Assembly (NCBI GenBank): GCA_041640295.1
Contig: JBEQAR010000003.1
Location: 6,489-70,488 of the forward strand
Direction: 5' to 3'
DNA: 64,000 nucleotides
From: a bacterium
GTDB taxonomy: Bacteria > Patescibacteriota > Minisyncoccia > UBA6257 > HR35
In this document: positions 1 to 64,000 of the stretch, piece by piece
Position numbering within the stretch: position 1 is the stretch's first letter
Layout: each line of letters starts with the position of its first letter
Notes under the pieces: model-generated
Told to the model about the DNA's origin: nothing
What the model saw: only the letters and a program-made list of their open reading frames with translations
Database searches by the model: none
Made by a program: the position numbers and the translations under genes

Positions 1-140
1 TTTAAATAACCAGAACTACCACCTGAATCGGCAACGGTTACAATAGCAGTCAATCTTTTAATTAATTTACCATAATCATCCTTTAAGCCAGTTAAAATAT
101 TAGACAAACCAGTACCACCTCCCAATATTACTATTTTCAT
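1..140 (-). CDS. N-terminal fragment of a YvcK/CofD-like (UPF0052, gluconeogenesis factor family) protein. The gene continues beyond the window edge.
   Basis: Reverse-strand translation from ATG at 138-140 gives [46 protein letters not shown]. The GGGTGLS ... [14 protein letters not shown] motifs are typical of YvcK/CofD. Confidence 0.6.
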
Positions 141-336
141 TTTTAATATATGATTTTATTATATTATTCGCCCTTTATTTAAAATTCGATTTTATTATTA
201 TAAATTTTACTATTTATATTCTAAAAATAAAAACCTCTTCAAAATAAGAACTAAAGCAACAAAAATATTTATATCTTGACTATCTTTCTTTAAATGATAT
301 AATTTAAATGTATTTTAAATAAGTATTAAATTAAAA

Positions 337-1551
337 ATGGTAAGGGTAAAAATTGAACAACAAATAGAAATTATTAAGCGGAAAACAGCTAAAATAATAA
401 CCGAAGAGGAGTTAAGAGAAAAACTTGAGTTTTGTTACAAAAAAAATAAAAAACTCAGAGTAAAATTAGGAATTGACCCAACTGCAACTGATATTCATTT
501 AGGTTTTGCTTTTGTTTTAAAAAAATTAAAAGAATTCCAACAATTAGGACATAAGGCTATTTTAGTTATCGGAGACTTCACTGCTAAAATAGGTGATCCA
601 AGTGGTAGAAATATTACTCGCCCGATATTGACTGATCGGGAAATTAAAAAAAATTTATCTACTTATCTTAAGCAAATTTTTAAAATTTTAGATAAAAATA
701 AAACTGAGGTAAGGTACAATTCTGAATGGTTGACTAAATTAAATTTTAAAGACATCTTAGAAATTTTCTCTAAAATAACAATTCAAAAAATAATTGAACG
801 CGAAGATTTTCAAAAAAGATTAAAAGATAATAATCCAGTTTTTCTTCATGAAACTATTTATCCTTTAGTCCAAGCTTATGACAGTGTTTATCTTAAGGCT
901 GATATTGAATTAGGAGGTAGTGATCAAGAGTTAAATTGTTTAATGGGTAGAGAATTGCAAACAAAATTTAATCAATCTCCTCAAGTGATTATTTTAACGC
1001 CACTATTAATTGGTTTAGATGGAAAAAACAAAATGAGCAAAAGTTTAAAAAACTACATTGGTATTACAGAAAAACCCGAAGAAATGTTCGGTAAGGTTAT
1101 GAGTATTTCTGATGAATTATTGCCTCAATGGTTAGAATTAACTACTGAATTAAGCGAAAAGGAAATCAAAGAAATACTTAATCTTCATCCAATGGAAGCT
1201 AAAAAAAGATTAGCTTATGAAATTGTTAAATACTACCACAATGAAAAATTAGCAAATTTAGCCCTCAATCAATTTGAACAAACCTTTCAAAAAAAAGATT
1301 ACGAAGCATTAGCTAAAGAAATTATTTTAAGTTCGGAAATTAAAAACTTACCCTTAATCGAAATCCTGACTCAATCAAATTTAGTCAAATCAAAATCAGA
1401 AGCTCGAAGATTAATCGAACAAGGAGCAATAGAAATTAACTATCGAAAGGTTATTGTTCAAGATAATATTAATAACTTAAAAATTAATCTTAATACTAAT
1501 GATTTATTAAGGATAGGCAAGAAAAATTTTTATAAGTTAATTATCAAATAA
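337..1551 (+). CDS. tyrS: Tyrosyl-tRNA synthetase
   Basis: Class I aaRS HIGH-like motif (GIDPTATDIHLGF) and a KMSKS motif are present. IGDPSGR is also present. The C-terminal S4-like domain (SEARRLIEQGAIEINYRKV) fits TyrRS. 404 aa. Confidence 0.9.
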   Translation: MVRVKIEQQIEIIKRKTAKIITEEELREKLEFCYKKNKKLRVKLGIDPTATDIHLGFAFVLKKLKEFQQLGHKAILVIGDFTAKIGDPSGRNITRPILTDREIKKNLSTYLKQIFKILDKNKTEVRYNSEWLTKLNFKDILEIFSKITIQKIIEREDFQKRLKDNNPVFLHETIYPLVQAYDSVYLKADIELGGSDQELNCLMGRELQTKFNQSPQVIILTPLLIGLDGKNKMSKSLKNYIGITEKPEEMFGKVMSISDELLPQWLELTTELSEKEIKEILNLHPMEAKKRLAYEIVKYYHNEKLANLALNQFEQTFQKKDYEALAKEIILSSEIKNLPLIEILTQSNLVKSKSEARRLIEQGAIEINYRKVIVQDNINNLKINLNTNDLLRIGKKNFYKLIIK

Positions 1552-1552
1552 T

Positions 1553-2692
1553 TTACCGATTATCACCTCGGGAACCAAAATTTCTTAAGACAATCTCTTG
1601 ATCATTGTCATCGACGGTGCCATTAAAATTTAAATCAACTCGAGGATTATTTCGCCAATCACTTGTTTGACCAAAAGCAAAGAGAATATTTAATAAGTCA
1701 CTATCATCAATAATATTATCATTATTAGTATCACCATAAGTTAAATCAATATTTACTTGATTATTATTTTGAAGATATGTCCTTTTACTTAAAAAGTGTG
1801 GCATAGAGATAAAGGCTTGGGGTTGATTACAATCATAGGGTAAATCAGTAAGATTAATTACACTTCCTAAACTATAATTAGAATTGGGATAATTAAAACT
1901 TCTACCATCAGTACATCTAATATCAATATTTAAATTTTGAGGTGGGGTATTAGTATTATTTGATAAATCATTTGAATTAATTCTTAAAGAATAATTAGCT
2001 GGACCAACTGAACCATAAGCACCAAAATTCCTTAAAACTATTTGTTGATCTATATTATCTACTAAACCATCCAAATTAACATCTGGTCTTTTAGCGCTGG
2101 AAGTTGAATAAGGCCAGTTGTTTCCAAAATTAAATAATACTTCTAATAAATCGGAATCATCAATCATATTATTTTTATCAACATCACCTGCTTTAAAGAA
2201 AACATCTTGAGGGTTACGACTACTAGTGCTTGTTAAATATACATAAACACTAAGATAATGAGGAATATTCAATAAAACTGCTGGTCTATCGCAATCGTCA
2301 GATAATGTAATTTGTGTGGTATCATATGAACGAACACCTCTTGCTCTTATACCTTCTCTTCTTTGATCATCGCAATATAAATCTCCATCCATTCTTTGTT
2401 CAGGTACTGAAGTTGCTCTTTCTTGTTCAATTCCCTCCAAAATTACTCTAAGATAATAAATTGGTCCACCAGCTACATTAAAATCTCCTGTATTGTTTCC
2501 TTGTTGATTGTTTGAATTATTATTGTTGTTTTGATTATTTGTTTGGTTAGATTGATTGTTTTGTTGATAAATTTGATTATATTGTTGAACTTGATTGTTA
2601 TTTATGGGTGGTTTTTGATTTAAGGCTTGATTTTGACCTAAAAGTAAATTAGAAAGAAGTAATAAAAACATAATTAAAGTATTTAAATCCAT
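1553..2692 (-). CDS. Secreted protein with a Q/N-rich low-complexity region and four dockerin-type (EF-hand-like) Ca-binding repeats
   Basis: N-terminal signal-like hydrophobic segment. Long Q/N-rich tract. Repeats DVDKNNMIDDSDLLEVLFNFG, DVNLDGLVDNIDQQIVLRNFG, GDTNNDNIIDDSDLLNILFAFG and DLNFNGTVDDNDQEIVLRNFG match the dockerin type I consensus. Confidence 0.55.
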   Translation of the reverse strand: MDLNTLIMFLLLLSNLLLGQNQALNQKPPINNNQVQQYNQIYQQNNQSNQTNNQNNNNNSNNQQGNNTGDFNVAGGPIYYLRVILEGIEQERATSVPEQRMDGDLYCDDQRREGIRARGVRSYDTTQITLSDDCDRPAVLLNIPHYLSVYVYLTSTSSRNPQDVFFKAGDVDKNNMIDDSDLLEVLFNFGNNWPYSTSSAKRPDVNLDGLVDNIDQQIVLRNFGAYGSVGPANYSLRINSNDLSNNTNTPPQNLNIDIRCTDGRSFNYPNSNYSLGSVINLTDLPYDCNQPQAFISMPHFLSKRTYLQNNNQVNIDLTYGDTNNDNIIDDSDLLNILFAFGQTSDWRNNPRVDLNFNGTVDDNDQEIVLRNFGSRGDNR

Positions 2693-2805
2693 GGTAATTT
2701 AATTAAACAAAATAATTCTAATTAAGATTATTTTGGCTATCTAATTTAAATTTTAATCTTTCGACTATTTTAATTTTCGACCTTATGTTTAATTTTATCA
2801 TACTT

Positions 2806-4074
2806 TTAAAATTTTTCAAACAAAAAGATTAGAGGGTCAAAAAACCCGAATTTATCGGGGTTATGTGGGGTATAGCCATAACATTCTGTGGGTTTTTTAT
2901 CTATATTACAAATAGCTTTCTTTGGACTTCCTAAAACTGGTTTTATTTTAATTTCCAAGTGTAAATGAATATCCAATGGAGTATTTTTATTACAACCATC
3001 TTCACCAATTCGCCAATAATTACAACCATAACCAGTTGCACCAACTTTGCCAAGAATCTGGCCAGCCTTAACAAAATCTCCTTCTTTAATATCCGGATTA
3101 ATTTCAGCCATATGACCATAAAGAGCGTATAACGTCTGCAGTTTTGGCGAGCGAGGCTCGGGTAGGCTGTGGGCGTATGTTTGAGCCGAAGCATTAGCGG
3201 AGACCAAACTGGCGCGCTGAGCGAGCCAAATTGTAGACGTATTTGAGTTTATCTCCATAATCACTGTATTCCCCAAACCATGATCTCCTTCGCCATTTTT
3301 TACAACTTTGACAATCCTACCATCAGCAACAGCGTAAACATTTAAATCTTTAGCCTGAAACACTGGAGCTAAATCAATACCAGCATGTTGAATATAATCA
3401 ATTTGTCTATCTTCTGAATAAGTATAATTTGTTCTCAAGGGATTATTAAATCTCTGACGAATAAAAAATTCTTTAATATTAACTGGCTGATGAAATCCTT
3501 CTTTAATTTTAAAATTTTTAAAGGTTATATAGCTTATTATTAAATCTCCTGTTTTGACCAATTTAAAAAATTCTTTAGCATAGTCTGTTTCTAAACGAAT
3601 ACAACCACCAGTAAAATTTGAATCTACTTTTTGACCATTAAAATAATAAGGAATTTCGTGGACAAAAAAATCTTCATACATCTGAACAGCATAATTCATA
3701 TAAACAGGAAATAACGATGATATATGCTTTTCCTTTTTTACGCCGATCCGGAAATAACCCGTTGGTGTTTGATACCATTTTCCATAAGGAGCCTGATAAG
3801 CAATTGGAATTATTTTTTTAAGCTCTCCATCTTCAAAAAAATAAATTTTGTTATCTGTTAAATCAACTTCAAAAATTCTTTTTTCTAGAATTTTGGGTTT
3901 CAAATAAGAAAAACCCGCTTTTGGAATATAAAAATCTTTTTTATTATTAGCGCCAAAATCATAAACTATATGCTTCTCTAGCAAATTAATATTAAATTCT
4001 TTTTCTAAGATTAATAAAGATGAAAATATTAAAAGTATTGTTAAAATTATTAAGATTAAAAAATTTTTTATCAT
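2806..4074 (-). CDS. Cell-wall enzyme fusing an L,D-transpeptidase (YkuD-like) domain with an M23 (LytM) metallopeptidase domain
   Basis: GGCIRL catalytic motif of L,D-transpeptidases. M23 motifs HAGIDLA (HxxxD) and DIHLHLE (HxH), plus YGHM. N-terminal TM/signal anchor. Confidence 0.7.
   Translation of the reverse strand: MIKNFLILIILTILLIFSSLLILEKEFNINLLEKHIVYDFGANNKKDFYIPKAGFSYLKPKILEKRIFEVDLTDNKIYFFEDGELKKIIPIAYQAPYGKWYQTPTGYFRIGVKKEKHISSLFPVYMNYAVQMYEDFFVHEIPYYFNGQKVDSNFTGGCIRLETDYAKEFFKLVKTGDLIISYITFKNFKIKEGFHQPVNIKEFFIRQRFNNPLRTNYTYSEDRQIDYIQHAGIDLAPVFQAKDLNVYAVADGRIVKVVKNGEGDHGLGNTVIMEINSNTSTIWLAQRASLVSANASAQTYAHSLPEPRSPKLQTLYALYGHMAEINPDIKEGDFVKAGQILGKVGATGYGCNYWRIGEDGCNKNTPLDIHLHLEIKIKPVLGSPKKAICNIDKKPTECYGYTPHNPDKFGFFDPLIFLFEKF
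3132..3240. repeat. GC-rich insertion of about 109 bp, in frame inside the M23 domain, bounded by imperfect terminal inverted repeats (acgtctgcag / tgtagacgt)
   Basis: Local GC is well above the flanks. It encodes about 34 extra residues between two conserved M23 blocks (a 5-aa loop in S. aureus LytM). The two ends are reverse complements at about 17 of 20 positions. Confidence 0.4.
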
Positions 4075-4155
4075 ATTTAAGAAATTTTATTAAAAATTAT
4101 TTATGGTTATTTTTTTATTATATATTAATTAACTATATAATACATAATTTAAAAA

Positions 4156-5319
4156 ATGAAGATTTTCGATAGGCTTTATGGAGAAATAATTTTTGAAAAC
4201 TATGAAAGCGAACTTTTCCATTTTCCAGAATTAATCAGGTTAAAAAGAATTTCACAATCAACTGTTCCATCACTTTTTTTACCAACCTCAATTTGTGCTT
4301 CTAGATTTGAACACTCTGTGGGTGTTGCTTATTTAGCAAAAAAGCTTTGCCAAATTAAAAAAGAATTTAAACCATTAAGTAAAGAATTATATTTTGCTTC
4401 TCTACTGCATGATGTTGGAACTCCACCCTTTACTCACTTAACCGAAAGATATATGAGCGAAAAATTGGGTAAAAACCACGAAGAAAGAGCTAGAAAAATT
4501 ATTTTTAGTAGCAAAATTAAAGATTTTCTAATAAAAAACAAAACATCACCACAAAAGATTAGTGATTTAATTGAGGGTAAGGGTGGATTCCTGTCGGAAA
4601 TTATTAATAGCTCGCTTGATATTGATAATTTAGATAATCTTTTAAGGTTTGGCTTTAGCACCGGATGCTATACTCAAAATCCTTACAATCCGCTAACTAT
4701 AATAAAGGCTATATATCTAAAAAGAAATAAGTTAGTATTAGTAGAAAGAGATGTTCATCTGAGAAATGAACTTTCTGCTTGGGAAAGATGGCGGAAGTTT
4801 ATCTATGGATTTATTCATTCTGACACTAATTTAATACCATACATGATGTTAGAAAGAGCAATTAGTCTTGCTTACTTTAAAAATCAAATTAAAGATAGTT
4901 TTTTTGAATTTACCGATGATGAAGCAATTAATTATTTGTTATATAAAACAAATCCGAAAACAAGAGCTATTATTGAAGATTTAATTAAATGGAATTTTTA
5001 TAAAACAATTTTTAGAAAAAAGATTTTCCAAATAAAAGATAAACACCTAACTTTAATAAAAAAAGAACCGAGTTTTCAGTTTAAAATGGCTAATGAATTA
5101 AGCTCAATTTTAAAAATTCCTCAAGAAAAAATCTCACTTTATTTTGGTTTAAATGAAGCTTTTAGAATTATTCATTATCCAATTATATCAGGCAATAAGT
5201 TGATAAATTATAAAAGTAAATTAAAAAATTTTCTTTTAATTTCTGTCTGCATTCATCCTGATTTCTATCTGACCAAAAACAAAAATAAGATTGAAAATTA
5301 CTTAAAACATTTCTTATAA
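4156..5319 (+). CDS. HD-domain phosphohydrolase (dGTPase/SAMHD1-like)
   Basis: H...HD motif: HSVGVAYLAKKL ... SLLHDVGTPPFTH. 387 aa. Confidence 0.6.
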   Translation: MKIFDRLYGEIIFENYESELFHFPELIRLKRISQSTVPSLFLPTSICASRFEHSVGVAYLAKKLCQIKKEFKPLSKELYFASLLHDVGTPPFTHLTERYMSEKLGKNHEERARKIIFSSKIKDFLIKNKTSPQKISDLIEGKGGFLSEIINSSLDIDNLDNLLRFGFSTGCYTQNPYNPLTIIKAIYLKRNKLVLVERDVHLRNELSAWERWRKFIYGFIHSDTNLIPYMMLERAISLAYFKNQIKDSFFEFTDDEAINYLLYKTNPKTRAIIEDLIKWNFYKTIFRKKIFQIKDKHLTLIKKEPSFQFKMANELSSILKIPQEKISLYFGLNEAFRIIHYPIISGNKLINYKSKLKNFLLISVCIHPDFYLTKNKNKIENYLKHFL

Positions 5320-5432
5320 ATCAATAAATCTCAATAGTATAGTGAATAATATAATTAAATTCATAATCTTTGATTTTTGAACTTTTGTTTTATAATAACT
5401 TAAATACTTTAAATAATAAAAATTAGATTAAA

Positions 5433-5960
5433 ATGAAGAAAATTGCTTTTATAATTGCTAAGCGAAATTTTAGAGATAGAGAATTTTTTGTACCGGAAGA
5501 GATTTTGAAAAATGCTGGCCATCAAATTGTTGTTGTAAGTAATACCCAAAAAGGTGAAAAAGCTATCGGCGCTGATGGTGGTGAAATAACTGTTGATCTG
5601 GAATTAGAAAATTTAAATCCTGAAGATTTCGATATGGTTGTTTTTGTTGGTGGCCCTGGGGCTTTAGAAAATTTAGATAATGAAGTTAGCTATAGAATTG
5701 CCCAAAAAACTGTTGAGTTAAAGAAAAAATTAGCAGCGATTTGTATTGCCCCAACAATTTTAGCTAAGGCTGGGGTTTTGAAGGGAAAGAAAGCAACCTG
5801 TTGGTCAAGCGAAGAAAACAAAAAGCCAATCGAAGTTTTAAAAGAAAATGGCGCTGACTATACTGGCGAGGATGTTGTTCGTGATGGTGATTTAGTAACT
5901 GCCAATGGTCCACAATCTGCTGAAAAATTTGGTAAAATATTATTAGAAGTTTTGAAGTAA
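5433..5960 (+). CDS. DJ-1/PfpI family protein (class I glutamine amidotransferase-like fold)
   Basis: Nucleophile-elbow Cys in AAICIAPTILAKAGVL. Size 175 aa. GGPGA motif. Confidence 0.7.
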   Translation: MKKIAFIIAKRNFRDREFFVPEEILKNAGHQIVVVSNTQKGEKAIGADGGEITVDLELENLNPEDFDMVVFVGGPGALENLDNEVSYRIAQKTVELKKKLAAICIAPTILAKAGVLKGKKATCWSSEENKKPIEVLKENGADYTGEDVVRDGDLVTANGPQSAEKFGKILLEVLK

Positions 5961-6000
5961 TTGAAGATAAGTATTGCACTCTATAAAAATATTGATTTAG

Positions 6001-6090
6001 ATTCCGGGGTAGGCGTGCCTGCCTTTGCCTATCGGCAGACAAGGGCAGGCAGGGTTTATTCGCCAATAGGCGAAAACGCGCGGCTGTATA
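6001..6090. other. GC-rich (about 60%) structured intergenic element with nested hairpins. Possible small ncRNA or recombination-site remnant.
   Basis: Stems cctgcc/ggcagg, tgcc-tatc-ggca and ttcgcc-aata-ggcgaa. It starts with the 12-mer attccggggtag, which is identical to the 5' end of tRNA-Asn at 6332-6343. Confidence 0.3.
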
Positions 6091-6103
6091 ATATAAAATT
6101 AAA

Positions 6104-6343
6104 ATGAATTATTACGTGTATGTTTTGAGAAGTTTGAAAACAGGGAAGCATTATATAGGTATAAGCAAAAATCCAGAGAAGAGACTAAAAGAGCATAACA
6201 AAGGGGATAGTAAATTTACGAAAGGTCATAGACCGTGGGTTTTAGTTTATAAAGAGTTTGTTGGCAATAGATTAAAAGCTAGAGCAAAAGAAAAAGAATT
6301 GAAAAGGTCATACGCAAAACGAAAAAATTTTATTCCGGGGTAG
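6104..6343 (+). CDS. GIY-YIG nuclease superfamily protein (UPF0213/YhbQ-like)
   Basis: MNYYVYVLRSLKTGKHYIGISKNPEKRLKEHNKG is a canonical GIY-YIG N-terminus. 79 aa. Its stop codon overlaps the first bases of tRNA-Asn. Confidence 0.7.
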   Translation: MNYYVYVLRSLKTGKHYIGISKNPEKRLKEHNKGDSKFTKGHRPWVLVYKEFVGNRLKARAKEKELKRSYAKRKNFIPG

Positions 6344-6405
6344 TTCAGTGGTAGAACGCCTGGCTGTTAACCAGGATGTCGCAGGTTCGAATCCTGCCCC
6401 CGGAG
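6334..6405 (+). tRNA. tRNA-Asn (anticodon GTT)
   Basis: Cloverleaf read by eye: acceptor tccgggg/ccccgga, anticodon stem cctgg/ccagg with loop ctGTTaa, T-arm gcagg-ttcgaat-cctgc. No encoded CCA. Confidence 0.85.
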
Positions 6406-6520
6406 CACAGAAGAATAATTTTCACTCTCTTTCTCAAAATCCCTATTAATTTCTACATTTTTCTCACTTTTTGCTGGTTCGAATGAGGTTTATTTTTGAA
6501 ATTTTGTTAAAATAAGAGTA

Positions 6521-6925
6521 ATGGATGATTGTGTGTTTTGTAAAATTGTTCGAGGAGAGGAGCCAGCAAGAGTAATCTATGAAAATGAGGATGTTATATG
6601 TTTTTTGCCGAAAAAAATCGGAGTTTATGGGTATACTTTAGTTGTGCCGAGAAAACATTTTCAAGATCTTTATGATATTCCTGAAGAACTGTTGTGCGAA
6701 TTAATCAAAGTTGCTCAATTTTTAACCAAAGAATATAAAACAAAAATTGGAGCTACAGGAATGAATGTTTTGCACGCCAGCGGTAAAGATGGTCAACAGT
6801 CTGTATTTCACTTTCACTTCCATTTATTTCCAAGATTTAAAGATGATGGTTTAGACACTTGGCCTCAATTGCCCAAAAAAGATTTTGATGCAGATGAGAT
6901 GTGGCAAAAATTAAAAATAACATAA
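6521..6925 (+). CDS. HIT (histidine triad) family nucleotide hydrolase
   Basis: HFHFHLFP histidine-triad motif near the C-terminus. 134 aa. Confidence 0.8.
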   Translation: MDDCVFCKIVRGEEPARVIYENEDVICFLPKKIGVYGYTLVVPRKHFQDLYDIPEELLCELIKVAQFLTKEYKTKIGATGMNVLHASGKDGQQSVFHFHFHLFPRFKDDGLDTWPQLPKKDFDADEMWQKLKIT

Positions 6926-6928
6926 GTA

Positions 6929-7963
6929 ATGCGTTTAATAAAACCACCAAAATTAGAGATAGGAGATACTATCGGTTTAATAAGTCCTTCTGCTCCGCTT
7001 GCAGGTTTGGTCCCCCATCGAGCTCACAAGGCTATCAAAACTTTAGAGAGTATAGGTTTTAAAGTTAAGGTTGGCAAGAACGCTTTAAAAGTTGCAGGAT
7101 ATACAGCTGGTTATGCTAAAGAAAGAGCCGAAGACATAAATTCTTTTTTTAAAGACAAAGAAGTTAAAGCAATAATTTGTTTTATGGGCGGGAATCATTC
7201 TAATCAACTCTTGCAATACATAGATTTCGATTTAGTCAAAAAGAATCCGAAAATTTTTGTTGGTTATTCTGATGCTACTGTTTTGCATTTCGCTTTTTAT
7301 ACCCAAAGTAATTTAGTAACATTTTATGGACCGGCTGCTCTTACTCAATTTGCCGAAAATCCAAGAATACTTAAATATACTGAAGAATATTTCAAAAAAG
7401 CTGTGATGGACAATAAGCTTGTAGGTAAAATCACACCTTCTTCTTATTGGACAGATGAAATTCTTGATTGGTTTGAAAAAGCAGATCTTAAACGGCCACG
7501 AAAGATGAGGAAAAACAAAGGCTGGAAATGGTTAAAAAAAGGAAAAGCAGAAGGTCCAATTTTAGGAGGTTGTATTACTTCAATGATGCACTTACGAGGA
7601 ACAAAATATTGGCCTGATTTTAAAGGTTCAATTTTCTTTTGGGAGATCCCAGAAAGTGATTGTGATTTTACTAAAGGAGAAAAAATAGAAAATGTTGATT
7701 CTTATTTAACTGATTTAGAATTGTCCGGTGTTTTTAAAAATATAAAAGCTATGATTGTGGGCAGATTTTTTGGCTATTCAGAAAAAGAAAGAAAGCAACT
7801 TGTAGAAATAATTAAAAGAAGAACTGCTAAGTACAGATTTCCAGTCTTGATGAATGTTGATATCGGACATACTGATCCAATAATTACTGTCCCCCTTGGT
7901 ATGAAATGTAGAATTGACTCTTACCAAAATCTTTTTGAGATCAAAGAAAGCGGAGTAATTTAA
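6929..7963 (+). CDS. LD-carboxypeptidase (peptidase S66, LdcA/MccF-like)
   Basis: GYSDATVLH serine nucleophile motif. About 340 aa. It sits in an operon with the HIT gene. Confidence 0.7.
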   Translation: MRLIKPPKLEIGDTIGLISPSAPLAGLVPHRAHKAIKTLESIGFKVKVGKNALKVAGYTAGYAKERAEDINSFFKDKEVKAIICFMGGNHSNQLLQYIDFDLVKKNPKIFVGYSDATVLHFAFYTQSNLVTFYGPAALTQFAENPRILKYTEEYFKKAVMDNKLVGKITPSSYWTDEILDWFEKADLKRPRKMRKNKGWKWLKKGKAEGPILGGCITSMMHLRGTKYWPDFKGSIFFWEIPESDCDFTKGEKIENVDSYLTDLELSGVFKNIKAMIVGRFFGYSEKERKQLVEIIKRRTAKYRFPVLMNVDIGHTDPIITVPLGMKCRIDSYQNLFEIKESGVI

Positions 7964-8276
7964 AATCAACGCAGTCACAAAATATTCTTATTTTAGACAG
8001 ATAAAAAATTGAGAAATATATCAATTTGTTTTCAGGGAGGATGTTTTTGAAGTATAATGAAGGGGCAGTATTTAAGTTTTTACTAATCAACTAAATAAAA
8101 ATGATCAAACTAAAAATTAATCAAAAAGCTCCAGATTTTAAGTAAGAATTAGCACTGACTCTGTTGAATCTCGTATGATAAGATATGTTACAATTAATTT
8201 ATAACAATAACCATCATGCTAAAAATTTACTCAAAAAAGGAAGTTTTTAAATTAGTTAGAGAAAACTTAATAAAAA

Positions 8277-9380
8277 TTGATTATGTATAACTCTAAAAAT
8301 TTACCTTTAAGCCCAAAGAAAATAATTAAAAAAACAATAGCTAGGTTTTTTCAGCTTTTCCCTGCATTGGTTTTGTTTACAATTATATTACTTGTTCTAA
8401 CTATTTCTTATTTATATAAAGAAGAAACATATAATGAGATACAAAATCAATTTATTGAAAATTTAGCTTTAATAATTGCAGTTCTTATTACGTTTTTAGC
8501 AATAATTGCTATACTCATTTATGAATATTTTTACTATAAGCTTTATTTTTATGAATTTACCGAAGAAAGAGGTGTTGTCAGAAAAGGAGTAATTAGCCAA
8601 GCAACTGGTTATGTTAATTACGATAAATTACAAAATGTTTATGTTGATCAGGACATTTTAGATCGTATTTTCGGTCTTTATGATGTTCATTATGAAACTG
8701 CCGGAGAAACTTCTGGTTTTTATTCCCATGTTGATGGTTTGAATAAAGAAAATGCTGAGAAATTAGTTGCTTTTTTAGAAAAGAAGCTGAGAGATAGGCA
8801 AGGAAAATCAAAAAAAGAAGATGAGGTTATTAAATCAGAAAATTCTGAAATAGAAAGCTTTAAAGAGAAAGTTAACGAGGAAGAAATTTCTATAAATCAA
8901 TATCCACTTTCAAAGTTTGTAGTTATTACCCATTCAATAATTTTTTTTATAAGTGGCACAATTTCTTTATTAATTTTGCTTTTTACTATTTGGGGAGGTA
9001 TATTTTTATTTGGTGGATATTTACTGCGATTGTCTTTTAGTTTATTTTTAATGATTCTTGTGATAAATTTTATTTTAAGTTTAATTGGAGCTCTAATCTG
9101 GTACAAAAATTTTTATTTTCGATTTGATAAAGATAGAGGAGAAATTAGAAGTAAAGTAATTGGACAATCAATTTCTTATCTTTATTATGATAAAATTCAA
9201 AATGTTAATATATCTCAAGGTTTTTTAGGAAGAATTTTGGGAATTTATACGATAATAATCGAAACAGCTGGTGAATCGGCGTGGAATAGGTTAATTATTG
9301 ATGGTCTTACTAAGGAAAGCGCAGAAAAAATTAAAGATTTTCTTTTAAATAAAGCTAAATATTACCGTAATCAATTATAG
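8277..9380 (+). CDS. Membrane protein with two bacterial PH (bPH_2/YdbT-like) domain repeats
   Basis: Two repeats of a TM hairpin followed by (E)ERG.(V/I)R.GVI..... YDKLQNV motifs (FTEERGVVRKGVIS...YDKLQNVYV and DKDRGEIRSKVIGQ...YDKIQNVNI). Confidence 0.5.
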   Translation: MIMYNSKNLPLSPKKIIKKTIARFFQLFPALVLFTIILLVLTISYLYKEETYNEIQNQFIENLALIIAVLITFLAIIAILIYEYFYYKLYFYEFTEERGVVRKGVISQATGYVNYDKLQNVYVDQDILDRIFGLYDVHYETAGETSGFYSHVDGLNKENAEKLVAFLEKKLRDRQGKSKKEDEVIKSENSEIESFKEKVNEEEISINQYPLSKFVVITHSIIFFISGTISLLILLFTIWGGIFLFGGYLLRLSFSLFLMILVINFILSLIGALIWYKNFYFRFDKDRGEIRSKVIGQSISYLYYDKIQNVNISQGFLGRILGIYTIIIETAGESAWNRLIIDGLTKESAEKIKDFLLNKAKYYRNQL

Positions 9381-9781
9381 TTACTATAAGAAGAAAGTAA
9401 TTTATAAGGGTTAATTATTTTAAAAAGCGGAAACATAATAAAAATTTTGATTTTGAAAAATATATCTGAAATTAAAAGTAAAATAAATTAACTTGTTTTT
9501 TCAATAAGAAATTAATTCTATTTCTCTATTAATTTATACTCAACAGCCATCATTGGGTTTAAATGCAGTAATACAGCGAACATATTTAAAGAAATTTATT
9601 TATTAACCTAATCTTATAATTCTAATTTATGTTTAAGAGAAAATTTTGTTATTTCTATTTAGTTAAGAAATTTGTATTTTGAAAGAGGAATGAGATTATT
9701 TAAATGCTTGGTTATTTTTTCTTCCATCCATGTTAATTTTGTGACAAATACCCTTAATCAAAATGTTAGCTATGAATTATT

Positions 9782-10243
9782 TTATACTTGCTCAAGCCCC
9801 AAAACGCCAATAAATGGGTCTTCTTCCTCTAAAAATTTATTGATTCGTTCCCAGAATGTAGTTTTTAGTCTTTTAGGAAAAACTTGTAGATTTTGAATTT
9901 CATCTTTAGTAAACCAGCGAGCTTCCTCAACTAAACCTTCGTGCATCAAATCCTTCCAATTTTTAACCTGGGTTAGCTTGCCATGCGGTTTTCCTAACCA
10001 AAATGTTTCAAAAAATATTGTTGTGCTATTAGGATGGAATTCCTGAAGATATAACAGCCTTATTATTTCTACATCTAAACCTGTTTCTTCCTTAACTTCT
10101 CTTTTGGCTGCTTCGATAATAGTTTCTTTTTTAAATTCCCATTCTCCTCCCGGTGGATACCAGAAATTCATTCCTCTGTTCTTCACTAATAGTATTCTAT
10201 CTTTTGCAAAAATAATTACTCTTGCCAAAATCCTTATTTTCAT
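9782..10243 (-). CDS. NUDIX hydrolase
   Basis: Nudix box GGEWEFKKETIIEAAKREVKEETGL. Confidence 0.8.
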   Translation of the reverse strand: MKIRILARVIIFAKDRILLVKNRGMNFWYPPGGEWEFKKETIIEAAKREVKEETGLDVEIIRLLYLQEFHPNSTTIFFETFWLGKPHGKLTQVKNWKDLMHEGLVEEARWFTKDEIQNLQVFPKRLKTTFWERINKFLEEEDPFIGVLGLEQV

Positions 10244-11034
10244 TATCGTTTTTGTAAATTGGAAATGTATAGAAAATACGGGATGCTGATTGGGGGAATC
10301 CTGGCGCCATCCCTTGAAGTGTTAACCCGCTCCACTTTTACTAAATGAATCAAAGGATACCGAGCTAGTTTTCGTAAATAATACTGTAGATTGTGGTTAA
10401 TTCTATTTATTATATGGATTTTAGCAAATGCGCTTAAATGTCTATTTTTTCTCATAACAAACAGTGTTTTTTTTGATACTTTTTTGTTGATATAAATTAT
10501 ATAAATCGGCATATTGAATTTTCGAATATAATTCCACACATTTTCTACCGATAAAGCTTTAGGCAACTTGGGAAGTACAGCCTTACCAAACGCTATACTA
10601 GATATGGGACTTCTTTCTATAACTACATTACATCCTTTGTTCGCTAAATTAACAGCCCGTTTTATATTTTTAAGATGCTGTTCAAAGTACCATAAAGTCA
10701 GCTTATTTAAATTTTTCTCTTTATACCTTACTCGAATGTAATTAGGTTCTTGTATAAATTTAAATTTAAAATATTTTCTGAGAAATCTGCATAGAGATGA
10801 TTTACCACTACTCCAGATTCTTTCAATAATAAAAATGTTACCAAAAATTTTACAATTTACTAAATCCTTTGCCATACATAAATTATAAATTATGAATAAG
10901 GAAATTATTTCAATAGTGAATATCCAAAATGGGAAGTATTCCATCAAAAATATACTATCCTTGCTCTTGAGTAAATCTAAAGATATAATTAAGGTTTCAG
11001 ATTTTTGATGAGTGAAGACAAAATAATAGAGCAT
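10243..11034 (-). CDS. Deoxynucleoside kinase-like P-loop kinase. The annotated ORF has a hydrophobic N-terminal extension, so the true start may be the internal Met at MAKDLV.
   Basis: Walker A-like GKSSL and the ERS motif (VVIERSPISS) of the dNK/dCK family. GC-rich segment at about 10278-10335 in the C-terminal tail. Confidence 0.5.
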   Translation of the reverse strand: MLYYFVFTHQKSETLIISLDLLKSKDSIFLMEYFPFWIFTIEIISLFIIYNLCMAKDLVNCKIFGNIFIIERIWSSGKSSLCRFLRKYFKFKFIQEPNYIRVRYKEKNLNKLTLWYFEQHLKNIKRAVNLANKGCNVVIERSPISSIAFGKAVLPKLPKALSVENVWNYIRKFNMPIYIIYINKKVSKKTLFVMRKNRHLSAFAKIHIINRINHNLQYYLRKLARYPLIHLVKVERVNTSRDGARIPPISIPYFLYISNLQKR

Positions 11035-11127
11035 TTTCTTCTTAAAAGAAGTGATTGGTGTATAGGTAGGTAATTAAAAAGATGTATAAATAACTAAAGA
11101 GTTAAATTAAATCATAAGTTATAATGA

Positions 11128-11793
11128 TTGCATATGAAACCAATGAACAAAAACAAAGTAATTCAAAAGGTTAAAGAATATGTAAAAAGAGAGTTGAAGG
11201 GAGAACCAACTGGTCATGATTGGTGGCATGCTTTTAGAGTTTGGAAGATGGCTAAAAAGATTGCCAAAAAAGAGGGTGGAAATTTATTTGTAATTGAGTT
11301 AGCGGCTTTATTACATGATATTGCTGATTGGAAATTTTCTGGTAGTCTTAAATCAAGCTCAAAAAAGGCGAGAGAGTTGTTAGAAAAACTGGGAGTTGAT
11401 GAAAAAATTTTAAAAGAAGTATGTTATATAATTGAGAATGTTTCTTTTAAGGGAGCTGGAGTTAAAGATAAAATGGAATCAATAGAAGGTAAAATTGTTC
11501 AAGATGCTGATAGATTAGATGTTATTGGTGCAATCGGCATTGCCAGAGTATTTGCTTATGGTGGATTTATGAGAAGAGAGATTTATAACCCTGAAATAAA
11601 ACCGAAATTTCATAAAACATTTAATGATTATAAAAAGAGTAAAAGTGCTTCAATAAATCATTTTTATGAAAAAATATTACTACTTAAAGATAGATTACAT
11701 ACAAAAACAGCGAAAACAATAGGAGAGAAGCGACACAAATTTTTAAAATTATTTTTAAAACAATTTTTTAGAGAATGGAAGGGTGAATTATAA
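11128..11793 (+). CDS. HD-domain phosphohydrolase
   Basis: HAFRVW ... LLHDIADWKF HD motif. 221 aa. Confidence 0.65.
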   Translation: MHMKPMNKNKVIQKVKEYVKRELKGEPTGHDWWHAFRVWKMAKKIAKKEGGNLFVIELAALLHDIADWKFSGSLKSSSKKARELLEKLGVDEKILKEVCYIIENVSFKGAGVKDKMESIEGKIVQDADRLDVIGAIGIARVFAYGGFMRREIYNPEIKPKFHKTFNDYKKSKSASINHFYEKILLLKDRLHTKTAKTIGEKRHKFLKLFLKQFFREWKGEL

Positions 11794-12373
11794 TAGCCAG
11801 TTTTTAAATAGATTTAAAAATATAAAGGGAAAAATTAAAAACACATAAGTAAAAATAATTAAATTAATTGATTTATTGCTATTTGCCAAAGTGAAATAAA
11901 AAATTAAAACCAATAATTTACTTGCTCTTAATTCAAATTAAATTAAAATAAAAAAACTACTCTTCTTTAAAATTTTTAGTTTATTTAAATTTAACTCCAA
12001 AATTCTTTTCTTCTATTTGAGATAATTTTAATACCACCTTTAAAGTGTAAGGAAGTAGCTCTTTAAATTTTAATCACCTGTTTCCCAGATACGGGTTTAT
12101 TTATTCTTGAATTCAAAAGTAGTCACTAAAAAAAGCTTGATTAGGTAAAGTCTTTTTAATTTTAGGCTGGTCTTCTAAATATAATTCAACTTCTTCTTTA
12201 ATGTTTTTAGGTTTCCTAAAATTATCTTTCCTTGGTTAATTACTTTTAGCTCAACGCAACAAGCAACAAACTATTTTTTTTCTTTGTTTATAATAGTTGT
12301 AAATCTATAAATCATTTTGAGGTTAAATTAACAATCATTATTATTTTATCATAGGTAACTTTATAAAAACATA

Positions 12374-13285
12374 TTGAGAATACTTTATAATTTGATGATT
12401 ATGTTATGGATGGCGCTTTCAATTTCAGCAGCTTTTATTTGGGCAATTGTTAATACTATAGACAAATATGTTCTTACAAATTGGGTTAAAAAACCAATTG
12501 TTTTGGTTATGATTTTAGGAATTAATGGATTGCTTGTGACTATTTTTATTTATTTATTTCATGGTATTTCTCAACTTTCTTATTCAAATATTATTTTAGC
12601 TTTTATTGCTGGAATTTTTTATATTTTAATGAGCGTATTTTATTTTAAAGCAGTTAAAATAGAAGAAATATCAAGAGTTGTTCCTTTGTTTTATTTAAAT
12701 CCATTATTTGTTTTAATTTTCGCAACGATATTTCTTAAAGAAATTTTGACTCCTATAAAATATTTAGGAGTTATTTTTTTAATAATCGGAGCGGTACTTA
12801 TATCTTCAAAAAATTTCATAAAATTTAGAATTGGTAAAGCTTTTTGGTTTATGATGCTTTCTGCTTTAGCTTTATCAATAAGTATTGTGATAACAAAATA
12901 CCTTCTTAATTTTGCTGATTTTTGGACAATATTTTCGTATATAAGTGTCGGAACAATTTTTGCTTTAATTCCGATATTTTATTTTAATTTTTCAGATTTT
13001 GTTTCTGCTATAAAAGATAATAACAAAATAGTAATTATGATAATTTTTTTGAATGAGTTACTAAATGTAATAGGGGTTTTGTTAATCACTATCGCTACAC
13101 AGGTTGGATATGTAACCTTAGTAAATGCTCTTTCTTCAACTCACTCATTTTTTGTTTTATTATTTACAGTTACTTTGAGTATTTTTTATCCTAAAATTTT
13201 AAAAGAAAAAATTAGTAAACCAACCATAATGTTAAAGTTAATAGCTATATTATTAATGTTCATCGGGACGATTTTAATTACTTAA
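12374..13285 (+). CDS. EamA-like (DMT superfamily) transporter
   Basis: About 10 predicted TM helices in two halves. 303 aa. Typical DMT architecture. Confidence 0.5.
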   Translation: MRILYNLMIMLWMALSISAAFIWAIVNTIDKYVLTNWVKKPIVLVMILGINGLLVTIFIYLFHGISQLSYSNIILAFIAGIFYILMSVFYFKAVKIEEISRVVPLFYLNPLFVLIFATIFLKEILTPIKYLGVIFLIIGAVLISSKNFIKFRIGKAFWFMMLSALALSISIVITKYLLNFADFWTIFSYISVGTIFALIPIFYFNFSDFVSAIKDNNKIVIMIIFLNELLNVIGVLLITIATQVGYVTLVNALSSTHSFFVLLFTVTLSIFYPKILKEKISKPTIMLKLIAILLMFIGTILIT

Positions 13286-13472
13286 TTTTGTTATGCTCAT
13301 GAAGTCAGTGGTTGGGATATTGATAATTAAATCTTTAATCAAGAGGGATTTAAAATTACAAAATAAGCAAAGATTAGAATTTAGAGAATTTTGGTTGATA
13401 GATTATAACAGAGAATATCAGATAAAAAATATAATAATGCTGCATATTAAAGACATTTTTAGAAAAAACTAA

Positions 13473-14018
13473 ATGAGTATAAAAATTACTTATTTTGTTC
13501 ATAGCACAACCATAGATAATGAAAAAGGAATTGCTTTGGGATGGAATGATGTTGAGCTTTCTGAATTAGGAAGAAAACAAGCAAAAGAATTAAAAGAAAT
13601 GATAAAAGATAAAAAATTTGATGTTGTTTTTTGTTCTGATTTGAAACGAGCGGTGGAGTCAGCAAAGTTGATATTTGAAGATAAAATTCCGATAATACCT
13701 GATCGAAGATTAAGAGAAATTAATTATGGCAAATATAATGAACAGTCAACAAAAATCATTGAATCAATACAAGAAAAAATGATTAATGAAAAATTCCCAG
13801 AAGGCGAAAGCTTTGAAAATGTTCAATTAAGAATCGCTGATTTTTTAGATTTTTTAAGGAAAAACTATGATGGTAAAAATATAGCAATAGTAAGTCATAA
13901 GGCTCCTCAATTAGCTTTAGATGTTTTGCTTAAAGGAAAAACATGGGAGCAAGCATTTGCTGAAGATTGGCGTAAAACTAAATCCTGGCAACCAGGCTGG
14001 GAGTATGATTTAAAATAA
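13473..14018 (+). CDS. Histidine phosphatase superfamily (phosphoglycerate mutase-like) protein, divergent
   Basis: N-terminal ITYFVHSTT ... LSELGRKQA resembles the RHG...LT..G..QA signature, but the Arg of RHG is replaced (VHS). Confidence 0.4.
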   Translation: MSIKITYFVHSTTIDNEKGIALGWNDVELSELGRKQAKELKEMIKDKKFDVVFCSDLKRAVESAKLIFEDKIPIIPDRRLREINYGKYNEQSTKIIESIQEKMINEKFPEGESFENVQLRIADFLDFLRKNYDGKNIAIVSHKAPQLALDVLLKGKTWEQAFAEDWRKTKSWQPGWEYDLK

Positions 14019-14029
14019 ATATAAACAAA

Positions 14030-14953
14030 ATGTTTCAAAATTCTTTTTTATTTAAAAGCTTATCAAGTATTATTAAAATCATTATAAAGATACTTAGGAA
14101 TTGGAATAAAACTATTGTCGGAATTGCTTTAAATTCTTTTGCTATTTATATAACAGTTAAGTTTATCTTTACAGAGATATTCATACCTTTTTATATTATT
14201 CTCGGAATAACAATAACTTCTCTTGTAATTTTTCTTTTAAGTTTCATTATTTTCAAATTTTTCCCTTACAGATTTTTCAATTGGAATCTAAAAGAAATAA
14301 AGAAAATTATAGAGACAAAAAATAATTTAGGTTGGACGTTATTTGTTTTATTTTATATGTCTCCTTTGGCGAATTACTTCATGTCATTTTCTTTAAGTGT
14401 TTTTATTTTTTCCTTTATGAACAGTGGAGTTAAATATTTGTGGGATAACTCTATTTCAGAAGGAAAAATAATTTATGAATACTTAGCTAGTTTTACTCTT
14501 GCTATTCCTATTATTATCTTGTTGCTTATTTTGCTCTTTTTAATATCTGGATTTTTGGCATATGCTATCACTTTAGGTTATGAAAAGATTAGAATGAATC
14601 TGCTGCCTTATTTTATTTACTCTTTTCTTACTGGAAAATCACAGCAAGATAGAGAGAATACAAATAAACAAGAAAATCTAACTTTGCATTATTCTATTTT
14701 TACTGTATTGCTTGTGATTACTGTTATATTTTTTGAGATTAGTGATATAATAGAAATACAAATACTGGAATCACTAAATACCTTAGTGGAAGTTATTGCA
14801 AATTACATTCAGCCATATTTGATTTTGCTTATTAAATTTATTGTAGGTATTATTCCTTTGGGATGGTTTTATGAGTTATTTGTAAGCTCAAGTTGGATTT
14901 CGAAAGAATTGACTATTAACCCTAGCGAAAATTCGGAAAAATTTAAAAATTAA
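14030..14953 (+). CDS. Hypothetical polytopic membrane protein
   Basis: Multiple hydrophobic helices. No recognisable motif. Confidence 0.4.
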   Translation: MFQNSFLFKSLSSIIKIIIKILRNWNKTIVGIALNSFAIYITVKFIFTEIFIPFYIILGITITSLVIFLLSFIIFKFFPYRFFNWNLKEIKKIIETKNNLGWTLFVLFYMSPLANYFMSFSLSVFIFSFMNSGVKYLWDNSISEGKIIYEYLASFTLAIPIIILLLILLFLISGFLAYAITLGYEKIRMNLLPYFIYSFLTGKSQQDRENTNKQENLTLHYSIFTVLLVITVIFFEISDIIEIQILESLNTLVEVIANYIQPYLILLIKFIVGIIPLGWFYELFVSSSWISKELTINPSENSEKFKN

Positions 14954-14999
14954 AAAACCAATAAGACAAAAAGATAATTTAGGGTGTGGAGCAGCTTGT

Positions 15000-15359
15000 A
15001 TGGCTTTTATTGTTGGTAAAACTTATGATGAGGTTGTAAATCATCTGGGTAAGCTAAAAGCCAAGAATTCAGGATTTTATTGTCGAGAAATTGTTAGTTA
15101 TTTCAAAAAACTTGGATATTTGGCAGAGTATCATTATTTAAAACCGAAATGGCGAAAGAAAATATACCGCGACAATGTTATTGTTTTTATCAAAAGATCA
15201 AAAAAATATCCATTTGGCCATTATTTAGTTAGGTACAAAAATTTGTGGATGGATCCATGGATTAATTGGGACGAAGATAAAAACATCAAAAATGCTAAAG
15301 CTGGCTTTAGAAAAAAACTACCAGGAAAACCAATTTATGGGATTTTTGTTAAGTGTTAA
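15000..15359 (+). CDS. C39-like (papain-fold) cysteine peptidase domain protein. The conserved Gln/Cys motif lies just upstream of the ATG, so the real start is probably a non-ATG codon within 14913-14999.
   Basis: The upstream in-frame sequence reads IRQKDNLGCGAACMAFIVGKTY, which matches C39 Q-x5-C-G-x-A-C. The catalytic His context FGHYLVRY lies downstream. In frame back to the stop at 14910-14912. Confidence 0.45.
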   Translation: MAFIVGKTYDEVVNHLGKLKAKNSGFYCREIVSYFKKLGYLAEYHYLKPKWRKKIYRDNVIVFIKRSKKYPFGHYLVRYKNLWMDPWINWDEDKNIKNAKAGFRKKLPGKPIYGIFVKC

Positions 15360-16060
15360 ATTATAATATTAACTTAATGAAAACAAATTTGTTTGTGATT
15401 TCGTTAGGTGGGAGTTTAGTTGTGCCGAATGAGATTGATTTGAATTTTTTAAAGAAATTTAAAGCTTTTATTTTGAAGCATATTAAAAGAAATAAAAAAT
15501 TTATTATTATAGTTGGTGGAGGAAAAATAGCAAGAAAATATCAACAATCAGCTAAAAAATTAACAAAAGTTTCTAATGAAGATTTAGATTGGTTAGGAAT
15601 TCATGCTACTCGAATTAATGCCCATCTTTTACTTACTATTTTCAGAAATTATGCTTATTATCGAGTTTTAAAAAATCCAAAAGAAAAAGTTAATTTCAAA
15701 GAAAAAATCTTAATTGCAAGTGGTTGGAAGCCTGGATTTAGTACTGATTTTGATGCAGTTTGGTTGGCAAAAACTTATGGTTCAGATACTATTTTAAATT
15801 TAACGGATGTTGATTATGTTTATGATAAAGATCCTTCAAAATTTAAAAATGCTAAAGCTTTCAAAGAAATAACCTGGGATGAGTACCTGAAATTACTTAA
15901 TCAAAAATGGATTCCGGGAATGTCAGCTCCTTTTGATCCTATTGCTTCAAAATTAGCAAAGAAATTTAACTTTAAGTGCGTAATTATTAATGGAAGAAAT
16001 TTAAAAGAATTAGAAAAATTTTTATCAGGTAAAAACCTTAAGGGCACTTTAATTGGTTAA
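15353..16060 (+). CDS. pyrH: Amino-acid-kinase-fold protein, probably archaeal-type UMP kinase
   Basis: LGGSLV ... IIIVGGGKIARKY pattern of archaeal-type UMPK. 235 aa. Confidence 0.5.
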   Translation: MLNYNINLMKTNLFVISLGGSLVVPNEIDLNFLKKFKAFILKHIKRNKKFIIIVGGGKIARKYQQSAKKLTKVSNEDLDWLGIHATRINAHLLLTIFRNYAYYRVLKNPKEKVNFKEKILIASGWKPGFSTDFDAVWLAKTYGSDTILNLTDVDYVYDKDPSKFKNAKAFKEITWDEYLKLLNQKWIPGMSAPFDPIASKLAKKFNFKCVIINGRNLKELEKFLSGKNLKGTLIG

Positions 16061-16304
16061 GCAATTTAATGAATATAACATTATAAGGATATAAAATCTT
16101 GTAGTAAATTGCACAACGCTATCAAGAAATTGAGATTAAAATAGTTTAAAAGTTAAAATATTTATAAGAAAATTTTATTTAAAATAAAATAAATTTTTAA
16201 AGGGTTTTTAAAATAAAAAATTATGAAATAAGATTAAAGCATAATTTGTTTAGTCGAAAAGTTAAATATAATTTTCACATATTTTCTTATTATAAAATTT
16301 AAAA

Positions 16305-17396
16305 ATGTTAAAAGATAATTTAGAAACTAATTTAGATTTATATAATTATTATTTACCACATGAGAATATTGCTCAATCCCCAGTAGTTCCTCGAGATTTT
16401 TCGAAATTAATGATATATAATACCATAGAAGATAAAATCATAATCGATAAGTTTTATAATCTTCATAAATATCTTAATAAAAATTATTTTTTAGTTTTTA
16501 ATGAAACAAAAGTATTGCCAGCTAAAGTTACTCTATTTAAGGAAACGGGGGGTAAAGTTAAAGCTCTTTTTCTTTTAAGTGAAAAAATCGAAGATTTGCA
16601 AAAAAATAAATTAAAAGAAATTAGAGGTATGGTTGATCGAGGTCTTAAAATTGGTGAAAATATTTATTTTGATCTAAAAGATAAAAATAATTATTTGAAA
16701 GTTATAAAGCAAGAAAAAAATATTTTTACTTTTAAAATCAAGAGCAAAAATTTCTTAAAACTTTTAAATCGCTTTGGCGAAGCTCCTTTGCCTCCCTATA
16801 TTAAAAATTCTCCTCTTTCTAGGGAAAAACTAAAAGAAAAATATCAAACAATCTTTGCTAAAAAAATTGGTTCCATTGCGGCGCCTACAGCTTCTTTTCA
16901 TTTTACTCCAAGAGTTTTAAGAAGATTAAAAAATAAAAAAATAAAATATTATTTCGTAACTCTCCATGTCGGTTTAGCTACTTTTACGCCGCTAAAAGAA
17001 GAATATATCAAAACTAAAAAGTTACCACCAGAATACTGGGAAATTGACATTGAGGTGTACGAAAAAATTAAAAAACTAAAACAAGAAGGAAAAAAAATGA
17101 TTGCTGTTGGAACAACAACGACGAGGATGTTAGAATCGTTAGTTAGATTTAAAAAGAAAAGAAAGAATAATAAAATTTACGGAACAACAAAGCTTTTTAT
17201 TATGCCACCTTTTAAATTTAAAATGGTTGATGCTCTTATTACTAATTTCCATTTGCCCAGAAGTTCATTAATGATGCTAGTTGAAGCTTTTCTTAATTTT
17301 AAAAATTCTAAAAAACACCTTAAGGAACTTTATCAAATAGCCATAGATAAAAATTTTAGATTTTATTCATTTGGTGATGCAATGTTAATCATTTAA
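16305..17396 (+). CDS. queA: S-adenosylmethionine:tRNA ribosyltransferase-isomerase
   Basis: N-terminal LDLYNYYLPHENIAQSPVVPRDFSKLMIY and VGTTTTRMLES motifs. Adjacent to tgt. Confidence 0.85.
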   Translation: MLKDNLETNLDLYNYYLPHENIAQSPVVPRDFSKLMIYNTIEDKIIIDKFYNLHKYLNKNYFLVFNETKVLPAKVTLFKETGGKVKALFLLSEKIEDLQKNKLKEIRGMVDRGLKIGENIYFDLKDKNNYLKVIKQEKNIFTFKIKSKNFLKLLNRFGEAPLPPYIKNSPLSREKLKEKYQTIFAKKIGSIAAPTASFHFTPRVLRRLKNKKIKYYFVTLHVGLATFTPLKEEYIKTKKLPPEYWEIDIEVYEKIKKLKQEGKKMIAVGTTTTRMLESLVRFKKKRKNNKIYGTTKLFIMPPFKFKMVDALITNFHLPRSSLMMLVEAFLNFKNSKKHLKELYQIAIDKNFRFYSFGDAMLII

Positions 17397-17399
17397 AAA

Positions 17400-18536
17400 A
17401 TGTTTCAAGTAATTAAAAAGTCCAAAAAATCAAAAGCAAGAATTGGAAAAATCATGACTCTTCATGGTGAGATTAAAACGCCAGCTTTTGTTCCGGTAGC
17501 TACTAAAGGTGTTATTAAAGCTTTAACTCATAATTTTATAAATGAAATAGGGATCCAGGTGGTATTTGTTAATACTTATCATCTCGTCAATCATCCGGGA
17601 ATAGAAATAATCGAAAAATTTGATGGAATTCATAATTTTGCTAATTTAAAAATACCTTTAATGAGTGATTCAGCTGGTTTTCAAGTTTTTTCCTTAGCTA
17701 ATAAAAAGAAAGCAAAACTGAGGAATGAAGATTCTGAAATTGAAGTAAAAATTTTAGATGATGGAGTTATTTTCAAATCAAATCGTGATGGAAGAGAAAT
17801 TTTATTTACTCCTGAAAAATCTATGGAATATCAAATAAAAATTGGAGCTGATATTATTGTTTCTTTTGATGAATGTATTCCTTATCCGACAACTTATGAT
17901 TACGCAAAATTAGCAACAAAAAGAACCCATGATTGGCTTTTAAGGTGTATTGATTATTTCTCAAAAAATAAAAGAAGTTATCAATATTTATATGGAGTGA
18001 TTCAGGGATCGGTTTTTGAGAATTTAAGAAAAGAATCGGCTAAATTTGTGATCTCTCAAGATATAGACGGTATTGCCATCGGTGGAGTTTCGGTTGGTGA
18101 GACTAAAGAAGAAATGAGGCTTGCAGTAAAATGGATTAGTGAATTTTTGCCAGATGAAAAACCGGTTCATCTTTTAGGTGTTGGGAGGGTTGATGATATT
18201 ATTGATTTAGTAATTTATGGTATTGATACTTTTGATTGTGCTGAACCAACTCGGATTGCTCGAACTGGTCATATTTATCAAATAAAAAATGAAAATAATT
18301 TAAGAGAATATTTAGAAACAATTGATATTAAAAAGAATATTTACAAAGACAGCCAAGAAAGAGTTGATCCGAAATGTACTTGTTATACTTGTCAAAATTT
18401 TTCAAAAGCTTATCTTCATCACTTATTTAAAGAAAAAGAGATAACCGCTTATATATTAGCAACTTATCACAATTTATTTTTAATGGAACGTTTTTTTGGA
18501 AAAATAAGAGAATTGATAGCTAATAATGGCATTTAA
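17400..18536 (+). CDS. tgt: Queuine tRNA-ribosyltransferase (tRNA-guanine transglycosylase)
   Basis: TPAFVPVATKG, LLGVGRVDD, DCAEPTR and the Zn site CTCYTCQN...H. Confidence 0.9.
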   Translation: MFQVIKKSKKSKARIGKIMTLHGEIKTPAFVPVATKGVIKALTHNFINEIGIQVVFVNTYHLVNHPGIEIIEKFDGIHNFANLKIPLMSDSAGFQVFSLANKKKAKLRNEDSEIEVKILDDGVIFKSNRDGREILFTPEKSMEYQIKIGADIIVSFDECIPYPTTYDYAKLATKRTHDWLLRCIDYFSKNKRSYQYLYGVIQGSVFENLRKESAKFVISQDIDGIAIGGVSVGETKEEMRLAVKWISEFLPDEKPVHLLGVGRVDDIIDLVIYGIDTFDCAEPTRIARTGHIYQIKNENNLREYLETIDIKKNIYKDSQERVDPKCTCYTCQNFSKAYLHHLFKEKEITAYILATYHNLFLMERFFGKIRELIANNGI

Positions 18537-18621
18537 TCAAAAATTCTAAATAAAAAATATTCTAGATATAGTTATTTATATTTTAATCAAAAATAGAATG
18601 GATTCATTCAAATAATAAAAT

Positions 18622-20304
18622 CTATTTAGCTGCACTTTTTATAAATTCAATAAACAATGGATGGGGATAAAGAAATCTTGATTTAAATTCTGGATGAAAC
18701 TGAGTACCGAGAAAGAAAGGATGGATTTTGGAAGGAAGCTCACCGATTTCCACCAATAAACCTTTTTGTGATATTCCTGAAAAAACAAATCCGTATTTTT
18801 GTAAAATTTTGTGATATTTAGGATTAATTTCATAACGATGACGATGTCTTTCTAAAACCGCGAACTGTCGCAAACGGTACGCGGACTGTTGCAAACCTTG
18901 TCTGCGGTAGTCTGCGTCTTTATAAGCTTTATAAGCAATTGTTCCTTTTTTAATTTGGCATTCCCAATTACCAAGTCTCATTGTCCCTCCATACAGTTTT
19001 TCTTTTAATAATTTCTTTTGTTCTTCTAAAATATCAACAACCGGATATTTCGTTTTAGGATTAACTTCAGTAGTATGAGCTCCTTTTAAGCCACAAACAT
19101 TGCGAGCAAATTCAACTACCATTAGTTGCAACCCATAACACAAGCCAAAGCAAGGAATTTTATTTTCTCGGCAATACTGAATTGCTAAAATTTTTCCCTC
19201 AACTCCTCGAGAACCAAAACCACCAGGAATAATAATCCCGTGATAATTTTTTAATTCTTCTAATTTATTTTTATTATTTTCATATTCTTCAGAATTTAAC
19301 CAAACGATTTTGGGTCGATAGCCCAAATACCAACTTGCATGTTTTATGGCTTCAATAACGGAAATATAAGCATCTGACAAAATAAAATCTCCAGTTTGAA
19401 AATATTTTCCAACAATACCTATTTTAATTTCTTTGTTTAACCTTTCAATATTTATTATCTTTTTCTGCCAAAGATTAAAACTTGTAATTTGAAATTTCTT
19501 ATTTTTTAAATTTAACTTTAATAATATTTTTCTTCCTAAATTTTCTTTTTCAAAGTTTAGGGGTATTTTATAGATGTTTGTTTCATCTGGAGCAGAGATA
19601 ATAAATTGATGATTCATATTGCAATTAAAAGCTATTTTTTCCTTTCTGGGTTGATCTAATGGTTTAATAGCTCGAGCCAAAACAAAATCTGGCTGAAGAC
19701 CAACTGAGTTAAGGGTTCGGATAGCATATTGGGTTGGTTTAGTTTTTAATTCTCCACCTTCGCCTTGATAAGGTAAATAACTAACTAAAATTAAAATAAC
19801 ATCTTTGGGATTTTGAAGTTTAAGAATTCTTGCTGCCTCTAAAAATAAAACATTTTGATATTCACCTACTGTTCCACCAATTTCAACAATAACAATCTCT
19901 GCTTTAGTTAATTTTTGAGCTTGATTAATTTTTTCAATAACTTCTAAGGGAACATGAGGAACAACTTCAACACACTTACCATCAAAATACAAACTTCTTT
20001 CTTTCTGAATTAATGAGAGATAAACGCTTCCTGTAGTCATATAATTTTCTTTGGTAAATTCCTTATTCAAAAATCTTTCATAATGCCCCATATCTTGATC
20101 ACATTCAGTTCCATCCTTTAGAACAAAAACTTCACCATGCTCAATTGGATTCATTGTTCCCGCATCGACATTAACATAAGGATCAATTTTGAGACAAGTA
20201 GTTTTATAGCCGTGCCATTCTAAAATTCGAGCAATTGAGGCGGTAGCAATTCCCTTACCCACTCCAGACATTACTCCCCCACAAATAAAAATATATTTTG
20301 CCAT
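18622..20304 (-). CDS. pyrG: CTP synthase
   Basis: MAKYIFICGGVMSGVGKGIATASI N-terminus, GATase domain with GLCYGLQ and ERHRHRYE. About 19 aa are inserted before ERHRHRYE and are encoded by a GC-rich patch. Confidence 0.9.
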   Translation of the reverse strand: MAKYIFICGGVMSGVGKGIATASIARILEWHGYKTTCLKIDPYVNVDAGTMNPIEHGEVFVLKDGTECDQDMGHYERFLNKEFTKENYMTTGSVYLSLIQKERSLYFDGKCVEVVPHVPLEVIEKINQAQKLTKAEIVIVEIGGTVGEYQNVLFLEAARILKLQNPKDVILILVSYLPYQGEGGELKTKPTQYAIRTLNSVGLQPDFVLARAIKPLDQPRKEKIAFNCNMNHQFIISAPDETNIYKIPLNFEKENLGRKILLKLNLKNKKFQITSFNLWQKKIINIERLNKEIKIGIVGKYFQTGDFILSDAYISVIEAIKHASWYLGYRPKIVWLNSEEYENNKNKLEELKNYHGIIIPGGFGSRGVEGKILAIQYCRENKIPCFGLCYGLQLMVVEFARNVCGLKGAHTTEVNPKTKYPVVDILEEQKKLLKEKLYGGTMRLGNWECQIKKGTIAYKAYKDADYRRQGLQQSAYRLRQFAVLERHRHRYEINPKYHKILQKYGFVFSGISQKGLLVEIGELPSKIHPFFLGTQFHPEFKSRFLYPHPLFIEFIKSAAK

Positions 20305-20343
20305 TGGTATGTTAAAAATTAATTTTTATTTTAAAACAAAATT

Positions 20344-22977
20344 TTAAATATTTCTTATTTTTAATATCCTCATAATAAATTTATAAATTTCTCCCACAAA
20401 AAATATTAATGAACTTAAAAAGAAAATAACTATAAATTCGGTTATCCTTATTTCAGAAAATTTTAAAATATCTCTTAAGGCTGGATTGAAAATAACAAAA
20501 TATTGCAAAAAAACCGAGAAGATAGCTCCAACTAATAAATAAACATTGAGCTTGAAGCTTAAAGTAAAAATACTTTTGTGTAATGATCTTAAATTAATAG
20601 CATTAAATATTTGGGTAAGGCTCATAATTAAAAAAGCATAAGTTCTAGCTTTATCTAAATTAAATAAATATTCACTAGAAAAAATTAAGATTGTTAGAAT
20701 CATCATAGTCGTAGCCATAATCAAAAGAAATGGAATAAGGTCTAAAGTAATTAATGATTCTTTAGGGTGACGGGGTTTCGTTTTCATTTCATACCCATGC
20801 TCTTTTTCAAAAGCTAAAGTGGTACCAACTAAAGTATCAGTGACAAAATTTAAAAATAAAATATGGGTTGGTTTTAAAATAAACGGATAGCCTAAAATCA
20901 AAGATGTTAAAATAGTAAAAGCTTCAGCAACATTAGTAGTAATTAAGAAGAAAACAACCTTTTTTAAATTATTAAAAATTTTTCTTCCTTCAGTAAAACC
21001 AGCAACTAAACTTTCTAAATTATCATCAACTAAAATAATATCACTGGCTGATTTAGCAATTTCTGAACCTCTTTTTCCCATACAAACACCAACTTCAGCT
21101 TTTTTAAGTCCTAATACATCATTAACACCATCACCTATATAAGCAACACTATAACCTAATTTTTGATAAAGCTCTAAAATTTTTAATTTCGTTTCTGGGG
21201 TAATACGGGCGAGAATATAAGTATTTTTTAATTGCTCCAATAATTCTTTTTCACTTAATTTTTCAATCTCAGTTTCATCCAAAGCATTTAAATTTTCAAA
21301 ACCAATTTCTTTAGCAATATAAATAGCGGTTGCTTTATGATCTCCAGTTAAAATTCTAATATCAACACCAGCTTGTTTTAATTTTTGAATAGTTTCTTTA
21401 ACTTCTTTTTTAGGTGGATCATATAAAGCAATCAAACCAACAAAAATTAAATTTTCTTCTTTTTCACCTTCATTAAACGCAACAGCTAAAACCGAAAAGC
21501 CATTTTCGGCATATTGCAAGCCTTGATTTAAAATTTCATTTTTATTTTTAAATTCTTCTACACCCTTATAAGACAAAATAAATTCACAGTCATCAATAAT
21601 TTTTTCAAAAGCACCCAAATAATAAGATTCAATTCTCTCATGTTCAACGATGGCTCTTTTATGTTTCTTTACTCGCAAAAACGATTCTCTTTTCTTGATT
21701 TTTTCAACGGCTAAAACATTTTCTTTTTTAATACCAGCTTTTTCTAAAAGAATTATTAAAGCAATATCTCGAGCACTACCTTTTGTTTTGATTTCACTAC
21801 CATCTTTAATAATTTTTCCCTCGGTTAAAACGGCTAAAATATTTAAAAGCTTAACCAAAGGATAATTTTCAAAAATGTTTATTTCTTTTCTGTTTTTCAA
21901 AAATTTTCCTTCTAAATTTAAGCCTTCGCCAGTTATTTCAATTTCTTCATTATCGACGAAAATTTTTCTAGCAGTCATTAAATTCTCAGTTAAAGTACCA
22001 GTTTTATCAGAAAGCAAAAGGTTAATTACTGATAAATTTTCTGTTGCTTTTAAGTTTTTAACTAAAATATTCTTTTTATATAAGGCATAAGCGCTAACAA
22101 CTAAAATAACAGTAATAATAACAGGAAGACCCTCGGGAATTGATGACACAAGACTAGATAAAACAAAAAGTAAAGTATCTGACCAAGGATAAGATCTTTG
22201 AAAAGAAAAATAAAAAATTAATATTGAAGTTGAGAGCGCTATTAAAATCATTTTCAAAATTAAATCTTTAGCGAGCTTCTCAAAATGGGGGGTAGTTCTT
22301 TCAATTTTTTTAAATTTTTTATATATTTTTCCTAAATAAGTTTCTAAAGCAGTCGCAACAACAATCCCTTTGCCCTTACCTTCAACAACATAACTGCCCA
22401 TAAAACCAATATTTTTCATTTCAGGAATTTGCGTTTGTTCTGGTAAGGTTTTAATGTCTTTTTCTACTGGCAAAGACTCACCAGTTAAAATTGATTCATC
22501 AATTCTTAAATCATCAACCTCAAATAATCTTAAATCAGCAGGTATGATATCACCTTCTTCAATATAAACAATATCACCAGGAACAATATTTTCAGCTTCA
22601 ATTTCTTTAATTTCGCCATCCCTTAAAACCTTAGCTTTTGGTTTAAAAAGTTGTTTTAGTTTTTCTAATGTTTTTTCTGTTCTTAATTCAAAAAAGAAAC
22701 CAATAAAAACATTAACTAAAATTATTAAAAGGACAACAAAAAAATCAGCGTATTTTTCTAAATAAAAGGTGAGAATTAAAACAAAAAATAAAACAATATT
22801 AAAAATATTTTTAAATTGCTTCAAAAAAATTAAGATTAAAGATTCTTTTTCTTCGGGTAGTAAATTTTTATTAAATTTCTTTAACCTCTCCTGAGCTTCA
22901 CTTTCTTTTAAGCCACTAAGGTTAGTATTTAATTCAATTAAAATTTGTTCAATAGAAATTGAATGCCAATTTTTCAT
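20344..22977 (-). CDS. Cation-transporting P-type ATPase (type II, Ca/Mg-like)
   Basis: TGES, DKTGTLT and GDGVNDVLGLKKAEVG motifs. 877 aa with 8-10 TM helices. Confidence 0.85.
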   Translation of the reverse strand: MKNWHSISIEQILIELNTNLSGLKESEAQERLKKFNKNLLPEEKESLILIFLKQFKNIFNIVLFFVLILTFYLEKYADFFVVLLIILVNVFIGFFFELRTEKTLEKLKQLFKPKAKVLRDGEIKEIEAENIVPGDIVYIEEGDIIPADLRLFEVDDLRIDESILTGESLPVEKDIKTLPEQTQIPEMKNIGFMGSYVVEGKGKGIVVATALETYLGKIYKKFKKIERTTPHFEKLAKDLILKMILIALSTSILIFYFSFQRSYPWSDTLLFVLSSLVSSIPEGLPVIITVILVVSAYALYKKNILVKNLKATENLSVINLLLSDKTGTLTENLMTARKIFVDNEEIEITGEGLNLEGKFLKNRKEINIFENYPLVKLLNILAVLTEGKIIKDGSEIKTKGSARDIALIILLEKAGIKKENVLAVEKIKKRESFLRVKKHKRAIVEHERIESYYLGAFEKIIDDCEFILSYKGVEEFKNKNEILNQGLQYAENGFSVLAVAFNEGEKEENLIFVGLIALYDPPKKEVKETIQKLKQAGVDIRILTGDHKATAIYIAKEIGFENLNALDETEIEKLSEKELLEQLKNTYILARITPETKLKILELYQKLGYSVAYIGDGVNDVLGLKKAEVGVCMGKRGSEIAKSASDIILVDDNLESLVAGFTEGRKIFNNLKKVVFFLITTNVAEAFTILTSLILGYPFILKPTHILFLNFVTDTLVGTTLAFEKEHGYEMKTKPRHPKESLITLDLIPFLLIMATTMMILTILIFSSEYLFNLDKARTYAFLIMSLTQIFNAINLRSLHKSIFTLSFKLNVYLLVGAIFSVFLQYFVIFNPALRDILKFSEIRITEFIVIFFLSSLIFFVGEIYKFIMRILKIRNI

Positions 22978-23001
22978 TTAAATTAAATTTTACCTTAAAT
23001 T

Positions 23002-24759
23002 TTAAACTTTGATAACAACTGGTATAACAACTGGTCTTCTTTTAGTTTTTAAATATAGAAATTGAGAAATTTCCTCTTTAAGAGAGTATTTTATTTGTTC
23101 TTCTTGAATAACTGAAGCTTCATCACCTAAATATTTTGTATTTTTTGCTACAATTTCTCTAACTAAATTTCTTACTTCATTTAATAAATCCTTAGATTCC
23201 TTCAAAAAGATAAAACCTCGAGAAATAATATCGGGACTGGTTTTAATTTCTCCTGTTTGAGCATCAATATTAACAACTACTACAAAAATACCCTCTTCAG
23301 CTAAAGCTTTTCTATCTCGCAAAACTAAATCTCCAATATTTCCTAAACCTAAACCATCAACATAAATCAAGTTAGCTGGGACCCTTTCTTTGGTTAGTTC
23401 TATTCTATCACCATACATTTTTACTACTTGACCATTAGAAGAAATAATAATTTTTTCTCGAGGAATACCCAAATCAATACCAATTTCTTCAACTGCTTTC
23501 ATCATAAAATAATGACCATGAACGGGCATTAAATAATTCGGCTTAACTAAATTAATAAATAATCTAATATCATCAGCGAAGGCATGACCAGAAGCGTGAA
23601 TATCCATCATCTGATAATGATAAATTTTTGCTCCCTGCTTAGTAAGAGTATCTTTAAGTGTTTGAATAATTCGTTCATTGCCTGGAATAACTGAAGAGGA
23701 AAAAATAACTGAGTCATTATTAATGATTTTAAAATATCTATGTTCTTTATTAGCTATTCTCATTAGTGCTGAACCTTCTTCAGCTTGAGATCCAGTACAA
23801 ATAATCAAAACTCGATGAGGCGGTAATTTAAATGATTCCTCTGGCCTAATAAAAATTCCTTTTTCATATTTTAAATATCCTAATCTTTTTGTTACTTCAA
23901 CATTTATTCTCATTGTATGTCCATCAATTACAACTTTTCGGCCATAAATACCAGCTAAATAAATTAATTGCTGAATTCTTTCAATTAAAGAAGCAAAAGT
24001 AGAAGCAATAATTCTACCTTTAGCTTTTTTAAAAATATCTTCAAGATTTTCCATAATTTTTCTTTCTGAAATAATATGTCCTGGTTCAGGAGCATTAGTT
24101 GAATCAATCATCAAAAGATCAACTCCTTGTTGAGCTAATTTTACTACTCGAGATAAGTCTGCTGGTTTATCAAAAAAGGGCGTGAAATCAATTTTAAAGT
24201 CACCAGTATGCACAATATTACCTACCGGAGTTTTAATAAAAAACCCAATTGAGTCTGGAATATTGTGATTAACATGAAAATACTCAATGAAAAAATCTCC
24301 TAATTTAATTGGTTTATACTCTTCTTTTTTTATTTCATAAATTTCTAATTTTTGTAATTTCGGAAAGTCTTCTTGTCTTTTGATAATTAGTCCTTTAGTT
24401 AGAGGAGTAGTATAAATAGGAGGATAATTTAATCTTTCAATAATATAAGGAATAGCGCCAATATGATCATAATGTCCATGAGTTATTAAAATTCCTAAAA
24501 TCTTATCTTTTTTTTCTTCTAGATAACTGATATCAGGAATAATATAATCAACACCTAAAACATTTTCAGCTTCAGGATAACCTAAACCTACATCTAAAAT
24601 TAAAATTTGTTCAGGACCCTTTTCTGGACACCATTCAAATACCGTTAAATTACGACCAACTTCTTCTAAACCACCTAAAGCAATAATTTTTAAAAACCCT
24701 TCCTTTTTTAATTGTTTAATTTTTCTTTTAACTGCTACTTGTTGACCTACAGTTACCAT
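23002..24759 (-). CDS. rnj: Ribonuclease J (metallo-beta-lactamase / beta-CASP)
   Basis: ITHGHYDHIGAIPY (HxHxDH). beta-CASP architecture. 585 aa. Confidence 0.85.
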   Translation of the reverse strand: MVTVGQQVAVKRKIKQLKKEGFLKIIALGGLEEVGRNLTVFEWCPEKGPEQILILDVGLGYPEAENVLGVDYIIPDISYLEEKKDKILGILITHGHYDHIGAIPYIIERLNYPPIYTTPLTKGLIIKRQEDFPKLQKLEIYEIKKEEYKPIKLGDFFIEYFHVNHNIPDSIGFFIKTPVGNIVHTGDFKIDFTPFFDKPADLSRVVKLAQQGVDLLMIDSTNAPEPGHIISERKIMENLEDIFKKAKGRIIASTFASLIERIQQLIYLAGIYGRKVVIDGHTMRINVEVTKRLGYLKYEKGIFIRPEESFKLPPHRVLIICTGSQAEEGSALMRIANKEHRYFKIINNDSVIFSSSVIPGNERIIQTLKDTLTKQGAKIYHYQMMDIHASGHAFADDIRLFINLVKPNYLMPVHGHYFMMKAVEEIGIDLGIPREKIIISSNGQVVKMYGDRIELTKERVPANLIYVDGLGLGNIGDLVLRDRKALAEEGIFVVVVNIDAQTGEIKTSPDIISRGFIFLKESKDLLNEVRNLVREIVAKNTKYLGDEASVIQEEQIKYSLKEEISQFLYLKTKRRPVVIPVVIKV

Positions 24760-24806
24760 AATATCGCAAATTAATTAGATTAATTACGACTTAATTGATT
24801 GTGGAT

Positions 24807-24892
24807 TGCCGAGGGCCGGACTCGAACCGGCAAGGATTTTAACATCCACAAGGTTCTGAACCTTGCGCGTTTACCAATTTCGCCACCTCGGC
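24807..24892 (-). tRNA. tRNA-Leu (anticodon CAG), class II with long variable arm
   Basis: Reverse complement folds as GCCGAGG ... caagg-ttCAGaa-ccttg ... long variable arm ... GGTTCGAGTCC ... CCTCGGC. Confidence 0.8.
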
Positions 24893-24903
24893 TTATTTTA
24901 AGT

Positions 24904-25308
24904 TTACCTAAGAATAAAAATTCTTAAATTCTTTAATTCTTGATTGTCTTTTTCTACAGTAAAATTGAATTTCCATTCAAAAGGAGATGTTAATACTTTA
25001 GTAGCAATCAAACCGGAAATGGTTTTAATTTCTGGATTAATTTCAGGTAAACTAAAATATGAATTAATATCTTGATAAGTTAACGATTTATCTGTTGCTG
25101 GTAAATAGTCATTATTTGAAATTTCATTTAAGGCTAAATTAAGTGATGAATATTGACCATAAAAAATTTTAGTATTAGCTATAATTAGATTAGAAAATTG
25201 CATTTCTTTAAAAAACACAAAACCAAATAAAACTAAAAAGGTTAAACTTAAAATAAAAATTAAAATTAAAAAAGAAAAAGAAGCTTGACCAATATTTAAA
25301 AACTCCAT
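24904..25308 (-). CDS. Small membrane-anchored protein, possibly a minor pilin-like protein
   Basis: N-terminal hydrophobic helix MEFLNIGQASFSFLILIF. No Glu at +5. Overlaps and follows two prepilin-like genes. Confidence 0.35.
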   Translation of the reverse strand: MEFLNIGQASFSFLILIFILSLTFLVLFGFVFFKEMQFSNLIIANTKIFYGQYSSLNLALNEISNNDYLPATDKSLTYQDINSYFSLPEINPEIKTISGLIATKVLTSPFEWKFNFTVEKDNQELKNLRIFILR

Positions 25309-25775
25309 AAATATAAAGTAGTTGTTAAATTTAATATTTGATCGTTTGATATATTAGACATCTTGATAAAAACATTGTAGAAATCGGAAGTAGTAGAAAC
25401 ATTAAACTCATTAATATTAATTTTTTCTGAAGTAAACGGTGCGCTGGTTGATTCATCTTCCAAATAAAGACGACTGCTTGTTAAAAATATCTTTTCATAA
25501 CCACCTGGATTGAGATTAAATTTTATACTAGTAGCCGTTGCCTCAACTGATGTAGCTATGATTGAATTAAAATAAAGCTTGTTCAAAATCTTAAAACTTT
25601 CGTTCCTAAAAGTAACTTTGTCTAAATAGATATTAGAATAAAATATTATACTATAAAAAATTGATATTGCCAAAAGGCTTAAAATGCTAATTACTGCAAT
25701 ATAAATAAGCAATTCTATTAAGGTAAAAGCTTGATTATGATTATTATTCCGGGGTTGATAATTGGATCTTATCAT
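25296..25775 (-). CDS. Type IV prepilin-like (pseudopilin) protein
   Basis: Class III signal motif QAFTLIELLIYIAVISIL (conserved F-T-L-I-E, Glu at +5 of the hydrophobic segment; no Gly at -1). Confidence 0.6.
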   Translation of the reverse strand: MIRSNYQPRNNNHNQAFTLIELLIYIAVISILSLLAISIFYSIIFYSNIYLDKVTFRNESFKILNKLYFNSIIATSVEATATSIKFNLNPGGYEKIFLTSSRLYLEDESTSAPFTSEKININEFNVSTTSDFYNVFIKMSNISNDQILNLTTTLYLWSF

Positions 25776-26280
25776 TTATTTGAATGCCTTGTGATTTTTG
25801 ATAATATTGATTAACATTAGGATTGGTTGTCAAATCGATAACTGTATCGGTTGCTACTTCCCATTTATCTTGAATGAATATTTTATCTTTCAAACCAGAT
25901 AATAATAAAGGAAAAGAATAAACATTAAATGGTGATTGAATATAAACAGTAATTAAATTATCTTTATTAATTTCAAACCATTGATAATAATCATTGTTAA
26001 AATTTTCTTTACCAATTTTAATTTCATAACCTGTAGTTGTTGGTGATAAAAAATAAGGTTGATCAACTAATAAAGATTCAAATTGAGAAAACGATTTTCT
26101 TGATAAACCAATTAGAATATTTTGATAATTTAATGACCTGTTAAAAACAATGATTGATTCTTCAATAGATTGAATAAATTTCGGCACGGCGTTAAAAATT
26201 AAAAATAATATTAAAGATAAAAAAGCTAAAATCAATATTCCAACTAAAACCTCAACAAGTAATTGACCATTAAATAGCAT
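25744..26280 (-). CDS. Type IV prepilin-like protein
   Basis: NGQLLVEVLVGILILAF: Gly at -1 and Glu at +5 of the hydrophobic helix. Confidence 0.5.
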   Translation of the reverse strand: MLFNGQLLVEVLVGILILAFLSLILFLIFNAVPKFIQSIEESIIVFNRSLNYQNILIGLSRKSFSQFESLLVDQPYFLSPTTTGYEIKIGKENFNNDYYQWFEINKDNLITVYIQSPFNVYSFPLLLSGLKDKIFIQDKWEVATDTVIDLTTNPNVNQYYQKSQGIQINDKIQLSTPE

Positions 26281-26285
26281 TTAAA

Positions 26286-28415
26286 TTATTTTTTTATCGG
26301 TTGTCTATTGTTAATAATATTATCAAATAAATACTGAGGTACTTCTTGATAATTAGAAAACTCCATATAACTAAAACCTCTTCCTTGAGTAAGCGATCTT
26401 AGAACAGTAACATAACCAAACATTTCTGCTAAAGGAACTTTAGCTAAAATTTTTTTCATTTCTCCTGTATCCACAACTTCTTCAATTTTTGCCCTTCGGC
26501 TAGCTAAATCTCCAGTAACATCCCCCAAAAATTCTGTTGGTACAAAAACTTCTAATTTCATTATTGGTTCTAAAAATATTGGATTAGCTTTTTTCACTGC
26601 ATCTTTTAAGGCAATTTCAGCAGCGATTTTAAAGGCTAAATCAGAAGAGTCAACTTCATGAAAAGAACCATCAAAAAGGGTTACCTTAATATCTGTTACT
26701 GGATAACCAGCGATTACCCCTTTTTCAATTGTCTCTCTAATTCCCTTTTCAACTGCCGGGATAAAATTATCAGGGATAACACCGCTTCTAATTGCATTAA
26801 TAAACTCAAAACCTTTATTTCTTTCTAATGGCTCTACTTTAATTACCACATGACCATATTGACCGCGCCCACCACTTTGCCTAATATATTTTCCTTCACT
26901 CTCTACTGATTTAGTAATTGTTTCGCGATAAGCCACTTGAGGAGCACCAACATTTGTTTCAACTTTAAATTCTCTCTTGAGACGATCTACCATAATTTCT
27001 AAATGTAATTCACCCATGCCACCGATTAAGGTATCACCAGTTTCTGGATCAACTTTGATTTTGAATGTTGGATCTTCATCGCTTAATGCTTTTAAATAAA
27101 CACCCATTTTTTCTTGATCTTGTTTTGTTTTAGGCTCAATTTTCATCCAAATAACCGGATCAGCGAATTTTATTGATTCTAAAATAATTGGCGCTTTGGG
27201 ACTGCAAATTGTATCACCGGTTTTTAAATCTTTAATACCAACAATAGCACCAATATCGCCAGCAAATAGTTCTTCAACTTCTTCTCTTTGATTGGCATGC
27301 ATAATCACCAACCTACCTATCTTGAACGATTCGTTAGTTCTTGTATTTAAAACAACATCTCCTCTTTTTAAAGTACCAGAGTAAACCCTAATATAAACCA
27401 AGGTACCAACAAAAGGATCAATAGCTAACTTAAATGCTAATGATGAAAAAGGTTCTTGGTCATTTGGTTTTCTTGAAACTTCTAAATTTGTTTTTGGATC
27501 AAATCCTTTAATTTCAACCAAATCAACTGGTGAGGGTAAAAAATCTACCACGCCATCTAATACTAATTGAACTCCTTTATTCTTTAAAGAAGAACCACAA
27601 TAAACAGGAATAAATTCGTATCGAATACATGCTCGCCTAATTGCTGATCTAATATCGTTTTCGTTAAAATTTTCTTCTAAATATTTATTCATAAATTCTT
27701 CGTCAGATTCAGCTAATTTTTCTAACATCAATTTTCGATAATGTTGAGCTTCAGAAAGTAAATTTTCGGGAATATCTTTTCTAACCAACCGATCACCTTT
27801 TTCTCCCTCAAAATAAACTGCTTGCATCGTAATTAAATCAATAACTCCACTAAAGTTTTCTTCTCTACCAATAGGAATAGTTACTGGTACAGCGTTTTTG
27901 GTTAATCGATCGTTAATTGATTTAAGCGAATCTTCGAAACTAGCCCCCATTCTATCTAATTTATTAATAAAACAAATTCTAGGAACTCGATATTTATCAG
28001 CCTGATGCCAAACTGTTTCTGATTGAGCTTCAACCCCCTGAACACCATCAAAAACAACTACAGCTCCATCTAAAACCCTAAGTGACCTTTCGACTTCAGC
28101 TGTAAAATCAACATGACCAGGAGTATCAATGATGTTAATTTTATATTCTCCTTTAATTCTTTCTTCTTTTGTTTCAGCTTCCTTTAAATAACTTTGTGTC
28201 CAGAAACAAGTAACCGCAGCAGCAGTAATTGTAATTCCTCTTTCTCTTTCTTGCGGCATCCAGTCAGTAACTGTCGTTCCTTCATGAACTTCACCAATTT
28301 TGTGAGAAATTCCAGTGTAATACAAAATTCTCTCAGTAGTTGTTGTTTTCCCAGCATCAATATGAGCAATAATTCCAATATTTCTTGTTTTTTCAATTGG
28401 ATATGTTCTGGCCAT
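26286..28415 (-). CDS. fusA: Elongation factor G
   Basis: [20 protein letters not shown] and the full EF-G domain order. 709 aa. Downstream of rpsL-rpsG. Confidence 0.95.
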
Positions 28416-28475
28416 TTTTAGTATAAATTACAATTTAGAATTTAAAAAGTTTATGTTAATTAAATAAATCTTGTT

Positions 28476-28967
28476 TTATTTTTTCTTTTTCCTTCCCCAC
28501 CAAGCAAAGTGGGCAAAAGCTTTATTAGCTTCAGCTTGTTTTTGTAATTCAATTTTCTTCTTAATTGCTTCTCCTTCATTATTATAAGCAGCAATCAATT
28601 CTTCAGCTAATTTAATATAAGTTGGTTTACCTTTTCTTTTTCTTGCTGCTTCAATAATCCATTTAACTGCTTTATAAAATGCTCTATCAGGATTTACTTG
28701 CCTAGGAACTAAATAACTTGCTCCAGCAATTTTCCTCGGCCAAACTTCGACAGCTGGTGCTACATTTTTGATTGCCTGCTGAAAAATTTTAAAACCATCT
28801 TGATTAGTTTTTTCCCGAATATAGTCTATAGCTGAATAAAAAATTTTTTGAGCTTTAGCTTTTTTACCATCTTTCATTAAATTATTAATAAATCTCGTTG
28901 CAGCAACGCTATTATAAACAGGATCGGCTTTCCACTTTCGTTTAATAATTATCTTACGTCTTGGCAT
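28476..28967 (-). CDS. rpsG: 30S ribosomal protein S7
   Basis: [20 protein letters not shown]... S7 signature. 163 aa. Confidence 0.9.
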   Translation of the reverse strand: MPRRKIIIKRKWKADPVYNSVAATRFINNLMKDGKKAKAQKIFYSAIDYIREKTNQDGFKIFQQAIKNVAPAVEVWPRKIAGASYLVPRQVNPDRAFYKAVKWIIEAARKRKGKPTYIKLAEELIAAYNNEGEAIKKKIELQKQAEANKAFAHFAWWGRKKKK

Positions 28968-29377
28968 TATTTTTCTCTTTTAGCACCGTATAATGAGCGT
29001 CCTTGTCTTCTTCCTTCAACACCTGTAGCATCATAAACACCACGAACAATGTGGTATCTTACTCCAGGTAAATCTTTGACTCGACCACCTCTAACTAAAA
29101 CAATTGAGTGTTCTTGAAGATTATGACCAATACCTGGAATATAAGCAGTTACTTCTTTACCATTACTCAATCTTACTTTAGCTACTTTTCTTAAAGCAGA
29201 GTTAGGTTTTTTGGGTGTCATTGTATAGACTCTAATACACACACCTCGTTTAAATGGTGATGGATGATATTTTTCTTTTTTTTGAAGAGAATTAAAAATA
29301 TAAAGCAAGGCGGTTGCTCGCTTTTTAGCTATTCTTTTCTTTCTTCCTTTTCTTATTAATTGATTAATTGTTGGCAT
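28967..29377 (-). CDS. rpsL: 30S ribosomal protein S12
   Basis: [14 protein letters not shown] ... [11 protein letters not shown]... canonical S12. Confidence 0.95.
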
Positions 29378-29602
29378 TATCTTGAAAAAAAATTAAATAA
29401 TATAAAATAATTTTCAAAAATTATCTAACTTAAAGAAAGAATATTTAAGATATAAATTATAAAACAAATTTTCAAAAAAATCAAACTAACACCGATCTTA
29501 AATTATACTTGGTATTTGCAATATTTTAGTAAATAAGTGAAATTTCCGAATTGAATTATAGCGCCTTCTTTTTTATTATCTTATCTTTGAATATTTTTCT
29601 TT

Positions 29603-30850
29603 CTACATATTTTTGAGGATATATTTAAAAGCACTTAAGCTGGTTGAAATAATAAGATAATTTTTGTACATAGTCCAGATTAATTTGTAATTATTATCAA
29701 AGTAAGCAATTTTATAGTCTATCCCTTCATATGTCTCAGTAATAGTAAAGTTTCTAATTAGATTACCTTTTGGTAAACCAACAAAAATAGTTTCTTGCAA
29801 ATCCTTAATTAAACTTTCTTTATCCCATAATCTCATAAAGGGAACAACTTGCAAATCATCTTTTATTCTAAAAATTAAAATAGGAAATTTTCGGGTATGA
29901 GTATAATAAAACAAAATTTGATAATCGCCTAAAGATTGGAGAAAACTATCAACATATTTTTTTTCAATAAACGAAGGACGCAAAAAATAATTTTTTATAA
30001 ATTCCGAACTAATAGATTGATTTTGATATAAAAACTTAATATCGTAAATCTCACTTGCTCTTTTTTGAATTTTTATTAATGATAACCAGGATTTTTGAAA
30101 ACCTTCATCATTTAATTCTTTAACCTCTAACTCTAGGGAAGGAAAGTTTAAATAAGATAATCCTAAATTTGAATATTGATTAGTAATTTCATTAATTTTT
30201 GTTTCTAAAAATTGATTTTTGGTTGGCGAAGGAGGTTCAGATGATAATTCGGGTAAAGATGAAGTAGTTGTAGTAGCTGATCTAGTAGGCGGAGTTGTTG
30301 GCTTAGATGAAGTGGCAATACTTGAAGTTGTTTGAGTTGGTTGGGATAAAACATTTTGATTAGGAGTGATAAAAAAAATCTGATCTTCGCTGGTGGTAGA
30401 GATATTAGTGGTTGGTGACGAGCTGGTAGAAATAATATTAGAAGCTAATTGATTAGCAGAAGTTGTTTGAAATGACTCAGATGAAGTTGGCTGACTAACT
30501 GTTGGCGTAGTAATTTCAGAAGGAATAATTTGTGGAGTTTGGGTATTAAAAAATATTTGAAAAATATCCTGTTGAGCTTCTTGAACTTGAGCAACTTGTT
30601 GTTTTTTATTATTCCTTAAAAATACAAAATAAATGGTTATTATAATAATTAAAATAATAATTAAAGAAATTATTCCGACAAGGAAAAACTTAGGGAATCT
30701 CTTCGAAGGAATTTGTTGTTGATAATTAAAGATATTGGTAGGTGGAGGTGGACTTTTTTCTGGTTTTTTCTTAATTTCTTCTTGAAAAGGAGGATGTTTC
30801 TTTTCTTCGGGTTGATCCTTAATTATTTTAAATCTCAGATCTTCATTCAT
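29603..30850 (-). CDS. Single-pass membrane protein with an extracellular S/T/P-rich linker and a C-terminal globular domain
   Basis: Basic, Pro-rich cytoplasmic N-terminus, one TM helix (FLVGIISLIIILIIIITIYFVF), then a long Ser/Thr/Pro tract. Confidence 0.4.
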   Translation of the reverse strand: MNEDLRFKIIKDQPEEKKHPPFQEEIKKKPEKSPPPPTNIFNYQQQIPSKRFPKFFLVGIISLIIILIIIITIYFVFLRNNKKQQVAQVQEAQQDIFQIFFNTQTPQIIPSEITTPTVSQPTSSESFQTTSANQLASNIISTSSSPTTNISTTSEDQIFFITPNQNVLSQPTQTTSSIATSSKPTTPPTRSATTTTSSLPELSSEPPSPTKNQFLETKINEITNQYSNLGLSYLNFPSLELEVKELNDEGFQKSWLSLIKIQKRASEIYDIKFLYQNQSISSEFIKNYFLRPSFIEKKYVDSFLQSLGDYQILFYYTHTRKFPILIFRIKDDLQVVPFMRLWDKESLIKDLQETIFVGLPKGNLIRNFTITETYEGIDYKIAYFDNNYKLIWTMYKNYLIISTSLSAFKYILKNM

Positions 30851-32900
30851 TTTTTAATGAAACATAAATCCTTCCCTGATCATTGATTTGTTTAATTCTT
30901 ACCAATAATGACTGGTTAAGATTAAGATTATTAATTTGATTTTGAGGAATTTCGGAAATATGAAGCAGGGCGGTTTTATTTAATCCTAAATCAAGAATAT
31001 AACCAAAATCTAAAATTTTTATTATCTTACCCTCTACGATTTCTCCTTCATTAATTTCGTTAATAGCTAACTTAACTAAACTAATGGTTTTTTCGATAGC
31101 TGATTGGGTTGGCGCAGTTAAATAAACAACACCATCTGGTTTAATATCGATTTTAGCATTAGTTAGAGCAATAATTTCATTAATAACCCTACCACCTGGA
31201 CCAATCAATAAACCAATTTTATTAGGATCAATCTGAATAATCGTTGATCTAGGAACTGTTTCTTTAAGTTCTTTTCTTGGTTTATCAATCAATTCATTCA
31301 TTTTTTCTAAAATAAATAATCTAGCCTTTTTTGCTCTGTCGAGAGTTTGGGAAATAATATCAATATTCAATCCATCTATTTTTACATCTAATTGAATAGC
31401 AGTAACTCCCTGATCGGTACCGGCTACTTTAAAATCCATTCCACCCCAAAAATCTTCTGGACCTTGAATATCTGTTAATAATTCATAATTATCATCATCT
31501 TGATAAACAATACCAATACTAATTCCAGCACATTTGTTTTTAATAGGCACACCAGCATCTAATAAAGCTAAGGTTGTAGCACAAACACTACCCATTGATG
31601 TTGAACCATTAGATGATAAAACTTCGGAAACTGCCCTAATAGTATAAGGAAAAACCAATTCGTTCGGAATAAGATTTTTTAATGATTTCTCAACTAAATT
31701 TCCGTGACCAATTTCTCTTCTTGATGGTGCTCTTATTGGTCCGATTTCACCAATTGAAAATGGAGGAAAATTATAATGATGCATAAATCTTTTAATACCC
31801 TCAAATTCTATCTCTCTTATCCAAAGCTCTTCAGATAAAGAACCTAAGGTTATTGTTGATAAAATATGAGTTAAACCTCTTTTAAATAAAGCTGAACCAT
31901 GAACCCGAGGTAAAATATTGATTCCTAACTCTAATTTTCTTATCTCATCTAATTTTCTTCCATCTGGTCTAATTTTATCTTTTAATACTTTAGTTTGAAA
32001 TGTCTTTTTAATTTGTTCAATAACTCCTCGATAAACATAATTAAAATTTTCTATCTTTTCTTTTTCTTCTTCTAAAATTAAGAAAATTTCATCCAATCTG
32101 CTGTTTTCTTGCTGACTAAAAAGAATTTCTTCAATATCAAGATTGTATTTTTCTAAAAATTTTTGACCATAACTTAAATAATCAACTTTTTCTAACTCAA
32201 TGCTTTGAATGGAATTTTTAAATTGGCTTAAAGTTTGTTTAAGGTAATTTTTAAGAGAATTTATTTTATCGATAGCTATTTTACAACTATCAATAATTTC
32301 TTTCTCTGGAATTTCTTGACCTTCAAATTCAATCATATTAATTTTATTTTCTATACCTGAAACAAAAATAGTATAATCACTAAAGTTTCTTTCGCTTTCT
32401 CTTGGATACAAAACAAGCTTACCATTAATTTTAGAAATTTTTACTGGTATAATTGGACCAAGCCATTGATAGCCTAATAAATCAAAAGCAATTGACGAAC
32501 CAAAAACAGCTAAAATATCAGGGTCAAAATCTGGATCTAAAGACAAGATGGTATTAACAATTTGAATTTCATAATTAAAATCTTTAAGAGCTGGCCTTAA
32601 GCTACGATCGATCAATCTAGCATTTAAAATAGCTGTTTCGGAGGGTTTACCTTCTCGTCTAATAAAACGACTGCCATAAATTTTACCAGCTGCATAGTAT
32701 TTTTCATCATAATCAACAGTAAGGGGAATAAAATCAATATCTTCTTTTTGTTTACCAATAACAATAGTAGTTAAAACAACGCTATCTAAACACTTAGATA
32801 ATAGAGAAATATTTGCCCTCTCGGCCCAATCATTGATTTCGAACTCTATTTTTGTTTTATTATCTCGATTAAGTTCTAATTCAAACTTTTTTAAATTCAT
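30843..32900 (-). CDS. pnp: Polynucleotide phosphorylase
   Basis: Two RNase PH-like domains plus KH and S1 (GEIVEGKIIKILDFG). 685 aa. Downstream of rpsO. Confidence 0.9.
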   Translation of the reverse strand: MNLKKFELELNRDNKTKIEFEINDWAERANISLLSKCLDSVVLTTIVIGKQKEDIDFIPLTVDYDEKYYAAGKIYGSRFIRREGKPSETAILNARLIDRSLRPALKDFNYEIQIVNTILSLDPDFDPDILAVFGSSIAFDLLGYQWLGPIIPVKISKINGKLVLYPRESERNFSDYTIFVSGIENKINMIEFEGQEIPEKEIIDSCKIAIDKINSLKNYLKQTLSQFKNSIQSIELEKVDYLSYGQKFLEKYNLDIEEILFSQQENSRLDEIFLILEEEKEKIENFNYVYRGVIEQIKKTFQTKVLKDKIRPDGRKLDEIRKLELGINILPRVHGSALFKRGLTHILSTITLGSLSEELWIREIEFEGIKRFMHHYNFPPFSIGEIGPIRAPSRREIGHGNLVEKSLKNLIPNELVFPYTIRAVSEVLSSNGSTSMGSVCATTLALLDAGVPIKNKCAGISIGIVYQDDDNYELLTDIQGPEDFWGGMDFKVAGTDQGVTAIQLDVKIDGLNIDIISQTLDRAKKARLFILEKMNELIDKPRKELKETVPRSTIIQIDPNKIGLLIGPGGRVINEIIALTNAKIDIKPDGVVYLTAPTQSAIEKTISLVKLAINEINEGEIVEGKIIKILDFGYILDLGLNKTALLHISEIPQNQINNLNLNQSLLVRIKQINDQGRIYVSLKNE

Positions 32901-33406
32901 TTTTTAATTAAAATAAAATTTTTAATCTCATCTAAATCATAAAAATAATCAGCTGCTTCTTTCAGTCGAGAAGAAGTATTTCTGGAAAAACCTGCTACCT
33001 CAACAATATTCCCTTGATTTTTTAAATAATCAACTAAAGGCAAAAAATCACCATCACCAGTAACTAATACTATTGCATCAACAAATTTTGACATTCTAAT
33101 CGCATCAACAGCTATTCCGACATCCCAATCAGCCTTTTTTTCTCCTCCAGGAAGATGAATCATTTCTTTAATCCTTAATTCAATTCCCTTTTTAGTTAAT
33201 GTTTCGAAAAATGATATTTCTTTAGAACTGAAATCAGATTTAATCACATAAGCAATTGCTCTAATTAAATTTCGTTCATGGGTTAATATTTTCACCAGAT
33301 TACTGAAGTCAACTTTTTTGCCATAAAAATTTTTGGCTGAATGATAAATATTTTGAGTATCAATAAAAATAGCTACCCTCTGGGCACTATAAAGGAAGGA
33401 GTTCAT
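32897..33406 (-). CDS. NYN/LabA-like domain protein
   Basis: [17 protein letters not shown] ... [15 protein letters not shown], typical of the LabA/NYN family. Confidence 0.7.
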
Positions 33407-33663
33407 ATTTTCAAATCTTTCTTTACTCTTTTATAGCTTTCAAATGAGGTTTTTTCTAAATATTTCAACAATTTTCTTCGGTGAACTACTTTTAAAATTA
33501 AACCTCGTTTAGAATTCACATCTTTAGGATTCTTTTTTAAATGTTCAGTTAAATTTAAAATTTCTGAAGTCAAAAGAGCTATTTGCACTTCTGGCGAACC
33601 AACATCTTTTTCGTGTCTTTGATGTTTTTTGATTATCTCTTGTTTTTGTTTTGTCCTCGCCAT
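33403..33663 (-). CDS. rpsO: 30S ribosomal protein S15
   Basis: [48 protein letters not shown]. Confidence 0.9.
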
Positions 33664-34583
33664 ATTTTAATTTTAAAATATTATTTATGAAAAAACAAGA
33701 AAGAAAAAATGAAGCTAATAAATATATTTTAAAATTCCTAAAATATTTAGATATTGTTAAAGGAAGATCGCATAAAACGATTAAAGAATATGAACGAAAA
33801 TTAATTAAATTTTTCAACTGGGCTAATTGGCTTAGTCCTCAAAAAATAAATAAAGAAATTATTTGGCAATTCAGGGTTTATCTGAATGATCAAAAATTAG
33901 ATAAAAAAACGCAAGCTTATTATTTAATAACATTAAGAAATTTCTTAAAATTTTTAAAAAACGAGGGGTTAGATGTTATTGATCCGCTCCTAATTGAACT
34001 TCCTAAAGTAAAAAGAAAAGAAATAGAAATTTTAAGTGAAAAGGAGTTAAATAAATTTTTAAATAGTATTAATTTAGATAACCAGAACTTGAAATCTTTG
34101 CGAGATAAAGCTATTTTAGAATGTCTATTTAGTACTGGTTTACGAGTTTCAGAATTATGTAATTTAAATAGAGATATTGATTTAGAAAAAAGAGAAATAG
34201 TTGTTAAGGGTAAGGGAGACCAAATAAGATTAGTTTTTTTATCTCAACGAGCAGTAGAAGCTTTGAAAAATTATCTTCAAAAAAGAAATGATAACTTCCC
34301 TGCTCTTTTTATTTCTTTAGCTAAAAATAGTTTTGGTAAAAGAATTACCCCGCGTTCAATTCAAAAAATTATTAAATATTATGCTCAAAAAACAGGTTTA
34401 ACTAAAAATGTTCATCCTCACTCTCTTCGTCACCAATTAGCTACAACCTTAATTGCTAAAGGAGTTGATATTAGATTAGTTCAAGAACTTTTAGGTCATA
34501 AAAGTATTTCAACAACTCAAATTTATACTCATATTACTAAACCGAAATTAAAGGAAATCTTTGAGAAATATATAGATAAATAA
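33651..34583 (+). CDS. Tyrosine recombinase, XerC/XerD-like
   Basis: C-terminal [38 protein letters not shown] (the R...H..R...Y catalytic box). N-terminal SAM-like domain. Confidence 0.8.
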
Positions 34584-34640
34584 TCTTAGAAATACTCGGA
34601 ATTTTTTAATTCATCAAAAAAAATTGAAATTACCTAATTT

Positions 34641-35792
34641 TTATTTCGCTTGTTTAGTAGTTAAAATAAAGAGGGTGATAATGATCACAAATGCTGCGCC
34701 TAATCCCAACCAGGGAAGCCAAGGATAGCGTTCTATTATTCGACTCTCTTCAGCATCACAAGCATCACCAAGGCCATCTGAATCTGTGTCTAATTGGTTT
34801 TGATTAGGATAGTTAGGACAATTATCTTGAGAATTTATTATTCCATCCTGATCAAAATCATCACAAGCATCACCTCGATTATTATTATTAATATCTTTTT
34901 GATCTGGATTATAAATCGTTACACAATTATCATAAATATTTGGAATTTTATCATTATCGGTATCGGCAATAATGTATTTAGGATTATCTCGGGAAGAAAT
35001 TGTTCTTGAAATTATTAAAACCTCTTTCGCTGAAGCCAAATTACCGCTTTCTCCAGTAGGAATATTTACTGATCTATCTGGATTAAAATAAACTCGATAA
35101 GAATGATTGGGTTGAGCTAAAAATCTAACAGCTTGAATATTAACTTTGGTAGCATTATCTTGATTCAATTTTATTTCAGTAATCCGTAGGGGTTGACTAT
35201 AGTAAAAAGTAATTTGCCAATTATCAGAGGTAGTTTGAGGAAAACGAATTGTAAGACCAAGCATTTTTTGTTTAGCAACTACAATTCGACTTTGTCCATT
35301 TACTAAAGCACGAATTTCAATAGAATTTGGTAAAGCAACATTATTATCAAGAAGAATGGTTAACATTGAAGAAGTAATTGGCAATGAACTAGATAAAATA
35401 ATTTGTGCTTGACCTTCACCGTTTTCTGGTAAAAGGAATTCTGTATAAGTTTTTATATTTTTATCTATCATATTATTAACATCAGACACATTAGGTACTG
35501 TACTAACTGAAACAGGGGTCTCATTTATCAATATTTCTTGTTTAAAATAATACGGCACGAAAGAATTCGCCGTTTTATCTAAAACAGCAAATTGAGGAAG
35601 TTCAATAAAATCTTTTTCAAAAGGAACTTCAATAACGGTTGGAACTTTTATTGATAAACTATCTATATCTTTATAAAAACGAAAAGCGCTGATAATTGAA
35701 TCATAATCAATGTTTTGTGAACTAACAAAGGAAACTAAAAATAAAAGTAAAAATATGCTAGCGATTAAATTAAGGCTAAAATTTTTATTCAT
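34641..35792 (-). CDS. Secreted, C-terminally membrane-anchored protein with thrombospondin type 3-like Ca-binding repeats
   Basis: Signal peptide. DTDNDKIPNIYDNC..NPDQKD...GDACDDFDQDGIINSQDNCPNYPNQNQLDTDSDGLGDACD repeats. C-terminal TM helix. Confidence 0.55.
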   Translation of the reverse strand: MNKNFSLNLIASIFLLLFLVSFVSSQNIDYDSIISAFRFYKDIDSLSIKVPTVIEVPFEKDFIELPQFAVLDKTANSFVPYYFKQEILINETPVSVSTVPNVSDVNNMIDKNIKTYTEFLLPENGEGQAQIILSSSLPITSSMLTILLDNNVALPNSIEIRALVNGQSRIVVAKQKMLGLTIRFPQTTSDNWQITFYYSQPLRITEIKLNQDNATKVNIQAVRFLAQPNHSYRVYFNPDRSVNIPTGESGNLASAKEVLIISRTISSRDNPKYIIADTDNDKIPNIYDNCVTIYNPDQKDINNNNRGDACDDFDQDGIINSQDNCPNYPNQNQLDTDSDGLGDACDAEESRIIERYPWLPWLGLGAAFVIIITLFILTTKQAK

Positions 35793-37713
35793 TATTCGAA
35801 CTATTTTCTAATATTAGTTTCTTCTTTGGTTTAATAAACACTGTGCTCATTAACAAAGCACCAATGAGAAAGAAAGTAATTATTCGAGCAGTAAGATTCA
35901 TATACCAAACATCAACAAAAAGTAATCTTAAAACAACAATTCCCACCAGTGCGCCACCATAACGTCTAAAACCATTTTGATTATTAGTAAAACCATAAAG
36001 ATAAGCAATAATACCTATTATCGTATAAATAGTAAGAGAAATAAGAACGGCAATATTGTCATCTCTCAATAAAGAATGTAGTGATAACCATAAAATACTA
36101 TAAAAATATATTGATCCCAATATTAATAATGATGAAGTAATGTGCCAAAAATAAGAGTCAGCAATTTGTAGTTTATTAAGATAGCGCCAGAACAGTAAAC
36201 CTAAACCAATAAGAGTTAAACCTAAAATAAGAAGAGTAAAAAAATCGTTGTGAAGTATTCCGCTTTCCCAATTAGAAGAATAAAAACTCTCAATAGATAA
36301 AAATATAGGTAATATTAAGAGCTGACTAATTCTTATAGAAATTTTTATATCTTGTAATAAAAGATAAGCAATAATTGGGATTATTCCAGTTTCAGCTATA
36401 TAAGCAATTGTCAAGGTTGGACCACTTAATTCAGAGGCTGTAGCTGCTAGTAGTAATCCTAAACCTACTCCACCATAAACATAAAATGGTTCTCTTCTTT
36501 TGGTAATTTTGAATATAATAAAGCCTCCAACAGTAAATACAACTATCCAAAAAGAAAGCGATAAACTTACCCATTCGTCTTTCACGGCTGATAATGTCCA
36601 AAAAAGCAAAAATAAACCATTACCTCCCGCTGTTATTAAATCGGCAACAATTTTTTTATTTTCTTTTAGCTTAAGGATCCCTGTAGTATTAGTTATAAAA
36701 AATAAAATAGCAAAAGCATAAGCAAATGGGAGTAATTTGGAAATATTTGATTCAAAAAAGTAAGGTAAGCTGTAAAGAAAAATAATAATCAAAGAAACAA
36801 AAGTAAGTTCTCTTTGTCCTGTTAAAAAAACAATCCAAATTGCTCCCAAAATAACAACAAATAAATAAGCGAAAAGGCTGGTACCAACTTGTTCGCCTCC
36901 TGGAGAATTGGTTAATAAAGGAGCAATACTTGCTAATATTAAACTGGAAATTGAAAGGGGGCGACTATTATACTGAACGCTAACAAAAGCAACAAATGCT
37001 GTGCTTAAAAACATAATCATCAGAGCTGAAATGGGATTGAAGAAATTATAAAATATTCGTGCTGCAAAAATTGTTAATAAGATTGTTGTTGAACCAAGAA
37101 CTAAAAAAACACTACCTTGAGTAAGATAATTTTTAATTCTCCAATGGCCAATTAACATAAACAAACAACCAAGAATAATTCCCAATGTAATACGTCCCGC
37201 TGGTCCAATCCAGTTATTAAGAAAAGCATAGGTGGTAAACCACCCCAAACCAATAAGTAATAACAAAGCACCAAGTTTAAGTAACCATTCTTCTTTTAAC
37301 CATTTAATAAAATTAGAAAATAACGATGGCGGTAAGCTTGGTTCTTCTGATATTTGAGTAAAGAGTATATTAAATATTTTTTCTATATCAGATTCTAATA
37401 AACCATTAGCTAAAAGCAGTTTCTTAATTTCTTCTCTATCAACACCTTGATTAATCTGTTGTTTAATATAATCAATTAATGGCTGAAAGTTTTCCAATTT
37501 CTGATCAATTTGGTTTTCTGGTTGGTAATTTAACTCTGATTCTGTTTGAATATTAATAGATTCCTCAAGATTATCCAATCTTTCTTCTAACCTTTTAATT
37601 CTAGCCCGAATATTTACTATAGAAACAATAATTGAAACTCCAATTAAAAATAAAAATAAGATTAAAAAATCCATAATGCTATTAAATAAGCTTAAATTAA
37701 AAAATTTTATCAC
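35785..37713 (-). CDS. Large polytopic membrane protein with an N-terminal coiled-coil segment (DUF2339-like architecture)
   Basis: N-terminal TM, coiled coil (RIKRLEERLDNLEE), then at least 12 hydrophobic helices. 642 aa. Confidence 0.4.
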   Translation of the reverse strand: MIKFFNLSLFNSIMDFLILFLFLIGVSIIVSIVNIRARIKRLEERLDNLEESINIQTESELNYQPENQIDQKLENFQPLIDYIKQQINQGVDREEIKKLLLANGLLESDIEKIFNILFTQISEEPSLPPSLFSNFIKWLKEEWLLKLGALLLLIGLGWFTTYAFLNNWIGPAGRITLGIILGCLFMLIGHWRIKNYLTQGSVFLVLGSTTILLTIFAARIFYNFFNPISALMIMFLSTAFVAFVSVQYNSRPLSISSLILASIAPLLTNSPGGEQVGTSLFAYLFVVILGAIWIVFLTGQRELTFVSLIIIFLYSLPYFFESNISKLLPFAYAFAILFFITNTTGILKLKENKKIVADLITAGGNGLFLLFWTLSAVKDEWVSLSLSFWIVVFTVGGFIIFKITKRREPFYVYGGVGLGLLLAATASELSGPTLTIAYIAETGIIPIIAYLLLQDIKISIRISQLLILPIFLSIESFYSSNWESGILHNDFFTLLILGLTLIGLGLLFWRYLNKLQIADSYFWHITSSLLILGSIYFYSILWLSLHSLLRDDNIAVLISLTIYTIIGIIAYLYGFTNNQNGFRRYGGALVGIVVLRLLFVDVWYMNLTARIITFFLIGALLMSTVFIKPKKKLILENSSNNE

Positions 37714-37763
37714 TAATAATTAAAATTACTAACAAAAATGTGGAAAAAAGAAAAATTTTTAGT

Positions 37764-37834
37764 GGGCAATGCAGGAATCGAACCTGCAACCTCTTGCTTG
37801 TGATGCAAGCGCTCTACCATTGAGCTAATTGCCC
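37764..37834 (-). tRNA. tRNA-Val (anticodon CAC)
   Basis: Reverse complement: GGGCAAT-TA-GCTC-AATGGTA-GAGC ... cttgc-atCACaa-gcaag ... GCAGG-TTCGATT-CCTGC-ATTGCCC-A. Confidence 0.75.
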
Positions 37835-37888
37835 TTGATTTTTAAATTTATCTAAATTATAATTATAAATCTTAGTCTAAGAAGTGAG

Positions 37889-38446
37889 GTGTGTAAAATC
37901 CATAAATCCTCACCAGACCTAAAGATGAAAAAAAGAGAAAAAAAACAAAAAATTATTGAAGAATTGAAAAATTTATTTTCTCAGTATGAAAATATTTTTT
38001 TTATTAGTTTAAAAAATTTAAAAGTTAATCATTTAAACAAATTAAAAAAGGAATTATCTTTATTAAATTCAAAATTAAAGGTGGCTAAAAAAACATTAAT
38101 AGAAATTGCTAATCAAAACATTGCTGAGATTTTAAAAAATCCAATTTTTAAAATACCTACTGGTATTATTTTTTCTAACCGAAATATTGATTTAGAAATT
38201 ATCAACCTACTCGATAAATATAAAAATGAATTGAAGTTGGAAATTATTGGTGGATATTTAAATAATAGCTTTTATAGTAGTGAACAAGTTTTACCTTTAG
38301 CAAAATTTAAAAATAAAGATCTTATTTATTACAATTTGGTTAGCAATCTTAAAAATAATTTAATCAAATTAGTTTTTACTTTGAAACATCCTTTAATTAA
38401 ATTTAATTCGGTCGTAAATAACATTAAACATAAAAATGCCAGATAA
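37889..38446 (+). CDS. rplJ: 50S ribosomal protein L10. The likely true start is the internal Met at about 37925 (MKKREKK...).
   Basis: Sits upstream of rplL and overlaps it. The sequence fits the L10 pattern (...LKVNHLNKLKKEL...LKVAKKTLIEIA). Confidence 0.7.
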   Translation: MCKIHKSSPDLKMKKREKKQKIIEELKNLFSQYENIFFISLKNLKVNHLNKLKKELSLLNSKLKVAKKTLIEIANQNIAEILKNPIFKIPTGIIFSNRNIDLEIINLLDKYKNELKLEIIGGYLNNSFYSSEQVLPLAKFKNKDLIYYNLVSNLKNNLIKLVFTLKHPLIKFNSVVNNIKHKNAR

Positions 38447-38819
38447 AATAAAAGAAATTATCGAGAAAATTGAAAATCTAACTGTAATAGAATTAAATGA
38501 ATTAATAAAGCAATTGGAGGAAAAATTTGGTGTGGCTAATATGCCAATGTTTGTAGCTGGGGCTGGAACTGCACCAAGTCAAAGTCAAGAAACTGAAGCC
38601 AGTCCATCAAAAGTCAATGTTATTTTAACTGATGCTGGGGCGAATAAAATTCAAGTTATTAAAGCCTTAAGGGAAATCAATCCCCAATTAGGCTTAAAAG
38701 AGGCAAAAGAGTTTGTTGATAATCCTCCTCAAACTATTAAAGAAAATATCAGCCCCGAAGAAGCTAATAAAATAAAAGAAAAAATTGAATCTGCTGGTGG
38801 AAAGGTTGAAATAAAATAA
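38436..38819 (+). CDS. rplL: 50S ribosomal protein L7/L12
   Basis: KIQVIKALREINPQLGLKEAKEFVD...ISPEEANKIKEKIESAGGKVEIK C-terminal domain, with an Ala/Gly hinge. Confidence 0.9.
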   Translation: MPDKIKEIIEKIENLTVIELNELIKQLEEKFGVANMPMFVAGAGTAPSQSQETEASPSKVNVILTDAGANKIQVIKALREINPQLGLKEAKEFVDNPPQTIKENISPEEANKIKEKIESAGGKVEIK

Positions 38820-38894
38820 AAAATAATTTAAAATATTAAAATCGAATAAGAAATCAAATTTATGGTCGAATTAAATATTTAGTTATTATAAAAA

Positions 38895-39158
38895 ATGGAA
38901 AAAAACAAAAATGTACTAACAATAGTTGTCGTTTTAGTAGTTTTAATTGTTGTTGGTGTTTTAGCTTGGTGGTATACTAAACAAAGAGGATCAGTAACAG
39001 CACCCACAGGTCCTGCTCCAACAGAAAATGTTGAACCAACTCCAGCTGTTCCAGAAGTACCACCAGTACCTACGCAACCTGAAGTTCCAGCAACACCACC
39101 TGCTGGAGAATCAACAGAAACACCAACAGGTAACGTACCAAATCCTACAGGCGAATAA
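38895..39158 (+). CDS. Small N-terminally membrane-anchored Pro/Thr-rich protein
   Basis: TM helix LTIVVVLVVLIVVGVLAWWY followed by a P/T/E-rich tail. Followed directly by a strong terminator. Confidence 0.4.
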   Translation: MEKNKNVLTIVVVLVVLIVVGVLAWWYTKQRGSVTAPTGPAPTENVEPTPAVPEVPPVPTQPEVPATPPAGESTETPTGNVPNPTGE

Positions 39159-39185
39159 TTTTTATTATTATTTTATTTAAATTGA

Positions 39186-39219
39186 AAAGCCTCCCGATAG
39201 CGGGAGGCTTTTCAATTTT
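39186..39219 (+). terminator. Rho-independent terminator. It is palindromic, so it could act for both convergent units.
   Basis: aaagcctcccg-atag-cgggaggcttt, followed by a T-rich tract (ttcaatttta). Confidence 0.7.
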
Positions 39220-39230
39220 ATTTTAATATT

Positions 39231-39302
39231 TGGCCCCAAGGGGAATCGAACCCCTATTTCCACCTTGAAAGAGTGGTGTCCTAGCCGTTAGACGATGGGG
39301 CC
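39231..39302 (-). tRNA. tRNA-Glu (anticodon TTC)
   Basis: Reverse complement: GGCCCCA ... ccact-ctTTCaa-ggtgg ... AGGGG-TTCGATT-CCCCT-TGGGGCC-A. Confidence 0.8.
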
Positions 39303-39320
39303 ATTTGATTAAAAATTAAT

Positions 39321-39392
39321 AGGCACGGGTGGGATTCGAACCCACGTTTAACGGTTTTGCAGACCGTTTCCTAACCTCTCGGACACCGTGCC
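39321..39392 (-). tRNA. tRNA-Cys (anticodon GCA)
   Basis: Reverse complement: GGCACGG ... acggt-ctGCAaa-accgt ... GTGGG-TTCGAAT-CCCAC-CCGTGCC-T. Confidence 0.8.
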
Positions 39393-39710
39393 TTATTTTA
39401 AAATTTTATCAATATTTTGCATAAATCTCAACCCCGGATCATATCTAAAAAAAATTTTTTTAGGAATATATTTTAAGATTTTTAACTTATTAATAGCTTT
39501 TTTAATTTTAATAGTTTCTTTTCTTAAAAGATTAATAACTTCATCTTTTTTTTCATCAGGAAAAATACTTAAATAAATAAACATATCTCCCTTTTTTGTA
39601 GGCAAATTAATATCTAAAACAGAAAAAATTATCTTGGGATCATCAATAACATCTCTCAGTACTAAAGATAAGTTTTTAATAACTTCTTTCTTTTTTCTAT
39701 CTTGTTTCAT
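39393..39710 (-). CDS. rbfA: Ribosome-binding factor A
   Basis: Position immediately downstream of infB. The pattern ...FSVLDINLPTKKGDMFIYLSIF resembles the RbfA core (V.VS.DL..A.VY.S). 105 aa. Confidence 0.55.
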   Translation of the reverse strand: MKQDRKKKEVIKNLSLVLRDVIDDPKIIFSVLDINLPTKKGDMFIYLSIFPDEKKDEVINLLRKETIKIKKAINKLKILKYIPKKIFFRYDPGLRFMQNIDKILK

Positions 39711-39714
39711 TAAT

Positions 39715-41157
39715 TTAAGTGATTAAATTATCACCTAAAACAATATCAGTATTAGTATTAATGATTAAACCGCACATTTCTTTTTCTTTAACTTCATTGA
39801 CTGGAATTTTATTTCGTTCTAAACTAATTATTTTACCTTTACCAATTATTACTCCGTTTCTAACAATTAACACTCGGTCATTTAACTTAAATTTTCCTGA
39901 AATCACCTGACCTCCGACTGTTTTTTTATTTGGTGTCTTATTAAAAACTCCTAAAATTTCTAATTCACCTCGGTATTCTTTCTTTTCTTTTCTAATTTCT
40001 ATAATATCTTTCAATTTATCTTCAATTTCATAAATAACATTAGCTTCAACCAAAACAAGATTAAGGTTTTTAATATCATCGTAAATATTTTTAGTTAATT
40101 TAAGATTAAAGGCAATCAAAATGCTATCAGTTTGCTTAGCTAATCTTAAATCTTCAGTAGTAATTGGACCAATATCTTCCTTAACTATTTTAATTTTCAA
40201 ACTATGTTCTTGAGATAATCTTTCTAAAAGATATTCAATGGCTTCTATTGAACCCCACAAATCAGCTTTAAGAATTAAATTGATTTCTAAATTGTAGTTT
40301 TGAGAACTAAAAACAACTTGATTCTTAAAATTAATTTCTTTAACTCTTAATTCTTTTTTTAAATTCTCTAAATTTTCTTTATCAACCAATTTGAAAATTT
40401 CACCTGGTTGAGGTAAAGAATCAAACCCATTAATCAAAATAGGCATTGCTGGGTAAGCTTGATTAATTCTTCTGCCAAAAGCATCTTCTAAAAACTTTAT
40501 TTTCCCTGAAGCTGTAGCTGTAGTTAGATAACTACCTACTGTTACTGTACCATTAGTTACTATTCCACCAACTAAAATACCCTTTTTAACATCTTTAGTT
40601 ATTTCAAGAATATAACCCTCACCTTTAGCATTTTCGTCATGGGTTAATTCTAAAATTTCAGCTAATAATAAAATCATATCTAATAACTCATCAATACCGA
40701 TATTTTTAATAGCAGAAATATTTACCGAAGGAATTTGACCGCCCCAATCTTCCACCAAAACACCCAATTCAGATAATTGTTGTTTAATTTTGTCTGGATT
40801 ACTATTTGGTTTATCAATTTTATTAATAGCAACAATAAATGGTAAATTAAACTTTTTAATATAATCCAAACACTCGATAGTTTGTGGTTTGATTCCCTCA
40901 TCAGCAGCAATAATTAGAATAGCGATATCAGCTATTTGAGCACCCTTTTCTCTTAATTTAAAGAAAGCAGAATGGCCAGGAGTATCAATAAAGGTAATTT
41001 TTTCGTTTTTGTAGTTAATTTCATAAGCACTCACTTTTTGAGTGATTCCTCCAGCTTCTTTATCAACAATTTTAGTATTTTGAATAGTATCTAGCAAAGT
41101 TGATTTTCCATGATCAATATGGCCTAAGATAACTACAATGGGTGGTCTTTTTTTCAT
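39715..41157 (-). CDS. infB: Translation initiation factor IF-2, short form lacking the long N-terminal region. The start is placed at the internal Met (MKKRPPIVVILG) because the longer ORF, which would reach 41208, runs into tRNA-Leu.
   Basis: G domain with ILGHIDHGKSTLLD, DTPGH and NKID. The two beta-barrel domains and the C-terminal domain follow. Confidence 0.85.
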   Translation of the reverse strand: MKKRPPIVVILGHIDHGKSTLLDTIQNTKIVDKEAGGITQKVSAYEINYKNEKITFIDTPGHSAFFKLREKGAQIADIAILIIAADEGIKPQTIECLDYIKKFNLPFIVAINKIDKPNSNPDKIKQQLSELGVLVEDWGGQIPSVNISAIKNIGIDELLDMILLLAEILELTHDENAKGEGYILEITKDVKKGILVGGIVTNGTVTVGSYLTTATASGKIKFLEDAFGRRINQAYPAMPILINGFDSLPQPGEIFKLVDKENLENLKKELRVKEINFKNQVVFSSQNYNLEINLILKADLWGSIEAIEYLLERLSQEHSLKIKIVKEDIGPITTEDLRLAKQTDSILIAFNLKLTKNIYDDIKNLNLVLVEANVIYEIEDKLKDIIEIRKEKKEYRGELEILGVFNKTPNKKTVGGQVISGKFKLNDRVLIVRNGVIIGKGKIISLERNKIPVNEVKEKEMCGLIINTNTDIVLGDNLIT

Positions 41158-41166
41158 AATTAAAAA

Positions 41167-41252
41167 TGGGCAGGGAGGGATTCGAACCCTCACGCTTTTT
41201 TCAAGCACTGGGTCCTAAGCCCAGCGCGTCTACCAAATTCCGCCACCTGCCC
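41167..41252 (-). tRNA. tRNA-Leu (anticodon TAG), class II with long variable arm
   Basis: Reverse complement: GGGCAGG ... ctggg-ctTAGga-cccag, long variable arm, GAGGG-TTCGAAT-CCCTC-CCTGCCC-A. Confidence 0.8.
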
Positions 41253-41362
41253 TTATTTAAATTATCTTAATTATCTTAATGAATATAAAAATAATAAAAA
41301 ACTAAGTGGGTTAAAATTTAATTACTTTATCAAAATTATAACACAGAAAAGATTTTAAAATC

Positions 41363-42745
41363 TTAAAGTTTTGAATTTTTTTTGGTTTTCTTATTATTAA
41401 TTGTTAGTTTTTCAATCGAGGATAATACTGCTTCTTTTTCATCCCAAGGTATTGATTCTCCATCTTTAATAATAGATTTCTCCGCTCCTTTTCCTATTAA
41501 AACAACAATATCGCCTCGTTGAGCTTTTTGAATTAATGTCTCTATCGCTTGCTTACGATCGCTAATAATTTGATAAGGTTTTGAAAAATCATATTCTGAT
41601 AGATAATTTTTTACCCCATGTTCAATTTCTCTCATTATTTTTAAAGGATCTTCGTCATAAGGATCTTCATCAGAAATAACAATTTCTGAACAATATTTAG
41701 CAGCTACTCTACCAATTTCTGGTCTTTTCCATTTATCTCTCAATCCTCCAGCCGAACTCACTAAACATAACAATCTTTTAGGTTTAAAAATTTCTAAAAT
41801 ATTTTTATAAAGTTCTTGGATTGATTCCGGAGTATGAGCATAATCAATAATTATTTTAAAGTTTTTGTAGGTAATGATTTCAAAATGTCCTGGTAAATTA
41901 TCTATTTGAGGCAAAATATCTTTTACTAATTTAATAGAAATATCTAAACTTTTTAAAACTGATAAGGAAGCTAAAATATTATAAAGATTTTGTCTACCTA
42001 ATAATTTAGTGGAATATTGAAAAGATTTACCTTCATTTTCTTCGTTTAGATTAAAATAACTTCCTTTGCTGGTTAATTTATATTTAACTATTTGCAGATG
42101 ATCAGAGGTATTAATACCTTTTTCAAAACCAAAAGTAATTTTCCTTTCGGCTGGAAAAGAGAGAAAATATTCCGACTCATAATCATCAAAATTAGCTATA
42201 ATAGTTTTTTTAATAACCTTTCCCCGGAAAATTTTTCTTTCTCCCTTCAATAAATTTTCAAAAAGTTTACCTTTTGCTCTTTTATAGTTATCAAAGCTAC
42301 CATGATGTTCAATATGTTCGGGATGAATATTTAAAAATACAACAATATCAAAATCAATAAATTTGTGTCTGTTTTGCATTAATCCTTCAGAGGTGGCTTC
42401 AATAACAGCAACTTCGCATTGAGCATCTAATGATTTTTTAAGAAATTCTTGCAAATACCACCTTCCAGGCATAGTTATTCTTGATTTATTTTCTATTTCT
42501 TCATCTCCAAAATAAAAATACTGACTTGAAGAAAGAGAAGTTTTTATTCCTAAATTATTTAAAAGTTTATAAATTAAATAGCAGGTAGTTGTTTTACCTT
42601 TGGTACCGGTAACTCCAATAACAATAATTTTTTTTGAAGGAAATCTAAAAAATACAGCAGAAAAGAATGAATAAAGATAATGATAAAAATTTATTAAAAA
42701 TTTAGGTATTTTTTTGCGAATTTTATTTTTTAACATACCTATCAA
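41363..42745 (-). CDS. murE: Mur ligase family protein, MurE-like, with an N-terminal hydrophobic extension
   Basis: P-loop VIGVTGTKGKTTT. DYAHTP motif (MurE-type). 460 aa. Confidence 0.65.
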   Translation of the reverse strand: MIGMLKNKIRKKIPKFLINFYHYLYSFFSAVFFRFPSKKIIVIGVTGTKGKTTTCYLIYKLLNNLGIKTSLSSSQYFYFGDEEIENKSRITMPGRWYLQEFLKKSLDAQCEVAVIEATSEGLMQNRHKFIDFDIVVFLNIHPEHIEHHGSFDNYKRAKGKLFENLLKGERKIFRGKVIKKTIIANFDDYESEYFLSFPAERKITFGFEKGINTSDHLQIVKYKLTSKGSYFNLNEENEGKSFQYSTKLLGRQNLYNILASLSVLKSLDISIKLVKDILPQIDNLPGHFEIITYKNFKIIIDYAHTPESIQELYKNILEIFKPKRLLCLVSSAGGLRDKWKRPEIGRVAAKYCSEIVISDEDPYDEDPLKIMREIEHGVKNYLSEYDFSKPYQIISDRKQAIETLIQKAQRGDIVVLIGKGAEKSIIKDGESIPWDEKEAVLSSIEKLTINNKKTKKNSKL

Positions 42746-42816
42746 TAATTTTTTCTATTATTTTATTAATTTCTTCTTCAGTTTTTAATTCTCTTCTCAT
42801 TAAACTTTTCATCACT

Positions 42817-43737
42817 CTAATATGTTTTTTTAAATGCCTCGGTAATTTTTTCTTGAATTTTTGTTCTAATTTGTTCATATTGTCCGATGCCATCTTTAGG
42901 TATTAAACCATTAATATAAAAAAAATTCTCATCATCAACCTTAATTTCAAAATAATCGCTTAACCATAAATTTGTATTAAAATCCAAAATAATATCTATA
43001 AATTGCGATTTTTTTAACTTATCAGCTAAATTAAAAATTTCTCTATAATTCAAATTAGTTTCAATATTTCTTTTTGACTGAAGAATTAAATTGGTTAATT
43101 TTAAATATTCGTTAAAAGAAATATTCTTTAATCTCTCTTTGAGAGATTTAATAATTATAAACTGATTTTCCATTCTTGTAAAATCTCCTTGAGGGTAGTA
43201 ACGAGAACGTAAAACAAATTCAATCCATTCACTGTTCAACTTTCTTTTGCCTGCCGGCAAAGTATAGCCAGTAAGAGCATCAGTAACTGGATACTTAAGA
43301 TCAACCTCTAAACCACCTAAGATATCAACAATTTTTTTTATTATATGAATATCAAAAACTACATATTTTTGGACATTAAAACCAGTTAGATTAGAAACTT
43401 CTGCCAACAACTCTCTTTTTTTCCCTAAAGCATATAAAGAATTTATTTTATACAGATTATTATCAACCCTAACTATCAAATCTCTAGGAATGTGAATAAT
43501 ATAAGCTTTGTTTCGCTTCAAATAAACAACAAAGATTGAATCAGTATTTTCTCCTCCTTGATAACCATAGCCCATTTTTCCTAAAAATAAATAAGTTTCC
43601 GGTTTTTCTAACACAAAAAGTTGGGGTAATTCTTTTCTAATAAATTCAATTTTTTTAGTTAAAGTAATATTATTTAATAAAATAGCTAAAACGATAATCA
43701 ACAAACAAAAAAAGATTAAATAAACAATATTTTTCAT
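42817..43737 (-). CDS. LytR-CpsA-Psr (LCP) family cell-envelope phosphotransferase
   Basis: N-terminal TM anchor. YIIHIPRDLIV LCP core motif. 306 aa. Confidence 0.7.
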   Translation of the reverse strand: MKNIVYLIFFCLLIIVLAILLNNITLTKKIEFIRKELPQLFVLEKPETYLFLGKMGYGYQGGENTDSIFVVYLKRNKAYIIHIPRDLIVRVDNNLYKINSLYALGKKRELLAEVSNLTGFNVQKYVVFDIHIIKKIVDILGGLEVDLKYPVTDALTGYTLPAGKRKLNSEWIEFVLRSRYYPQGDFTRMENQFIIIKSLKERLKNISFNEYLKLTNLILQSKRNIETNLNYREIFNLADKLKKSQFIDIILDFNTNLWLSDYFEIKVDDENFFYINGLIPKDGIGQYEQIRTKIQEKITEAFKKTY

Positions 43738-45929
43738 TTTAAGTTAAAAATGAATTCCCCGTTATGATAATCAACATCAATTTCTTTCACATTATGATAT
43801 TCATTTATTTTATTTAAAATTTTTTCATAAATAATTTTATTAAAATAAGATGGAGAATAGCTAATTAAATAATTTTTAACTGAAGAAGAAAGATTGATTT
43901 GACAATTATGTTTTTTTATTAAGTCTAGATTAATTTCCTGAATCAATATTTCTAAAATTTTTTCTTTTTCGGAAAGATTAAGAGATTTAAAAACAATTAT
44001 ATCAGAGAAGGCTTTAACGATTTCTAAACCATAAATATTTATTAACTTATCCTTAATACTTTTCTTGATATCAATTAAAGTTTTACCTTTTTCTATTTCT
44101 TGATTAATAAAATCAGCGAAAAGATGAGAAATAGCAATAATAAGACAGTAATTTAATTCAATAATTTCTCCAGCAGCATTTTTAAAGTAACCATCGTTTA
44201 ATATTGAAATAAAAATTTCTAAAACTTCTTTACTAGCTTCTTCAAAATTATCTAATAATATTAAAGAATAAGGATTGTTTTTAATTTCCGTAGTTAATTT
44301 GCCAGTATTGTTTATTGTCTCTTCGCCAATTAATGATTGGATATCTTTAATCTTACTTAAATCAAAATAAATAATCTTATTATTAAAGTAAATATTAGCT
44401 AAAATTTGAGCTAATCTTTTTTTACCTACTCCACTAGGACCAATAAAAATAAAACTAATGAGTTTTTTAACCGATTTAAGAACTTCAACAACATTTTTAA
44501 CAGCAAACTCTTGATTAACAAATTTTTGATAAATAATCTCTTCTAAATTATCAAAAAAGTATTTTTCTAAGAAAATAAAATTCGAAAAGCCTGTTAGTTT
44601 ACCAAAAACATCACCAACTATTTCTTCGGTAATAACTTTTAAATTATTTTTTTGACAAAAATTGACAATTTCTGTAACTAATTTTCGTGCATCTGATATG
44701 TTATTAAAATGATTTTTTGATAATAGGGCAATTTTTGTTAAAGCCTTTGGTTGAATAATAATTTTATTATTAAGTTCCAAAGCTAAAATTGTTAGTAAAT
44801 CTTTTTCAGAAAAATTACTAATAGTGATAATCTTAAAAAATGTTTTCAATTGAGGAATTTTATCAAGTTTCTTCGGTGTTAAAGAAAGAAAAAGCTTAAT
44901 TGGTGTTTGTTTAAGAAACTTTTCAAAAATATACCAATAATTTTTAAGCAAAAACAATGGCGGGTCGGGTATAAAAACAATAACTTGATCATCATCGCTT
45001 GCTTCTGTTAATAAAGAAATTAATTTATTTTCAAAATTTTCTCGTTCTTTATTGTAAATCTCTTCTAAATCTAAAAAGTTTATTTTTTTATTCAAATAAC
45101 TCTCAGGAGTAATTCCTTGGTCAATTAACCAAATCAATCGTTTAATTAAAGTTCTTTTCCCTACACTTACTGATCCCACTAAGATTAATCGCCAATTTTC
45201 ATTATTTAAAATCTGATTTAGTTCATCTTCATGCCCAATAAAAATATTTTGATTAAAAAATTGATTCTTATAAATTAATAAAAAGGCTGAATAAACATCG
45301 AGGAAGGTAATTTTTAATTTGAATAATAAATTCTCAACTAATGGGGTATTTTTTTCTAAAATAGAAAGTAATAAACCGACTGGCGTTATTTTTTCAAAAT
45401 GAAATGTTACTGAAAATTTATAACTTTGGATAAACAAAGATTGTAAATTTTTATAAATTAAATAATGCTCATCAATTTTTAAATCTAATTTTTTACCGCT
45501 TTCAATATTTGTTAATAAATTATTAATTTCTTTTTTAATAGTTTGTGGTTTGATTTCTAATAAATCGAAAATTTTAATTATTTCTTTAAAATTTAAAAGT
45601 TGATTAACAATTGAGATATCAAGTTGATCGATATTCTTTGATTCAATAACAGCATTTAAAATTGCTAACTTTAATTGATTATCTAAATAATCTTCTAAAT
45701 TTTGACTTTTCTGTAATTTTAAATTTTTTATCGGTAGGTGTTTAAAAATGATTAAGTCAAGCAAAAAAATAGTAAATATCCAAAAACCAATTAAATTTAA
45801 ATACTTTTGTTCAGAAAAAAATAATCCTAAACTAAAAAATATTATTAAGTAATATAAACTAATTGAAATTATTTTAAATAATCGTCTTTGATAATTTTTT
45901 AAGCTTAAACTAAGTAAAAAATTATTCAT
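43734..45929 (-). CDS. Membrane-anchored Hsp100/ClpB-like double AAA+ protein with degenerate catalytic motifs
   Basis: Two N-terminal TM helices. D1 reads LVGSVSVGKRTLIKRLIWLIDQGITPE ... ENFENKLISLL ... VIVFIPD, against ClpB [20 protein letters not shown] ... GEFEERLK ... ILFIDE. D2 reads FIGPSGVGKKRLAQILA ... YSLILLDNFEEA, against ClpB FLGPTGVGKTELAKALA ... YSVILLDEIEKA. Confidence 0.55.
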   Translation of the reverse strand: MNNFLLSLSLKNYQRRLFKIISISLYYLIIFFSLGLFFSEQKYLNLIGFWIFTIFLLDLIIFKHLPIKNLKLQKSQNLEDYLDNQLKLAILNAVIESKNIDQLDISIVNQLLNFKEIIKIFDLLEIKPQTIKKEINNLLTNIESGKKLDLKIDEHYLIYKNLQSLFIQSYKFSVTFHFEKITPVGLLLSILEKNTPLVENLLFKLKITFLDVYSAFLLIYKNQFFNQNIFIGHEDELNQILNNENWRLILVGSVSVGKRTLIKRLIWLIDQGITPESYLNKKINFLDLEEIYNKERENFENKLISLLTEASDDDQVIVFIPDPPLFLLKNYWYIFEKFLKQTPIKLFLSLTPKKLDKIPQLKTFFKIITISNFSEKDLLTILALELNNKIIIQPKALTKIALLSKNHFNNISDARKLVTEIVNFCQKNNLKVITEEIVGDVFGKLTGFSNFIFLEKYFFDNLEEIIYQKFVNQEFAVKNVVEVLKSVKKLISFIFIGPSGVGKKRLAQILANIYFNNKIIYFDLSKIKDIQSLIGEETINNTGKLTTEIKNNPYSLILLDNFEEASKEVLEIFISILNDGYFKNAAGEIIELNYCLIIAISHLFADFINQEIEKGKTLIDIKKSIKDKLINIYGLEIVKAFSDIIVFKSLNLSEKEKILEILIQEINLDLIKKHNCQINLSSSVKNYLISYSPSYFNKIIYEKILNKINEYHNVKEIDVDYHNGEFIFNLK

Positions 45930-46206
45930 TGAAAAAAATTATCCAACTAATTAAAAATGGTAATAACAACCAAAATATAATCATTATTAAAACGACAAGA
46001 AAAATCAAATTATACCAAATAAACCCTAACAAAAAATTAAGTAAATTAAAGGGAAATTTTTTATTAAGCAGATAATTTTTTTCAATAAATTGTTTGTTCT
46101 TATTTAAAACAGAAATAAAAAAAATAATAGCTTCGAAAAAATAAAATTTTAAGAATTTATAAAAAGGCTGACAAATTTCAATAACTAAAGAATAAATTAA
46201 TTTCAT
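45922..46206 (-). CDS. Small hydrophobic membrane protein
   Basis: 94 aa with 3 hydrophobic helices. Overlaps the stop of the upstream gene. Confidence 0.3.
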   Translation of the reverse strand: MKLIYSLVIEICQPFYKFLKFYFFEAIIFFISVLNKNKQFIEKNYLLNKKFPFNLLNFLLGFIWYNLIFLVVLIMIIFWLLLPFLISWIIFFNE

Positions 46207-46231
46207 TTTATAAAATTATATTTTCTTATTT

Positions 46232-47500
46232 TTAAAATAGAGTCTTGGGTGGTTCTTTGATTTCTTTTTTATGAAAATTACTATAATCAAAAATTCTTAT
46301 TTTACCATATTCACCATCATAGCCTGGTTCAATAATTAACTGACCGTTATCTATTTTTTCTAAAGCTTGATAAACTTCTGGATATTTTATTTTCATTTTA
46401 TTTTTATCAAAATTACCTACTAAAATTTCAATTTCCGGACCAAATTCTTGAACAATTTCCAAATAATTATCTAAAACTTTTTTACTCGTTGGATTGGTGT
46501 GGTAAATTTCAGCTAAGATTTCGCTTAAAGGAACTGTTTTTTTAAATGGGGGCCGATTATGATCAACATAATTAACATCTCTTTGAGCTAAACTTTCAAC
46601 TCTATTCATAACTCCCACAGTGATTTTTCTTTGACAAATAGGACAAAGATAATTATTTTTTTTAGATTCATCAGGAGAAAACCTAATTTTGCATAATCTA
46701 TGACCATCGTAATGATATTTACCTTCTTCGGGAAAAAATTCAATAGTCATCACAATTTTATTTTGATTATCTGGAGCTTTTAAGGCTTGATATAAATTTT
46801 GATAAGTTAAATTCTCTAATTCAAAAATAGTTGCCTCTCGTCCGATACGGTGAGGATAAGGAGAATGAGCGTCAGAAAAAGAAACAATAGAAATATTATC
46901 TAATTCTGAAATCCGCCAGTTCATTTGTGGATCTGAAGATAAGCCTGTTTCAACCGCTGAAAGATATTTTGTATTCTCATCAAAAGCTTCATAAATAGAA
47001 TCGAAACCAGACATTGAACCATATAAAGAAAACCACGGGGTCCAGATATGCGCTGGAATAAAAATTACTCGCTCATTAATTTCTAAAGAAATTTTTAAAA
47101 CATCGTTAGCATCTAAACCTAATATTGGTCGACCATCACTGCTTAAATTAGTTAAATGAGAAATTTTTTTATTAAATCTAAATACCGAATCGAAGTCAGG
47201 AAAAATAACCAAATAATGAATTCGCCTTACTTTTTTATTTTTACTATAAATAGAACTTAACTCGCAACTTAAGATAAAATAAACATTATCATCGTTATTT
47301 TTTAGTTTATAAATTCCATCACTAAATTCAACTAATTTTTCCTTCAATTCGTTTAACCACAAAGGATGAGTATAATCGCCAGTAGCAATCAAGTTTAAGC
47401 CTTTTAATTTTCCCCAATAATTCAAATTTTCTAAATTTAAATTTTTTGAACAACCGCGAGAATATTTTGAATGAAGATGTAAATCAGCTGTGATTTTCAT
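46232..47500 (-). CDS. PHP-domain protein with a Zn-finger, resembling endonuclease Q (TIGR00375 family)
   Basis: N-terminal PHP motif MKITADLHLHSKYSRGCS. C-terminal CxxC pair (CKIRF ... CPICQRK). About 420 aa, matching EndoQ size. Confidence 0.55.
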   Translation of the reverse strand: MKITADLHLHSKYSRGCSKNLNLENLNYWGKLKGLNLIATGDYTHPLWLNELKEKLVEFSDGIYKLKNNDDNVYFILSCELSSIYSKNKKVRRIHYLVIFPDFDSVFRFNKKISHLTNLSSDGRPILGLDANDVLKISLEINERVIFIPAHIWTPWFSLYGSMSGFDSIYEAFDENTKYLSAVETGLSSDPQMNWRISELDNISIVSFSDAHSPYPHRIGREATIFELENLTYQNLYQALKAPDNQNKIVMTIEFFPEEGKYHYDGHRLCKIRFSPDESKKNNYLCPICQRKITVGVMNRVESLAQRDVNYVDHNRPPFKKTVPLSEILAEIYHTNPTSKKVLDNYLEIVQEFGPEIEILVGNFDKNKMKIKYPEVYQALEKIDNGQLIIEPGYDGEYGKIRIFDYSNFHKKEIKEPPKTLF

Positions 47501-47523
47501 TTAATTTTTGCTTATCTTCTTAT

Positions 47524-47997
47524 TTATAAGAGATGGTCGGCAATTTTGCTCGCAGCATAAGATTCAGGTTTAATTTTTACTTCAAAACCATAACTTTTAA
47601 TGAGATTAATAATTTCTTTAATAACACTTTTACTTTTTCCATTAGTTCCTAAATCTAAATGAACTTCAAAATCAAATTTAAGTCTTTCGCTAATCAAAAG
47701 CTTAAAAAGCTTTTCGCTAATATTTAAACTTAAAATTGCTTCTTGCCACAGACGAGAATAAAGATCATAATTTTTCAGAGAAAAACTTCTTCGCCAAAAA
47801 TATTTAGCTCCCTGTCCAACTCGATGAATAACAATCACAGAAATAAATTCAACACCTTTGATTCTATTTTCTGAATCAGTACCAACAAAAAGCTTATAAT
47901 TATATTGAGGTTTTTCTAAAATAAAATTTTTGATAATTCGAACAACTTCTTGCGAGGAGACTCTTTGGCCATAAGCTGTTCGAAATTCATTTATCAT
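47524..47997 (-). CDS. YkuK/DUF458-like RNase H-fold protein
   Basis: VGTDSENRIKGVEFISVIVIH resembles the conserved GTDS block of DUF458. 157 aa. Confidence 0.5.
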   Translation of the reverse strand: MINEFRTAYGQRVSSQEVVRIIKNFILEKPQYNYKLFVGTDSENRIKGVEFISVIVIHRVGQGAKYFWRRSFSLKNYDLYSRLWQEAILSLNISEKLFKLLISERLKFDFEVHLDLGTNGKSKSVIKEIINLIKSYGFEVKIKPESYAASKIADHLL

Positions 47998-48000
47998 AAG

Positions 48001-48969
48001 TTAAGTTTTTAATTTATCTATTTTAAAAAATTCGTAATAAATTTCAACTAAGATAACCGAGAATGGTAAAACTGTTAAAATACCCAAAATTCCTCCAAGT
48101 TTAGCACCAATTAAAATGGCTGATAAAGTAATGATTGGTCGAATTTCGAATACTTTGCGAGCAATTAATGGAATTATTAAATTATTTTCTATTTGTTGAA
48201 TTAAAATAAAACCACCGATTACCCAAAAAATTTTATCTGGATCATTGGCTAAGGTAATAAAAATGGCAAAGCTTGCTGAAATAATAGGACCTAAAATAGG
48301 AATAATTTCTGTCAAACCAGCAATAAAAGCAATTAAACCCGCATAAGGAATTTTTAAAACAAACATTAAAATATACACCAAAACAGCGATAATAATCATT
48401 AAAAATATTTGAGCAGAAAGCCAAAAAGCAAATTTTCTTTTTATTCTGATATATAAATTAAGATAAGGTTTTTGGTTTTCGCTTAAAAAAAACTTAAAAA
48501 TATCAGTAATAAAATTGGGTTGAGTAGCAACACAAAAAGAAAGAATGATAATTAAAATAAAATTAAAAATACCTCCCAACAGATTAAAAAAATAAGAAGA
48601 AAAATTGAATAATGTTTCAGGGGTATTTTTTAAAAATCCAGAAAAATAAACAGATAAATTTTTAATACCATAACTTTCTAAAATATCTTGAATTTGTGGA
48701 TAAACACTTTTAATTTCTTTAATGATGATTGGCAGAAGAACATAAATTGAAAAAATTAATATAAAAACAAAAATTAGATATATCAAAATAATATTAATAA
48801 AAAAAGGGATTTTCAAATATCTTTTTATAGCAATTGACCATTCCTGAATAGCAATACCTAAAACAAAAGAAAAAAATAAAATAAAAAAAATATCTCTTAA
48901 GTACCAAAGCAAAATTATAAATGTTGGCACTAACCAAAAATAAATATTTTTCAAAATTTCTTGCTGCAT
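48001..48969 (-). CDS. Putative AI-2E/PerM-like (UPF0118) permease
   Basis: About 8 TM helices, 322 aa, with a large central loop. Architecture only. Confidence 0.4.
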   Translation of the reverse strand: MQQEILKNIYFWLVPTFIILLWYLRDIFFILFFSFVLGIAIQEWSIAIKRYLKIPFFINIILIYLIFVFILIFSIYVLLPIIIKEIKSVYPQIQDILESYGIKNLSVYFSGFLKNTPETLFNFSSYFFNLLGGIFNFILIIILSFCVATQPNFITDIFKFFLSENQKPYLNLYIRIKRKFAFWLSAQIFLMIIIAVLVYILMFVLKIPYAGLIAFIAGLTEIIPILGPIISASFAIFITLANDPDKIFWVIGGFILIQQIENNLIIPLIARKVFEIRPIITLSAILIGAKLGGILGILTVLPFSVILVEIYYEFFKIDKLKT

Positions 48970-48992
48970 TTTTATAATTATAAACCTAAAAA

Positions 48993-50024
48993 TTAAATTT
49001 TTAGTGTGGGGAAAATTTCTAACTTGTCTGAACTAATAGCTTGTTGAGTAAAAAAATAACCAGTAAAAGCTATTTTAATTCCGTTATCAGTAGCTAATTG
49101 TTTTGGTGGAAAAATTAATTTATCTTTACCAAAATATTTTTTAAAAATTGATCTTAAGAATTGATTAGAGGCAACGCCACCGCTAATAATAATTGATCTT
49201 GGTTTAAATTTTTCATAAGCTTTTTTAGTTTTTATTAATAGAACTTCAAAAGCAATTTTTTGACAAGAGGCAGCTAAATCAGCTTTTGTATTATCATCCA
49301 GTTTTTTGTATTTTTTAACTTCTTCCACTAATTCCCAAAAGGCTGTTTTTAGGCCAGAAAAACTAAAATTAAAATTATTAGTCATTAACATTGGATAAGG
49401 TAAATTAAATATTGCTTTTCCTTTTCTAGCTAATTTTTCCAATTTCGGACCACCGGGGTATTCTAAACCTAAAATTCTAGCTGATTTATCTAAACTTTCT
49501 CCAACAGCATCATCAATAGTCTCGCCAATTTTTTTAAATTTAGTTAATGATTCAAAGTAAACTAAAATGGTATGACCACCAGAGATTAAAAGACCTAAAG
49601 CAGGAAAGTTTATTTTTTTAATCTCTTGAAAAATATTCAATCTATTTTGGGGTATTAAAACTGAATAAAAGTGGGCAAGTAAATGATTAACTGGAATAAC
49701 TTTTTTATCCAACTTATTTGCCAAATCAACAACAAATTCTTTGCCGGCAACTAAAGCTGGAGGTAATCCTGGACCATTTGCAAAAGAAATAAAATCAATG
49801 TTTTTCTCATCAAAATTAATTTCTTGAATTAAGTTTTTGTATAAAATAGGGAGATTTTTTTTATGTTCTCGGGCAGCTAAAATTGGCACTATTCCGCCGT
49901 AAGGAGAATGGATCTTAAATTGACTTCTTAGTTTATGGTTTAATATTTTAAACTTAGAATTCTTAAACTCAATTAAAGCTAAGCCTGTTTCATCGCAAGT
50001 AGTTTCAATACCCAAAATGATCAT
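48993..50024 (-). CDS. tsaD: tRNA N6-adenosine threonylcarbamoyltransferase (Kae1/TsaD)
   Basis: MIILGIETTCDETGLALI N-terminus. GGVASN motif. 343 aa. Confidence 0.85.
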   Translation of the reverse strand: MIILGIETTCDETGLALIEFKNSKFKILNHKLRSQFKIHSPYGGIVPILAAREHKKNLPILYKNLIQEINFDEKNIDFISFANGPGLPPALVAGKEFVVDLANKLDKKVIPVNHLLAHFYSVLIPQNRLNIFQEIKKINFPALGLLISGGHTILVYFESLTKFKKIGETIDDAVGESLDKSARILGLEYPGGPKLEKLARKGKAIFNLPYPMLMTNNFNFSFSGLKTAFWELVEEVKKYKKLDDNTKADLAASCQKIAFEVLLIKTKKAYEKFKPRSIIISGGVASNQFLRSIFKKYFGKDKLIFPPKQLATDNGIKIAFTGYFFTQQAISSDKLEIFPTLKI

Positions 50025-50117
50025 CTATTTAAAAATATCAAGAAATAATTAATTTTTGAGAGTTGATATTAGTTTAATTAACTCAATAAAAAATTTTGAA
50101 ATATAAGCAGTTATTAT

Positions 50118-51470
50118 TTATTGACGACATTGAGGATATGTATTACTAACTTCTTGTCTATTACAGTTACAATTTTCATCAATAGTATTACCACCATACC
50201 TTTGCCAATCACCCCATCTACCATTATCCTGGCATCTTATGCGCCAATCACCAACAGAACCAGCGAACAAACATCTACACATTTCAACATTAACAGCATC
50301 ACACCTAGCCCTAACAGAAGTACCTAAAGCATTAACAGTACCTGTAGCATAGTATGTTCCACTTGCAGTAAAGGTAACTGATGTAGAAAAAATGGCTGTT
50401 GATGAATTATAATATGAAGACCAAGATATAGTTGAGGGTGAACCTCCAGAAGTAGCAATTTCTAAAGTAAAGGTAGCATAACCTATATTTTGATCAGAAG
50501 TAGCAGTTAGGGTGTAGACAGTGCTGCTATTTATTCTTACTGTAGTCGGGTTAACATTACAATTAAGAGATAGGGATGGCGGAGTTATGTTGTTTGTTAC
50601 ATAAATGGTTGCTGTGTTATAAGAAATTTTAATTAATTGATCACCCCCTCCACTTTTTACTAAAAACAAATTATATGTACCACTTGCAGCATTACTATTT
50701 ATACCAAGATTTCTTGTTATAAAAATTCGATTAATATCTCTAGTCTGATCATAAAAATCGGTATTCGAAAAACTAAAATGAACAAAACCGGATGGATTAG
50801 ATGTTATAACGCTATCAGCATTTGAAAGATTGGTTGGACAATACAATTTCTTATAATAAATAGAATAAGTAGTGGTGGCTGATTGATTGTTATTGTCCAA
50901 AATCACCATAGTAGATGTTGGAATAAGATAATATTGATCATCCCTACTTGCTGGATTTAAGGCAGTAGTTGAAGAAACAAGATAAAAATATATAGAACCA
51001 AAATCACTATTGCTTGACGAGGCTGAAATTTGCCACAATTCATAAGTACTTGTTACATTCCTGTTAAACATACCTTCAATAATACAATTATTTCCCTCAA
51101 CTCTTCCATTTAAGCCTTCGCAATTATTACTTAACGAGGTTGATGTTGGGTTTGGTTCTTTTCGCTCAAATCTCAGATTGATCCCCGTAGTCGCGGGAAT
51201 TTCTAATCTATAAAATGATTTATCTAAAACAGTGGTTGTAGGTGGTATAGCATAGAATTTATAAAAATCATCATATAGGTTTGGTTGTCTATTGATTCCC
51301 ACTTGAACTAAACTTCCTAATGAATTAAAACGAGCATTTGGGTAAACAGATAATTTCAACCCTCCTCCTGATTGTGCGCCTAAATAATTGTTTAAATAAA
51401 ATAGAGCAAGAAAAAGAATAACTATATTAAATAAAAATAATAAAGTTTTTCTCCTATTTAAAGCAAACAT
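50118..51470 (-). CDS. Secreted S/T/N-rich protein with a Cys-rich C-terminus. Possible surface adhesin.
   Basis: Signal peptide/TM (LLFLFNIVILFLALFYL). Long low-complexity Ser/Thr region. About 9 Cys in the last 70 aa. Confidence 0.4.
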   Translation of the reverse strand: MFALNRRKTLLFLFNIVILFLALFYLNNYLGAQSGGGLKLSVYPNARFNSLGSLVQVGINRQPNLYDDFYKFYAIPPTTTVLDKSFYRLEIPATTGINLRFERKEPNPTSTSLSNNCEGLNGRVEGNNCIIEGMFNRNVTSTYELWQISASSSNSDFGSIYFYLVSSTTALNPASRDDQYYLIPTSTMVILDNNNQSATTTYSIYYKKLYCPTNLSNADSVITSNPSGFVHFSFSNTDFYDQTRDINRIFITRNLGINSNAASGTYNLFLVKSGGGDQLIKISYNTATIYVTNNITPPSLSLNCNVNPTTVRINSSTVYTLTATSDQNIGYATFTLEIATSGGSPSTISWSSYYNSSTAIFSTSVTFTASGTYYATGTVNALGTSVRARCDAVNVEMCRCLFAGSVGDWRIRCQDNGRWGDWQRYGGNTIDENCNCNRQEVSNTYPQCRQ

Positions 51471-51552
51471 ATTAAAAATTAAATTTTTATTTAATTAAAT
51501 TTTAAACTATTTAAAGTTTATTTTCAAGATATGTCAAGGTTTTGTGTTAAAT

Positions 51553-52722
51553 TTAACCCAAAAATAACTTTAATTTTTGAATCAAAAAATCAATATCGGT
51601 TTTATTAGTTTCGCGACCAAAAGAAAATCTTAGACTACAATTAGCTCTTTCAGGATATATTTTAGCCACTACTTGACTAGGGATAATTGCTCTTGATTGG
51701 CAAGCTGTTCCTGCTGAAACATAGATATCATTCTGATCCAAATACAAAAGTATTTCCATTGAAGTTTTATTAGGAAAATAAATATTAATAATTTTTGGAG
51801 TAGTTATTTCTAAATTACCGTTAATTTTGAAATCAATACCGTTTTTCTTTAATTGATTTAAAAAATAATCCCTGATTTCTGTCAAATGCTTTTTTAATTT
51901 TTCTCTTTCTTCAACAGCAAATTTTAATGCTTGAGCAAAACCAACAATTAAGGGTACATTTTCTGTACCTGGCCTTAAATTAAATTCTTGCTCTGAACCA
52001 GAAATTAGTTTTTCTAAAATAATATTAGATTTTTTGTACAAACAAGCAATACCCTTTGGACCATAAATTTTATGTCCAGACAATGTCATTAAATCAACGC
52101 CTAACTTTTTTACAGAAATTTCTTCAGTTAAGGGTGCTTGACTAGCATCAGTATGAAAATAAATTTTAATTTCTCTTTTTTGATTAATCCCAGTTAAGAT
52201 TTCTGAAATTTTTTGAATTGGTTGAATAATACCAATTTCGCTATTAACATAATGAACAGAAATTAAACAGGTGTTTTCTTTAATTAATTGAACGATTGAA
52301 CTATATTTTACAAGGCCATTATTATCTAATGGTAAAAAGTCAATTTCAATTAAATTATTTTTTTTTAAATCTAATAAAACTTCACTTACTGAAGGATGCT
52401 CAATTTCGGTGCTTATAATATGAGGTTTAATTTTCAGTCGATAAAATAAACAATAAACTAAACCCTTGATAGCTAAATTATTGCTTTCAGTTGCTGATGA
52501 AGTAAAAATAATTTCATTTAAATAATCTGCTTCTAATAAATTTCTAATTAAATTTCGCGATTGATCAACAGCCTTAAGAGCTAATTGACCAAAACGATGA
52601 ATACTAGAAGGATTAGCAAATAGTTTTATGAAATAAGGCTTCATTACTTCAAAAACTCTTTTATCAACAGGTGTTGTTGAGGCATAATCTAAATAAATCA
52701 TTTTAACGAGTGGTAGTAGCAA
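51553..52722 (-). CDS. Cysteine desulfurase (class V aminotransferase, NifS/IscS-like)
   Basis: LDYASTTPVD, SGHKIYGPKG (PLP-lysine) and SAGTACQS (active-site Cys). Confidence 0.8.
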   Translation of the reverse strand: MLLPLVKMIYLDYASTTPVDKRVFEVMKPYFIKLFANPSSIHRFGQLALKAVDQSRNLIRNLLEADYLNEIIFTSSATESNNLAIKGLVYCLFYRLKIKPHIISTEIEHPSVSEVLLDLKKNNLIEIDFLPLDNNGLVKYSSIVQLIKENTCLISVHYVNSEIGIIQPIQKISEILTGINQKREIKIYFHTDASQAPLTEEISVKKLGVDLMTLSGHKIYGPKGIACLYKKSNIILEKLISGSEQEFNLRPGTENVPLIVGFAQALKFAVEEREKLKKHLTEIRDYFLNQLKKNGIDFKINGNLEITTPKIINIYFPNKTSMEILLYLDQNDIYVSAGTACQSRAIIPSQVVAKIYPERANCSLRFSFGRETNKTDIDFLIQKLKLFLG

Positions 52723-53542
52723 TTACTCCAAAAATGTCATAAACCGGTCTTGCCCATATAGTATTTCCTGACACAGTAACGGTAGTCGAGGCTCCTAAGG
52801 AACAATAATCTCTGTGTGGATCAACGGCAAAAAGAACAAAAAGATATCTTTTATCCGAAACAGGCAGGCTTATAGTATAATTAATTGTTTCTAAAGACGT
52901 ACAATAAATAGTATTTCTATCTGGGGGAAATCGAGATAATCTTTGAGTTGGTTGATTAAGAGGCACTGAATCTAATCCAGAAAAATCTATTCTATCTCCT
53001 GAAATAGAATTGTCTCGAGTATTATATCTACTACCATAAATTCCCCAACAGTCAATTCTATTTTGTCTATTTTGATTATCATTTCCATATTGACACAAAA
53101 CATAAGCTCTCTCGCGTGTAGTCTGAAAGGTAAGAGATAAATCACAATTATTATTATGAGCCACGATGGACAGGTTTGTTAAAATCTGAAAAGAACCTGA
53201 TAATGTAATAATTTGACAATTAATTTCACCCCCTCCACTCGTTCCTGAGCCTGTACCACTTCTAGTTCCATTTGTCCCTGACCCAGTTGTTAAACTATTG
53301 TTAGGTAATGAACTTATTGAAGCACCTTTCTCCAAAAATGATAAAATTATCACTGGAATAGAATAAACTGAAATCAAAAGAGCTAAGCCTAAAACTACAT
53401 AAGGAAGATTTTTCTTAACTTCGTCGTATTTTTTGAAATAAAATAAGATTCCTAAATAAATAAAAACTCCGGCTGAGCCTAAAACTATTATGGTTTGTAA
53501 AATTCTTAATAAAGTATTAAGGATTCTTATGATTTCTTCCAT
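52703..53542 (-). CDS. VirB2/TrbC-like two-helix pilin paralog with an approximately 180-aa C-terminal extracellular extension
   Basis: TM1 ILQTIIVLGSAGVFIYLGILFY, loop KKYDEVKKNLP, TM2 YVVLGLALLISVYSIPVIIL, then a Gly/Ser/Thr-rich linker and a Cys-containing domain. Confidence 0.5.
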   Translation of the reverse strand: MEEIIRILNTLLRILQTIIVLGSAGVFIYLGILFYFKKYDEVKKNLPYVVLGLALLISVYSIPVIILSFLEKGASISSLPNNSLTTGSGTNGTRSGTGSGTSGGGEINCQIITLSGSFQILTNLSIVAHNNNCDLSLTFQTTRERAYVLCQYGNDNQNRQNRIDCWGIYGSRYNTRDNSISGDRIDFSGLDSVPLNQPTQRLSRFPPDRNTIYCTSLETINYTISLPVSDKRYLFVLFAVDPHRDYCSLGASTTVTVSGNTIWARPVYDIFGVIATTTR

Positions 53543-53544
53543 TT

Positions 53545-53802
53545 TTAAAATTTAGGTACTAATACTCGAATTAAATCAAAAATTATATTTCGGTTAATAA
53601 ATATTATACCCAATAAAATTATTCCTAGAATAATAAACAATAAAGAGGTTTTAAATTCTCCATAATCTTTTTTTTGCCAATAATTTTTAACCCCTAAATA
53701 AATAAAGCCGAAAATGGCTAAAAAAATAGCAAAAAGAAGTAAATATTGGGCTAAGTTAGAGAAAAAATTAAGAATTGGTTGAGTAATATGAGAAAGCATC
53801 AA
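53545..53802 (-). CDS. VirB2/TrbC-like two-helix pilin paralog
   Basis: 85 aa. TM1, a short charged loop (KNYWQKKDYGEFKTS), then TM2. Confidence 0.5.
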   Translation of the reverse strand: MMLSHITQPILNFFSNLAQYLLLFAIFLAIFGFIYLGVKNYWQKKDYGEFKTSLLFIILGIILLGIIFINRNIIFDLIRVLVPKF

Positions 53803-54078
53803 CTATCTTAAGAATGAAAAAATTATTAATGGAATAGAAAAGGAGGCAATAATAAAAACAATTCCTAAAATAATGAAAATTAATTCAGAATGCCAATCTT
53901 TTCCTTGACTAGTTGTATATTTAATTCCAGCAATAATTAACAAAGCAATTCCTAAAATTAAACCTAAATTAAAAAATATCCACAACAAACCTTCAAATTT
54001 ACATAAAAAATAGTCTAAACCAGAAAGATTAGCGCATCCAACTTCTTTACCAATTTGAGCAAGAACTTCATTCAACAT
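53803..54078 (-). CDS. VirB2/TrbC-like two-helix pilin paralog
   Basis: 91 aa. TM1 LLWIFFNLGLILGIALLIIAGIKY, loop TTSQGKDWHSE, TM2. Confidence 0.5.
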   Translation of the reverse strand: MLNEVLAQIGKEVGCANLSGLDYFLCKFEGLLWIFFNLGLILGIALLIIAGIKYTTSQGKDWHSELIFIILGIVFIIASFSIPLIIFSFLR

Positions 54079-54090
54079 TAAAATATTTTA

Positions 54091-55671
54091 TTAAAAATTA
54101 ATTCTAATAATTTCTGGCTCAGCTAATCTTAATGTTGTACTACAATTACTAATATTCAATATTGAATACTCAATTTGTATGAAAGTGTTTTGAGGTAAAT
54201 TAATAGGTAATTGTACAATATTTTGCGATTCATTAGCTTCATAGGGTAAATTAAAAGAAAATGTTTTAGTAAACCTTCGCCAATCTAAACCTATAACTTC
54301 ACCATTTTGGTCTAAATTAATATTAGTAGCATTAGCTGCTTTTATTGATAAAGTTAATCGGCAAGTTCCGTTATTTGTTGGTGGATTTTGAAGGTCGTAA
54401 GAAAATCTTATATAAAACGGTGGATCAAATAAAAAATAATCAGCGATATTTGTTAACCAATTTGAGCTTGAAAAGAAGTTTTGTAGTGCTCTAAAAAAAT
54501 TAGTAGTAATAATATTTCTGTTAATTCTGAATGTTTGTACTCCATAAATTTCTACATCAATACTTTGCAAAACAACTTCAACTCTTGTAGATGGTGTTCT
54601 TAAATCGTATTGTGATAAATTAACATTACAATTATCTGAAGAAAAATAAAGGCGAAGTGTATCACCAGGTCGAACATTTAAAACGTTAATCTGAATCATA
54701 TTGGGTGTAGTGTTAACTTGAATATTATTTCTTGAGGGTAATGTTTGACCGCTTCTAAGATTAAAAACTAAAACATTTAAACTACAATTATTATTACTGC
54801 TAGCAATAAAATTAATATTATTATCAGCGTAGGTTATTGATGAGGGATCAATATTTATTCTACCACCTCTTTGTTGCTGTTGTTGATTTTGTTGACCTTG
54901 ATTTTGCTGTCCTTGATTTTGTTGATTAACAGCAACGAAAGTACCTCCTGATAATCCCCTTTCTAAAGCAACAACAAAACTCATGGCTAATACTCCAACC
55001 ACCACCCCTAAAAGTCCATAATAAAAACGACTGTGTATCTGGCTAGCATTTGTAGGATTAGTAATATACAGTATTCCTGCCCAAATTAAGAAAATTACAC
55101 CCAAAAATAAAGTTAAAGTATAGAAAAACCTAAGAATATAAGTTAATAACCATAAAGCACATTGTCCTATGCCTTGCTCACAATAATTTACTCGGGGTAT
55201 ACCTCCTTGTTGGCTACTTGGTCCTACATAAATGGATACTAACCTATTATTTTCAATTTTTACATTTAAAACAGCTAAATCTAAAACAGCATCTGGTGAT
55301 ATTTGTAAATGCTGAGCTAATCGATTCCTTTCAGCTTGATCAGTTTTAATTACTTCATCAGCTGCTTGAGTTAAAAGAATATTCCAATTACCATAATTTT
55401 CTCTAACGGCTTGATTCACGGAAATTTGAGGATCATTACTAACTATAGTACCACCACTAACCGCAAAAAGTGTGCTGGTATTATAAATTCTATTTAATAA
55501 TTCAGCTGCTTTCGCTCTAACTTTATCTATAAAGGTAGAATCAGTAATTTCTCTAATTTCTCGTGAGGTTTTTATTCCGAATTGAAAAGGATTAAAAAAA
55601 TAATCTTGAGCAAAAACTAATAAGGGTATAAAAATTAGTAATATTAAAATTTTGATAATATTTTTGTTCAT
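54091..55671 (-). CDS. Large secreted protein with an embedded VirB2/TrbC-like two-helix module, a Q/N-rich linker and a C-terminal domain
   Basis: Signal peptide. About 170-aa N-terminal domain. TM1 ALWLLTYILRFFYTLTLFLGVIFLIWAGILYI, loop, TM2. Then a (QQNQG)n tract and a roughly 270-aa domain. Confidence 0.45.
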   Translation of the reverse strand: MNKNIIKILILLIFIPLLVFAQDYFFNPFQFGIKTSREIREITDSTFIDKVRAKAAELLNRIYNTSTLFAVSGGTIVSNDPQISVNQAVRENYGNWNILLTQAADEVIKTDQAERNRLAQHLQISPDAVLDLAVLNVKIENNRLVSIYVGPSSQQGGIPRVNYCEQGIGQCALWLLTYILRFFYTLTLFLGVIFLIWAGILYITNPTNASQIHSRFYYGLLGVVVGVLAMSFVVALERGLSGGTFVAVNQQNQGQQNQGQQNQQQQQRGGRINIDPSSITYADNNINFIASSNNNCSLNVLVFNLRSGQTLPSRNNIQVNTTPNMIQINVLNVRPGDTLRLYFSSDNCNVNLSQYDLRTPSTRVEVVLQSIDVEIYGVQTFRINRNIITTNFFRALQNFFSSSNWLTNIADYFLFDPPFYIRFSYDLQNPPTNNGTCRLTLSIKAANATNINLDQNGEVIGLDWRRFTKTFSFNLPYEANESQNIVQLPINLPQNTFIQIEYSILNISNCSTTLRLAEPEIIRINF

Positions 55672-56067
55672 TTAACCGCGGGTTAGGCTAAATTCAATAG
55701 CTTTAACTAAACTAAAGGCTAAAATAGTAATTATAGCTCCAATAACTGCCCATAAAAGATATTTTTTAGCATTTTCATCATTTGGTTTTGTAGCAAATAA
55801 TAAACCACTATATATTATAAACCCAACTGATAATAAAAGTGAAAGAGTATAAAGTAAAGTAAGAATTTTTTGAGCTAACCATAACATACACCTACTTAAT
55901 AATCCTGGTGGTATTGGTTGACCTCTTAAAACATCGAAAATTGTTATTGGAGTACAAACTCTTTGAGGGATAAATTGAAGTTGCTGAGCATAAATATTAG
56001 GAATATAAAATATATTAAGGAAAATTATATTAAGAATAAACAAAGTTAAAATAATTTCTCTTTTCAT
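55672..56067 (-). CDS. VirB2/TrbC-like pilin
   Basis: Signal peptide, two Cys before TM1, TM1 ILTLLYTLSLLLSVGFIIYSGLLFA, loop TKPNDENAKKY, TM2 LLWAVIGAIITILAFSLV. Confidence 0.55.
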   Translation of the reverse strand: MKREIILTLFILNIIFLNIFYIPNIYAQQLQFIPQRVCTPITIFDVLRGQPIPPGLLSRCMLWLAQKILTLLYTLSLLLSVGFIIYSGLLFATKPNDENAKKYLLWAVIGAIITILAFSLVKAIEFSLTRG

Positions 56068-56083
56068 TTTCTAACCAAATTTT

Positions 56084-56425
56084 TTAACCAACACTACCCG
56101 TTCTTACAACATTTTCAATTAATAAAACTAAACTATAAGAAATTAAAGCAACAACTAAACCAATAATTATCCAAACTAAATTTTTGCCTAAATTTTTAAA
56201 CTCACCTGGTTGAAGAATTATTCTTAATCCTGTTAAGGCAATTAAAATTATTGAAAAAGCTAAAGAAAGCCAAATTAAAATTCTAAATAACCACCAAAAT
56301 AATAACAGCAGACAGGGTAAGATATTATCACAAACTAATGGAGCTGGGATTGGCTCTGAGGAAGGTAATCCAAATTGTGGATTAAAAGGATAATTAAGTG
56401 TTTGGAGAATAATAAAAAGATTCAT
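56084..56425 (-). CDS. VirB2/TrbC-like two-helix pilin paralog
   Basis: TM1 ILIWLSLAFSIILIALTGLRIIL, loop QPGEFKNLGKN, TM2 LVWIIIGLVVALISYSLVLLI. Confidence 0.5.
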   Translation of the reverse strand: MNLFIILQTLNYPFNPQFGLPSSEPIPAPLVCDNILPCLLLLFWWLFRILIWLSLAFSIILIALTGLRIILQPGEFKNLGKNLVWIIIGLVVALISYSLVLLIENVVRTGSVG

Positions 56426-56440
56426 AATCTATTTCATCTT

Positions 56441-56812
56441 TTATCCTCCCAATTGACCACTTTGAATAAATTGAGCTAAAAGATTAACCACTGCCCAAGA
56501 TATCAAAGCAATAATTAATCCTACTATTCCATAAACAATTTTTCCCTTACCTTCATCAAATTTTCCTTGAACAATTATTAATATACCTGCCCAAGCAAAG
56601 AAAATAACAGCAAAGGCTAAAGCTAACCAGATCAATACTCTAAAAACTATTTGAAATATAGTTAAAATGGTTTCTCTTGGATTATCAGATATAACACCTG
56701 CTTGAGGATTATCTACTGGAAATTCTGGTAAGTCTTGACCATTAATATAAAAGGGTACAAAAAGCGAGAGAAAAAGATAAACTAAAAAACTATAAATAAA
56801 TACTTTTTTCAT
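56441..56812 (-). CDS. VirB2/TrbC-like pilin
   Basis: Signal peptide, TM1 VLIWLALAFAVIFFAWAGILII, loop VQGKFDEGKGK, TM2 IVYGIVGLIIALISWAVVNLL. Confidence 0.55.
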   Translation of the reverse strand: MKKVFIYSFLVYLFLSLFVPFYINGQDLPEFPVDNPQAGVISDNPRETILTIFQIVFRVLIWLALAFAVIFFAWAGILIIVQGKFDEGKGKIVYGIVGLIIALISWAVVNLLAQFIQSGQLGG

Positions 56813-56902
56813 TTTTTAAAAATTTTAATTTTAATACGACCTAATGTTAATTTATAATTACTAATAATTATAAAATAAAATTAATTTAAATTTAACTTAA
56901 AT

Positions 56903-58411
56903 TTGTGGATAATGTTAGCTAAAATTCATTCAGCGATTTTAGATGGTTTAGAGGGAAAAATTATTGAGGTTGAAGCTGGTTTAATGAACGGATTAAATAG
57001 TTTTTCTATTATTGGTTTAACAGATAAGGCAATTCAAGAAGCTAAAGAAAGGGTAAATTTAGCTCTTAAATCAATCAATGCTAAACCGCCCGTCAAATTC
57101 AACAAAAGAATAGTTATCAACTTAGCTCCAGCGAATATTAAAAAAGAAGGTTCTTATTTAGATTTAGCAATCACAATTAGCTTCTTAATAGCTTCAAAAC
57201 AAATAAAAAAACCAACAAAAAAAATTTTATTCTTAGGTGAACTTTCTCTTGATGGAAAATTGAGAAGAATAAAGGGAGTTTTGCCTATTATTTTAACTTT
57301 ACAAAATGATTTTGATGAAATTTATTTACCTGAAGAAAACTTAAATGAAGTAAAATATTTAAAAATTAACAAAATTTATCTATTTAAAAATCTAAAAGAA
57401 GTTATCGATCATTTGGAAAAATTAAAATTAAAAGAAAGACTAAAACCAGAAGAAATTATTCCAACTGATGATAGTGACCAGGATTTAAGTTTTATAAAAA
57501 TATCTGATTTTATTTTTAGAGCATTGTTAGTGTCAGCCAGTGGTAGGCATAATTTACTTCTCTTTGGTCCACCAGGAACGGGTAAAACTTTAATCGCTAA
57601 AAATTTAATAAACTTATTACCAAAATTAACTTATCAAGAAGCAATTGAGGTGAGTAGTATTTATAGTGCTTGCGGTTATGAATTAGATAAATTGATTTTT
57701 TTACCACCATTTAGAAATCCTCATCATTCTTCATCAGCTACCTCAATTATAGGTGGTGGACAAAATCCAAAACCTGGGGAAATTACTTTAGCTCATAGAG
57801 GTATTTTGTTTTTTGATGAATTGCCTGAATTTAAAAGAGATATTTTAGAAGCCTTAAGAGAACCATTAGAAAATGGTGAAATTACTATTGGTCGGGCTAA
57901 AACTACTGTCAAATTTCCGGCAAAATTTTTATTTATCGGTGCCTACAATCCTTGTCCATGCGGTTTTTATAATGACCCTCAAAAAGAATGCCGTTGTACT
58001 TTAGCTGAAATAAATAAATATCATAAAAAATTATCAGGGCCAATTTTGGACAGAATTGATATTCAAATTAATGTACCTAGATTAAAATCGAAAGAAATGT
58101 TAGCTGAATCTAATTTGGATTTTAAAACTATTAGAGAAAAGATAAAAGAATTAAAAGAAAAACAATTTAAAAGGCAAAATAAATACAATAGCGAACTTTC
58201 ACCAAAAGAAATTAAAATTTATTGTCGAATAGATAATTCGGCTGAAAAATTATTATATCAAGCTGCTGAAAGGCTTTGTTTATCTCCCAGGGGTATTCAT
58301 AAAATTATAAAAATTAGTAAAACAATTGCTGATTTGGAAAATAAAGAGATAATTAATCAAGATCATATTGCCGAAGCTTTACAATATCGATTAACTAATT
58401 CAGATTTCTAA
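56903..58411 (+). CDS. comM: YifB/ComM family Mg-chelatase-like AAA+ ATPase (competence protein ComM homolog)
   Basis: N-terminal Lon-protease-like domain. Walker A LLLFGPPGTGKTLIAKNL. 502 aa. Confidence 0.85.
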   Translation: MWIMLAKIHSAILDGLEGKIIEVEAGLMNGLNSFSIIGLTDKAIQEAKERVNLALKSINAKPPVKFNKRIVINLAPANIKKEGSYLDLAITISFLIASKQIKKPTKKILFLGELSLDGKLRRIKGVLPIILTLQNDFDEIYLPEENLNEVKYLKINKIYLFKNLKEVIDHLEKLKLKERLKPEEIIPTDDSDQDLSFIKISDFIFRALLVSASGRHNLLLFGPPGTGKTLIAKNLINLLPKLTYQEAIEVSSIYSACGYELDKLIFLPPFRNPHHSSSATSIIGGGQNPKPGEITLAHRGILFFDELPEFKRDILEALREPLENGEITIGRAKTTVKFPAKFLFIGAYNPCPCGFYNDPQKECRCTLAEINKYHKKLSGPILDRIDIQINVPRLKSKEMLAESNLDFKTIREKIKELKEKQFKRQNKYNSELSPKEIKIYCRIDNSAEKLLYQAAERLCLSPRGIHKIIKISKTIADLENKEIINQDHIAEALQYRLTNSDF

Positions 58412-59544
58412 TGATTAATTTAAAGAAATTACAATTATTACGATTAAATAAAAATAAAATAAAAAATAAACGAATTATTGTTAGGGTAGATTACAATATT
58501 GAACTTAAAAATAAGAAATTTGAAGATCGGTATAGAATTGAAAAAAGTTTACCTACAATTAAATTTCTTTTAACTCATCAAGCAAAACAAATAATTTTAA
58601 TCACCCATTTAGGTAGACCAAAAAATAATAAAGATAAAAATCTATCAACTAAAAAGATATTACCTTTATTAAAAAAATATTTTAAAGAAGTTAATTATTA
58701 TTATTGGCAACCGGGAAAACCAATACCGAACCATCAATTAATTATTTTAGAAAATATTAGATTTTTTAAAGAAGAAGAAAATAATGATGAGAAATTTGCT
58801 TATCAATTAAGTAAGATTGGGGATGTTTTTGTTAATGAAGCTTTTTCTGTCTCCCATCGTCGACATTCCTCAGTTTATCAATTGCAGAAATTTTTGCCCA
58901 CTTTATATGGCCTTAATTTTGAAAATGAAATAAAAAATTTAAACAAAGCTTTTAAAATAAAAAGGGGGGTAGGAGTAATTATTGGGGGTATTAAAATAGA
59001 AACTAAATTAGATTTAATAAAAAACTTTTCAAAAAAAGCTGAATTAATTATTTTAGTTGGAGCAATCGCTAATACATTTTTAAAAGCAAAAAATTTCGAA
59101 GTGGGAAAATCTATAATTGATCAAGAAAAAATTAATGATGTTCGGCAATTATCAAGTAATAAAATAATCATTCCTTTTGATTTTCAAACTAATAAAGGTT
59201 ATCGTCATTTAGGAGAAATTAAAAAAGACGAAATTATTTATGACATCGGACAAGAAAGTATTCACTCTTTTATTGATTCGCTTAAGAATTGCCAACTAAT
59301 AATTTGGAATGGACCATTAGGATGGATAGAAAATAAAAAATATTCTCTTGGTTCTAAATCTTTTGCTCGGGCATTAGCAAAATTAAAAGCTTATAAAATT
59401 ATTGGAGGGGGAGAAACATTGTCGGTTGTTCATTCTTTAAATTTAGAAAATAAATTTAATTTTATTTCCACTGGAGGAGGAGCGATGCTTTATTACTTAG
59501 CTTTTGAAAATTTACCTATCTTTGAAAATAATATTAAAAAATGA
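58411..59544 (+). CDS. pgk: Phosphoglycerate kinase
   Basis: RVDYNIEL ... RIEKSLPTIKFLL ... ITHLGRPK N-terminal signature. GGGAM motif near the C-terminus. Confidence 0.85.
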   Translation: MINLKKLQLLRLNKNKIKNKRIIVRVDYNIELKNKKFEDRYRIEKSLPTIKFLLTHQAKQIILITHLGRPKNNKDKNLSTKKILPLLKKYFKEVNYYYWQPGKPIPNHQLIILENIRFFKEEENNDEKFAYQLSKIGDVFVNEAFSVSHRRHSSVYQLQKFLPTLYGLNFENEIKNLNKAFKIKRGVGVIIGGIKIETKLDLIKNFSKKAELIILVGAIANTFLKAKNFEVGKSIIDQEKINDVRQLSSNKIIIPFDFQTNKGYRHLGEIKKDEIIYDIGQESIHSFIDSLKNCQLIIWNGPLGWIENKKYSLGSKSFARALAKLKAYKIIGGGETLSVVHSLNLENKFNFISTGGGAMLYYLAFENLPIFENNIKK

Positions 59545-60347
59545 TTGAATTATTATTTCAACCTGTAATCAAAAATTCTTTAATAGCTCTATCAGTTATT
59601 TCTTTTATTTTTCCGTTATTAGGTATTTTTGTTATTATGAGAAAAATTTCTTTTTTAAGCGAGGGGATTGCTCATTCTTCTTTATTGGCTCTAATTTTTG
59701 CTTATTTTTTTTCCTTTAATTATTTACTTTTAGGTATAGTTTGGGCTATTATTTTTACTATTTTAATTTTTTATTTAGAGAAAAAAACCAATCTACCAGT
59801 TGATGCATTAATTATTATTCTTTTTATCATTAGTTTATCTTTAGGAGTAATATTATTTAGTTTATCATCATTTCGATCTGATTTAATTTCTATTCTTTTT
59901 GGTAATATTTTAACAATTAATTTTAGTGATTTAATAATCATAATTATTTTCAGTTTTATTATCTTTCTTTTTTATCTTAAAAATTTTAAAGATCTACTTA
60001 TGATTTCTTTAAATAAAGAATTAGCCTATGCTGAAGGTATTAAAGTAGATAAAAAATTACTTCTATTTTATATATTTTTAGGGATAACGGTTATTCTGGG
60101 AATAAAAATTTTAGGAATAATTATGGTCAATGCTTTATTAATTTTACCTCCCTCAATTGCTATGCTTATTTCTAAATCATTTAAAGATTTAATCGTTAGA
60201 GGAATTATCTTGGCAGAAATAATTTCTCTGGCTGGATTCTTTTTAGCTTATTTTTTAAATTTTCCCATTGGACCAACTATTGCTCTGTTGGGGGGTTGTA
60301 TATTTTTACTTACTTTACTAATAAAACGAACTTATGTTAAAATTTAA
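59541..60347 (+). CDS. ABC-3 family metal (Zn/Mn) transporter permease, ZnuB/MntB-like
   Basis: 8 TM helices. N-terminal GIFVIMRKISFLSEGIAHSSLLALIFAY pattern of ABC-3 permeases. 268 aa. Confidence 0.55.
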   Translation: MIELLFQPVIKNSLIALSVISFIFPLLGIFVIMRKISFLSEGIAHSSLLALIFAYFFSFNYLLLGIVWAIIFTILIFYLEKKTNLPVDALIIILFIISLSLGVILFSLSSFRSDLISILFGNILTINFSDLIIIIIFSFIIFLFYLKNFKDLLMISLNKELAYAEGIKVDKKLLLFYIFLGITVILGIKILGIIMVNALLILPPSIAMLISKSFKDLIVRGIILAEIISLAGFFLAYFLNFPIGPTIALLGGCIFLLTLLIKRTYVKI

Positions 60348-60350
60348 TTA

Positions 60351-60617
60351 ATGGAAAAATATAGAAACATTAACTCAACTTTGCTTTGGATTTGCGGTTT
60401 AAGTATTGTGGCTTATTTTATTTTTCTTCCAATAAACAACACTAGACCGACTCCGGCAAAAATTTCTCCTATTGAAGAAAATAGGTTATTAAAATTAGAA
60501 GCTAACCCATTGCTTTTGTTTAGAGACGAAAAAGAGGTTGAAGAATTAATAACTACTACTTCAACAACAACAACCGAAGAATTCCCTAAAGCCCTAACGC
60601 CAATAATTAACGAATAA
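60351..60617 (+). CDS. Small membrane-anchored protein with a poly-Thr tract
   Basis: One TM helix (LLWICGLSIVAYFIFL). TTTSTTTTEE. 88 aa. Confidence 0.3.
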   Translation: MEKYRNINSTLLWICGLSIVAYFIFLPINNTRPTPAKISPIEENRLLKLEANPLLLFRDEKEVEELITTTSTTTTEEFPKALTPIINE

Positions 60618-61565
60618 TTTTTTAGCTAAATCAAAGGGGTTGCTACCAACAACTGAAAAGGCGTAAATTTCTAATGAACCAATATCAGAGTTAATTTTAT
60701 TTGATTCTCCACGATTAACCAAAAAGCCTAATAAAATTTCTTTTGTCTCTATTAAAAATAAATTAAAGTTTTCTATACCTAAAGTTAAATAAGAATAAAC
60801 TAAACAAGCTAATTGATGAATATTGTCTTCAAAATTTTCGCTAAAAAATAATACTTCATCATCTTTAAACGGCGTTAAGCTAACGATAATATTAAAATCA
60901 TCAAATTTTTGAGCTAAATCTAATTCAGTAGACAGAAAAAATAAATCATCTAAATAATTACTGTGGTATTCAGTTTGATAATCGGCGAATCTCTTAAAAA
61001 GATAATCTATTTTCAGTGGAAGAGTATCTAAAGCAAAAATTTGTAAGTGAGGATGAAAAATGCTTGCCCCTGATCGATAACCATAATTCCAAATAATTAT
61101 TCTATTTTCTTCTTGAAAATGTAAAAACCATTGATAAGCCAAAAGAAAAGAATTTTTAATATCTATTTGGTTAATTTGATGATTTTTAAAAATAACTAAA
61201 GAGTGATTTTTAGCGGATTTAGCTAAATTGCTAGCAGTGATTGCTGATTCATTTTCTAACCTACCGAACTCATCATAAGGAGTATAATTGATTGGATTAC
61301 AAAAAGGATCGTATTCATTTTCTAACAATTTTGATTCTTTTTGTGGTTCCTTTCTTTTTGCACGCCAGATATTAAAATGTGTTTCTTGATTTAAAATTTT
61401 ATTTCTAATAATAACTATCTCTTGGTTTTCTGCTTGTTGATATTTTTCTCTTAATTGTTCTGGTAAATATATTTTGGTTTTTTCTTTTTTTACTTCAAAT
61501 AATCTTTCAAATATTTTTTTTGCCGATAGACTAAGTCCTGGTATTTTTTGAAATAATTCTTCCAT
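60594..61565 (-). CDS. Galactose-1-phosphate uridylyltransferase-like (HIT superfamily branch III) nucleotidyltransferase
   Basis: NYGYRSGASIFHPHLQIFAL matches the GalT active-site block ([20 protein letters not shown]). 323 aa. Confidence 0.5.
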   Translation of the reverse strand: MEELFQKIPGLSLSAKKIFERLFEVKKEKTKIYLPEQLREKYQQAENQEIVIIRNKILNQETHFNIWRAKRKEPQKESKLLENEYDPFCNPINYTPYDEFGRLENESAITASNLAKSAKNHSLVIFKNHQINQIDIKNSFLLAYQWFLHFQEENRIIIWNYGYRSGASIFHPHLQIFALDTLPLKIDYLFKRFADYQTEYHSNYLDDLFFLSTELDLAQKFDDFNIIVSLTPFKDDEVLFFSENFEDNIHQLACLVYSYLTLGIENFNLFLIETKEILLGFLVNRGESNKINSDIGSLEIYAFSVVGSNPFDLAKKLFVNYWR

Positions 61566-61730
61566 TCTAGCAGAATCTACTTTATTTTAATTTATAAAAG
61601 ATTGATATTGGTAAATTAGTTATTTTAAGTGTTAATTTTATTATATTATATCAACCTTCCCTTCAAAATTAATAATTAAATCAAATTGTTCAGCGTAATA
61701 GTTCTAAATTACTTTGCATTAGTTTGCAGT

Positions 61731-62981
61731 TTATTTCGTAGCTTCATATAAAGCCTTAATTTCATCTTCTGATAATGCTCGATTATAGATGCGAACTTCA
61801 TCAAAGGTTGTTCCTTTTGCTGCATCTACGCACGTGGGGTCATATATTCCTATATTGATTTTTCTTGCATCTCCATATGAAGCTGACAAATTATTAGCTG
61901 ATCCTCTAACAATTGTATCTATGTACATTCTGTGAGAATTTTTTGATTTTTCAAAAACATAAGCATACATATGCCAAATATTATTAGATGGCGCTGAAAA
62001 AGAAAAGCCGGTGTCTTGTTTATTGCTGTTAGCTACATAAATATAAGAATGGTTTTTAACCCAAAAACCATTACAACACCCCGTAATTCCATATTGAGTG
62101 CTTAGATGAAATAAGGTATTAGCGCCAGAATTATAATTATCCCAAAGAATTATAGTAAAATCATTCTGTGGTAGCTTATATAAAATACTAGTGGAAGGGA
62201 TATCTTGGTAAATACCAAATTGATCGTTTCTACAACCAGTACTTGCACTAGAATTATATTTTAATCCATAACCACTTTTACCAGATGTCCATATTACCAT
62301 TGATGAAGATGGTAGTATTGTTAGATCTATACCATAACCCGATAAATCTTTAGTCGTAGTTCCACTTCCTTCATCAAATGGCCAATAACCTACAAGACCT
62401 GATTGGAAGGTTGAAAGCTTTTTATTAGTTCCTGCTTCATAAAGAAGAGGTTCGATACCTTCATCTTGAATAGCTGGTAAATAGTTACTTTCTGGTTTTG
62501 CTGATAATTTATAACTCCCCCCAACAACAAAACTATAATAATAAGGAGGTTTATTAATAGGATCAATAGGTAATCTATCTAAATTAACAACAGAAAAAGA
62601 ATTAAAAGGAATAGGAATCCAACCATTACCAGTAATATCTGTAGGAGTTGCTGAACATCTGTAAGACCAATCTGAAGGTAAAGAAGGTAATTGAGATAAC
62701 CACGAAGAACAAGTTGAAGATGAATCTGGAAGAGAAATATAAACAACATTAGAAGAAGCATAATTTAGTTCATTAAAAGTACCTCTATTAGATTCAGCAA
62801 TAATATTAATCGCATATTCTATACCTTCAATATCTTGAATTCTTTGTTTATCTCTTATACCTTGAAAAATATTAACAGGTTTAATAAAAAAAATAGCGGT
62901 AGCGATTAAAAAAATTATTAAACCAAAAACAACTAAAAATTCAACAATAGTAAAAGAAAAAGAATGTTTTTTAATTATCAT
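61731..62981 (-). CDS. Type IV prepilin-like protein with a C-terminal LamG/concanavalin A-like lectin domain
   Basis: N-terminal SFSFTIVEFLVVFGLIIF (F-T-I-V-E pilin motif). C-terminal LVGYWPFDEGSGTTTKDLSGYG ... DEVRIYNRALSEDEIKALY, the canonical LamG_3 signature. Confidence 0.65.
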   Translation of the reverse strand: MIIKKHSFSFTIVEFLVVFGLIIFLIATAIFFIKPVNIFQGIRDKQRIQDIEGIEYAINIIAESNRGTFNELNYASSNVVYISLPDSSSTCSSWLSQLPSLPSDWSYRCSATPTDITGNGWIPIPFNSFSVVNLDRLPIDPINKPPYYYSFVVGGSYKLSAKPESNYLPAIQDEGIEPLLYEAGTNKKLSTFQSGLVGYWPFDEGSGTTTKDLSGYGIDLTILPSSSMVIWTSGKSGYGLKYNSSASTGCRNDQFGIYQDIPSTSILYKLPQNDFTIILWDNYNSGANTLFHLSTQYGITGCCNGFWVKNHSYIYVANSNKQDTGFSFSAPSNNIWHMYAYVFEKSKNSHRMYIDTIVRGSANNLSASYGDARKINIGIYDPTCVDAAKGTTFDEVRIYNRALSEDEIKALYEATK

Positions 62982-63078
62982 TATTTAATAACTTTAGTTA
63001 TATTATAAAATTAAATTATTAGTTTTAAATACTGAATATAATAAAATTTTAAGTTAATCGAGTTTATAATTTAATTAA

Positions 63079-63162
63079 GGTGGGGTGGCAGAATGGAATT
63101 GCGCCGGCCTCGAAAGCCGGTGGGCTTAAACGCCCGTGAGGGTTCGAATCCCTCCCCCACCG
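63079..63162 (+). tRNA. tRNA-Ser (anticodon CGA), class II with long variable arm
   Basis: GGTGGGG ... ccggc-ctCGAaa-gccgg, long variable arm tgggcttaaacgcccgtga, GAGGG-TTCGAAT-CCCTC-CCCCACC-G. Confidence 0.8.
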
Positions 63163-63326
63163 CTTTTTAATTTTTAATAGAAAACTTTAGGTTTTTATAA
63201 TTTTAATTTCAAGAAACTTATCTTTGTAATAACTTGTAAACCCCGTTACTCCAATGTATGGTTTCATTTTGTCATAACCTCCTTCTGTAGATTTTAGTGT
63301 TCGGCTAAAATATTATAACCTGTCTA

Positions 63327-63911
63327 TTAAATTTTTTCTCTTTCCATAAAAAATTTAGTAAATTGTTCCCAATGAGAATTTTTATCTACTTTTTTGCGAA
63401 AATTTTGAAATTCCTTTTTTGTCATCTGCGCAAGAGTTTTTCTTTCACCTTCAGGAATAAAAATAAGAGATAATTTAGACCAATGATAAGGTTTTAATTT
63501 ACCTAAAGGTTTATCTATTATTCCTCCTTTAATAATTCTTTTAAATAATTTTGGTTTCTTTCTTAAATTGTCAAGATAACAGAGAACCTCCTTAAATTCA
63601 CAAGCTTTATCTTTATTTTTAACAAGAGTTATAATACCCTCGATGCCGATTGTTGTCAAGACAAAATTAGTAAACATCATTGGAAAGCCTTTAAGAGAAT
63701 AAATAAAAAAACCGGCATCCATTGTTATTAAAGGTTTTCTTAAAATTTTGAAAGCATATTTAGCTTTATGAATAGCAATTTCTTCTAGTGTTCCTCTTGG
63801 TTCAGGTAATTCTAATTTTTCCCAAATTACTTTAATCCCATATTTCTTTAAAAAGTTTTTAGCTGAATTATATTTACCTCTATTTGTAGTAACAAAAATT
63901 ATTTCTTTCAT
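63327..63911 (-). CDS. Ham1/RdgB-like non-canonical purine NTP pyrophosphatase
   Basis: MKEIIFVTTNRGKYNSAKNFLKKYGIKV matches the ITPase N-terminal (ATGN.GK) pattern. 194 aa. Confidence 0.6.
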   Translation of the reverse strand: MKEIIFVTTNRGKYNSAKNFLKKYGIKVIWEKLELPEPRGTLEEIAIHKAKYAFKILRKPLITMDAGFFIYSLKGFPMMFTNFVLTTIGIEGIITLVKNKDKACEFKEVLCYLDNLRKKPKLFKRIIKGGIIDKPLGKLKPYHWSKLSLIFIPEGERKTLAQMTKKEFQNFRKKVDKNSHWEQFTKFFMEREKI

Positions 63912-64000
63912 ACCTTATTATCTTGATAATAAATTTTTTTTCAAAGTATGAGTAATAAAACTGGTTTTAAGTTTTTCTCCAAAATTGTTATTTTTAATTT

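What the first reader, a model, noticed from the sequence alone, without database searches (positions are those of the whole stretch)
3132..3240. GC-rich ~109-bp in-frame insertion with terminal inverted repeats inside the M23 peptidase domain
In a roughly 28% GC genome, this segment is over 55% GC. It is bounded by acgtctgcag ... tgtagacgt, which are near-perfect reverse complements. The ends are also partly self-complementary further in (ttggcgagcgag / ctgagcgagccaa). The segment adds about 34 residues exactly between two conserved M23 blocks, where S. aureus LytM has only a 5-aa loop. The frame is kept open. This mirrors Rickettsia palindromic elements (RPEs), which insert in frame into protein genes.
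Basis: seen in the sequence. Interest (0 to 1): 0.55.

Follow-up and report, generated by a model that had tools for sequence, protein, structure and literature searches.

The report
In-frame GC-rich hairpin insert in peptidase
A 99-base, GC-rich, hairpin-forming stretch of probably selfish DNA sits in frame inside a cell-wall enzyme gene of a tiny AT-rich (Parcubacteria-like) bacterium, at a protein loop that related bacteria have repeatedly filled with other palindromic repeat elements, much as in Rickettsia.

Summary
Window 3132-3240 is 57.8% GC in a 27.7% GC window and is bounded by a 13-nt inverted repeat. It lies in frame in a YkuD+M23 peptidoglycan hydrolase gene (2806-4074, minus strand). 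Comparison with the closest insert-free ortholog puts the true insertion at 99 nt, or 33 codons (3130-3228). The outer arm of the 'terminal repeat' is host codons T-S-T-I. The inner 'gagcgag' motif is a direct repeat, not an inverted one.

The insert is lineage-specific, identical in four independent assemblies, and loops out of a beta-hairpin turn that is short in lysostaphin.

This loop is an insertion hot spot. Of the 120 closest homologs, 59 carry unrelated inserts there. Most of the inserts examined at DNA level are palindromic arrays of short CG-containing motifs. In related genomes these arrays recur in frame in MurD, PyrG and other genes. The window itself holds a second such insert, in PyrG (18859-18918).

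The RPE-like reading therefore holds for the gene family. It is unproven for this element: no second copy turned up in about 76 kb of its own genome or about 0.9 Mb of related loci. Several of the wider searches could not have detected a copy anyway.

The parts
2806..4074 (-). Host gene: 422-aa secreted YkuD (L,D-transpeptidase) plus M23 peptidase. The catalytic motifs are intact (H230xxxD234, H370xH372).
   Evidence: ORF list. Pfam PF03734 at 9.5e-12 and PF01551 at 5.5e-14, the latter in two stretches. These columns are invariant in a 30-sequence alignment. 179 homologs found, named Parcubacteria/Patescibacteria in source records.
3130..3228 (-). The insertion proper: 99 nt, 33 codons (W283-L315, WLAQRASLVSANASAQTYAHSLPEPRSPKLQTL), 59.6% GC, no stop codon in frame.
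   Evidence: Junction comparison with insert-free ortholog L028/P0004. GC content. Removing it in silico restores an unbroken alignment to lysostaphin 4qp5. AF2 predicts confident strands at 269-275 and 316-325, with the insert as a low-confidence helix (277-295) plus a disordered stretch (297-309).
3132..3144 (.). Inverted-repeat arm inside the insert. On the sense strand this is the insert's 3' end (AAACTGCAGACGT).
   Evidence: the repeat finder I1: 13 nt, 85% complementary. It matches the host flank at 12 of 15 positions, reached by 6 of 200,000 shuffles.
3228..3240 (.). Partner arm. Positions 3229-3240 are host codons T-S-T-I (ACG TCT ACA ATT), homologous to ACA TCA ACA ATT in the insert-free ortholog.
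   Evidence: An S/T-rich turn (TSTI, TTTI, SSSTI) recurs in insert-free orthologs.
3145..3227 (.). GC-rich interior. It forms two internal hairpins on the plus strand and contains a direct repeat, CTCGCTC (sense strand). It has no short-motif periodicity. Its source is unknown.
   Evidence: Fold results. Self-comparison. No similarity anywhere searched.
18859..18918 (-). Second in-frame CG-motif insert in the window, inside PyrG (CTP synthase, ORF 18622-20304). The peptide is DADYRRQGLQQSAYRLRQFA, a net gain of 17 residues over an 82%-identical ortholog. It consists of two direct repeats of about 21 nt, plus GCAGAC motifs.
   Evidence: CpG-density and fold scans. Sequence. PyrG alignment, in which L010 and L001 carry other inserts at the same site. 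GACGCAGACTACCGCAGACAAGG resembles the M23-loop insert of L033 and many sites in L040-L044.

Best explanation
The segment is a 99-bp, 60%-GC, hairpin-forming piece of non-host DNA. It was inserted in frame at the tip of a beta-hairpin in the M23 domain of a YkuD-M23 cell-wall hydrolase, in an AT-rich Parcubacteria-type genome.

It most likely behaves like a Rickettsia palindromic element: selfish DNA whose propagation or retention depends on its hairpin (cruciform or single-stranded DNA) form. It persists only because this copy happens to meet three conditions:
- its length is a multiple of three;
- it is free of stop codons;
- it sits in a surface turn that tolerates a 33-residue loop-out.

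Shown:
- the insertion, its lineage specificity, its composition and its hairpin;
- its position at a turn with the catalytic residues intact;
- that this turn is a recurrent insertion site;
- that related genomes, and PyrG in this window, carry multi-copy, in-frame palindromic motif arrays.

Inferred:
- that this orphan, compositionally different element arrived by the same kind of process;
- that it is translated;
- that it has no host function.
For: - Lineage-specific 33-codon insertion at a turn that is short in 61 of 120 homologs and in lysostaphin.
- 59.6% GC against 27.7% for the window, with codon usage foreign to the gene.
- Terminal stem significant at about 3e-5, and fold z-scores of -2.2 and -2.9.
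- DNA identical in four independent assemblies, so not an artefact.
- Catalytic motifs invariant, and AF2 shows a loop-out.
- The same loop carries at least seven unrelated insert families. Insert-bearing and insert-free orthologs are interleaved in a loop-masked clustering.
- Several ortholog inserts form strong palindromes: L036 -85 kcal/mol (z -7), L001 -59 (z -5), L034 -45 (z -6.4).
- Those motif arrays recur in frame elsewhere, with similar peptides. Examples are the MurD-like ORF of L058 (two sites), L040, L041, L042, L043, L046 and L060, plus a 451-aa ORF and PyrG.
- Their 8-mers are 50-100 times over expectation and occur almost only in arrays.
- The window's own PyrG carries one such array.
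Against: - No second copy of this element in the window, in about 12 kb of extra flank, or in about 0.9 Mb of related loci.
- It lacks the 21-24-nt motif periodicity of the ortholog arrays and is far more GC-rich (0.60 against 0.26-0.45).
- One arm of its 'terminal inverted repeat' is host sequence. There is no target-site duplication and no transposase partner.
- No CG-containing 8-mer is enriched in this genome's 64 kb.
- Translation and mobility are untested.
Confidence: 0.5

Rival explanations
1. A one-off product of local DNA repair or replication error, not a mobile element. A break or stalled fork in this loop was repaired by fold-back or template-switch synthesis plus captured filler DNA. 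That created an inverted copy of the adjacent host codons and left an orphan insert that happened to be in frame.
For: - The insert's 3' end is an inverted copy of the host T-S-T-I codons (12 of 15; 6 of 200,000 shuffles).
- The element is single-copy in everything searched.
- In relatives, palindrome arms extend into or overwrite host strand codons (VEH becomes TQI) and can flank native sequence (L040 MurD).
- The two arms of the loop palindrome changed together in L050.
Against: - The roughly 75-nt, 60%-GC interior cannot be templated from the 28%-GC neighbourhood, and no donor was found.
- Recurrent inserts at the same loop that belong to dispersed families argue for an insertion process rather than isolated accidents.
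Confidence: 0.2
2. A selected, thermostable RNA structure: either a hairpin within the peptidase mRNA (affecting translation, pausing or stability) or an antisense RNA read from the plus strand.
For: - Its GC content equals that of the tRNAs, which are the only other comparably GC-rich structured segments in the window.
- The plus strand folds to -47.9 kcal/mol (z -2.9) using G-U pairs, better than the sense strand.
- Many relatives come from hot-spring MAGs, judging by record titles. That KatS3mg and HR35 denote hot springs is my own knowledge.
Against: - No Rfam family matches, even at E<=10.
- There is no convincing promoter or terminator for a plus-strand transcript.
- The closest ortholog does without it.
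- The antisense strand also folds better for most ortholog inserts, a G+T composition effect.
- Only one sequence variant exists, so covariation cannot be assessed.
Confidence: 0.1
3. An adaptive protein-level loop extension, for example altering substrate access or partner binding of the M23 domain. On this reading the DNA palindromy is incidental.
For: - The loop is variable at protein level. It also hosts AT-rich, non-palindromic inserts such as a conserved 17-residue Cys-x8-Cys loop and 31-residue Lys/Glu-rich loops.
- AF2 predicts a helix for residues 277-295.
Against: - The GC content and codon usage are alien to the genome.
- The terminal inverted repeat is significant.
- The peptide matches no Pfam family.
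- Among 1.84 billion representative proteins it has only weak, repeat-summed matches.
- AF2 confidence across the insert is low.
Confidence: 0.1
4. An assembly chimera or contamination.
For: The composition jumps abruptly within a MAG-type sequence.
Against: - The whole 1269-nt gene, insert included, is identical in four independent assemblies from Logan, ENA and JGI samples, and the protein is carried by 8 contigs.
- The reading frame is preserved.
Confidence: 0.01

Closest known systems
Rickettsia palindromic elements (RPE-1 to RPE-10). As summarised in PMC10969869: about 150 bp, ten families, 44 insertions in R. conorii, nearly half of them in-frame fusions.
   Same: - Palindromic DNA of about 100 bp in an AT-rich, reduced genome.
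- Inserted in frame into a housekeeping enzyme gene at a position compatible with the fold.
- In the relatives studied here, the same element family occurs in frame, giving similar peptides, in several unrelated genes.
   Different: - No sequence relationship was tested or seen, and the phylum is different.
- This element is single-copy in all sequence available.
- The relatives' elements are modular arrays of 8-11-nt motifs with a 21-24-nt period, not fixed-length units.
- One arm here is host sequence.
Intragenic REPs, especially CGTC-tagged REPs (Di Nocera et al. 2013, PMC3733652). RPE-4 and RPE-6 belong to this group.
   Same: - Small palindromic repeats that can sit inside genes and add 20-30 residues, often as head-to-head dimers.
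- Both ends of this element carry CGTC (ACGTCTGCAG and ACGTCTACAA).
- CGTC REPs have no known dedicated transposase.
   Different: - CGTC REPs are defined by the tag followed directly by an 8-9-bp stem, a 4-5-nt loop and a CCA tail. No such stem-loop follows either CGTC here.
- This element is 99 nt with a complex interior.
Bacterial MITEs that create in-frame fusions (ERIC, BOX and others; PMC10969869).
   Same: Short, non-autonomous, hairpin-forming DNA with inverted ends that can be read through as part of a host ORF.
   Different: There is no target-site duplication, no multi-copy family and no cognate IS. The outer inverted repeat is partly host-derived.
GC clusters and 'byp' elements of AT-rich yeast mitochondrial genomes (recalled from my own knowledge, not checked here).
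   Same: GC-rich palindromic mini-elements invading protein genes of a very AT-rich genome.
   Different: Byps interrupt the frame and are bypassed by the ribosome. This insert is stop-free and in frame, as are all ortholog inserts, so bypass is not needed.
[quoted passage not shown]
   Same: Coding tandem repeats whose DNA shows dyad symmetry. They are dispersed within and between genomes.
   Different: PARCELs are 25-residue tandem domains in ORFs of unknown function. They are not inserts in conserved enzymes, and there is no sequence resemblance.

Membership tests
Rickettsia palindromic elements / RPE-like in-frame selfish palindromes | Palindromic DNA of about 100-150 bp able to form a long hairpin | tested here: met
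   99 nt. A 13-nt stem at 85% complementarity, extending to about 16 bp with G-U pairs. Folds to -33.3 and -47.9 kcal/mol (z -2.2 and -2.9). The terminal match was reached by 6 of 200,000 shuffles. The palindromy is terminal only, not along the whole length.
Rickettsia palindromic elements / RPE-like in-frame selfish palindromes | Inserted in frame in a protein-coding gene, without stop codons, at a site compatible with the fold | tested here: met
   33 codons with no stop, between strands 269-275 and 316-325. Catalytic residues are intact, and the lysostaphin alignment is restored when the insert is removed. Translation itself was not tested.
Rickettsia palindromic elements / RPE-like in-frame selfish palindromes | Member of a dispersed multi-copy family within the genome, encoding a conserved peptide | tested here: not met
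   No other copy in 64 kb plus about 12 kb of the same genome or in about 0.9 Mb of related loci. Only about 10% of the genome was available, so this is not conclusive. The wider searches were void.
Rickettsia palindromic elements / RPE-like in-frame selfish palindromes | Sequence homology to RPE-1 through RPE-10 | not tested
   No RPE sequences were available in the tools. Homology is implausible given the different phylum.
Parcubacterial in-frame palindromic motif arrays (defined here) | Arrays of an 8-11-nt CG-containing motif with an in-frame period of 21-24 nt, in direct and/or inverted halves | tested here: not met
   The M23 insert has no such periodicity. CGTCT[AG]CA occurs only at its two ends. 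The window's PyrG insert does meet this feature.
Parcubacterial in-frame palindromic motif arrays (defined here) | Occupies a shared permissive loop that carries such arrays in orthologs | tested here: met
   46 of 120 homologs have loops of at least 25 residues at this turn, and all of those examined at DNA level except L002, L070 and L085 are CG-motif arrays.
CGTC-tagged REP (Di Nocera 2013) | CGTC tag followed by an 8-9-bp stem, a 4-5-nt loop and a CCA tail (about 30 bp) | tested here: not met
   CGTC is present at both ends, but no adjacent short stem-loop exists.
MITE | Element-encoded terminal inverted repeats flanked by a target-site duplication, in multiple copies | tested here: not met
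   The outer arm is host T-S-T-I codons. No direct repeat flanks the insert, and it is single-copy.
Diversity-generating retroelement variable region | A nearby template repeat about 90% identical, plus a reverse transcriptase | tested here: not met
   No second copy of any part of the segment in the window. The window was not screened for a reverse transcriptase.
Known structured RNA (Rfam), tRNA or tmRNA | Match to a covariance model or a cloverleaf | tested here: not met
   Only tRNAs elsewhere in the window reach the gathering score. Across 3050-3320, at E<=10, there is only a 9.5-bit chance hit outside the insert. ARAGORN finds nothing here.
Peptidase M23 (host protein) | HxxxD and HxH zinc ligands and the M23 fold | tested here: met
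   PF01551 at 5.5e-14. H230, D234, H370 and H372 are invariant. Lysostaphin 4qp5 matches at E 7e-6 once the insert is removed.

The most novel reading that the evidence does not exclude
Hot-spring-type Parcubacteria (CPR) may harbour an undescribed system of intragenic selfish DNA: palindromic, in-frame minisatellite-like arrays of short CG-containing motifs. These arrays colonise the same permissive loops of essential enzymes (M23 hydrolase, MurD, PyrG).

The motif 'dialect' is shared among genes within a genome but differs between genomes at orthologous sites. That pattern implies ongoing turnover driven by a genome-specific trans-acting hairpin or motif-recognising enzyme.

On this reading, the window's 60%-GC element would be a distinct, thermostable member of that world, or its cargo, captured at the hot spot.
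Probability: 0.3. Interest if true: 0.75.

Novelty: new variant of a known kind. Interest (0 to 1): 0.6.

Why it matters
CPR/Patescibacteria genomes are among the smallest and most streamlined known, so parasitic DNA inside their essential cell-wall and nucleotide-synthesis genes is unexpected.

If the pattern holds genome-wide, it would matter in several ways:
- It would be a second, independent case, after Rickettsia, of palindromic elements remodelling proteins in reduced genomes.
- It would explain many 'low-complexity insertions' and length differences in CPR proteins.
- It would warn annotators and structure predictors about non-homologous loop segments.
- It would point to an unidentified hairpin-processing activity in these organisms.

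Full-text searches of the held literature found no report of this in CPR.

Tried and rejected
- **Known RNA:** Rfam at gathering score and at E<=10, plus ARAGORN, found nothing.
- **Other copies in the window:** a pattern search with 3 mismatches, blastn-short and nhmmer --max returned only the element itself.
- **Other copies in related DNA:** blastn-short against all fetched loci returned only the four identical loci. An extra 4.5 kb beyond the window's right end held nothing.
- **Metagenome scan with a 21-mer:** 0 hits. The collection does not even hold the element's own contig, so this is uninformative.
- **IMG/VR scans:** only 17-21-nt chance matches in phage contigs of 55-68% GC. A motif-array pattern gave isolated single matches.
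- **Peptide against 1.84 billion representative proteins:** three weak hits. Two are T/A/G-rich repeat proteins matching at 40-43% identity over 25 residues, summed over repeats. The third was reported with no matched stretch and was not assessed beyond its composition. Pfam found nothing.
- **The search for homologous proteins with the peptide and with a six-frame composite:** it failed to recover even P0001, so both negatives are void.
- **Antisense small-RNA gene:** no convincing promoter or terminator.
- **Uptake-signal-like dispersed motif:** rejected for the relatives' motifs. Singletons occur at chance level and nearly all copies sit in arrays.
- **CGTC-REP membership:** the architecture is not met.
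- **DGR, intein, intron or ribosomal bypass:** there is no template repeat and no splice-type termini, and the frame is open.
- **Assembly artefact:** rejected.
- **The roughly 1-kb GC-rich regions next to the peptidase gene in relatives:** not rRNA or any other Rfam family.
Full report
**1. The observation**

The window is 27.7% GC. The flagged 109 nt (3132-3240) are 57.8% GC, the highest value of any 109-nt stretch in the 64 kb. The other GC peaks are seven tRNAs, a Pro/Thr-rich coding tail (38967-39159) and one intergenic hairpin near 6000.

The repeat finder reports arms 3132-3144 and 3228-3240, 13 nt at 85% complementarity. The region folds better than dinucleotide shuffles. As mRNA sense strand it reaches -33.3 kcal/mol (z -2.2). 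As plus strand it reaches -47.9 kcal/mol (z -2.9), the difference coming from G-U pairs.

It lies in the minus-strand ORF 2806-4074 (422 aa). Pfam finds a YkuD domain (residues 66-179) and an M23 domain split into two stretches.

**2. Exact anatomy**

The nearest insert-free ortholog is P0004 (locus L028), 80% identical outside the loop. It reads GGC ACA TCA ACA ATT | TAT GCC CTT TAT GGT (G T S T I | Y A L Y G). The window reads AAT ACG TCT ACA ATT | TGG CTC ... CAG ACG TTA | TAC GCT CTT TAT GGT.

The most parsimonious insertion is therefore 99 nt, or 33 codons: plus-strand 3130-3228, residues W283-L315, 59.6% GC.

It follows that the arm at 3229-3240 is host sequence (codons T-S-T-I). An S/T-rich turn recurs in other insert-free orthologs. 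The insert's far end is an inverted copy of that flank, matching 12 of 15 positions; only 6 of 200,000 composition-preserving shuffles do as well.

GAGCGAG is a direct repeat. There is no flanking direct repeat, so no target-site duplication.

**3. Real, and tolerated by the protein**

The whole gene, insert included, is nucleotide-identical in four independent assemblies (Logan SRR34066068 and ERR14841040, ENA ERZ1669371, JGI 3300038392). The protein is carried by eight contigs.

The zinc ligands H230xxxD234 and H370xH372, and the YkuD His/Cys, are invariant columns.

AlphaFold2 (30-sequence alignment, mean pLDDT 74) places confident strands at 269-275 and 316-325. It models the insert as a weak helix (277-295) followed by a disordered stretch (297-309).

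With the 33 residues deleted in silico, the domain aligns without a break to lysostaphin. GNTVIMEINSNTSTIYALYGHM pairs with GNQIGLIEN--DGVHRQWYMHL, so solved M23 enzymes have a short turn here. With the insert present, only the C-terminal half aligns.

**4. The loop is a hot spot**

Among the 120 best homologs (all YkuD+M23; the named ones are Parcubacteria, Patescibacteria or Minisyncoccia MAGs):
- 61 have an 8-13-residue segment at this turn;
- 13 have 14-24 residues;
- 46 have 25-87 residues.

The long inserts fall into at least seven unrelated sequence families. In a clustering that masks the loop, insert-bearing and insert-free proteins are interleaved. The window's nearest neighbours are P0004 (no insert), P0003 (66-residue loop segment, 62-residue insert) and P0002 and P0005 (other inserts). 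No ortholog shares the window's insert, so the refutation test 'conserved as protein sequence' fails.

**5. What the ortholog inserts are**

I fetched their DNA. Most are built from short CG-containing motifs repeated in direct and inverted orientation:
- ACGCAGATAA / TTATCTGCGT (L034; -45 kcal/mol, z -6.4);
- TACCCGAAT and GACCGAAT, facing ATTCGGTC and ATTCGGGTA (L036 and L058; -85 to -91 kcal/mol, z -7);
- CGCGAACTAAT (L001; -59 kcal/mol, z -5);
- CACGAATTAA (L039);
- ATC(C/A)GCGTT, direct only (L037).

Motif spacing alternates 11 and 13 nt, giving 24 nt or 8 codons, so the arrays stay in frame. All are stop-free.

Some inserts at this loop are ordinary AT-rich protein sequence. One example is a conserved 17-residue Cys-x8-Cys loop.

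**6. The arrays are dispersed, in-frame elements**

In L058 the same ACCCGAAT/GACCGAAT palindrome occurs twice more within 10 kb. Both copies are inside a 595-aa MurD-like ORF and in frame. They give peptides like those in the peptidase: ELPESSDRIESTRITR...FGQDSGNLFGPHSG against ELPESSDQIDYTRIER...FGQNSGN.

Comparable arrays sit in MurD-like ORFs of L040-L044, L046 and L060, in a 451-aa ORF, and at two sites in PyrG.

The motif 8-mers are 50-100 times over expectation in those loci. They occur almost only in arrays, with singletons at chance level, which argues against an uptake-signal-like dispersed motif.

Different genes within one genome share a motif 'dialect'. Orthologous loops in different genomes carry different dialects.

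Two further details:
- In L050, both arms of the loop palindrome changed together, giving two compensatory pairs.
- In L040 MurD, the two arms flank about 70 nt of native coding sequence.

This is the Rickettsia-palindromic-element phenomenon in a new phylum and with a modular architecture. For the RPE comparison see PMC10969869; intragenic REPs, including RPE-4 and RPE-6, are described in PMC3733652.

**7. The window's own genome**

A CpG-density scan of the window finds only three non-tRNA hot spots: the M23 insert, the intergenic element near 6000, and 18810-18934.

The last of these is an in-frame insert in PyrG (ORF 18622-20304). The peptide DADYRRQGLQQSAYRLRQFA is absent from the 82%-identical L028 PyrG, and L010 and L001 carry other inserts at the same site. 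Its DNA, GACGCAGACTACCGCAGACAAGG, resembles the M23-loop insert of L033 and many sites in L040-L044. So this genome does take part in the phenomenon, though sparsely: no CG 8-mer is enriched in its 64 kb.

**8. Where the flagged element fits**

It occupies the hot-spot loop and is hairpin-forming, in frame and lineage-specific. But it differs from the arrays: it has no motif periodicity and is 0.60 GC against 0.26-0.45.

It is also an orphan. No similarity was found in:
- the window;
- about 12 kb of extra flank from the same genome;
- about 0.9 Mb of related loci;
- IMG/VR.

The JGI-subset metagenome scan returned nothing, not even the element's own contig. The word-indexed protein search failed its positive control. 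Those negatives carry no weight.

The exhaustive representative search gave only three weak hits, two of them repeat-summed matches to T/A/G-rich proteins. Pfam gave nothing.

In a 28%-GC genome, a 60%-GC coding segment must be either recent and foreign, or held by selection on structure.

**9. Verdict**

- **Best explanation (confidence 0.5):** an RPE-like selfish hairpin element, or captured GC-rich DNA delivered by the same process, translated as a 33-residue loop-out at a permissive turn.
- **Rivals:** a one-off fold-back or filler repair product (0.2; favoured by the host-derived arm and single-copy status, disfavoured by the untemplatable GC-rich interior); a selected thermostable RNA structure (0.1); an adaptive protein loop (0.1); an artefact (0.01).

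The analogy is right for the locus and the gene family, but membership of a dispersed family is unproven for this element.

The wider pattern, in-frame palindromic motif arrays in essential genes of CPR bacteria, did not appear in full-text searches of the held literature. It is the more interesting result.

Noticed in passing
window 18859-18918 (PyrG ORF 18622-20304, minus strand): A second in-frame CG-motif insert, peptide DADYRRQGLQQSAYRLRQFA, made of two direct repeats of about 21 nt plus GCAGAC motifs. It is absent from an 82%-identical ortholog. Its sequence is related to M23-loop and MurD inserts of other Parcubacteria genomes.
   Followed up: yes
window 5995-6095 (+), upstream of a small GIY-YIG ORF (about 6104-6343) and tRNA-Asn (6334-6406): A GC-rich intergenic element with the hairpin GCCTGCC...GGCAGGCAGG. 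At the homologous spot, L001 reads like a tRNA 5' half (GGGGTAGTTCAGTGGTA) followed by the same hairpin. The same hairpin sits in frame inside the L038 M23 insert and next to tRNAs in L073. The element shares the 10-mer GCAGACAAGG with the PyrG insert. No Rfam family matches.
   Followed up: partly
L058 1967-2167 and 3080-3220; L040 4338-4521, 4760-4920, 5373-5491, 7420-7560; L041 3092-3256; L060 532-654 and 1713-1810: MurD-like and other ORFs of related genomes carry up to three in-frame palindromic or direct motif arrays each. In L040 (4760-4920) the two inverted arms flank about 70 nt of native coding sequence.
   Followed up: partly
L046 11371-12330, L047 4591-5820, L048 11251-12300, L060 11491-12480, L061 1711-2820, L050 331-1380: A region of about 1 kb at 0.55-0.63 GC, in genomes of 0.24-0.32 GC. 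In most of these loci it lies just downstream of the peptidase gene. No Rfam family matched in L060, the only one of these loci scanned. It encodes a conserved ORF (GLVVEKPEPGQVLVYGSSDPYPNPAE.LLTQLVA...). It may be a foreign gene or one constrained in composition.
   Followed up: partly
L029 14516-15676 (about 5-7 kb beyond the window's left end): A 386-aa ORF of about 0.5 GC with no Pfam family, embedded in the 0.28-GC genome.
   Followed up: no
window 1553-2692 (minus strand): The neighbouring gene encodes a 379-aa protein that is N/Q-rich at its N-terminus. It has four dockerin-like repeats of the form D.N.DG.VD..D...VL.NFG.
   Followed up: no
window 2845-2859 (minus strand): A terminator-like hairpin, CCCGATAAATTCGGG followed by T6, lies inside the 3' end of the peptidase ORF. 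It encodes PDKFGFF and contains the CCCGAAT/ATTCGGG motif used by arrays in other genomes.
   Followed up: no
L050 5076-5207 compared with L034 2284-2415: Both arms of the M23-loop palindrome changed together (GCGGAT to GCGAAT, with ATCAGCG to ATTCGCG). The L050 arms are now perfectly complementary over 15 nt. This suggests arm-to-arm homogenisation or selection on the hairpin.
   Followed up: partly
L080 10498-10501 and L084 6552-7532: The peptidase ortholog is frameshifted once in L080 and several times in L084. These are either pseudogenes or low-quality assemblies.
   Followed up: no

Follow-up and report, generated by a model that had tools for sequence, protein, structure and literature searches.

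A putative membrane-anchored Clp/Hsp100-like pseudo-ATPase within a Patescibacteria family

Proteins of the Hsp100/Clp type are the textbook example of ATP-driven polypeptide threading. The plant proteins SMAX1 and D53 derive from Clp, keep two AAA+ modules and act through binding, not unfolding. Attachment to the membrane is found in FtsH, where two N-terminal transmembrane (TM) helices hold the cytoplasmic AAA+ module at the membrane; a passage of PMC7949044 terms FtsH "membrane-anchored". The Torsin system includes the catalytically dead AAA+ scaffolds LAP1 and LULL1 (PMC5425593). Here we report a gene from a Patescibacteria DNA stretch of 64,000 nucleotides (hereafter the window), whose product (the window protein) has a membrane anchor and a two-module Clp/Hsp100 fold, and whose residues for ATP hydrolysis are lost. 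Our literature searches turned up no description of a membrane-anchored Clp-like pseudo-ATPase, which agrees with the opinion in the first-pass annotation that such a protein is new.

Fold, membrane anchor and active sites

Table 1. Features of the locus (positions in the window)
Feature	Position	Strand	Basis or remark
Clp/Hsp100-like pseudo-ATPase gene, membrane-anchored, 731 aa	43734..45929	(-)	ORF listing, Pfam AAA_2, AlphaFold2 (AF2), Foldseek
N-terminal TM helical hairpin, residues 12-63	45741..45896	(-)	hydropathy, AF2
Clp_N-like double-repeat N-domain, residues 78-225	45255..45698	(-)	hhalign, AF2
D1 AAA+ module, residues 231-447	44589..45239	(-)	alignments, AF2
D2 AAA+ module and small domain, residues 458-731	43737..44558	(-)	phmmer to ClpE/Hsp104, motif table
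Small membrane protein, 94 aa	45922..46206	(-)	8-nt overlap of its stop with the Clp-like start
LCP (LytR-CpsA-Psr) glycopolymer transferase	42817..43737	(-)	4-nt overlap (ATGA) of its start with the Clp-like stop
MurE (UDP-N-acetylmuramyl-tripeptide synthetase), next gene, same orientation	41363..42745	(-)	TIGR01085, Pfam

The gene product has a full-length Clp/Hsp100 fold in the order TM hairpin, Clp_N, D1, D2 (Table 1). D2 is recognized by sequence: it matches Pfam AAA_2 (residues 489-629, E 3.7e-18) and, in a phmmer comparison with the PDB, the D2 modules of ClpE, Hsp104, ClpB and ClpC (E 1e-31 to 1e-20), and the best sequence matches of the whole protein are ClpE (29hb), Hsp104, ClpB and ClpC. 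The sequence match of D1 to PDB entries is weak (residues 231-322). The AF2 model (pLDDT 87) contains two complete AAA+ modules, with the strand order in D1 agreeing with the motif assignment, and in Foldseek it aligns over the full length of ClpC, ClpB, Hsp104 and ClpA (E 3e-33 to 1e-25; top matches ClpC 9a66 and 9rai, ClpB 6qs6 and Hsp104 6n8z). The first-pass annotation, which took both modules for ClpB-like and proposed structure prediction as a check, was therefore right, for D2 by sequence and for D1 mainly by the model. Of the two Pfam profiles that it named for comparison, AAA_2 was matched in D2 and ClpB_D2-small was not.

The layout is that of class I Clp proteins, a Clp_N double repeat followed by two AAA+ modules (AF2, Foldseek, hhalign). 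The N-domains of the family described below match canonical Clp_N over both repeats (hhalign probability 97%, E 7.7e-11), and that of the window protein is modelled as all-helical (pLDDT about 90). The protein falls below the NCBIfam thresholds for ClpB (TIGR03346; 128.8 bits, cut-off 1232.1) and ClpA (90 bits, cut-off 993), and its ClpG and ClpV matches lie far under their cut-offs. No M-domain was found: a gap of about 120 columns stands opposite ClpB (P0018), the AF2 model has no insertion, and the gap relative to ClpB/ClpC is common to all family members aligned. Neither was a ClpP-docking loop found; the window protein reads EIEKGKTL with an 11-column gap opposite GAGVGFK of ClpC (P0072), and this VGF-loop position is gapped in the alignment of family members.

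Two N-terminal TM helices, which canonical ClpB/ClpC do not have, had been noticed earlier, and hydropathy, flanking charges and AF2 all agree with them. The 19-residue Kyte-Doolittle maxima are 2.29 and 2.30 (TM1 at about 18-38, TM2 at about 44-62), and the modelled helices span 12-40 and 45-63. Since the flanks are rich in Lys/Arg (three residues before TM1, four after TM2; the positive-inside rule), we predict that both ends of the hairpin are cytoplasmic. The hairpin tethers the protein to the cytoplasmic face of the membrane, and it is the best-conserved region (68% identity) in comparison with an ortholog at 48% overall identity.

In D1 the Gly and Lys residues of the P-loop are kept (GSVSVGKRT, 252-260). 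Its Walker A nevertheless reads GKR (GSVSVGKR), with Arg where GKT has Thr/Ser; Walker B is IVFIPD (317-322) versus ILFIDE; the pore-loop Tyr is absent (295-301; KERENF versus KYR); and the Arg-Arg finger is replaced by Thr-Phe in LKTFFK (361-366). D2 likewise keeps its adenine motif VNQ (471-473) and its P-loop GPSGVGK (497-503), and has lost the rest: Walker A is GPSGVGKK with Thr changed to Lys504, Walker B is LILLDNFEE (556-564) versus LLDEIE with the catalytic Glu changed to Asn561, the sensor-1 Asn is His602, the Arg finger is Ala640, and the sensor-2 GAR has become Ser-Pro-Ser (692-694). GEETINNTG (535-543) stands at the pore-loop position, versus GSPPGYVGYDEGG, without the Tyr of GYVG. 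The AAA_2 score is 66.5 bits, compared with 127-189 bits in relatives with an active D2. To judge from the sequence, the hydrolysis residues are thus gone from both ATPase sites, while the P-loop Gly/Lys and the adenine-contact motifs are retained.

The starting claims of a FIPD for FIDE change in D1, of LLDNFE with Asn for Glu in D2 and of an unrecognizable GYVG loop were all found correct in the alignment, and the pore-loop Tyr is missing in both modules. The degeneration was in fact understated, as Walker A, the sensors, the Arg fingers and the D1 pore loop are also altered. The general proposal of a membrane-anchored protein of the Clp/Hsp100 fold without hydrolysis residues is supported by motifs, AF2 and hydropathy alike.

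The Patescibacteria family and its D2-inactivated clade

A census of the ultra-small Patescibacteria turned up at least 130 cluster representatives that are full-length. An N-terminal hydrophobic segment is present in 127 of the 130, the Asp-Glu of the D1 Walker B is absent in 128, and all five D2 motifs are canonical in 122 (GPTGVGKTE, LLLDEFEKA, TSN, NRF and GARP). An aromatic-hydrophobic-Gly pore loop in D2 was found in none of the 130; the D2-active representatives have a conserved GSPDGxxxG in its place, which is lost in the window protein and its six clade mates. A profile of the TM, N-domain and D1 regions ranks the window protein first at 512 bits, a rank that is partly circular because its own sequence is in the profile; the lowest among the 150 matches listed scores 264 bits, and canonical ClpB/ClpC score at most 237. 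In Colwellbacteria, Wolfebacteria, Moranbacteria and Minisyncoccia, members bear the labels "AAA family ATPase", "ClpC" or "Clp R domain-containing protein". Relatives of about 900 aa have at their N-terminus a zinc finger of the DnaJ type (CXXCXGXG), which is a module of the chaperone kind.

The window protein is like the rest of the family in its TM hairpin, its Clp_N domain, its degenerate D1 Walker B, the lack of Arg fingers in D1, and the lack of an M-domain, a ClpP loop and an aromatic residue in the D2 pore loop. It departs from the family norm in that all five D2 catalytic elements are changed, which marks the D2-dead subclade. As far as the family alignment can tell, the dead D1, the membrane anchor and the missing GYVG are ancestral to this large family and only the loss of D2 is lineage-specific; D1 would already be a pseudo-ATPase throughout, with D2 as the putative sole motor. 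The combination of anchor, dead modules and missing pore loop that first drew attention to the gene is real, and is peculiar to it only as regards D2.

D2 is dead in eight of the 130 representatives, namely one syntenic clade of seven that includes the window gene and one independent case. In a neighbour-joining (NJ) tree these seven group together as a single clade whose sisters are the D2-active P0003 and P0087; its monophyly could be overstated through long-branch attraction, since the dead forms stand on long branches in this tree. The dead clade and P0003 have a common gene order, so that the dead form is an ortholog and not a spare copy.

Could such a gene be in decay, or be a sequencing or assembly artefact? 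The stretch is very AT-rich (GC 0.22), the gene stands on a long branch, and its product is about 100 aa shorter than the D2-active relatives and without the ClpB_D2-small match that these give. Against this, the ORF of 731 aa is unbroken, AF2 folds every domain confidently, and 13 contigs from several independent runs encode a protein identical to it, which argues against an assembly error. The ortholog at 48% identity is defective in the same manner, and the orthologs at 24-48% identity are intact and match the window gene both in the class of their substitutions and in gene order. The ORF is under purifying selection, dN/dS being about 0.15-0.23: P0002 and P0084 differ by 19 synonymous and 13 non-synonymous changes (omega 0.15, binomial p 3.9e-7), and the window gene and P0083 by four and four (omega 0.23, p 0.048). 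Checking orthologs for the degenerate motifs had been proposed at the outset; they recur, and in view of this conserved loss and of the selection we regard an error or a recent pseudogene as effectively refuted, its residual probability being negligible.

Constraint on the dead clade is relaxed, though not absent. Identity in the large part of D2 is 0.33 in this clade versus 0.62-0.65 in the active groups, and all its domains have an identity near 0.3. The residues kept in at least six of the seven members include I231, G232, G252, G257, K258 and T260 in D1 and V471, Q473, G497, P498, G500, V501, G502 and K503 in D2.

An alternative is that the protein has remained active as an ATPase or unfoldase through non-canonical residues, with, for example, Glu563 or Glu564 standing in for the Walker B Glu and Lys/Arg for the Mg2+ ligand. 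In its favour, both modules conserve P-loop and adenine-contact residues, and acidic residues do follow Walker B (DNFEE). Five independent catalytic elements are lost in D2, however, and at least three in D1. Glu563 is the second Glu of DEFEKA, present in the D2-active relatives as well, and is therefore no compensating novelty; the Walker B replacements vary among the dead-clade members (DN, EN, DD, NN, ED, DK, KN), which points to relaxation and not to a new conserved catalytic solution; and there is no aromatic pore loop to couple hydrolysis to threading. We consider this explanation very improbable.

Gene neighbourhood and proposed role

The upstream 94-aa protein has no Pfam or NCBIfam match, and the C-terminal half of it is hydrophobic. 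In all eight syntenic loci examined, the Clp-like gene is immediately preceded by a gene of 94-126 aa, and in most loci examined this gene overlaps the Clp-like start. The small protein aligns with an N-terminal extension of the homologs P0006-P0009 (hhalign 88.6%, E 2.7e-6, a moderate match that involves hydrophobic segments), so it appears to be fused to the N-terminus of the Clp-like protein in some relatives. It is probably a partner subunit. This overlapping gene, absent from the first-pass annotation, is the most consistent gene linkage of the Clp-like gene.

Downstream, the overlapping LCP gene and the following murE-like gene reported earlier are upheld by the coordinates and by profile matches: Pfam PF03816 (E 9e-26) and TIGR00350 (75.5 bits, cut-off 62.3) for LCP, and TIGR01085 (337 bits, cut-off 257) with Pfam Mur_ligase_M and Mur_ligase_C for MurE. 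LCP lies downstream of the Clp-like gene at the P0001, P0002, P0003, P0010, P0120 and P0181 loci. The LCP/MurE order was not found at the more distant P0005, P0007 and P0012, where an MFS transporter, GlyRS and glycosyltransferases are encoded downstream. The cell-envelope context thus holds, with its overlapping stop and start, in the subclade examined and not in these distant loci. TsaD, IF-2 and an RNase H-like protein are encoded in the block around the window gene as well; in compact Patescibacteria genomes adjoining genes are often functionally unrelated. A role in anti-phage defence was considered and rejected: PADLOC gave only weak generic AAA_2-type matches for the window protein (PDC-M37B 6e-8, DolB 9e-7) and none for its neighbours, and the gene context is of the housekeeping kind.

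The explanation that we favour, and hold to be rather probable, is a non-hydrolysing, ATP-binding membrane scaffold that includes the small protein and has envelope clients. In the window protein, ATP or ADP would be bound without being hydrolysed and would serve as a ligand for structure or assembly, as the conserved motifs suggest; the Lys/Arg that replaces the Walker A Thr could impair Mg-ATP binding too. It would thread no substrate; with the upstream small membrane protein it would form an oligomeric, static scaffold or adaptor on the inner side of the membrane, where its ring surface and Clp_N domain would offer binding platforms. Its clients or partners may be cell-envelope assembly proteins; this is the weakest step, and envelope clients seem the most plausible because of the translational coupling to the LCP transferase, with MurE next. 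The substrate trapping proposed at first is unlikely, since trapping of the Walker B kind needs pore loops that grip the polypeptide, and the Tyr is missing in both rings, as is a D2 pore-loop aromatic in the whole family.

It is possible, though we lean against it, that there is no specific tie to the envelope and that the protein is a general membrane-proximal proteostasis factor (e.g., a holdase for membrane or secretory proteins), the LCP/MurE order being merely inherited. The different downstream genes of distant members, the zinc finger of the longer relatives and the retained Clp_N domain are in line with this; orthologs down to about 24% identity nonetheless keep LCP either in the 4-nt ATGA overlap or close by, which counts against this reading.

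Another possibility, which we deem unlikely, is a regulatory non-catalytic subunit that tethers or modulates, at the membrane, an active AAA+ partner encoded elsewhere (e.g., a canonical ClpB, ClpC or ClpX, or FtsH). LAP1/LULL1 with Torsin are an established case of dead AAA+ scaffolds regulating active relatives (PMC5425593), and with the P-loops and the fold conserved, ring or interface contacts could persist. With both Arg fingers lost (RR to TF in D1, R to Ala640 in D2), the window protein could not activate a partner as LAP1 does; moreover, by synteny the gene replaces a D2-active ortholog instead of adjoining one, and the 64-kb window holds no second Clp paralog.

A wider reading takes in the whole family. 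The Patescibacteria Clp-like proteins and their small partner might be an unrecognised non-threading membrane machine for membrane-protein or envelope assembly and quality control in these ultra-small bacteria, which in the lineage of the window gene would have been turned into a scaffold that only binds ATP and is coupled to LCP/MurE; we offer this as a speculation and rate it as rather doubtful.

What is new is a broad, unstudied Patescibacteria branch of membrane-tied proteins without aromatic pore loops and with a putative D2-only motor, within which one clade is D2-inactivated as well, yet under selection. If true, this is a natural experiment on a motor-less Clp double ring (scaffolding, nucleotide sensing, tethering) and a handle on envelope and membrane proteostasis in organisms not yet grown alone; if the scaffold reading is true, the window protein would be a bacterial Hsp100 pseudo-enzyme that has two rings and plays a structural part. 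The annotations "ClpC", "ClpA", "EcfA2" and "ATP-dependent Clp protease ATP-binding subunit" mislead metabolic and proteostasis reconstructions of CPR bacteria.

Comparison with known systems

The window protein agrees with ClpC, ClpE and ClpB in the order of Clp_N, D1 and D2 with its small domain, and its N-domain is homologous to Clp_N. It differs from ClpB/ClpC by the N-terminal TM hairpin and the missing M-domain, from ClpC/ClpE/ClpA by the missing ClpP-docking loop, and from class I Clp ATPases in general by the absence of the pore-loop Tyr in D1 and D2 and the loss of catalytic residues in both sites. With SMAX1, to which there is a weak PDB match (9kkx, E 0.0024), and D53 only Clp ancestry is common, those proteins being eukaryotic, soluble and nuclear, with no membrane anchor. 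The likeness to FtsH consists in the two N-terminal TM helices and the AAA+ part at the membrane; in FtsH a single AAA module of the classical clade carries an active site and an aromatic pore loop and is fused to a zinc protease, and the window protein has none of these.

Torsin is also Clp/Hsp100-related, is associated with the membrane through an N-terminal hydrophobic segment and has no aromatic pore loops. It is, however, a eukaryotic protein of the ER lumen with a single AAA+ module, which is active when a cofactor contributes the Arg finger, whereas the window protein is two-module and cytoplasmic. LAP1 and LULL1 have no ATP-binding motifs and keep the Arg finger; the window protein presents the reverse, with the P-loops kept and the Arg fingers lost.

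Motifs and fold of the Clp-like protein

The Clp-like protein of the window (P0001) has lost the residues for hydrolysis and threading, and its P-loops are retained. Motifs were assigned by aligning it to a canonical ClpB (P0018) and a canonical ClpC (P0072); strands 316-320, 556-560 and 596-601 of the AlphaFold2 model fit the assignments. The first-pass annotation named FIPD for FIDE in Walker B of the first AAA+ module (D1), LLDNFE for LLDEIE in that of the second (D2) and an unrecognisable GYVG pore loop; the alignment bears out all three, and the degeneracy is far wider than these motifs.

Motifs of the window protein and their canonical counterparts
Element	Window protein	Canonical
D1 Walker A	GSVSVGKRT	GEPGxGKTA
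D1 pore loop	KERENF	AKYKGEF
D1 Walker B	IVFIPD	ILFIDE
D1 Arg-Arg finger	LKTFFK	LERRFQ
D2 Walker A	GPSGVGKKR	GxTGVGKTE
D2 pore loop	GEETINNTG	GSPPGYVGYDEGG
D2 Walker B	LILLDNFEEA	VVLFDEIEKA
D2 sensor-1	AISH	MTSN
D2 Arg finger	IVKAFS	FLNRID
D2 sensor-2	SPS (692-694)	GAR

The sole Pfam match is AAA_2 (residues 489-629, E 3.7e-18); Clp_N, AAA_lid_9 and ClpB_D2-small have no Pfam match anywhere in the protein, and it scores far under the NCBIfam cut-offs of ClpB (129 bits vs 1232), ClpA, ClpG, ClpK and ClpV. Against PDB sequences (phmmer), D2 matches that of ClpE, Hsp104, ClpB and ClpC (E 1e-31 to 1e-20), and residues 231-322 weakly match the D1 stretch from P-loop to Walker B. The two AAA+ folds expected at first are both complete in the AlphaFold2 model, which is confident (mean pLDDT 87, input alignment of 52 sequences): alpha/beta modules with lid domains occupy 234-446 and 455-731. 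Before them stand two long helices (12-40 and 45-63), a disordered linker and an all-helical domain (78-225); hhalign identifies residues 76-228 as a Clp_N double repeat (97%, E 7.7e-11). Foldseek aligned the model along the full length of ClpC, ClpB, Hsp104 and ClpA (E 3e-33 to 1e-25).

The suggestion of two N-terminal transmembrane helices absent from canonical ClpA/ClpB agrees with these modelled helices and with hydropathy, which reveals nothing comparable in ClpB or ClpC. The hydrophobic segments (about 18-38 and 44-62, 19-residue means of 2.3) have K/R-rich flanks on both sides, from which a membrane hairpin with both ends cytoplasmic is predicted. In the alignment to P0018 and P0072 the protein lacks an M-domain as well as any equivalent of the VGF loop by which ClpC docks ClpP; because this loop is missing, a role as ClpP-dependent protease partner is rejected.

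Genomic context and selection

The Clp fold and the membrane hairpin are accompanied by a conserved small membrane gene, whose last 8 nt lie within the Clp-like gene. Its product has no Pfam or NCBIfam match, and a gene for 94-126 aa lies at the same position in 8/8 syntenic loci examined, including those of the distant homologs P0005 and P0012. The homolog P0007 has no separate small gene, and the N-terminal extension of the Moranbacteria-type P0006-P0009 aligns with the small proteins (hhalign 88.6%, E 2.7e-6), with W-x-Y-x-x-G ... FS ... LF-x-P ... R ... W-x-x-x-P common to both. The small gene was probably fused to the Clp-like gene there, which would link them functionally; our confidence is moderate because the aligned segments are hydrophobic. 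The hairpin is the part best conserved between the window protein and its ortholog P0002 (68% identity vs 42-55% elsewhere), and this suggests specific intramembrane contacts rather than passive anchoring.

Features of the window, from ORF listing and annotation
Feature	Position	Strand	Length	Remark
Clp-like ORF	43734..45929	minus	731 aa	
Small protein gene	45922..46206	minus	94 aa	hydrophobic C-terminal half
TIGR00375 / MJ0043_C family	46232..47500	minus	422 aa	PHP-like N-terminus, CPICxxK zinc motif
IF-2 ORF	39715..41208	minus	497 aa	GTG start, overlaps tRNA
tRNA	41167..41252	minus		
ORF	50118..51470	minus	450 aa	no Pfam or NCBIfam match
ORF	54091..55671	minus	526 aa	no Pfam match
ORF	29603..30850	minus	415 aa	no Pfam match

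The region of the Clp-like gene is very AT-rich (GC 0.22-0.24). As first described, an LCP gene (TIGR00350, over cut-off) overlaps the Clp-like stop with its start, as ATGA, and 71 nt on a MurE gene follows (TIGR01085, over cut-off); this adjacency is kept in the subclade and absent at P0005, P0007 and P0012. The TIGR00375 gene stands two genes upstream in the window as well as at P0005, P0120 and P0181, and its adjacency is therefore conserved across deep divergence. The window also holds housekeeping genes (EF-G, PNPase, RNase J, CTP synthase, P-type ATPase, ComM-like, TsaD) and seven tRNAs. Searching the 64 kb by tblastn with ClpB and ClpC found the Clp-like gene and no second Clp paralog, and PADLOC gave no defence-system assignment or signal. 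The IF-2, called at 480 aa on identical contigs, is very short, without the long N-terminal region of most bacteria, and the 450-aa ORF is conserved beside TsaD on other contigs.

That the degenerate motifs mark a pseudogene or an artefact is rejected. The 13 contigs that encode an identical protein stem from several independent sequencing runs, the model is confident, and P0002 (734 aa, 48% identity) has the same neighbours and the same type of substitutions (GPKETGKKE, ILFENFE, NKF), so that the degeneracy is conserved in an ortholog, as was asked of it at the outset. The gene is under purifying selection. We restricted dN/dS to close variants, since orthologs with 48% amino-acid identity have saturated synonymous sites: P0002 and P0084 differ at 19 synonymous and 13 non-synonymous positions (omega 0.15, binomial p against neutrality 3.9e-7), the window gene and P0083 at 4 and 4 (omega 0.23, p 0.048).

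The family and its D2-dead members

A family profile (TM, N-domain and D1; alignment A3) was run exhaustively against 1.84 billion cluster representatives and scored 264-512 bits among the 150 matches listed; canonical ClpB and ClpC, which made up most of the yield of a second homolog search, reach at most 237 bits with it. The motifs of 130 aligned full-length members were tabulated, so the family counts at least 130. An N-terminal hydrophobic segment is present in 127/130, D1 Walker B lacks Asp-Glu in 128/130 (typically hhhhP[DEN]xH), and the D1 Arg-Arg finger is missing from 125/130. The aromatic-hydrophobic-Gly D2 pore loop occurs in 0/130, its usual replacement being a shorter, conserved GSPDGxxxG. 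All five D2 catalytic elements (GPTGVGKTE, LLLDEFEKA, TSN, NRF, GARP) are canonical in 122/130, and D2 is dead, with degenerate motifs, in 8/130. Membrane anchor, dead D1 and missing pore-loop tyrosines are thus family traits, not peculiar to the window gene. The substrate-trapping Hsp100 proposed initially is unlikely as a pore-based trap, since aromatic pore loops are absent from the whole family. Where D2 is active, the GYVG position reads G-[ST]-P-D-G-x-x-x-G, in many cases with an aliphatic residue ahead of the final Gly; being well conserved, it is still constrained, for something besides aromatic gripping.

The members with a named source belong to Colwellbacteria, Wolfebacteria, Moranbacteria, Minisyncoccia and 'Patescibacteria group' MAGs, and their annotations read AAA family ATPase, ClpC, ClpA, 'Clp R domain-containing protein' or hypothetical. 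Some relatives are auto-annotated 'ATP-dependent Clp protease ATP-binding subunit' despite the absent ClpP-docking loop, and P0001 is mislabelled by JGI as 'energy-coupling factor transporter ATP-binding protein EcfA2'. A search of GTDB species genomes with the window protein returned only an unrelated Desulfobacterales Clp. Relatives of about 900 aa (P0122, P0126, P0128, P0129, P0136, P0140, P0150, P0155, P0162) carry before the hairpin an extra DnaJ-type zinc-finger motif, CxxCxGxG...CxxCxGxG (Pfam DnaJ_CXXCXGXG, E 0.0037, under cut-off), a hint of a chaperone-like module that binds clients in the D2-active branch.

Seven of the eight D2-dead representatives (P0001, P0002, P0010, P0088, P0120, P0181, P0192, P0226) form one long-branched clade, sister to the D2-active P0003 and P0087, in a neighbour-joining tree where long-branch attraction is possible. 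P0226 (850 aa; GKK, LLNN, TSH, NQF, GTK) lies outside it and is a separate loss elsewhere in the family tree, so D2 has been inactivated more than once. P0181 (Patescibacteria MAG, GCA_025060085.1) has the gene block of the window in the order TsaD, AI-2E transporter, RNase H-like, MJ0043_C/TIGR00375, small gene, Clp-like, LCP, MurE, IF-2, and its core recurs at P0120, P0010, P0002 and the D2-active ortholog P0003. This synteny supports orthology of the two forms; the dead form has therefore taken the place of the active one at the same locus.

Within D2-active groups the D2 large domain has a mean pairwise identity of 0.62-0.65; within the dead clade the value is only 0.33, the level of all the clade's other domains. 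The special motor constraint is gone and the general fold constraint kept. Residues kept in at least 6/7 members include I231, G232, G252, G257, K258 and T260 (D1 IG motif and P-loop) and V471, Q473, G497, P498, G500, V501, G502 and K503 (D2 V-x-Q and P-loop). In Clp ATPases these motifs touch adenine and phosphates, from which we infer that nucleotides are still bound but no longer hydrolysed. Residual non-canonical ATPase activity is unlikely: the Walker B replacements vary (DN, EN, DD, NN, ED, DK, KN), which speaks against any new, conserved mode of catalysis.

Proposed role and known systems

We propose that the protein would bind nucleotide without turnover and assemble with the small protein at the inner membrane face, where its Clp_N domain and ring surfaces would serve as scaffold or adaptor. 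Least certain are the clients, which may be envelope-assembly proteins such as LCP. It is possible that the protein is instead a regulatory subunit of a hetero-oligomer; however, it has lost both Arg fingers, whereas LAP1 and LULL1 keep theirs (PMC5425593).

Full-text literature searches, with subscription journals outside their coverage, found neither a membrane-anchored Clp/Hsp100 nor this family described, and a targeted check of the CPR protein-family paper (PMC6744442) brought up no membrane-anchored Clp either. The family as a whole may be of more interest than the window protein alone. The fold and the general ideas are known already: there are membrane-anchored AAA+ proteins such as FtsH, and AAA+ pseudo-enzymes, and Torsin is without pore loops.

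Follow-up and report, generated by a model that had tools for sequence, protein, structure and literature searches.

What do the seven tightly packed ORFs on the minus strand at positions 52703-56812 of the window (the whole 64,000-nucleotide stretch analysed here) encode, and what might their products build? The original prediction described these consecutive genes, here named g1-g7, as an unexplained block of VirB2/TrbC-like pilin genes and read it as a stand-alone surface-filament or host-attachment locus. The low GC content (27%), the housekeeping gene content, the origin of homologue contigs from small genomes and the names of the closest homologues (Candidatus Parcubacteria, Minisyncoccia or Patescibacteria group bacterium) place the DNA in the genome of an ultra-small bacterium of the Patescibacteria.

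Layout of the array and the shared hairpin

The ORFs were found at the positions reported earlier (Table 1), with gaps of 15, 16, 0, 12, 0 and 2 bp in order from g1 to g7. A sigma-70-like sequence, TTAACA-17-TAAAAT, lies at 56850-56822 on the minus strand within the comM-g1 intergenic region; it is weak evidence for a promoter, because such sites are not commoner here than in shuffled sequences (45 versus 42). The terminator scan returned no terminator-like site in the gaps among g1-g7 and one weak minus-strand site inside g4 (54666-54651), such sites being at chance level overall (4 found versus 2.6 expected). As for the flanks, comM is indeed divergent, but the Cys-rich protein that had been named as the neighbour on the other side is not immediately adjacent: a cysteine desulfurase-like gene (51553-52722, Aminotran_5) lies directly downstream of g7.

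Table 1. Genes of the array, their predicted segments and the adjoining intergenic region
Feature	Position	Strand	Description
g1	56441..56812	-	123 aa; signal peptide and two-helix pilin module; no Cys pair
g2	56084..56425	-	113 aa; pilin module with Cys pair
g3	55672..56067	-	131 aa; signal peptide, Cys pair, two-helix pilin module
g4	54091..55671	-	526 aa; signal peptide, N-domain, hairpin, Q/N linker, C-region
g4 signal peptide, aa 1-21 (...VFA|QD)	55609..55671	-	hydrophobic N-terminal segment; conserved in 13 orthologues
g4 N-terminal extracellular alpha/beta domain, aa 22-163	55183..55608	-	~140 aa; predicted, model pLDDT 77-90
g4 pilin module, aa 164-241	54949..55182	-	Cys pair C164/C171; model helices 168-204, 209-240
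g4 Q/N-rich low-complexity linker, aa 242-268	54868..54948	-	from sequence; pLDDT <50
g4 C-terminal region, aa 269-526	54094..54867	-	~260 aa; two predicted Ig/FN3-like beta-sandwich domains
g5	53803..54078	-	91 aa; short pilin with Cys pair C15/C26
g6	53545..53802	-	85 aa (gene callers: 84); minimal pilin hairpin; no Cys, no signal peptide
g7	52703..53542	-	279 aa; hairpin, G/S/T linker, Cys-containing C-domain
g7 pilin module, aa 1-73	53324..53542	-	no signal peptide; strongly basic loop KKYDEVKK
g7 G/S/T linker (aa 74-105) and C-terminal domain (aa 106-279)	52706..53323	-	from orthologue alignment
comM-g1 divergent intergenic region	56813..56902	.	90 bp; likely array promoter region

Common to g1-g7 are two adjoining hydrophobic helices around a short polar, mostly K-rich loop. 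An N-terminal signal-peptide-like helix is additionally present in g1, g3 and g4; g5-g7 have no signal peptide, and the N-terminus of g2, which contains a Y-P-F-N-P-x-F-G motif, shows no clear one. The Cys pair of g2 (C32, C38) precedes helix 1, and that of g3 consists of C38 and C60, with AlphaFold2 (AF2) placing the hairpin helices of g3 at 56-93 and 98-130 (pLDDT 80-86). In a leave-one-out test, a profile built from six members was searched against all 86 ORFs of at least 60 aa in the window. The seventh member was recovered every time, at E-values between 7e-8 and 9e-21 (g1 8.7e-21, g2 6.5e-21, g4 5.6e-15, g5 9.9e-13, g6 6.9e-8, g7 3e-11), and no other ORF of this set was matched, other multi-pass membrane proteins included. 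The shared architecture claimed earlier is thus confirmed, and g1-g7 are true paralogs with a common two-helix hairpin. Their pairwise identity averages 24% over 74 shared columns (range 11-38%), and since no pair exceeds 38% there is no signal of a recent duplication. The seven proteins and the Cys-rich protein contain neither a class III signal peptide (G|F[TS]LxE) nor an Flp motif (G-x4-EY) nor an LPxTG sorting signal.

Kinship with pilins of type IV secretion systems

Two members narrowly exceed the gathering threshold (26.6 bits) of PF18895, T4SS_pilin: g1 with 28.8 bits and g3 with 26.7 bits. The scores of g2 (14.5), g4 (15.2) and g7 (13.6) fall below it, while g5 and g6 match PF04956 (TrbC/VirB2) only. 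The threshold of the latter family, 27.9 bits, is reached by none of the seven, and the similarity is remote only (g6 20.0 bits, E 7.8e-4; g3 19.0 bits, E 0.0017; g5 16.7 bits, E 0.0088). It is the leave-one-out profiles that tie the members under the PF18895 cut-off to g1 and g3. Orthologues in a public database have precomputed PF18895 matches, and the NCBI name of some is 'pilin'. A profile of the seven modules, searched against 5.8 billion proteins, matched a protein (P0055; E 9e-12) within a five-gene pilin array on a Saccharimonadia contig, and four of these five pilins are matched by the array profile (E 8e-8 to 8e-20). That array adjoins genes for VirB4 (DUF87/AAA_10/P-loop_TraG), a TraC-like/TrsD-like protein, PrgI and a VirB6-like protein (TrbL_3). 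The proteins g1-g7 are therefore homologous to pilins encoded beside VirB4, TrsD, PrgI and VirB6 in another Patescibacterium, which bears out the proposed relationship to VirB2-like pilins of type IV secretion systems (T4SSs). A sequence search of the array members against solved pilins gave no match, and fold searches with the hairpin returned generic helical hairpins only.

Like the array members, conjugative pilins of the VirB2/TrbC/TraA type are small, may start with a long leader and have two hydrophobic helices plus a short basic loop. Gram-negative T4SSs, however, use one major pilin, whereas here there are seven paralogs, some with fused domains, in a monoderm host and without a VirB5, VirB7, VirB9 or VirB10 context. 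The Mbov_0395 family of Mycoplasma integrative and conjugative elements (ICEs; NF045849) likewise comprises small two-helix pilin-like proteins of a T4SS in wall-less or monoderm cells; its matches to g3 (E 0.0011) and g5 are weak, with 18.7 against a cut-off of 40, and there is no ICE context here.

The closest precedent comes from Patescibacteria themselves. Quinonero-Coronel et al. (2025) describe 441 arrays of VirB2-like pilins with 2-11 genes, defined as tandem or with one non-pilin gene between members, and with about 25% mean and 54% maximum identity; these are most abundant in Saccharimonadia and Microgenomatia and often distant from virB4 (PMC12102498). With seven genes, gaps of 0-16 bp and identities of 24% on average and 38% at most, the present array resembles them in phylum, PF18895 membership, tandem same-strand arrangement and divergence, as well as in its chromosomal rather than mobile context with no relaxase nearby. 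It differs in its Minisyncoccia/Parcubacteria-type lineage, in not lying beside virB4, and in the fusion of two members to large extracellular domains, of which we found no mention in the passages of the literature consulted. Because the class has already been published for this phylum, the block is not novel: the locus belongs to the Patescibacteria VirB2 pilin arrays and is a somewhat unusual example, not a new kind of system.

The earlier statement that VirB4, VirB6 and VirD4 are missing from the window agrees with the outcome of Pfam searches: of the 61 ORFs that are 90 aa or longer, about 50 were scanned, among them every one of 185 aa or more (comM, PGK, ABC-3 and others were taken from gene tables), and no VirB4, VirD4, VirB6, PrgI or TrsD was found. 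T4SS machinery was likewise absent from the flanks read, which extend for less than 2 kb on one side and about 4.5 kb on the opposite side, and from within 10 kb of the array in five relatives. The array thus does not have virB4, with TrsD, PrgI/VirB3 and VirB6, within about 20 genes. This does not disqualify it from the class, since among published assemblies with both a pilin and virB4 the two are close in only 1,135 of 1,948, according to the same study, which detects virB4 in about 80% of Patescibacteria assemblies, leaving about 20% without (PMC12102498). As to a T4SS next to the same array in a relative, a core cluster does adjoin the homologous Saccharimonadia array, although the class is different and the array not identical.

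Extracellular domains of g4 and g7

The two members said to carry extracellular domains are g4 and g7, whose hairpins are fused to such domains on their termini. The N-terminal domain of g4, which had escaped the earlier description, is the best conserved part of the protein after the hairpin, with the motifs FNPF.[FY]G..KT and KAAE.LN invariant among orthologues; it has no Pfam match and no specific fold match in structure searches. The C-terminal region contains four conserved Cys, and AF2 predicts strands in 271-376 and 419-523. In the PDB, Foldseek matched it to Ig/FN3-like domains in tandem, from the C-terminal part of transglutaminases, from integrin, from cytokine receptors and from RbmA, the best at E 6e-6 and with low TM-scores, and the modelled sandwiches suggest an Ig/FN3-like fold. 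The intervening Q/N linker differs in length and composition among orthologues, and in the relative L004 an additional domain is inserted in the C-terminal region. The combination of hairpin and g4-type C-domain is represented by only about 16 clusters at 50% identity.

The hairpin of g7 aligns with that of g4 at a hhalign E-value of 3.5e-5. Five of the six Cys in its C-terminal domain are conserved among orthologues, the exception being C247. This domain belongs to no Pfam family and has no detectable homology to the g4 C-terminal region or to the Cys-rich protein nearby; the L004 orthologue, of 77 aa, lacks it, and in the others it is only 34-48% identical. The extra domains of g4 and g7 evolve faster or are lost among relatives, and their linkers are of low complexity.

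Conservation and possible functions

In four relatives each of the seven paralogs is matched one-to-one by an ortholog in the corresponding position, with gene order and sizes strictly kept, and the score matrices against three relatives are diagonal-dominant. Hairpin identities to orthologues are 44-83%, comparable to those of housekeeping neighbours; g5 is the most conserved member (60-83%), and g1 orthologues are 44-68% identical in the four relatives. Natural fusions occur as well: g2 is joined to g3 in L004, L016 has a pilin of two modules, and as many as six hairpin modules are found within one protein. From the one-to-one orthology we argue for a fixed multi-subunit assembly rather than interchangeable variants.

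The locus is probably an operon on the chromosome whose seven VirB2-like pilin genes arose by ancient duplication, and from whose products a T4SS encoded elsewhere would build a heteromeric host-contact pilus or conduit. Each protein would enter the membrane as a hairpin whose basic loop faces the cytoplasm and whose two ends lie outside, and a VirB4/VirB6-type T4SS, probably encoded near dnaA, would extract the pilins and polymerise them. The small members may form the shaft or base of the structure, while g4, with its N-domain and two Ig-like domains, and g7, with its Cys-containing domain, could display binding domains outside or at the tip, thereby doing what in other T4SSs is left to VirB5-type tip proteins or separate adhesins. 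Such a structure might mediate contact or exchange with host cells. Type IV pili and type II secretion offer a functional analogy in their sets of minor pilins or pseudopilins, in which paralogous subunits have distinct roles and some bear extra domains at the tip, although the fold and processing of these subunits are unrelated and they have one N-terminal helix instead of two. A six-pilin array in the T4SS locus of Southlakia epibionticum ML1 is reported as essential (Wang et al., 2023, PMC10633639; PMC12857230).

It is unlikely, though worth weighing, that the hairpin proteins stay in the membrane and never polymerise, serving as an anchor or as small subunits of an envelope complex, possibly the T4SS channel, with g4 and g7 as cell-surface adhesins tethered by their hairpins. 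The generic outcome of the fold searches and the lack of signal peptides in g5-g7 fit this idea, as do the single polypeptides in which as many as six hairpins follow one another, since these are easier to understand as polytopic membrane proteins than as pilus subunits; moreover, a Patescibacterial T4SS pilus has never been observed and is treated in the literature as a possibility (PMC12857230). On the other side stand the family-level homology to the T4SS_pilin/TrbC models, the family's location beside VirB4/VirB6 in another lineage, and a hairpin conservation equal to that of housekeeping proteins, which fits tight subunit packing. The earlier reading, a stand-alone filament or attachment locus working without any T4SS machinery, appears improbable. 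It accords with the absence of T4SS genes from the window, the short flanks and the surroundings in five relatives, and with the assemblies in which VirB4 is not detected. Absence from 64 kb of a genome of about 0.6 Mb says little, however, and pilins commonly lie away from virB4; we also know of no VirB2-type filament that assembles itself. The virB4 of Paceibacteria is usually close to dnaA (PMC12102498), while the window, with its switch of strand and skew, holds a terminus-like region. Very improbable is a lineage free of VirB4-type machinery in which the seven paralogs, the Ig-domain-bearing g4 and g7 among them, self-assemble by way of Sec/YidC into a filament on the surface or an adhesion organelle, heteromeric in either case; if true, this VirB2-derived structure would have become independent of the T4SS, with adhesin domains built into the pilin subunits.

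Two further roles receive still less credence. Several divergent virB2-like genes also stand in tandem in Bartonella and Anaplasma, whose VirB2 paralogs have been proposed to act as a variant cassette and are thought to be immune-evasion variants. That the present genes form a cassette of interchangeable pilins for antigenic or host-range variation is highly unlikely: the paralogs are divergent, the g4 and g7 extracellular domains vary, gain inserts or vanish between relatives, and the idea has been raised for Patescibacteria arrays (PMC12102498), but each paralog here has a stable orthologue in unchanged order and size and a fixed architecture of its own (signal peptide, Cys pair, fused domains), and no recently duplicated pair is present. 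A part in a DNA-uptake (competence) apparatus coupled to the divergent comM, as had been suggested, is scarcely credible. A Helicobacter T4SS does mediate DNA uptake (cited in PMC11665869), and the divergent comM-array arrangement is kept in five genomes; in those genomes, however, synteny extends over the entire region, with PGK, the ABC transporter, the cysteine desulfurase and TsaD, and the position of comM next to the array accordingly says nothing specific. Of S. epibionticum it is reported that the T4SS is essential and competence dispensable (PMC12857230). The distant relative L020, finally, keeps g1-, g2-, g3-, g4- and g7-like genes among other flanking genes and without comM; the proximity of comM thus looks incidental, and the array is the conserved unit.

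Layout and family of the array

Seven consecutive ORFs, g1 to g7, encode proteins built around one shared module, namely two neighbouring helices, both strongly hydrophobic, with a short, polar and mostly lysine-rich loop between them. An N-terminal signal-peptide-like helix is additionally present in g1, g3 and g4. The proteins measure 123, 113, 131, 526, 91, 85 and 279 aa in the order g1 to g7, and the gaps between their genes are 15, 16, 0, 12, 0 and 2 bp. Pairwise identity averages 24% (range 11–38%, 74 shared columns). Profiles made from six members recovered the seventh at E 7e-8 to 9e-21 and matched nothing outside the array among the window's 86 ORFs of 60 aa or more; because other multi-pass membrane proteins were among these ORFs, the similarity within the array exceeds what hydrophobic composition alone would give. 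The ORF positions and the leave-one-out profiles thus confirm the seven-gene, two-helix array that the original prediction had described.

The assignment of g1–g7 to the pilins, proposed at the same time, is supported as well. The T4SS_pilin family PF18895 matches g1 (28.8 bits) and g3 (26.7 bits) just above its gathering score of 26.6, and g2, g4 and g7 below threshold; TrbC/VirB2 (PF04956) matches g3, g5 and g6, also below threshold, and an NCBIfam scan returned weak matches only, to a Mycoplasma ICE pilin-like family. A seven-module profile found 37 proteins among 5.8 billion, most of them orthologues from MAGs labelled ‘Candidatus Parcubacteria’, ‘Minisyncoccia’ or ‘Patescibacteria group’; many of the 37 carry precomputed PF18895 hits and two bear the NCBI name ‘pilin’. 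Another match (E 9e-12) is P0055, a two-module pilin from a Saccharimonadia contig, L016, where five PF18895 genes lie divergent from an adjoining VirB4 (DUF87/AAA_10/P-loop_TraG), beside which are a TraC-like/TrsD protein, PrgI and a TrbL_3 VirB6-like protein. The window-derived profile matches four of these five pilins at E 8e-8 to 8e-20, and homology to pilins of T4SS clusters is therefore demonstrated. On the other hand, a PDB sequence search with the seven-module profile gave a lone chance match, a photosystem I subunit.

Type IV (T4P), Flp and sortase pilins are excluded, as their characteristic motifs are missing. A holin or phage origin is unlikely, the surrounding genes being housekeeping and not phage genes, and the conserved chromosomal synteny makes a mobile element unlikely too.

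Public databases also hold polypilins, polypeptides with 3–6 tandem two-helix pilin modules, such as P0223 (552 aa), P0264 (501 aa), P0318 (555 aa), P0232 and P0241. Among 144 matched representatives, 34 have two modules, six have three, two have four, two have five and three have six.

Coordinates of the array, its comparison loci and other features (window positions unless another locus is named)
Feature	Position	Strand	Remarks
Seven consecutive pilin-module ORFs, g1–g7	52703-56812	minus	
g2, Cys-pair member	56084-56425	minus	
g3, Cys-pair member	55672-56067	minus	
g4 module, Cys-pair member	54949-55182	minus	
g5, Cys-pair member	53803-54078	minus	
Eight-gene array of a distant relative	L020:4941-10773		JAMCWY010000019.1
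Joined g2 and g3 orthologues	L004:9354-9998		214 aa, P0028 family
P0055, two-module pilin	L016:10001-10672		223 aa, in T4SS-adjacent array
Cysteine desulfurase-like gene (Aminotran_5)	51553-52722	minus	start within 1-20 bp of g7 stop
Cys-rich secreted protein	50118-51470	minus	450 aa, N-terminal signal anchor, 11 Cys
Conserved four-gene block	43734-47997	minus	syntenic in relatives
XerC/D-type tyrosine recombinase	33651-34583	plus	
L10 and L7/L12 genes	37889-38819	plus	
tRNA-Leu(tag)	41167-41252	minus	
IF-2 ORF	39715-41208	minus	GTG start
Putative surface/envelope proteins	34641-37713, 61731-62981, 1553-2692, 2806-4074	minus	

Conservation of the paralogs and their extracellular domains

In four relatives (L017, GCA_026004495.1; L006, GCA_025060085.1; L002; L004) comM points away from g1–g7, which is followed in its own direction by a cysteine desulfurase gene and, further on, by TsaD, as in the window. 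Score matrices of g1–g7 against L017, L002 and L004 are sharply diagonal, so that each paralog has its own orthologue in these three. The hairpin modules share 44–83% identity with their orthologues, similar to the 52–78% of neighbouring housekeeping proteins, and the C-domain of g7 shares 34–48% and is absent from the L004 orthologue (77 aa). In L004, furthermore, the g4 orthologue (656 aa) has an additional inserted domain, and the g2 and g3 orthologues form one protein. The more distant L020 carries g1-, g2-, g3-, g4- and g7-like members and three others, flanked by unrelated genes, with neither comM nor the cysteine desulfurase. As the array is retained there among different neighbours, the array itself is the conserved unit, and its adjacency to comM is most simply inherited synteny. 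One L020 member of 479 aa places a large N-terminal domain before a C-terminal hairpin, the g4-like protein is missing most of the N-domain, and a class II ribonucleotide reductase stands downstream in the place of the cysteine desulfurase.

For g4, a word-indexed search returned only 17 homologues, and an HMM search run exhaustively over 1.84 billion representatives found its full architecture in five clusters, the hairpin with the C-domain in about eleven more, and the pilin module alone in the other ~325 matches. A GTDB genome scan with the g4 profile gave three loci only, and the species of the window was not among their sources. The AlphaFold model of g4 (13-sequence alignment, mean pLDDT 67) predicts a signal peptide, an alpha/beta N-domain (aa 40–151, pLDDT about 80–90), the hairpin (helices 168–204 and 209–240), a disordered Q/N linker and two beta-sandwich domains (271–376 and 419–523). 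For the C-terminal region, Foldseek returns tandem Ig/FN3-like domains, including transglutaminase C-terminal barrels, integrins, cytokine receptors and RbmA (best E 6e-6); since the TM-scores are low, this indicates a class of fold, not any particular relative. The N-domain, for which no relative was identified, is the most conserved part of g4 after the hairpin. In the C-domain of g7, five of six cysteines are conserved in the orthologues. Comparison by hhalign of the g4 and g7 extracellular regions and the Cys-rich neighbour detected no homology among them.

A pair of cysteines directly N-terminal of helix 1 occurs in g2, g3, g4, g5 and all their orthologues, and is lacking in g1, g6 and g7. 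g2 begins with the motif Y-[PF]-F-N-P-x-[FY]-G, which in g4 lies at the N-terminus predicted for the mature protein. Judged from sequence, the cysteine pair could form a disulfide-stapled loop, and the motif could serve in processing or recognition.

A known class of locus and a proposed assembly

Arrays of this kind have already been catalogued. Quinonero-Coronel et al. (2025; PMC12102498) searched 3,035 genomes of Patescibacteria with the profiles PF18895, PF04956 and those of CONJScan. They detected VirB4 in 2,417 assemblies; 1,948 of the VirB4-bearing assemblies also had VirB2-like pilins, and only 1,135 of these 1,948 have a pilin gene near virB4. They list 441 ‘VirB2 arrays’ of 2–11 genes in 383 assemblies, with identity among members averaging 25% and reaching 54%. 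The window locus agrees with these published arrays in each respect tested and belongs to this class, so the original framing as a stand-alone, novel system is not supported and the array is, as a discovery, incremental. Its useful details are that some subunits carry fused domains and that the paralogs are strictly conserved. Neither GCA_025060085 nor GCA_026004495 was found in the supplementary tables of PMC12102498.

The window has 61 ORFs of 90 aa or more. Pfam scans covered about 50 of them, among these every ORF of at least 185 aa, and revealed ordinary chromosomal genes (tRNA synthetase, CTP synthase, P-type ATPase, RNase J, EF-G, PNPase, IF-2, Mur ligase, ribosomal proteins, TsaD, PGK, comM) and no VirB4, VirD4, VirB6, PrgI or TrsD. 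Likewise, housekeeping genes only, and no T4SS machinery, lie in the stretches beyond the window ends (<2 kb past one end, ~4.5 kb past the other). The VirB4 of L016 as a query gave at least 120 matches, and the 120 listed were all Saccharimonadia proteins of at least 85% identity. According to PMC12102498, virB4 in Paceibacteria typically lies near dnaA. In the window, plus-strand genes at 4–18.5 kb meet a long minus-strand run (18.6–56.8 kb) at the cumulative GC skew maximum near 18.5 kb, and this convergence together with the skew peak suggests a position near the replication terminus, at ~18,500. The stand-alone reading arose from local absence only, a common state in this family; a filament truly independent of a T4SS is, in our judgement, improbable. 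We consider it rather likely that a VirB4/VirB6-type T4SS with genes elsewhere handles g1–g7 as subunits.

In VirB2/TraA pilins, the basic inter-helix loop is cytoplasmic in the membrane and lumenal in the pilus, with the N- and C-termini pointing outward. By analogy, g4 would expose its N-domain and C-domains on the outside, and g7 its C-domain. Shaft or base subunits and domain-bearing subunits would then hold specialised positions in a heteromeric assembly, an arrangement suggested by one-to-one orthology, distinct fixed architectures and natural fusions. The same features speak against the idea, known from the literature, of antigenic or host-range variation: individually conserved, sometimes mutually fused paralogs point to a fixed heteromeric assembly rather than a variant pool. 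On the T4SS reading, the domains of g4 and g7 would make the contact with the host and so stand in for a VirB5-like tip protein, and subunits with Ig-like or Cys-containing surface domains are candidates for the end of the structure that touches the host. According to PMC12857230, a T4SS pilus has not yet been seen in Patescibacteria, and g1–g7 might instead be non-polymerising membrane anchors or channel subunits, which we regard as unlikely.

The T4SS with its pilin array is among the few systems proven essential for the epibiotic life of Patescibacteria; Wang et al. (2023; PMC10633639) showed that Southlakia epibionticum cannot do without the series of predicted pilins in its T4SS cluster. 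The window locus adds comparative constraints on the role of this essential system.

Neighbouring genes and other features

The cysteine desulfurase-like gene directly follows the array in 4/4 close relatives and not in L020. It is probably co-transcribed with the array; a functional link between the two is not evident. The Cys-rich secreted protein has no Pfam or NCBIfam match and is conserved near the array in relatives at 37–49% identity; BLAST showed a weak similarity of this protein to the g4 C-region (E 0.001), which the profile comparison did not confirm. The conserved four-gene block encodes a 731-aa AAA_2/nSTAND3-like ATPase, a 94-aa ORF, a 422-aa protein (MJ0043_C in relatives) and an RNaseH_like protein.

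A promoter and terminator scan of the AT-rich window DNA gave counts at chance level. The XerC/D-type recombinase gene is the sole sizeable plus-strand gene in 18.6–37.7 kb, and the L10 and L7/L12 genes are likewise plus-strand inside the minus-strand run. The tRNA-Leu(tag) gene overlaps the first 42 nt of the IF-2 ORF, and the true IF-2 start is probably downstream of the called GTG. The putative surface or envelope proteins comprise a thrombospondin type-3 repeat protein adjoining a DUF2339 membrane protein, a Laminin_G_3 lectin-like protein, a protein with a weak dockerin match, and a YkuD and Peptidase_M23 fusion.
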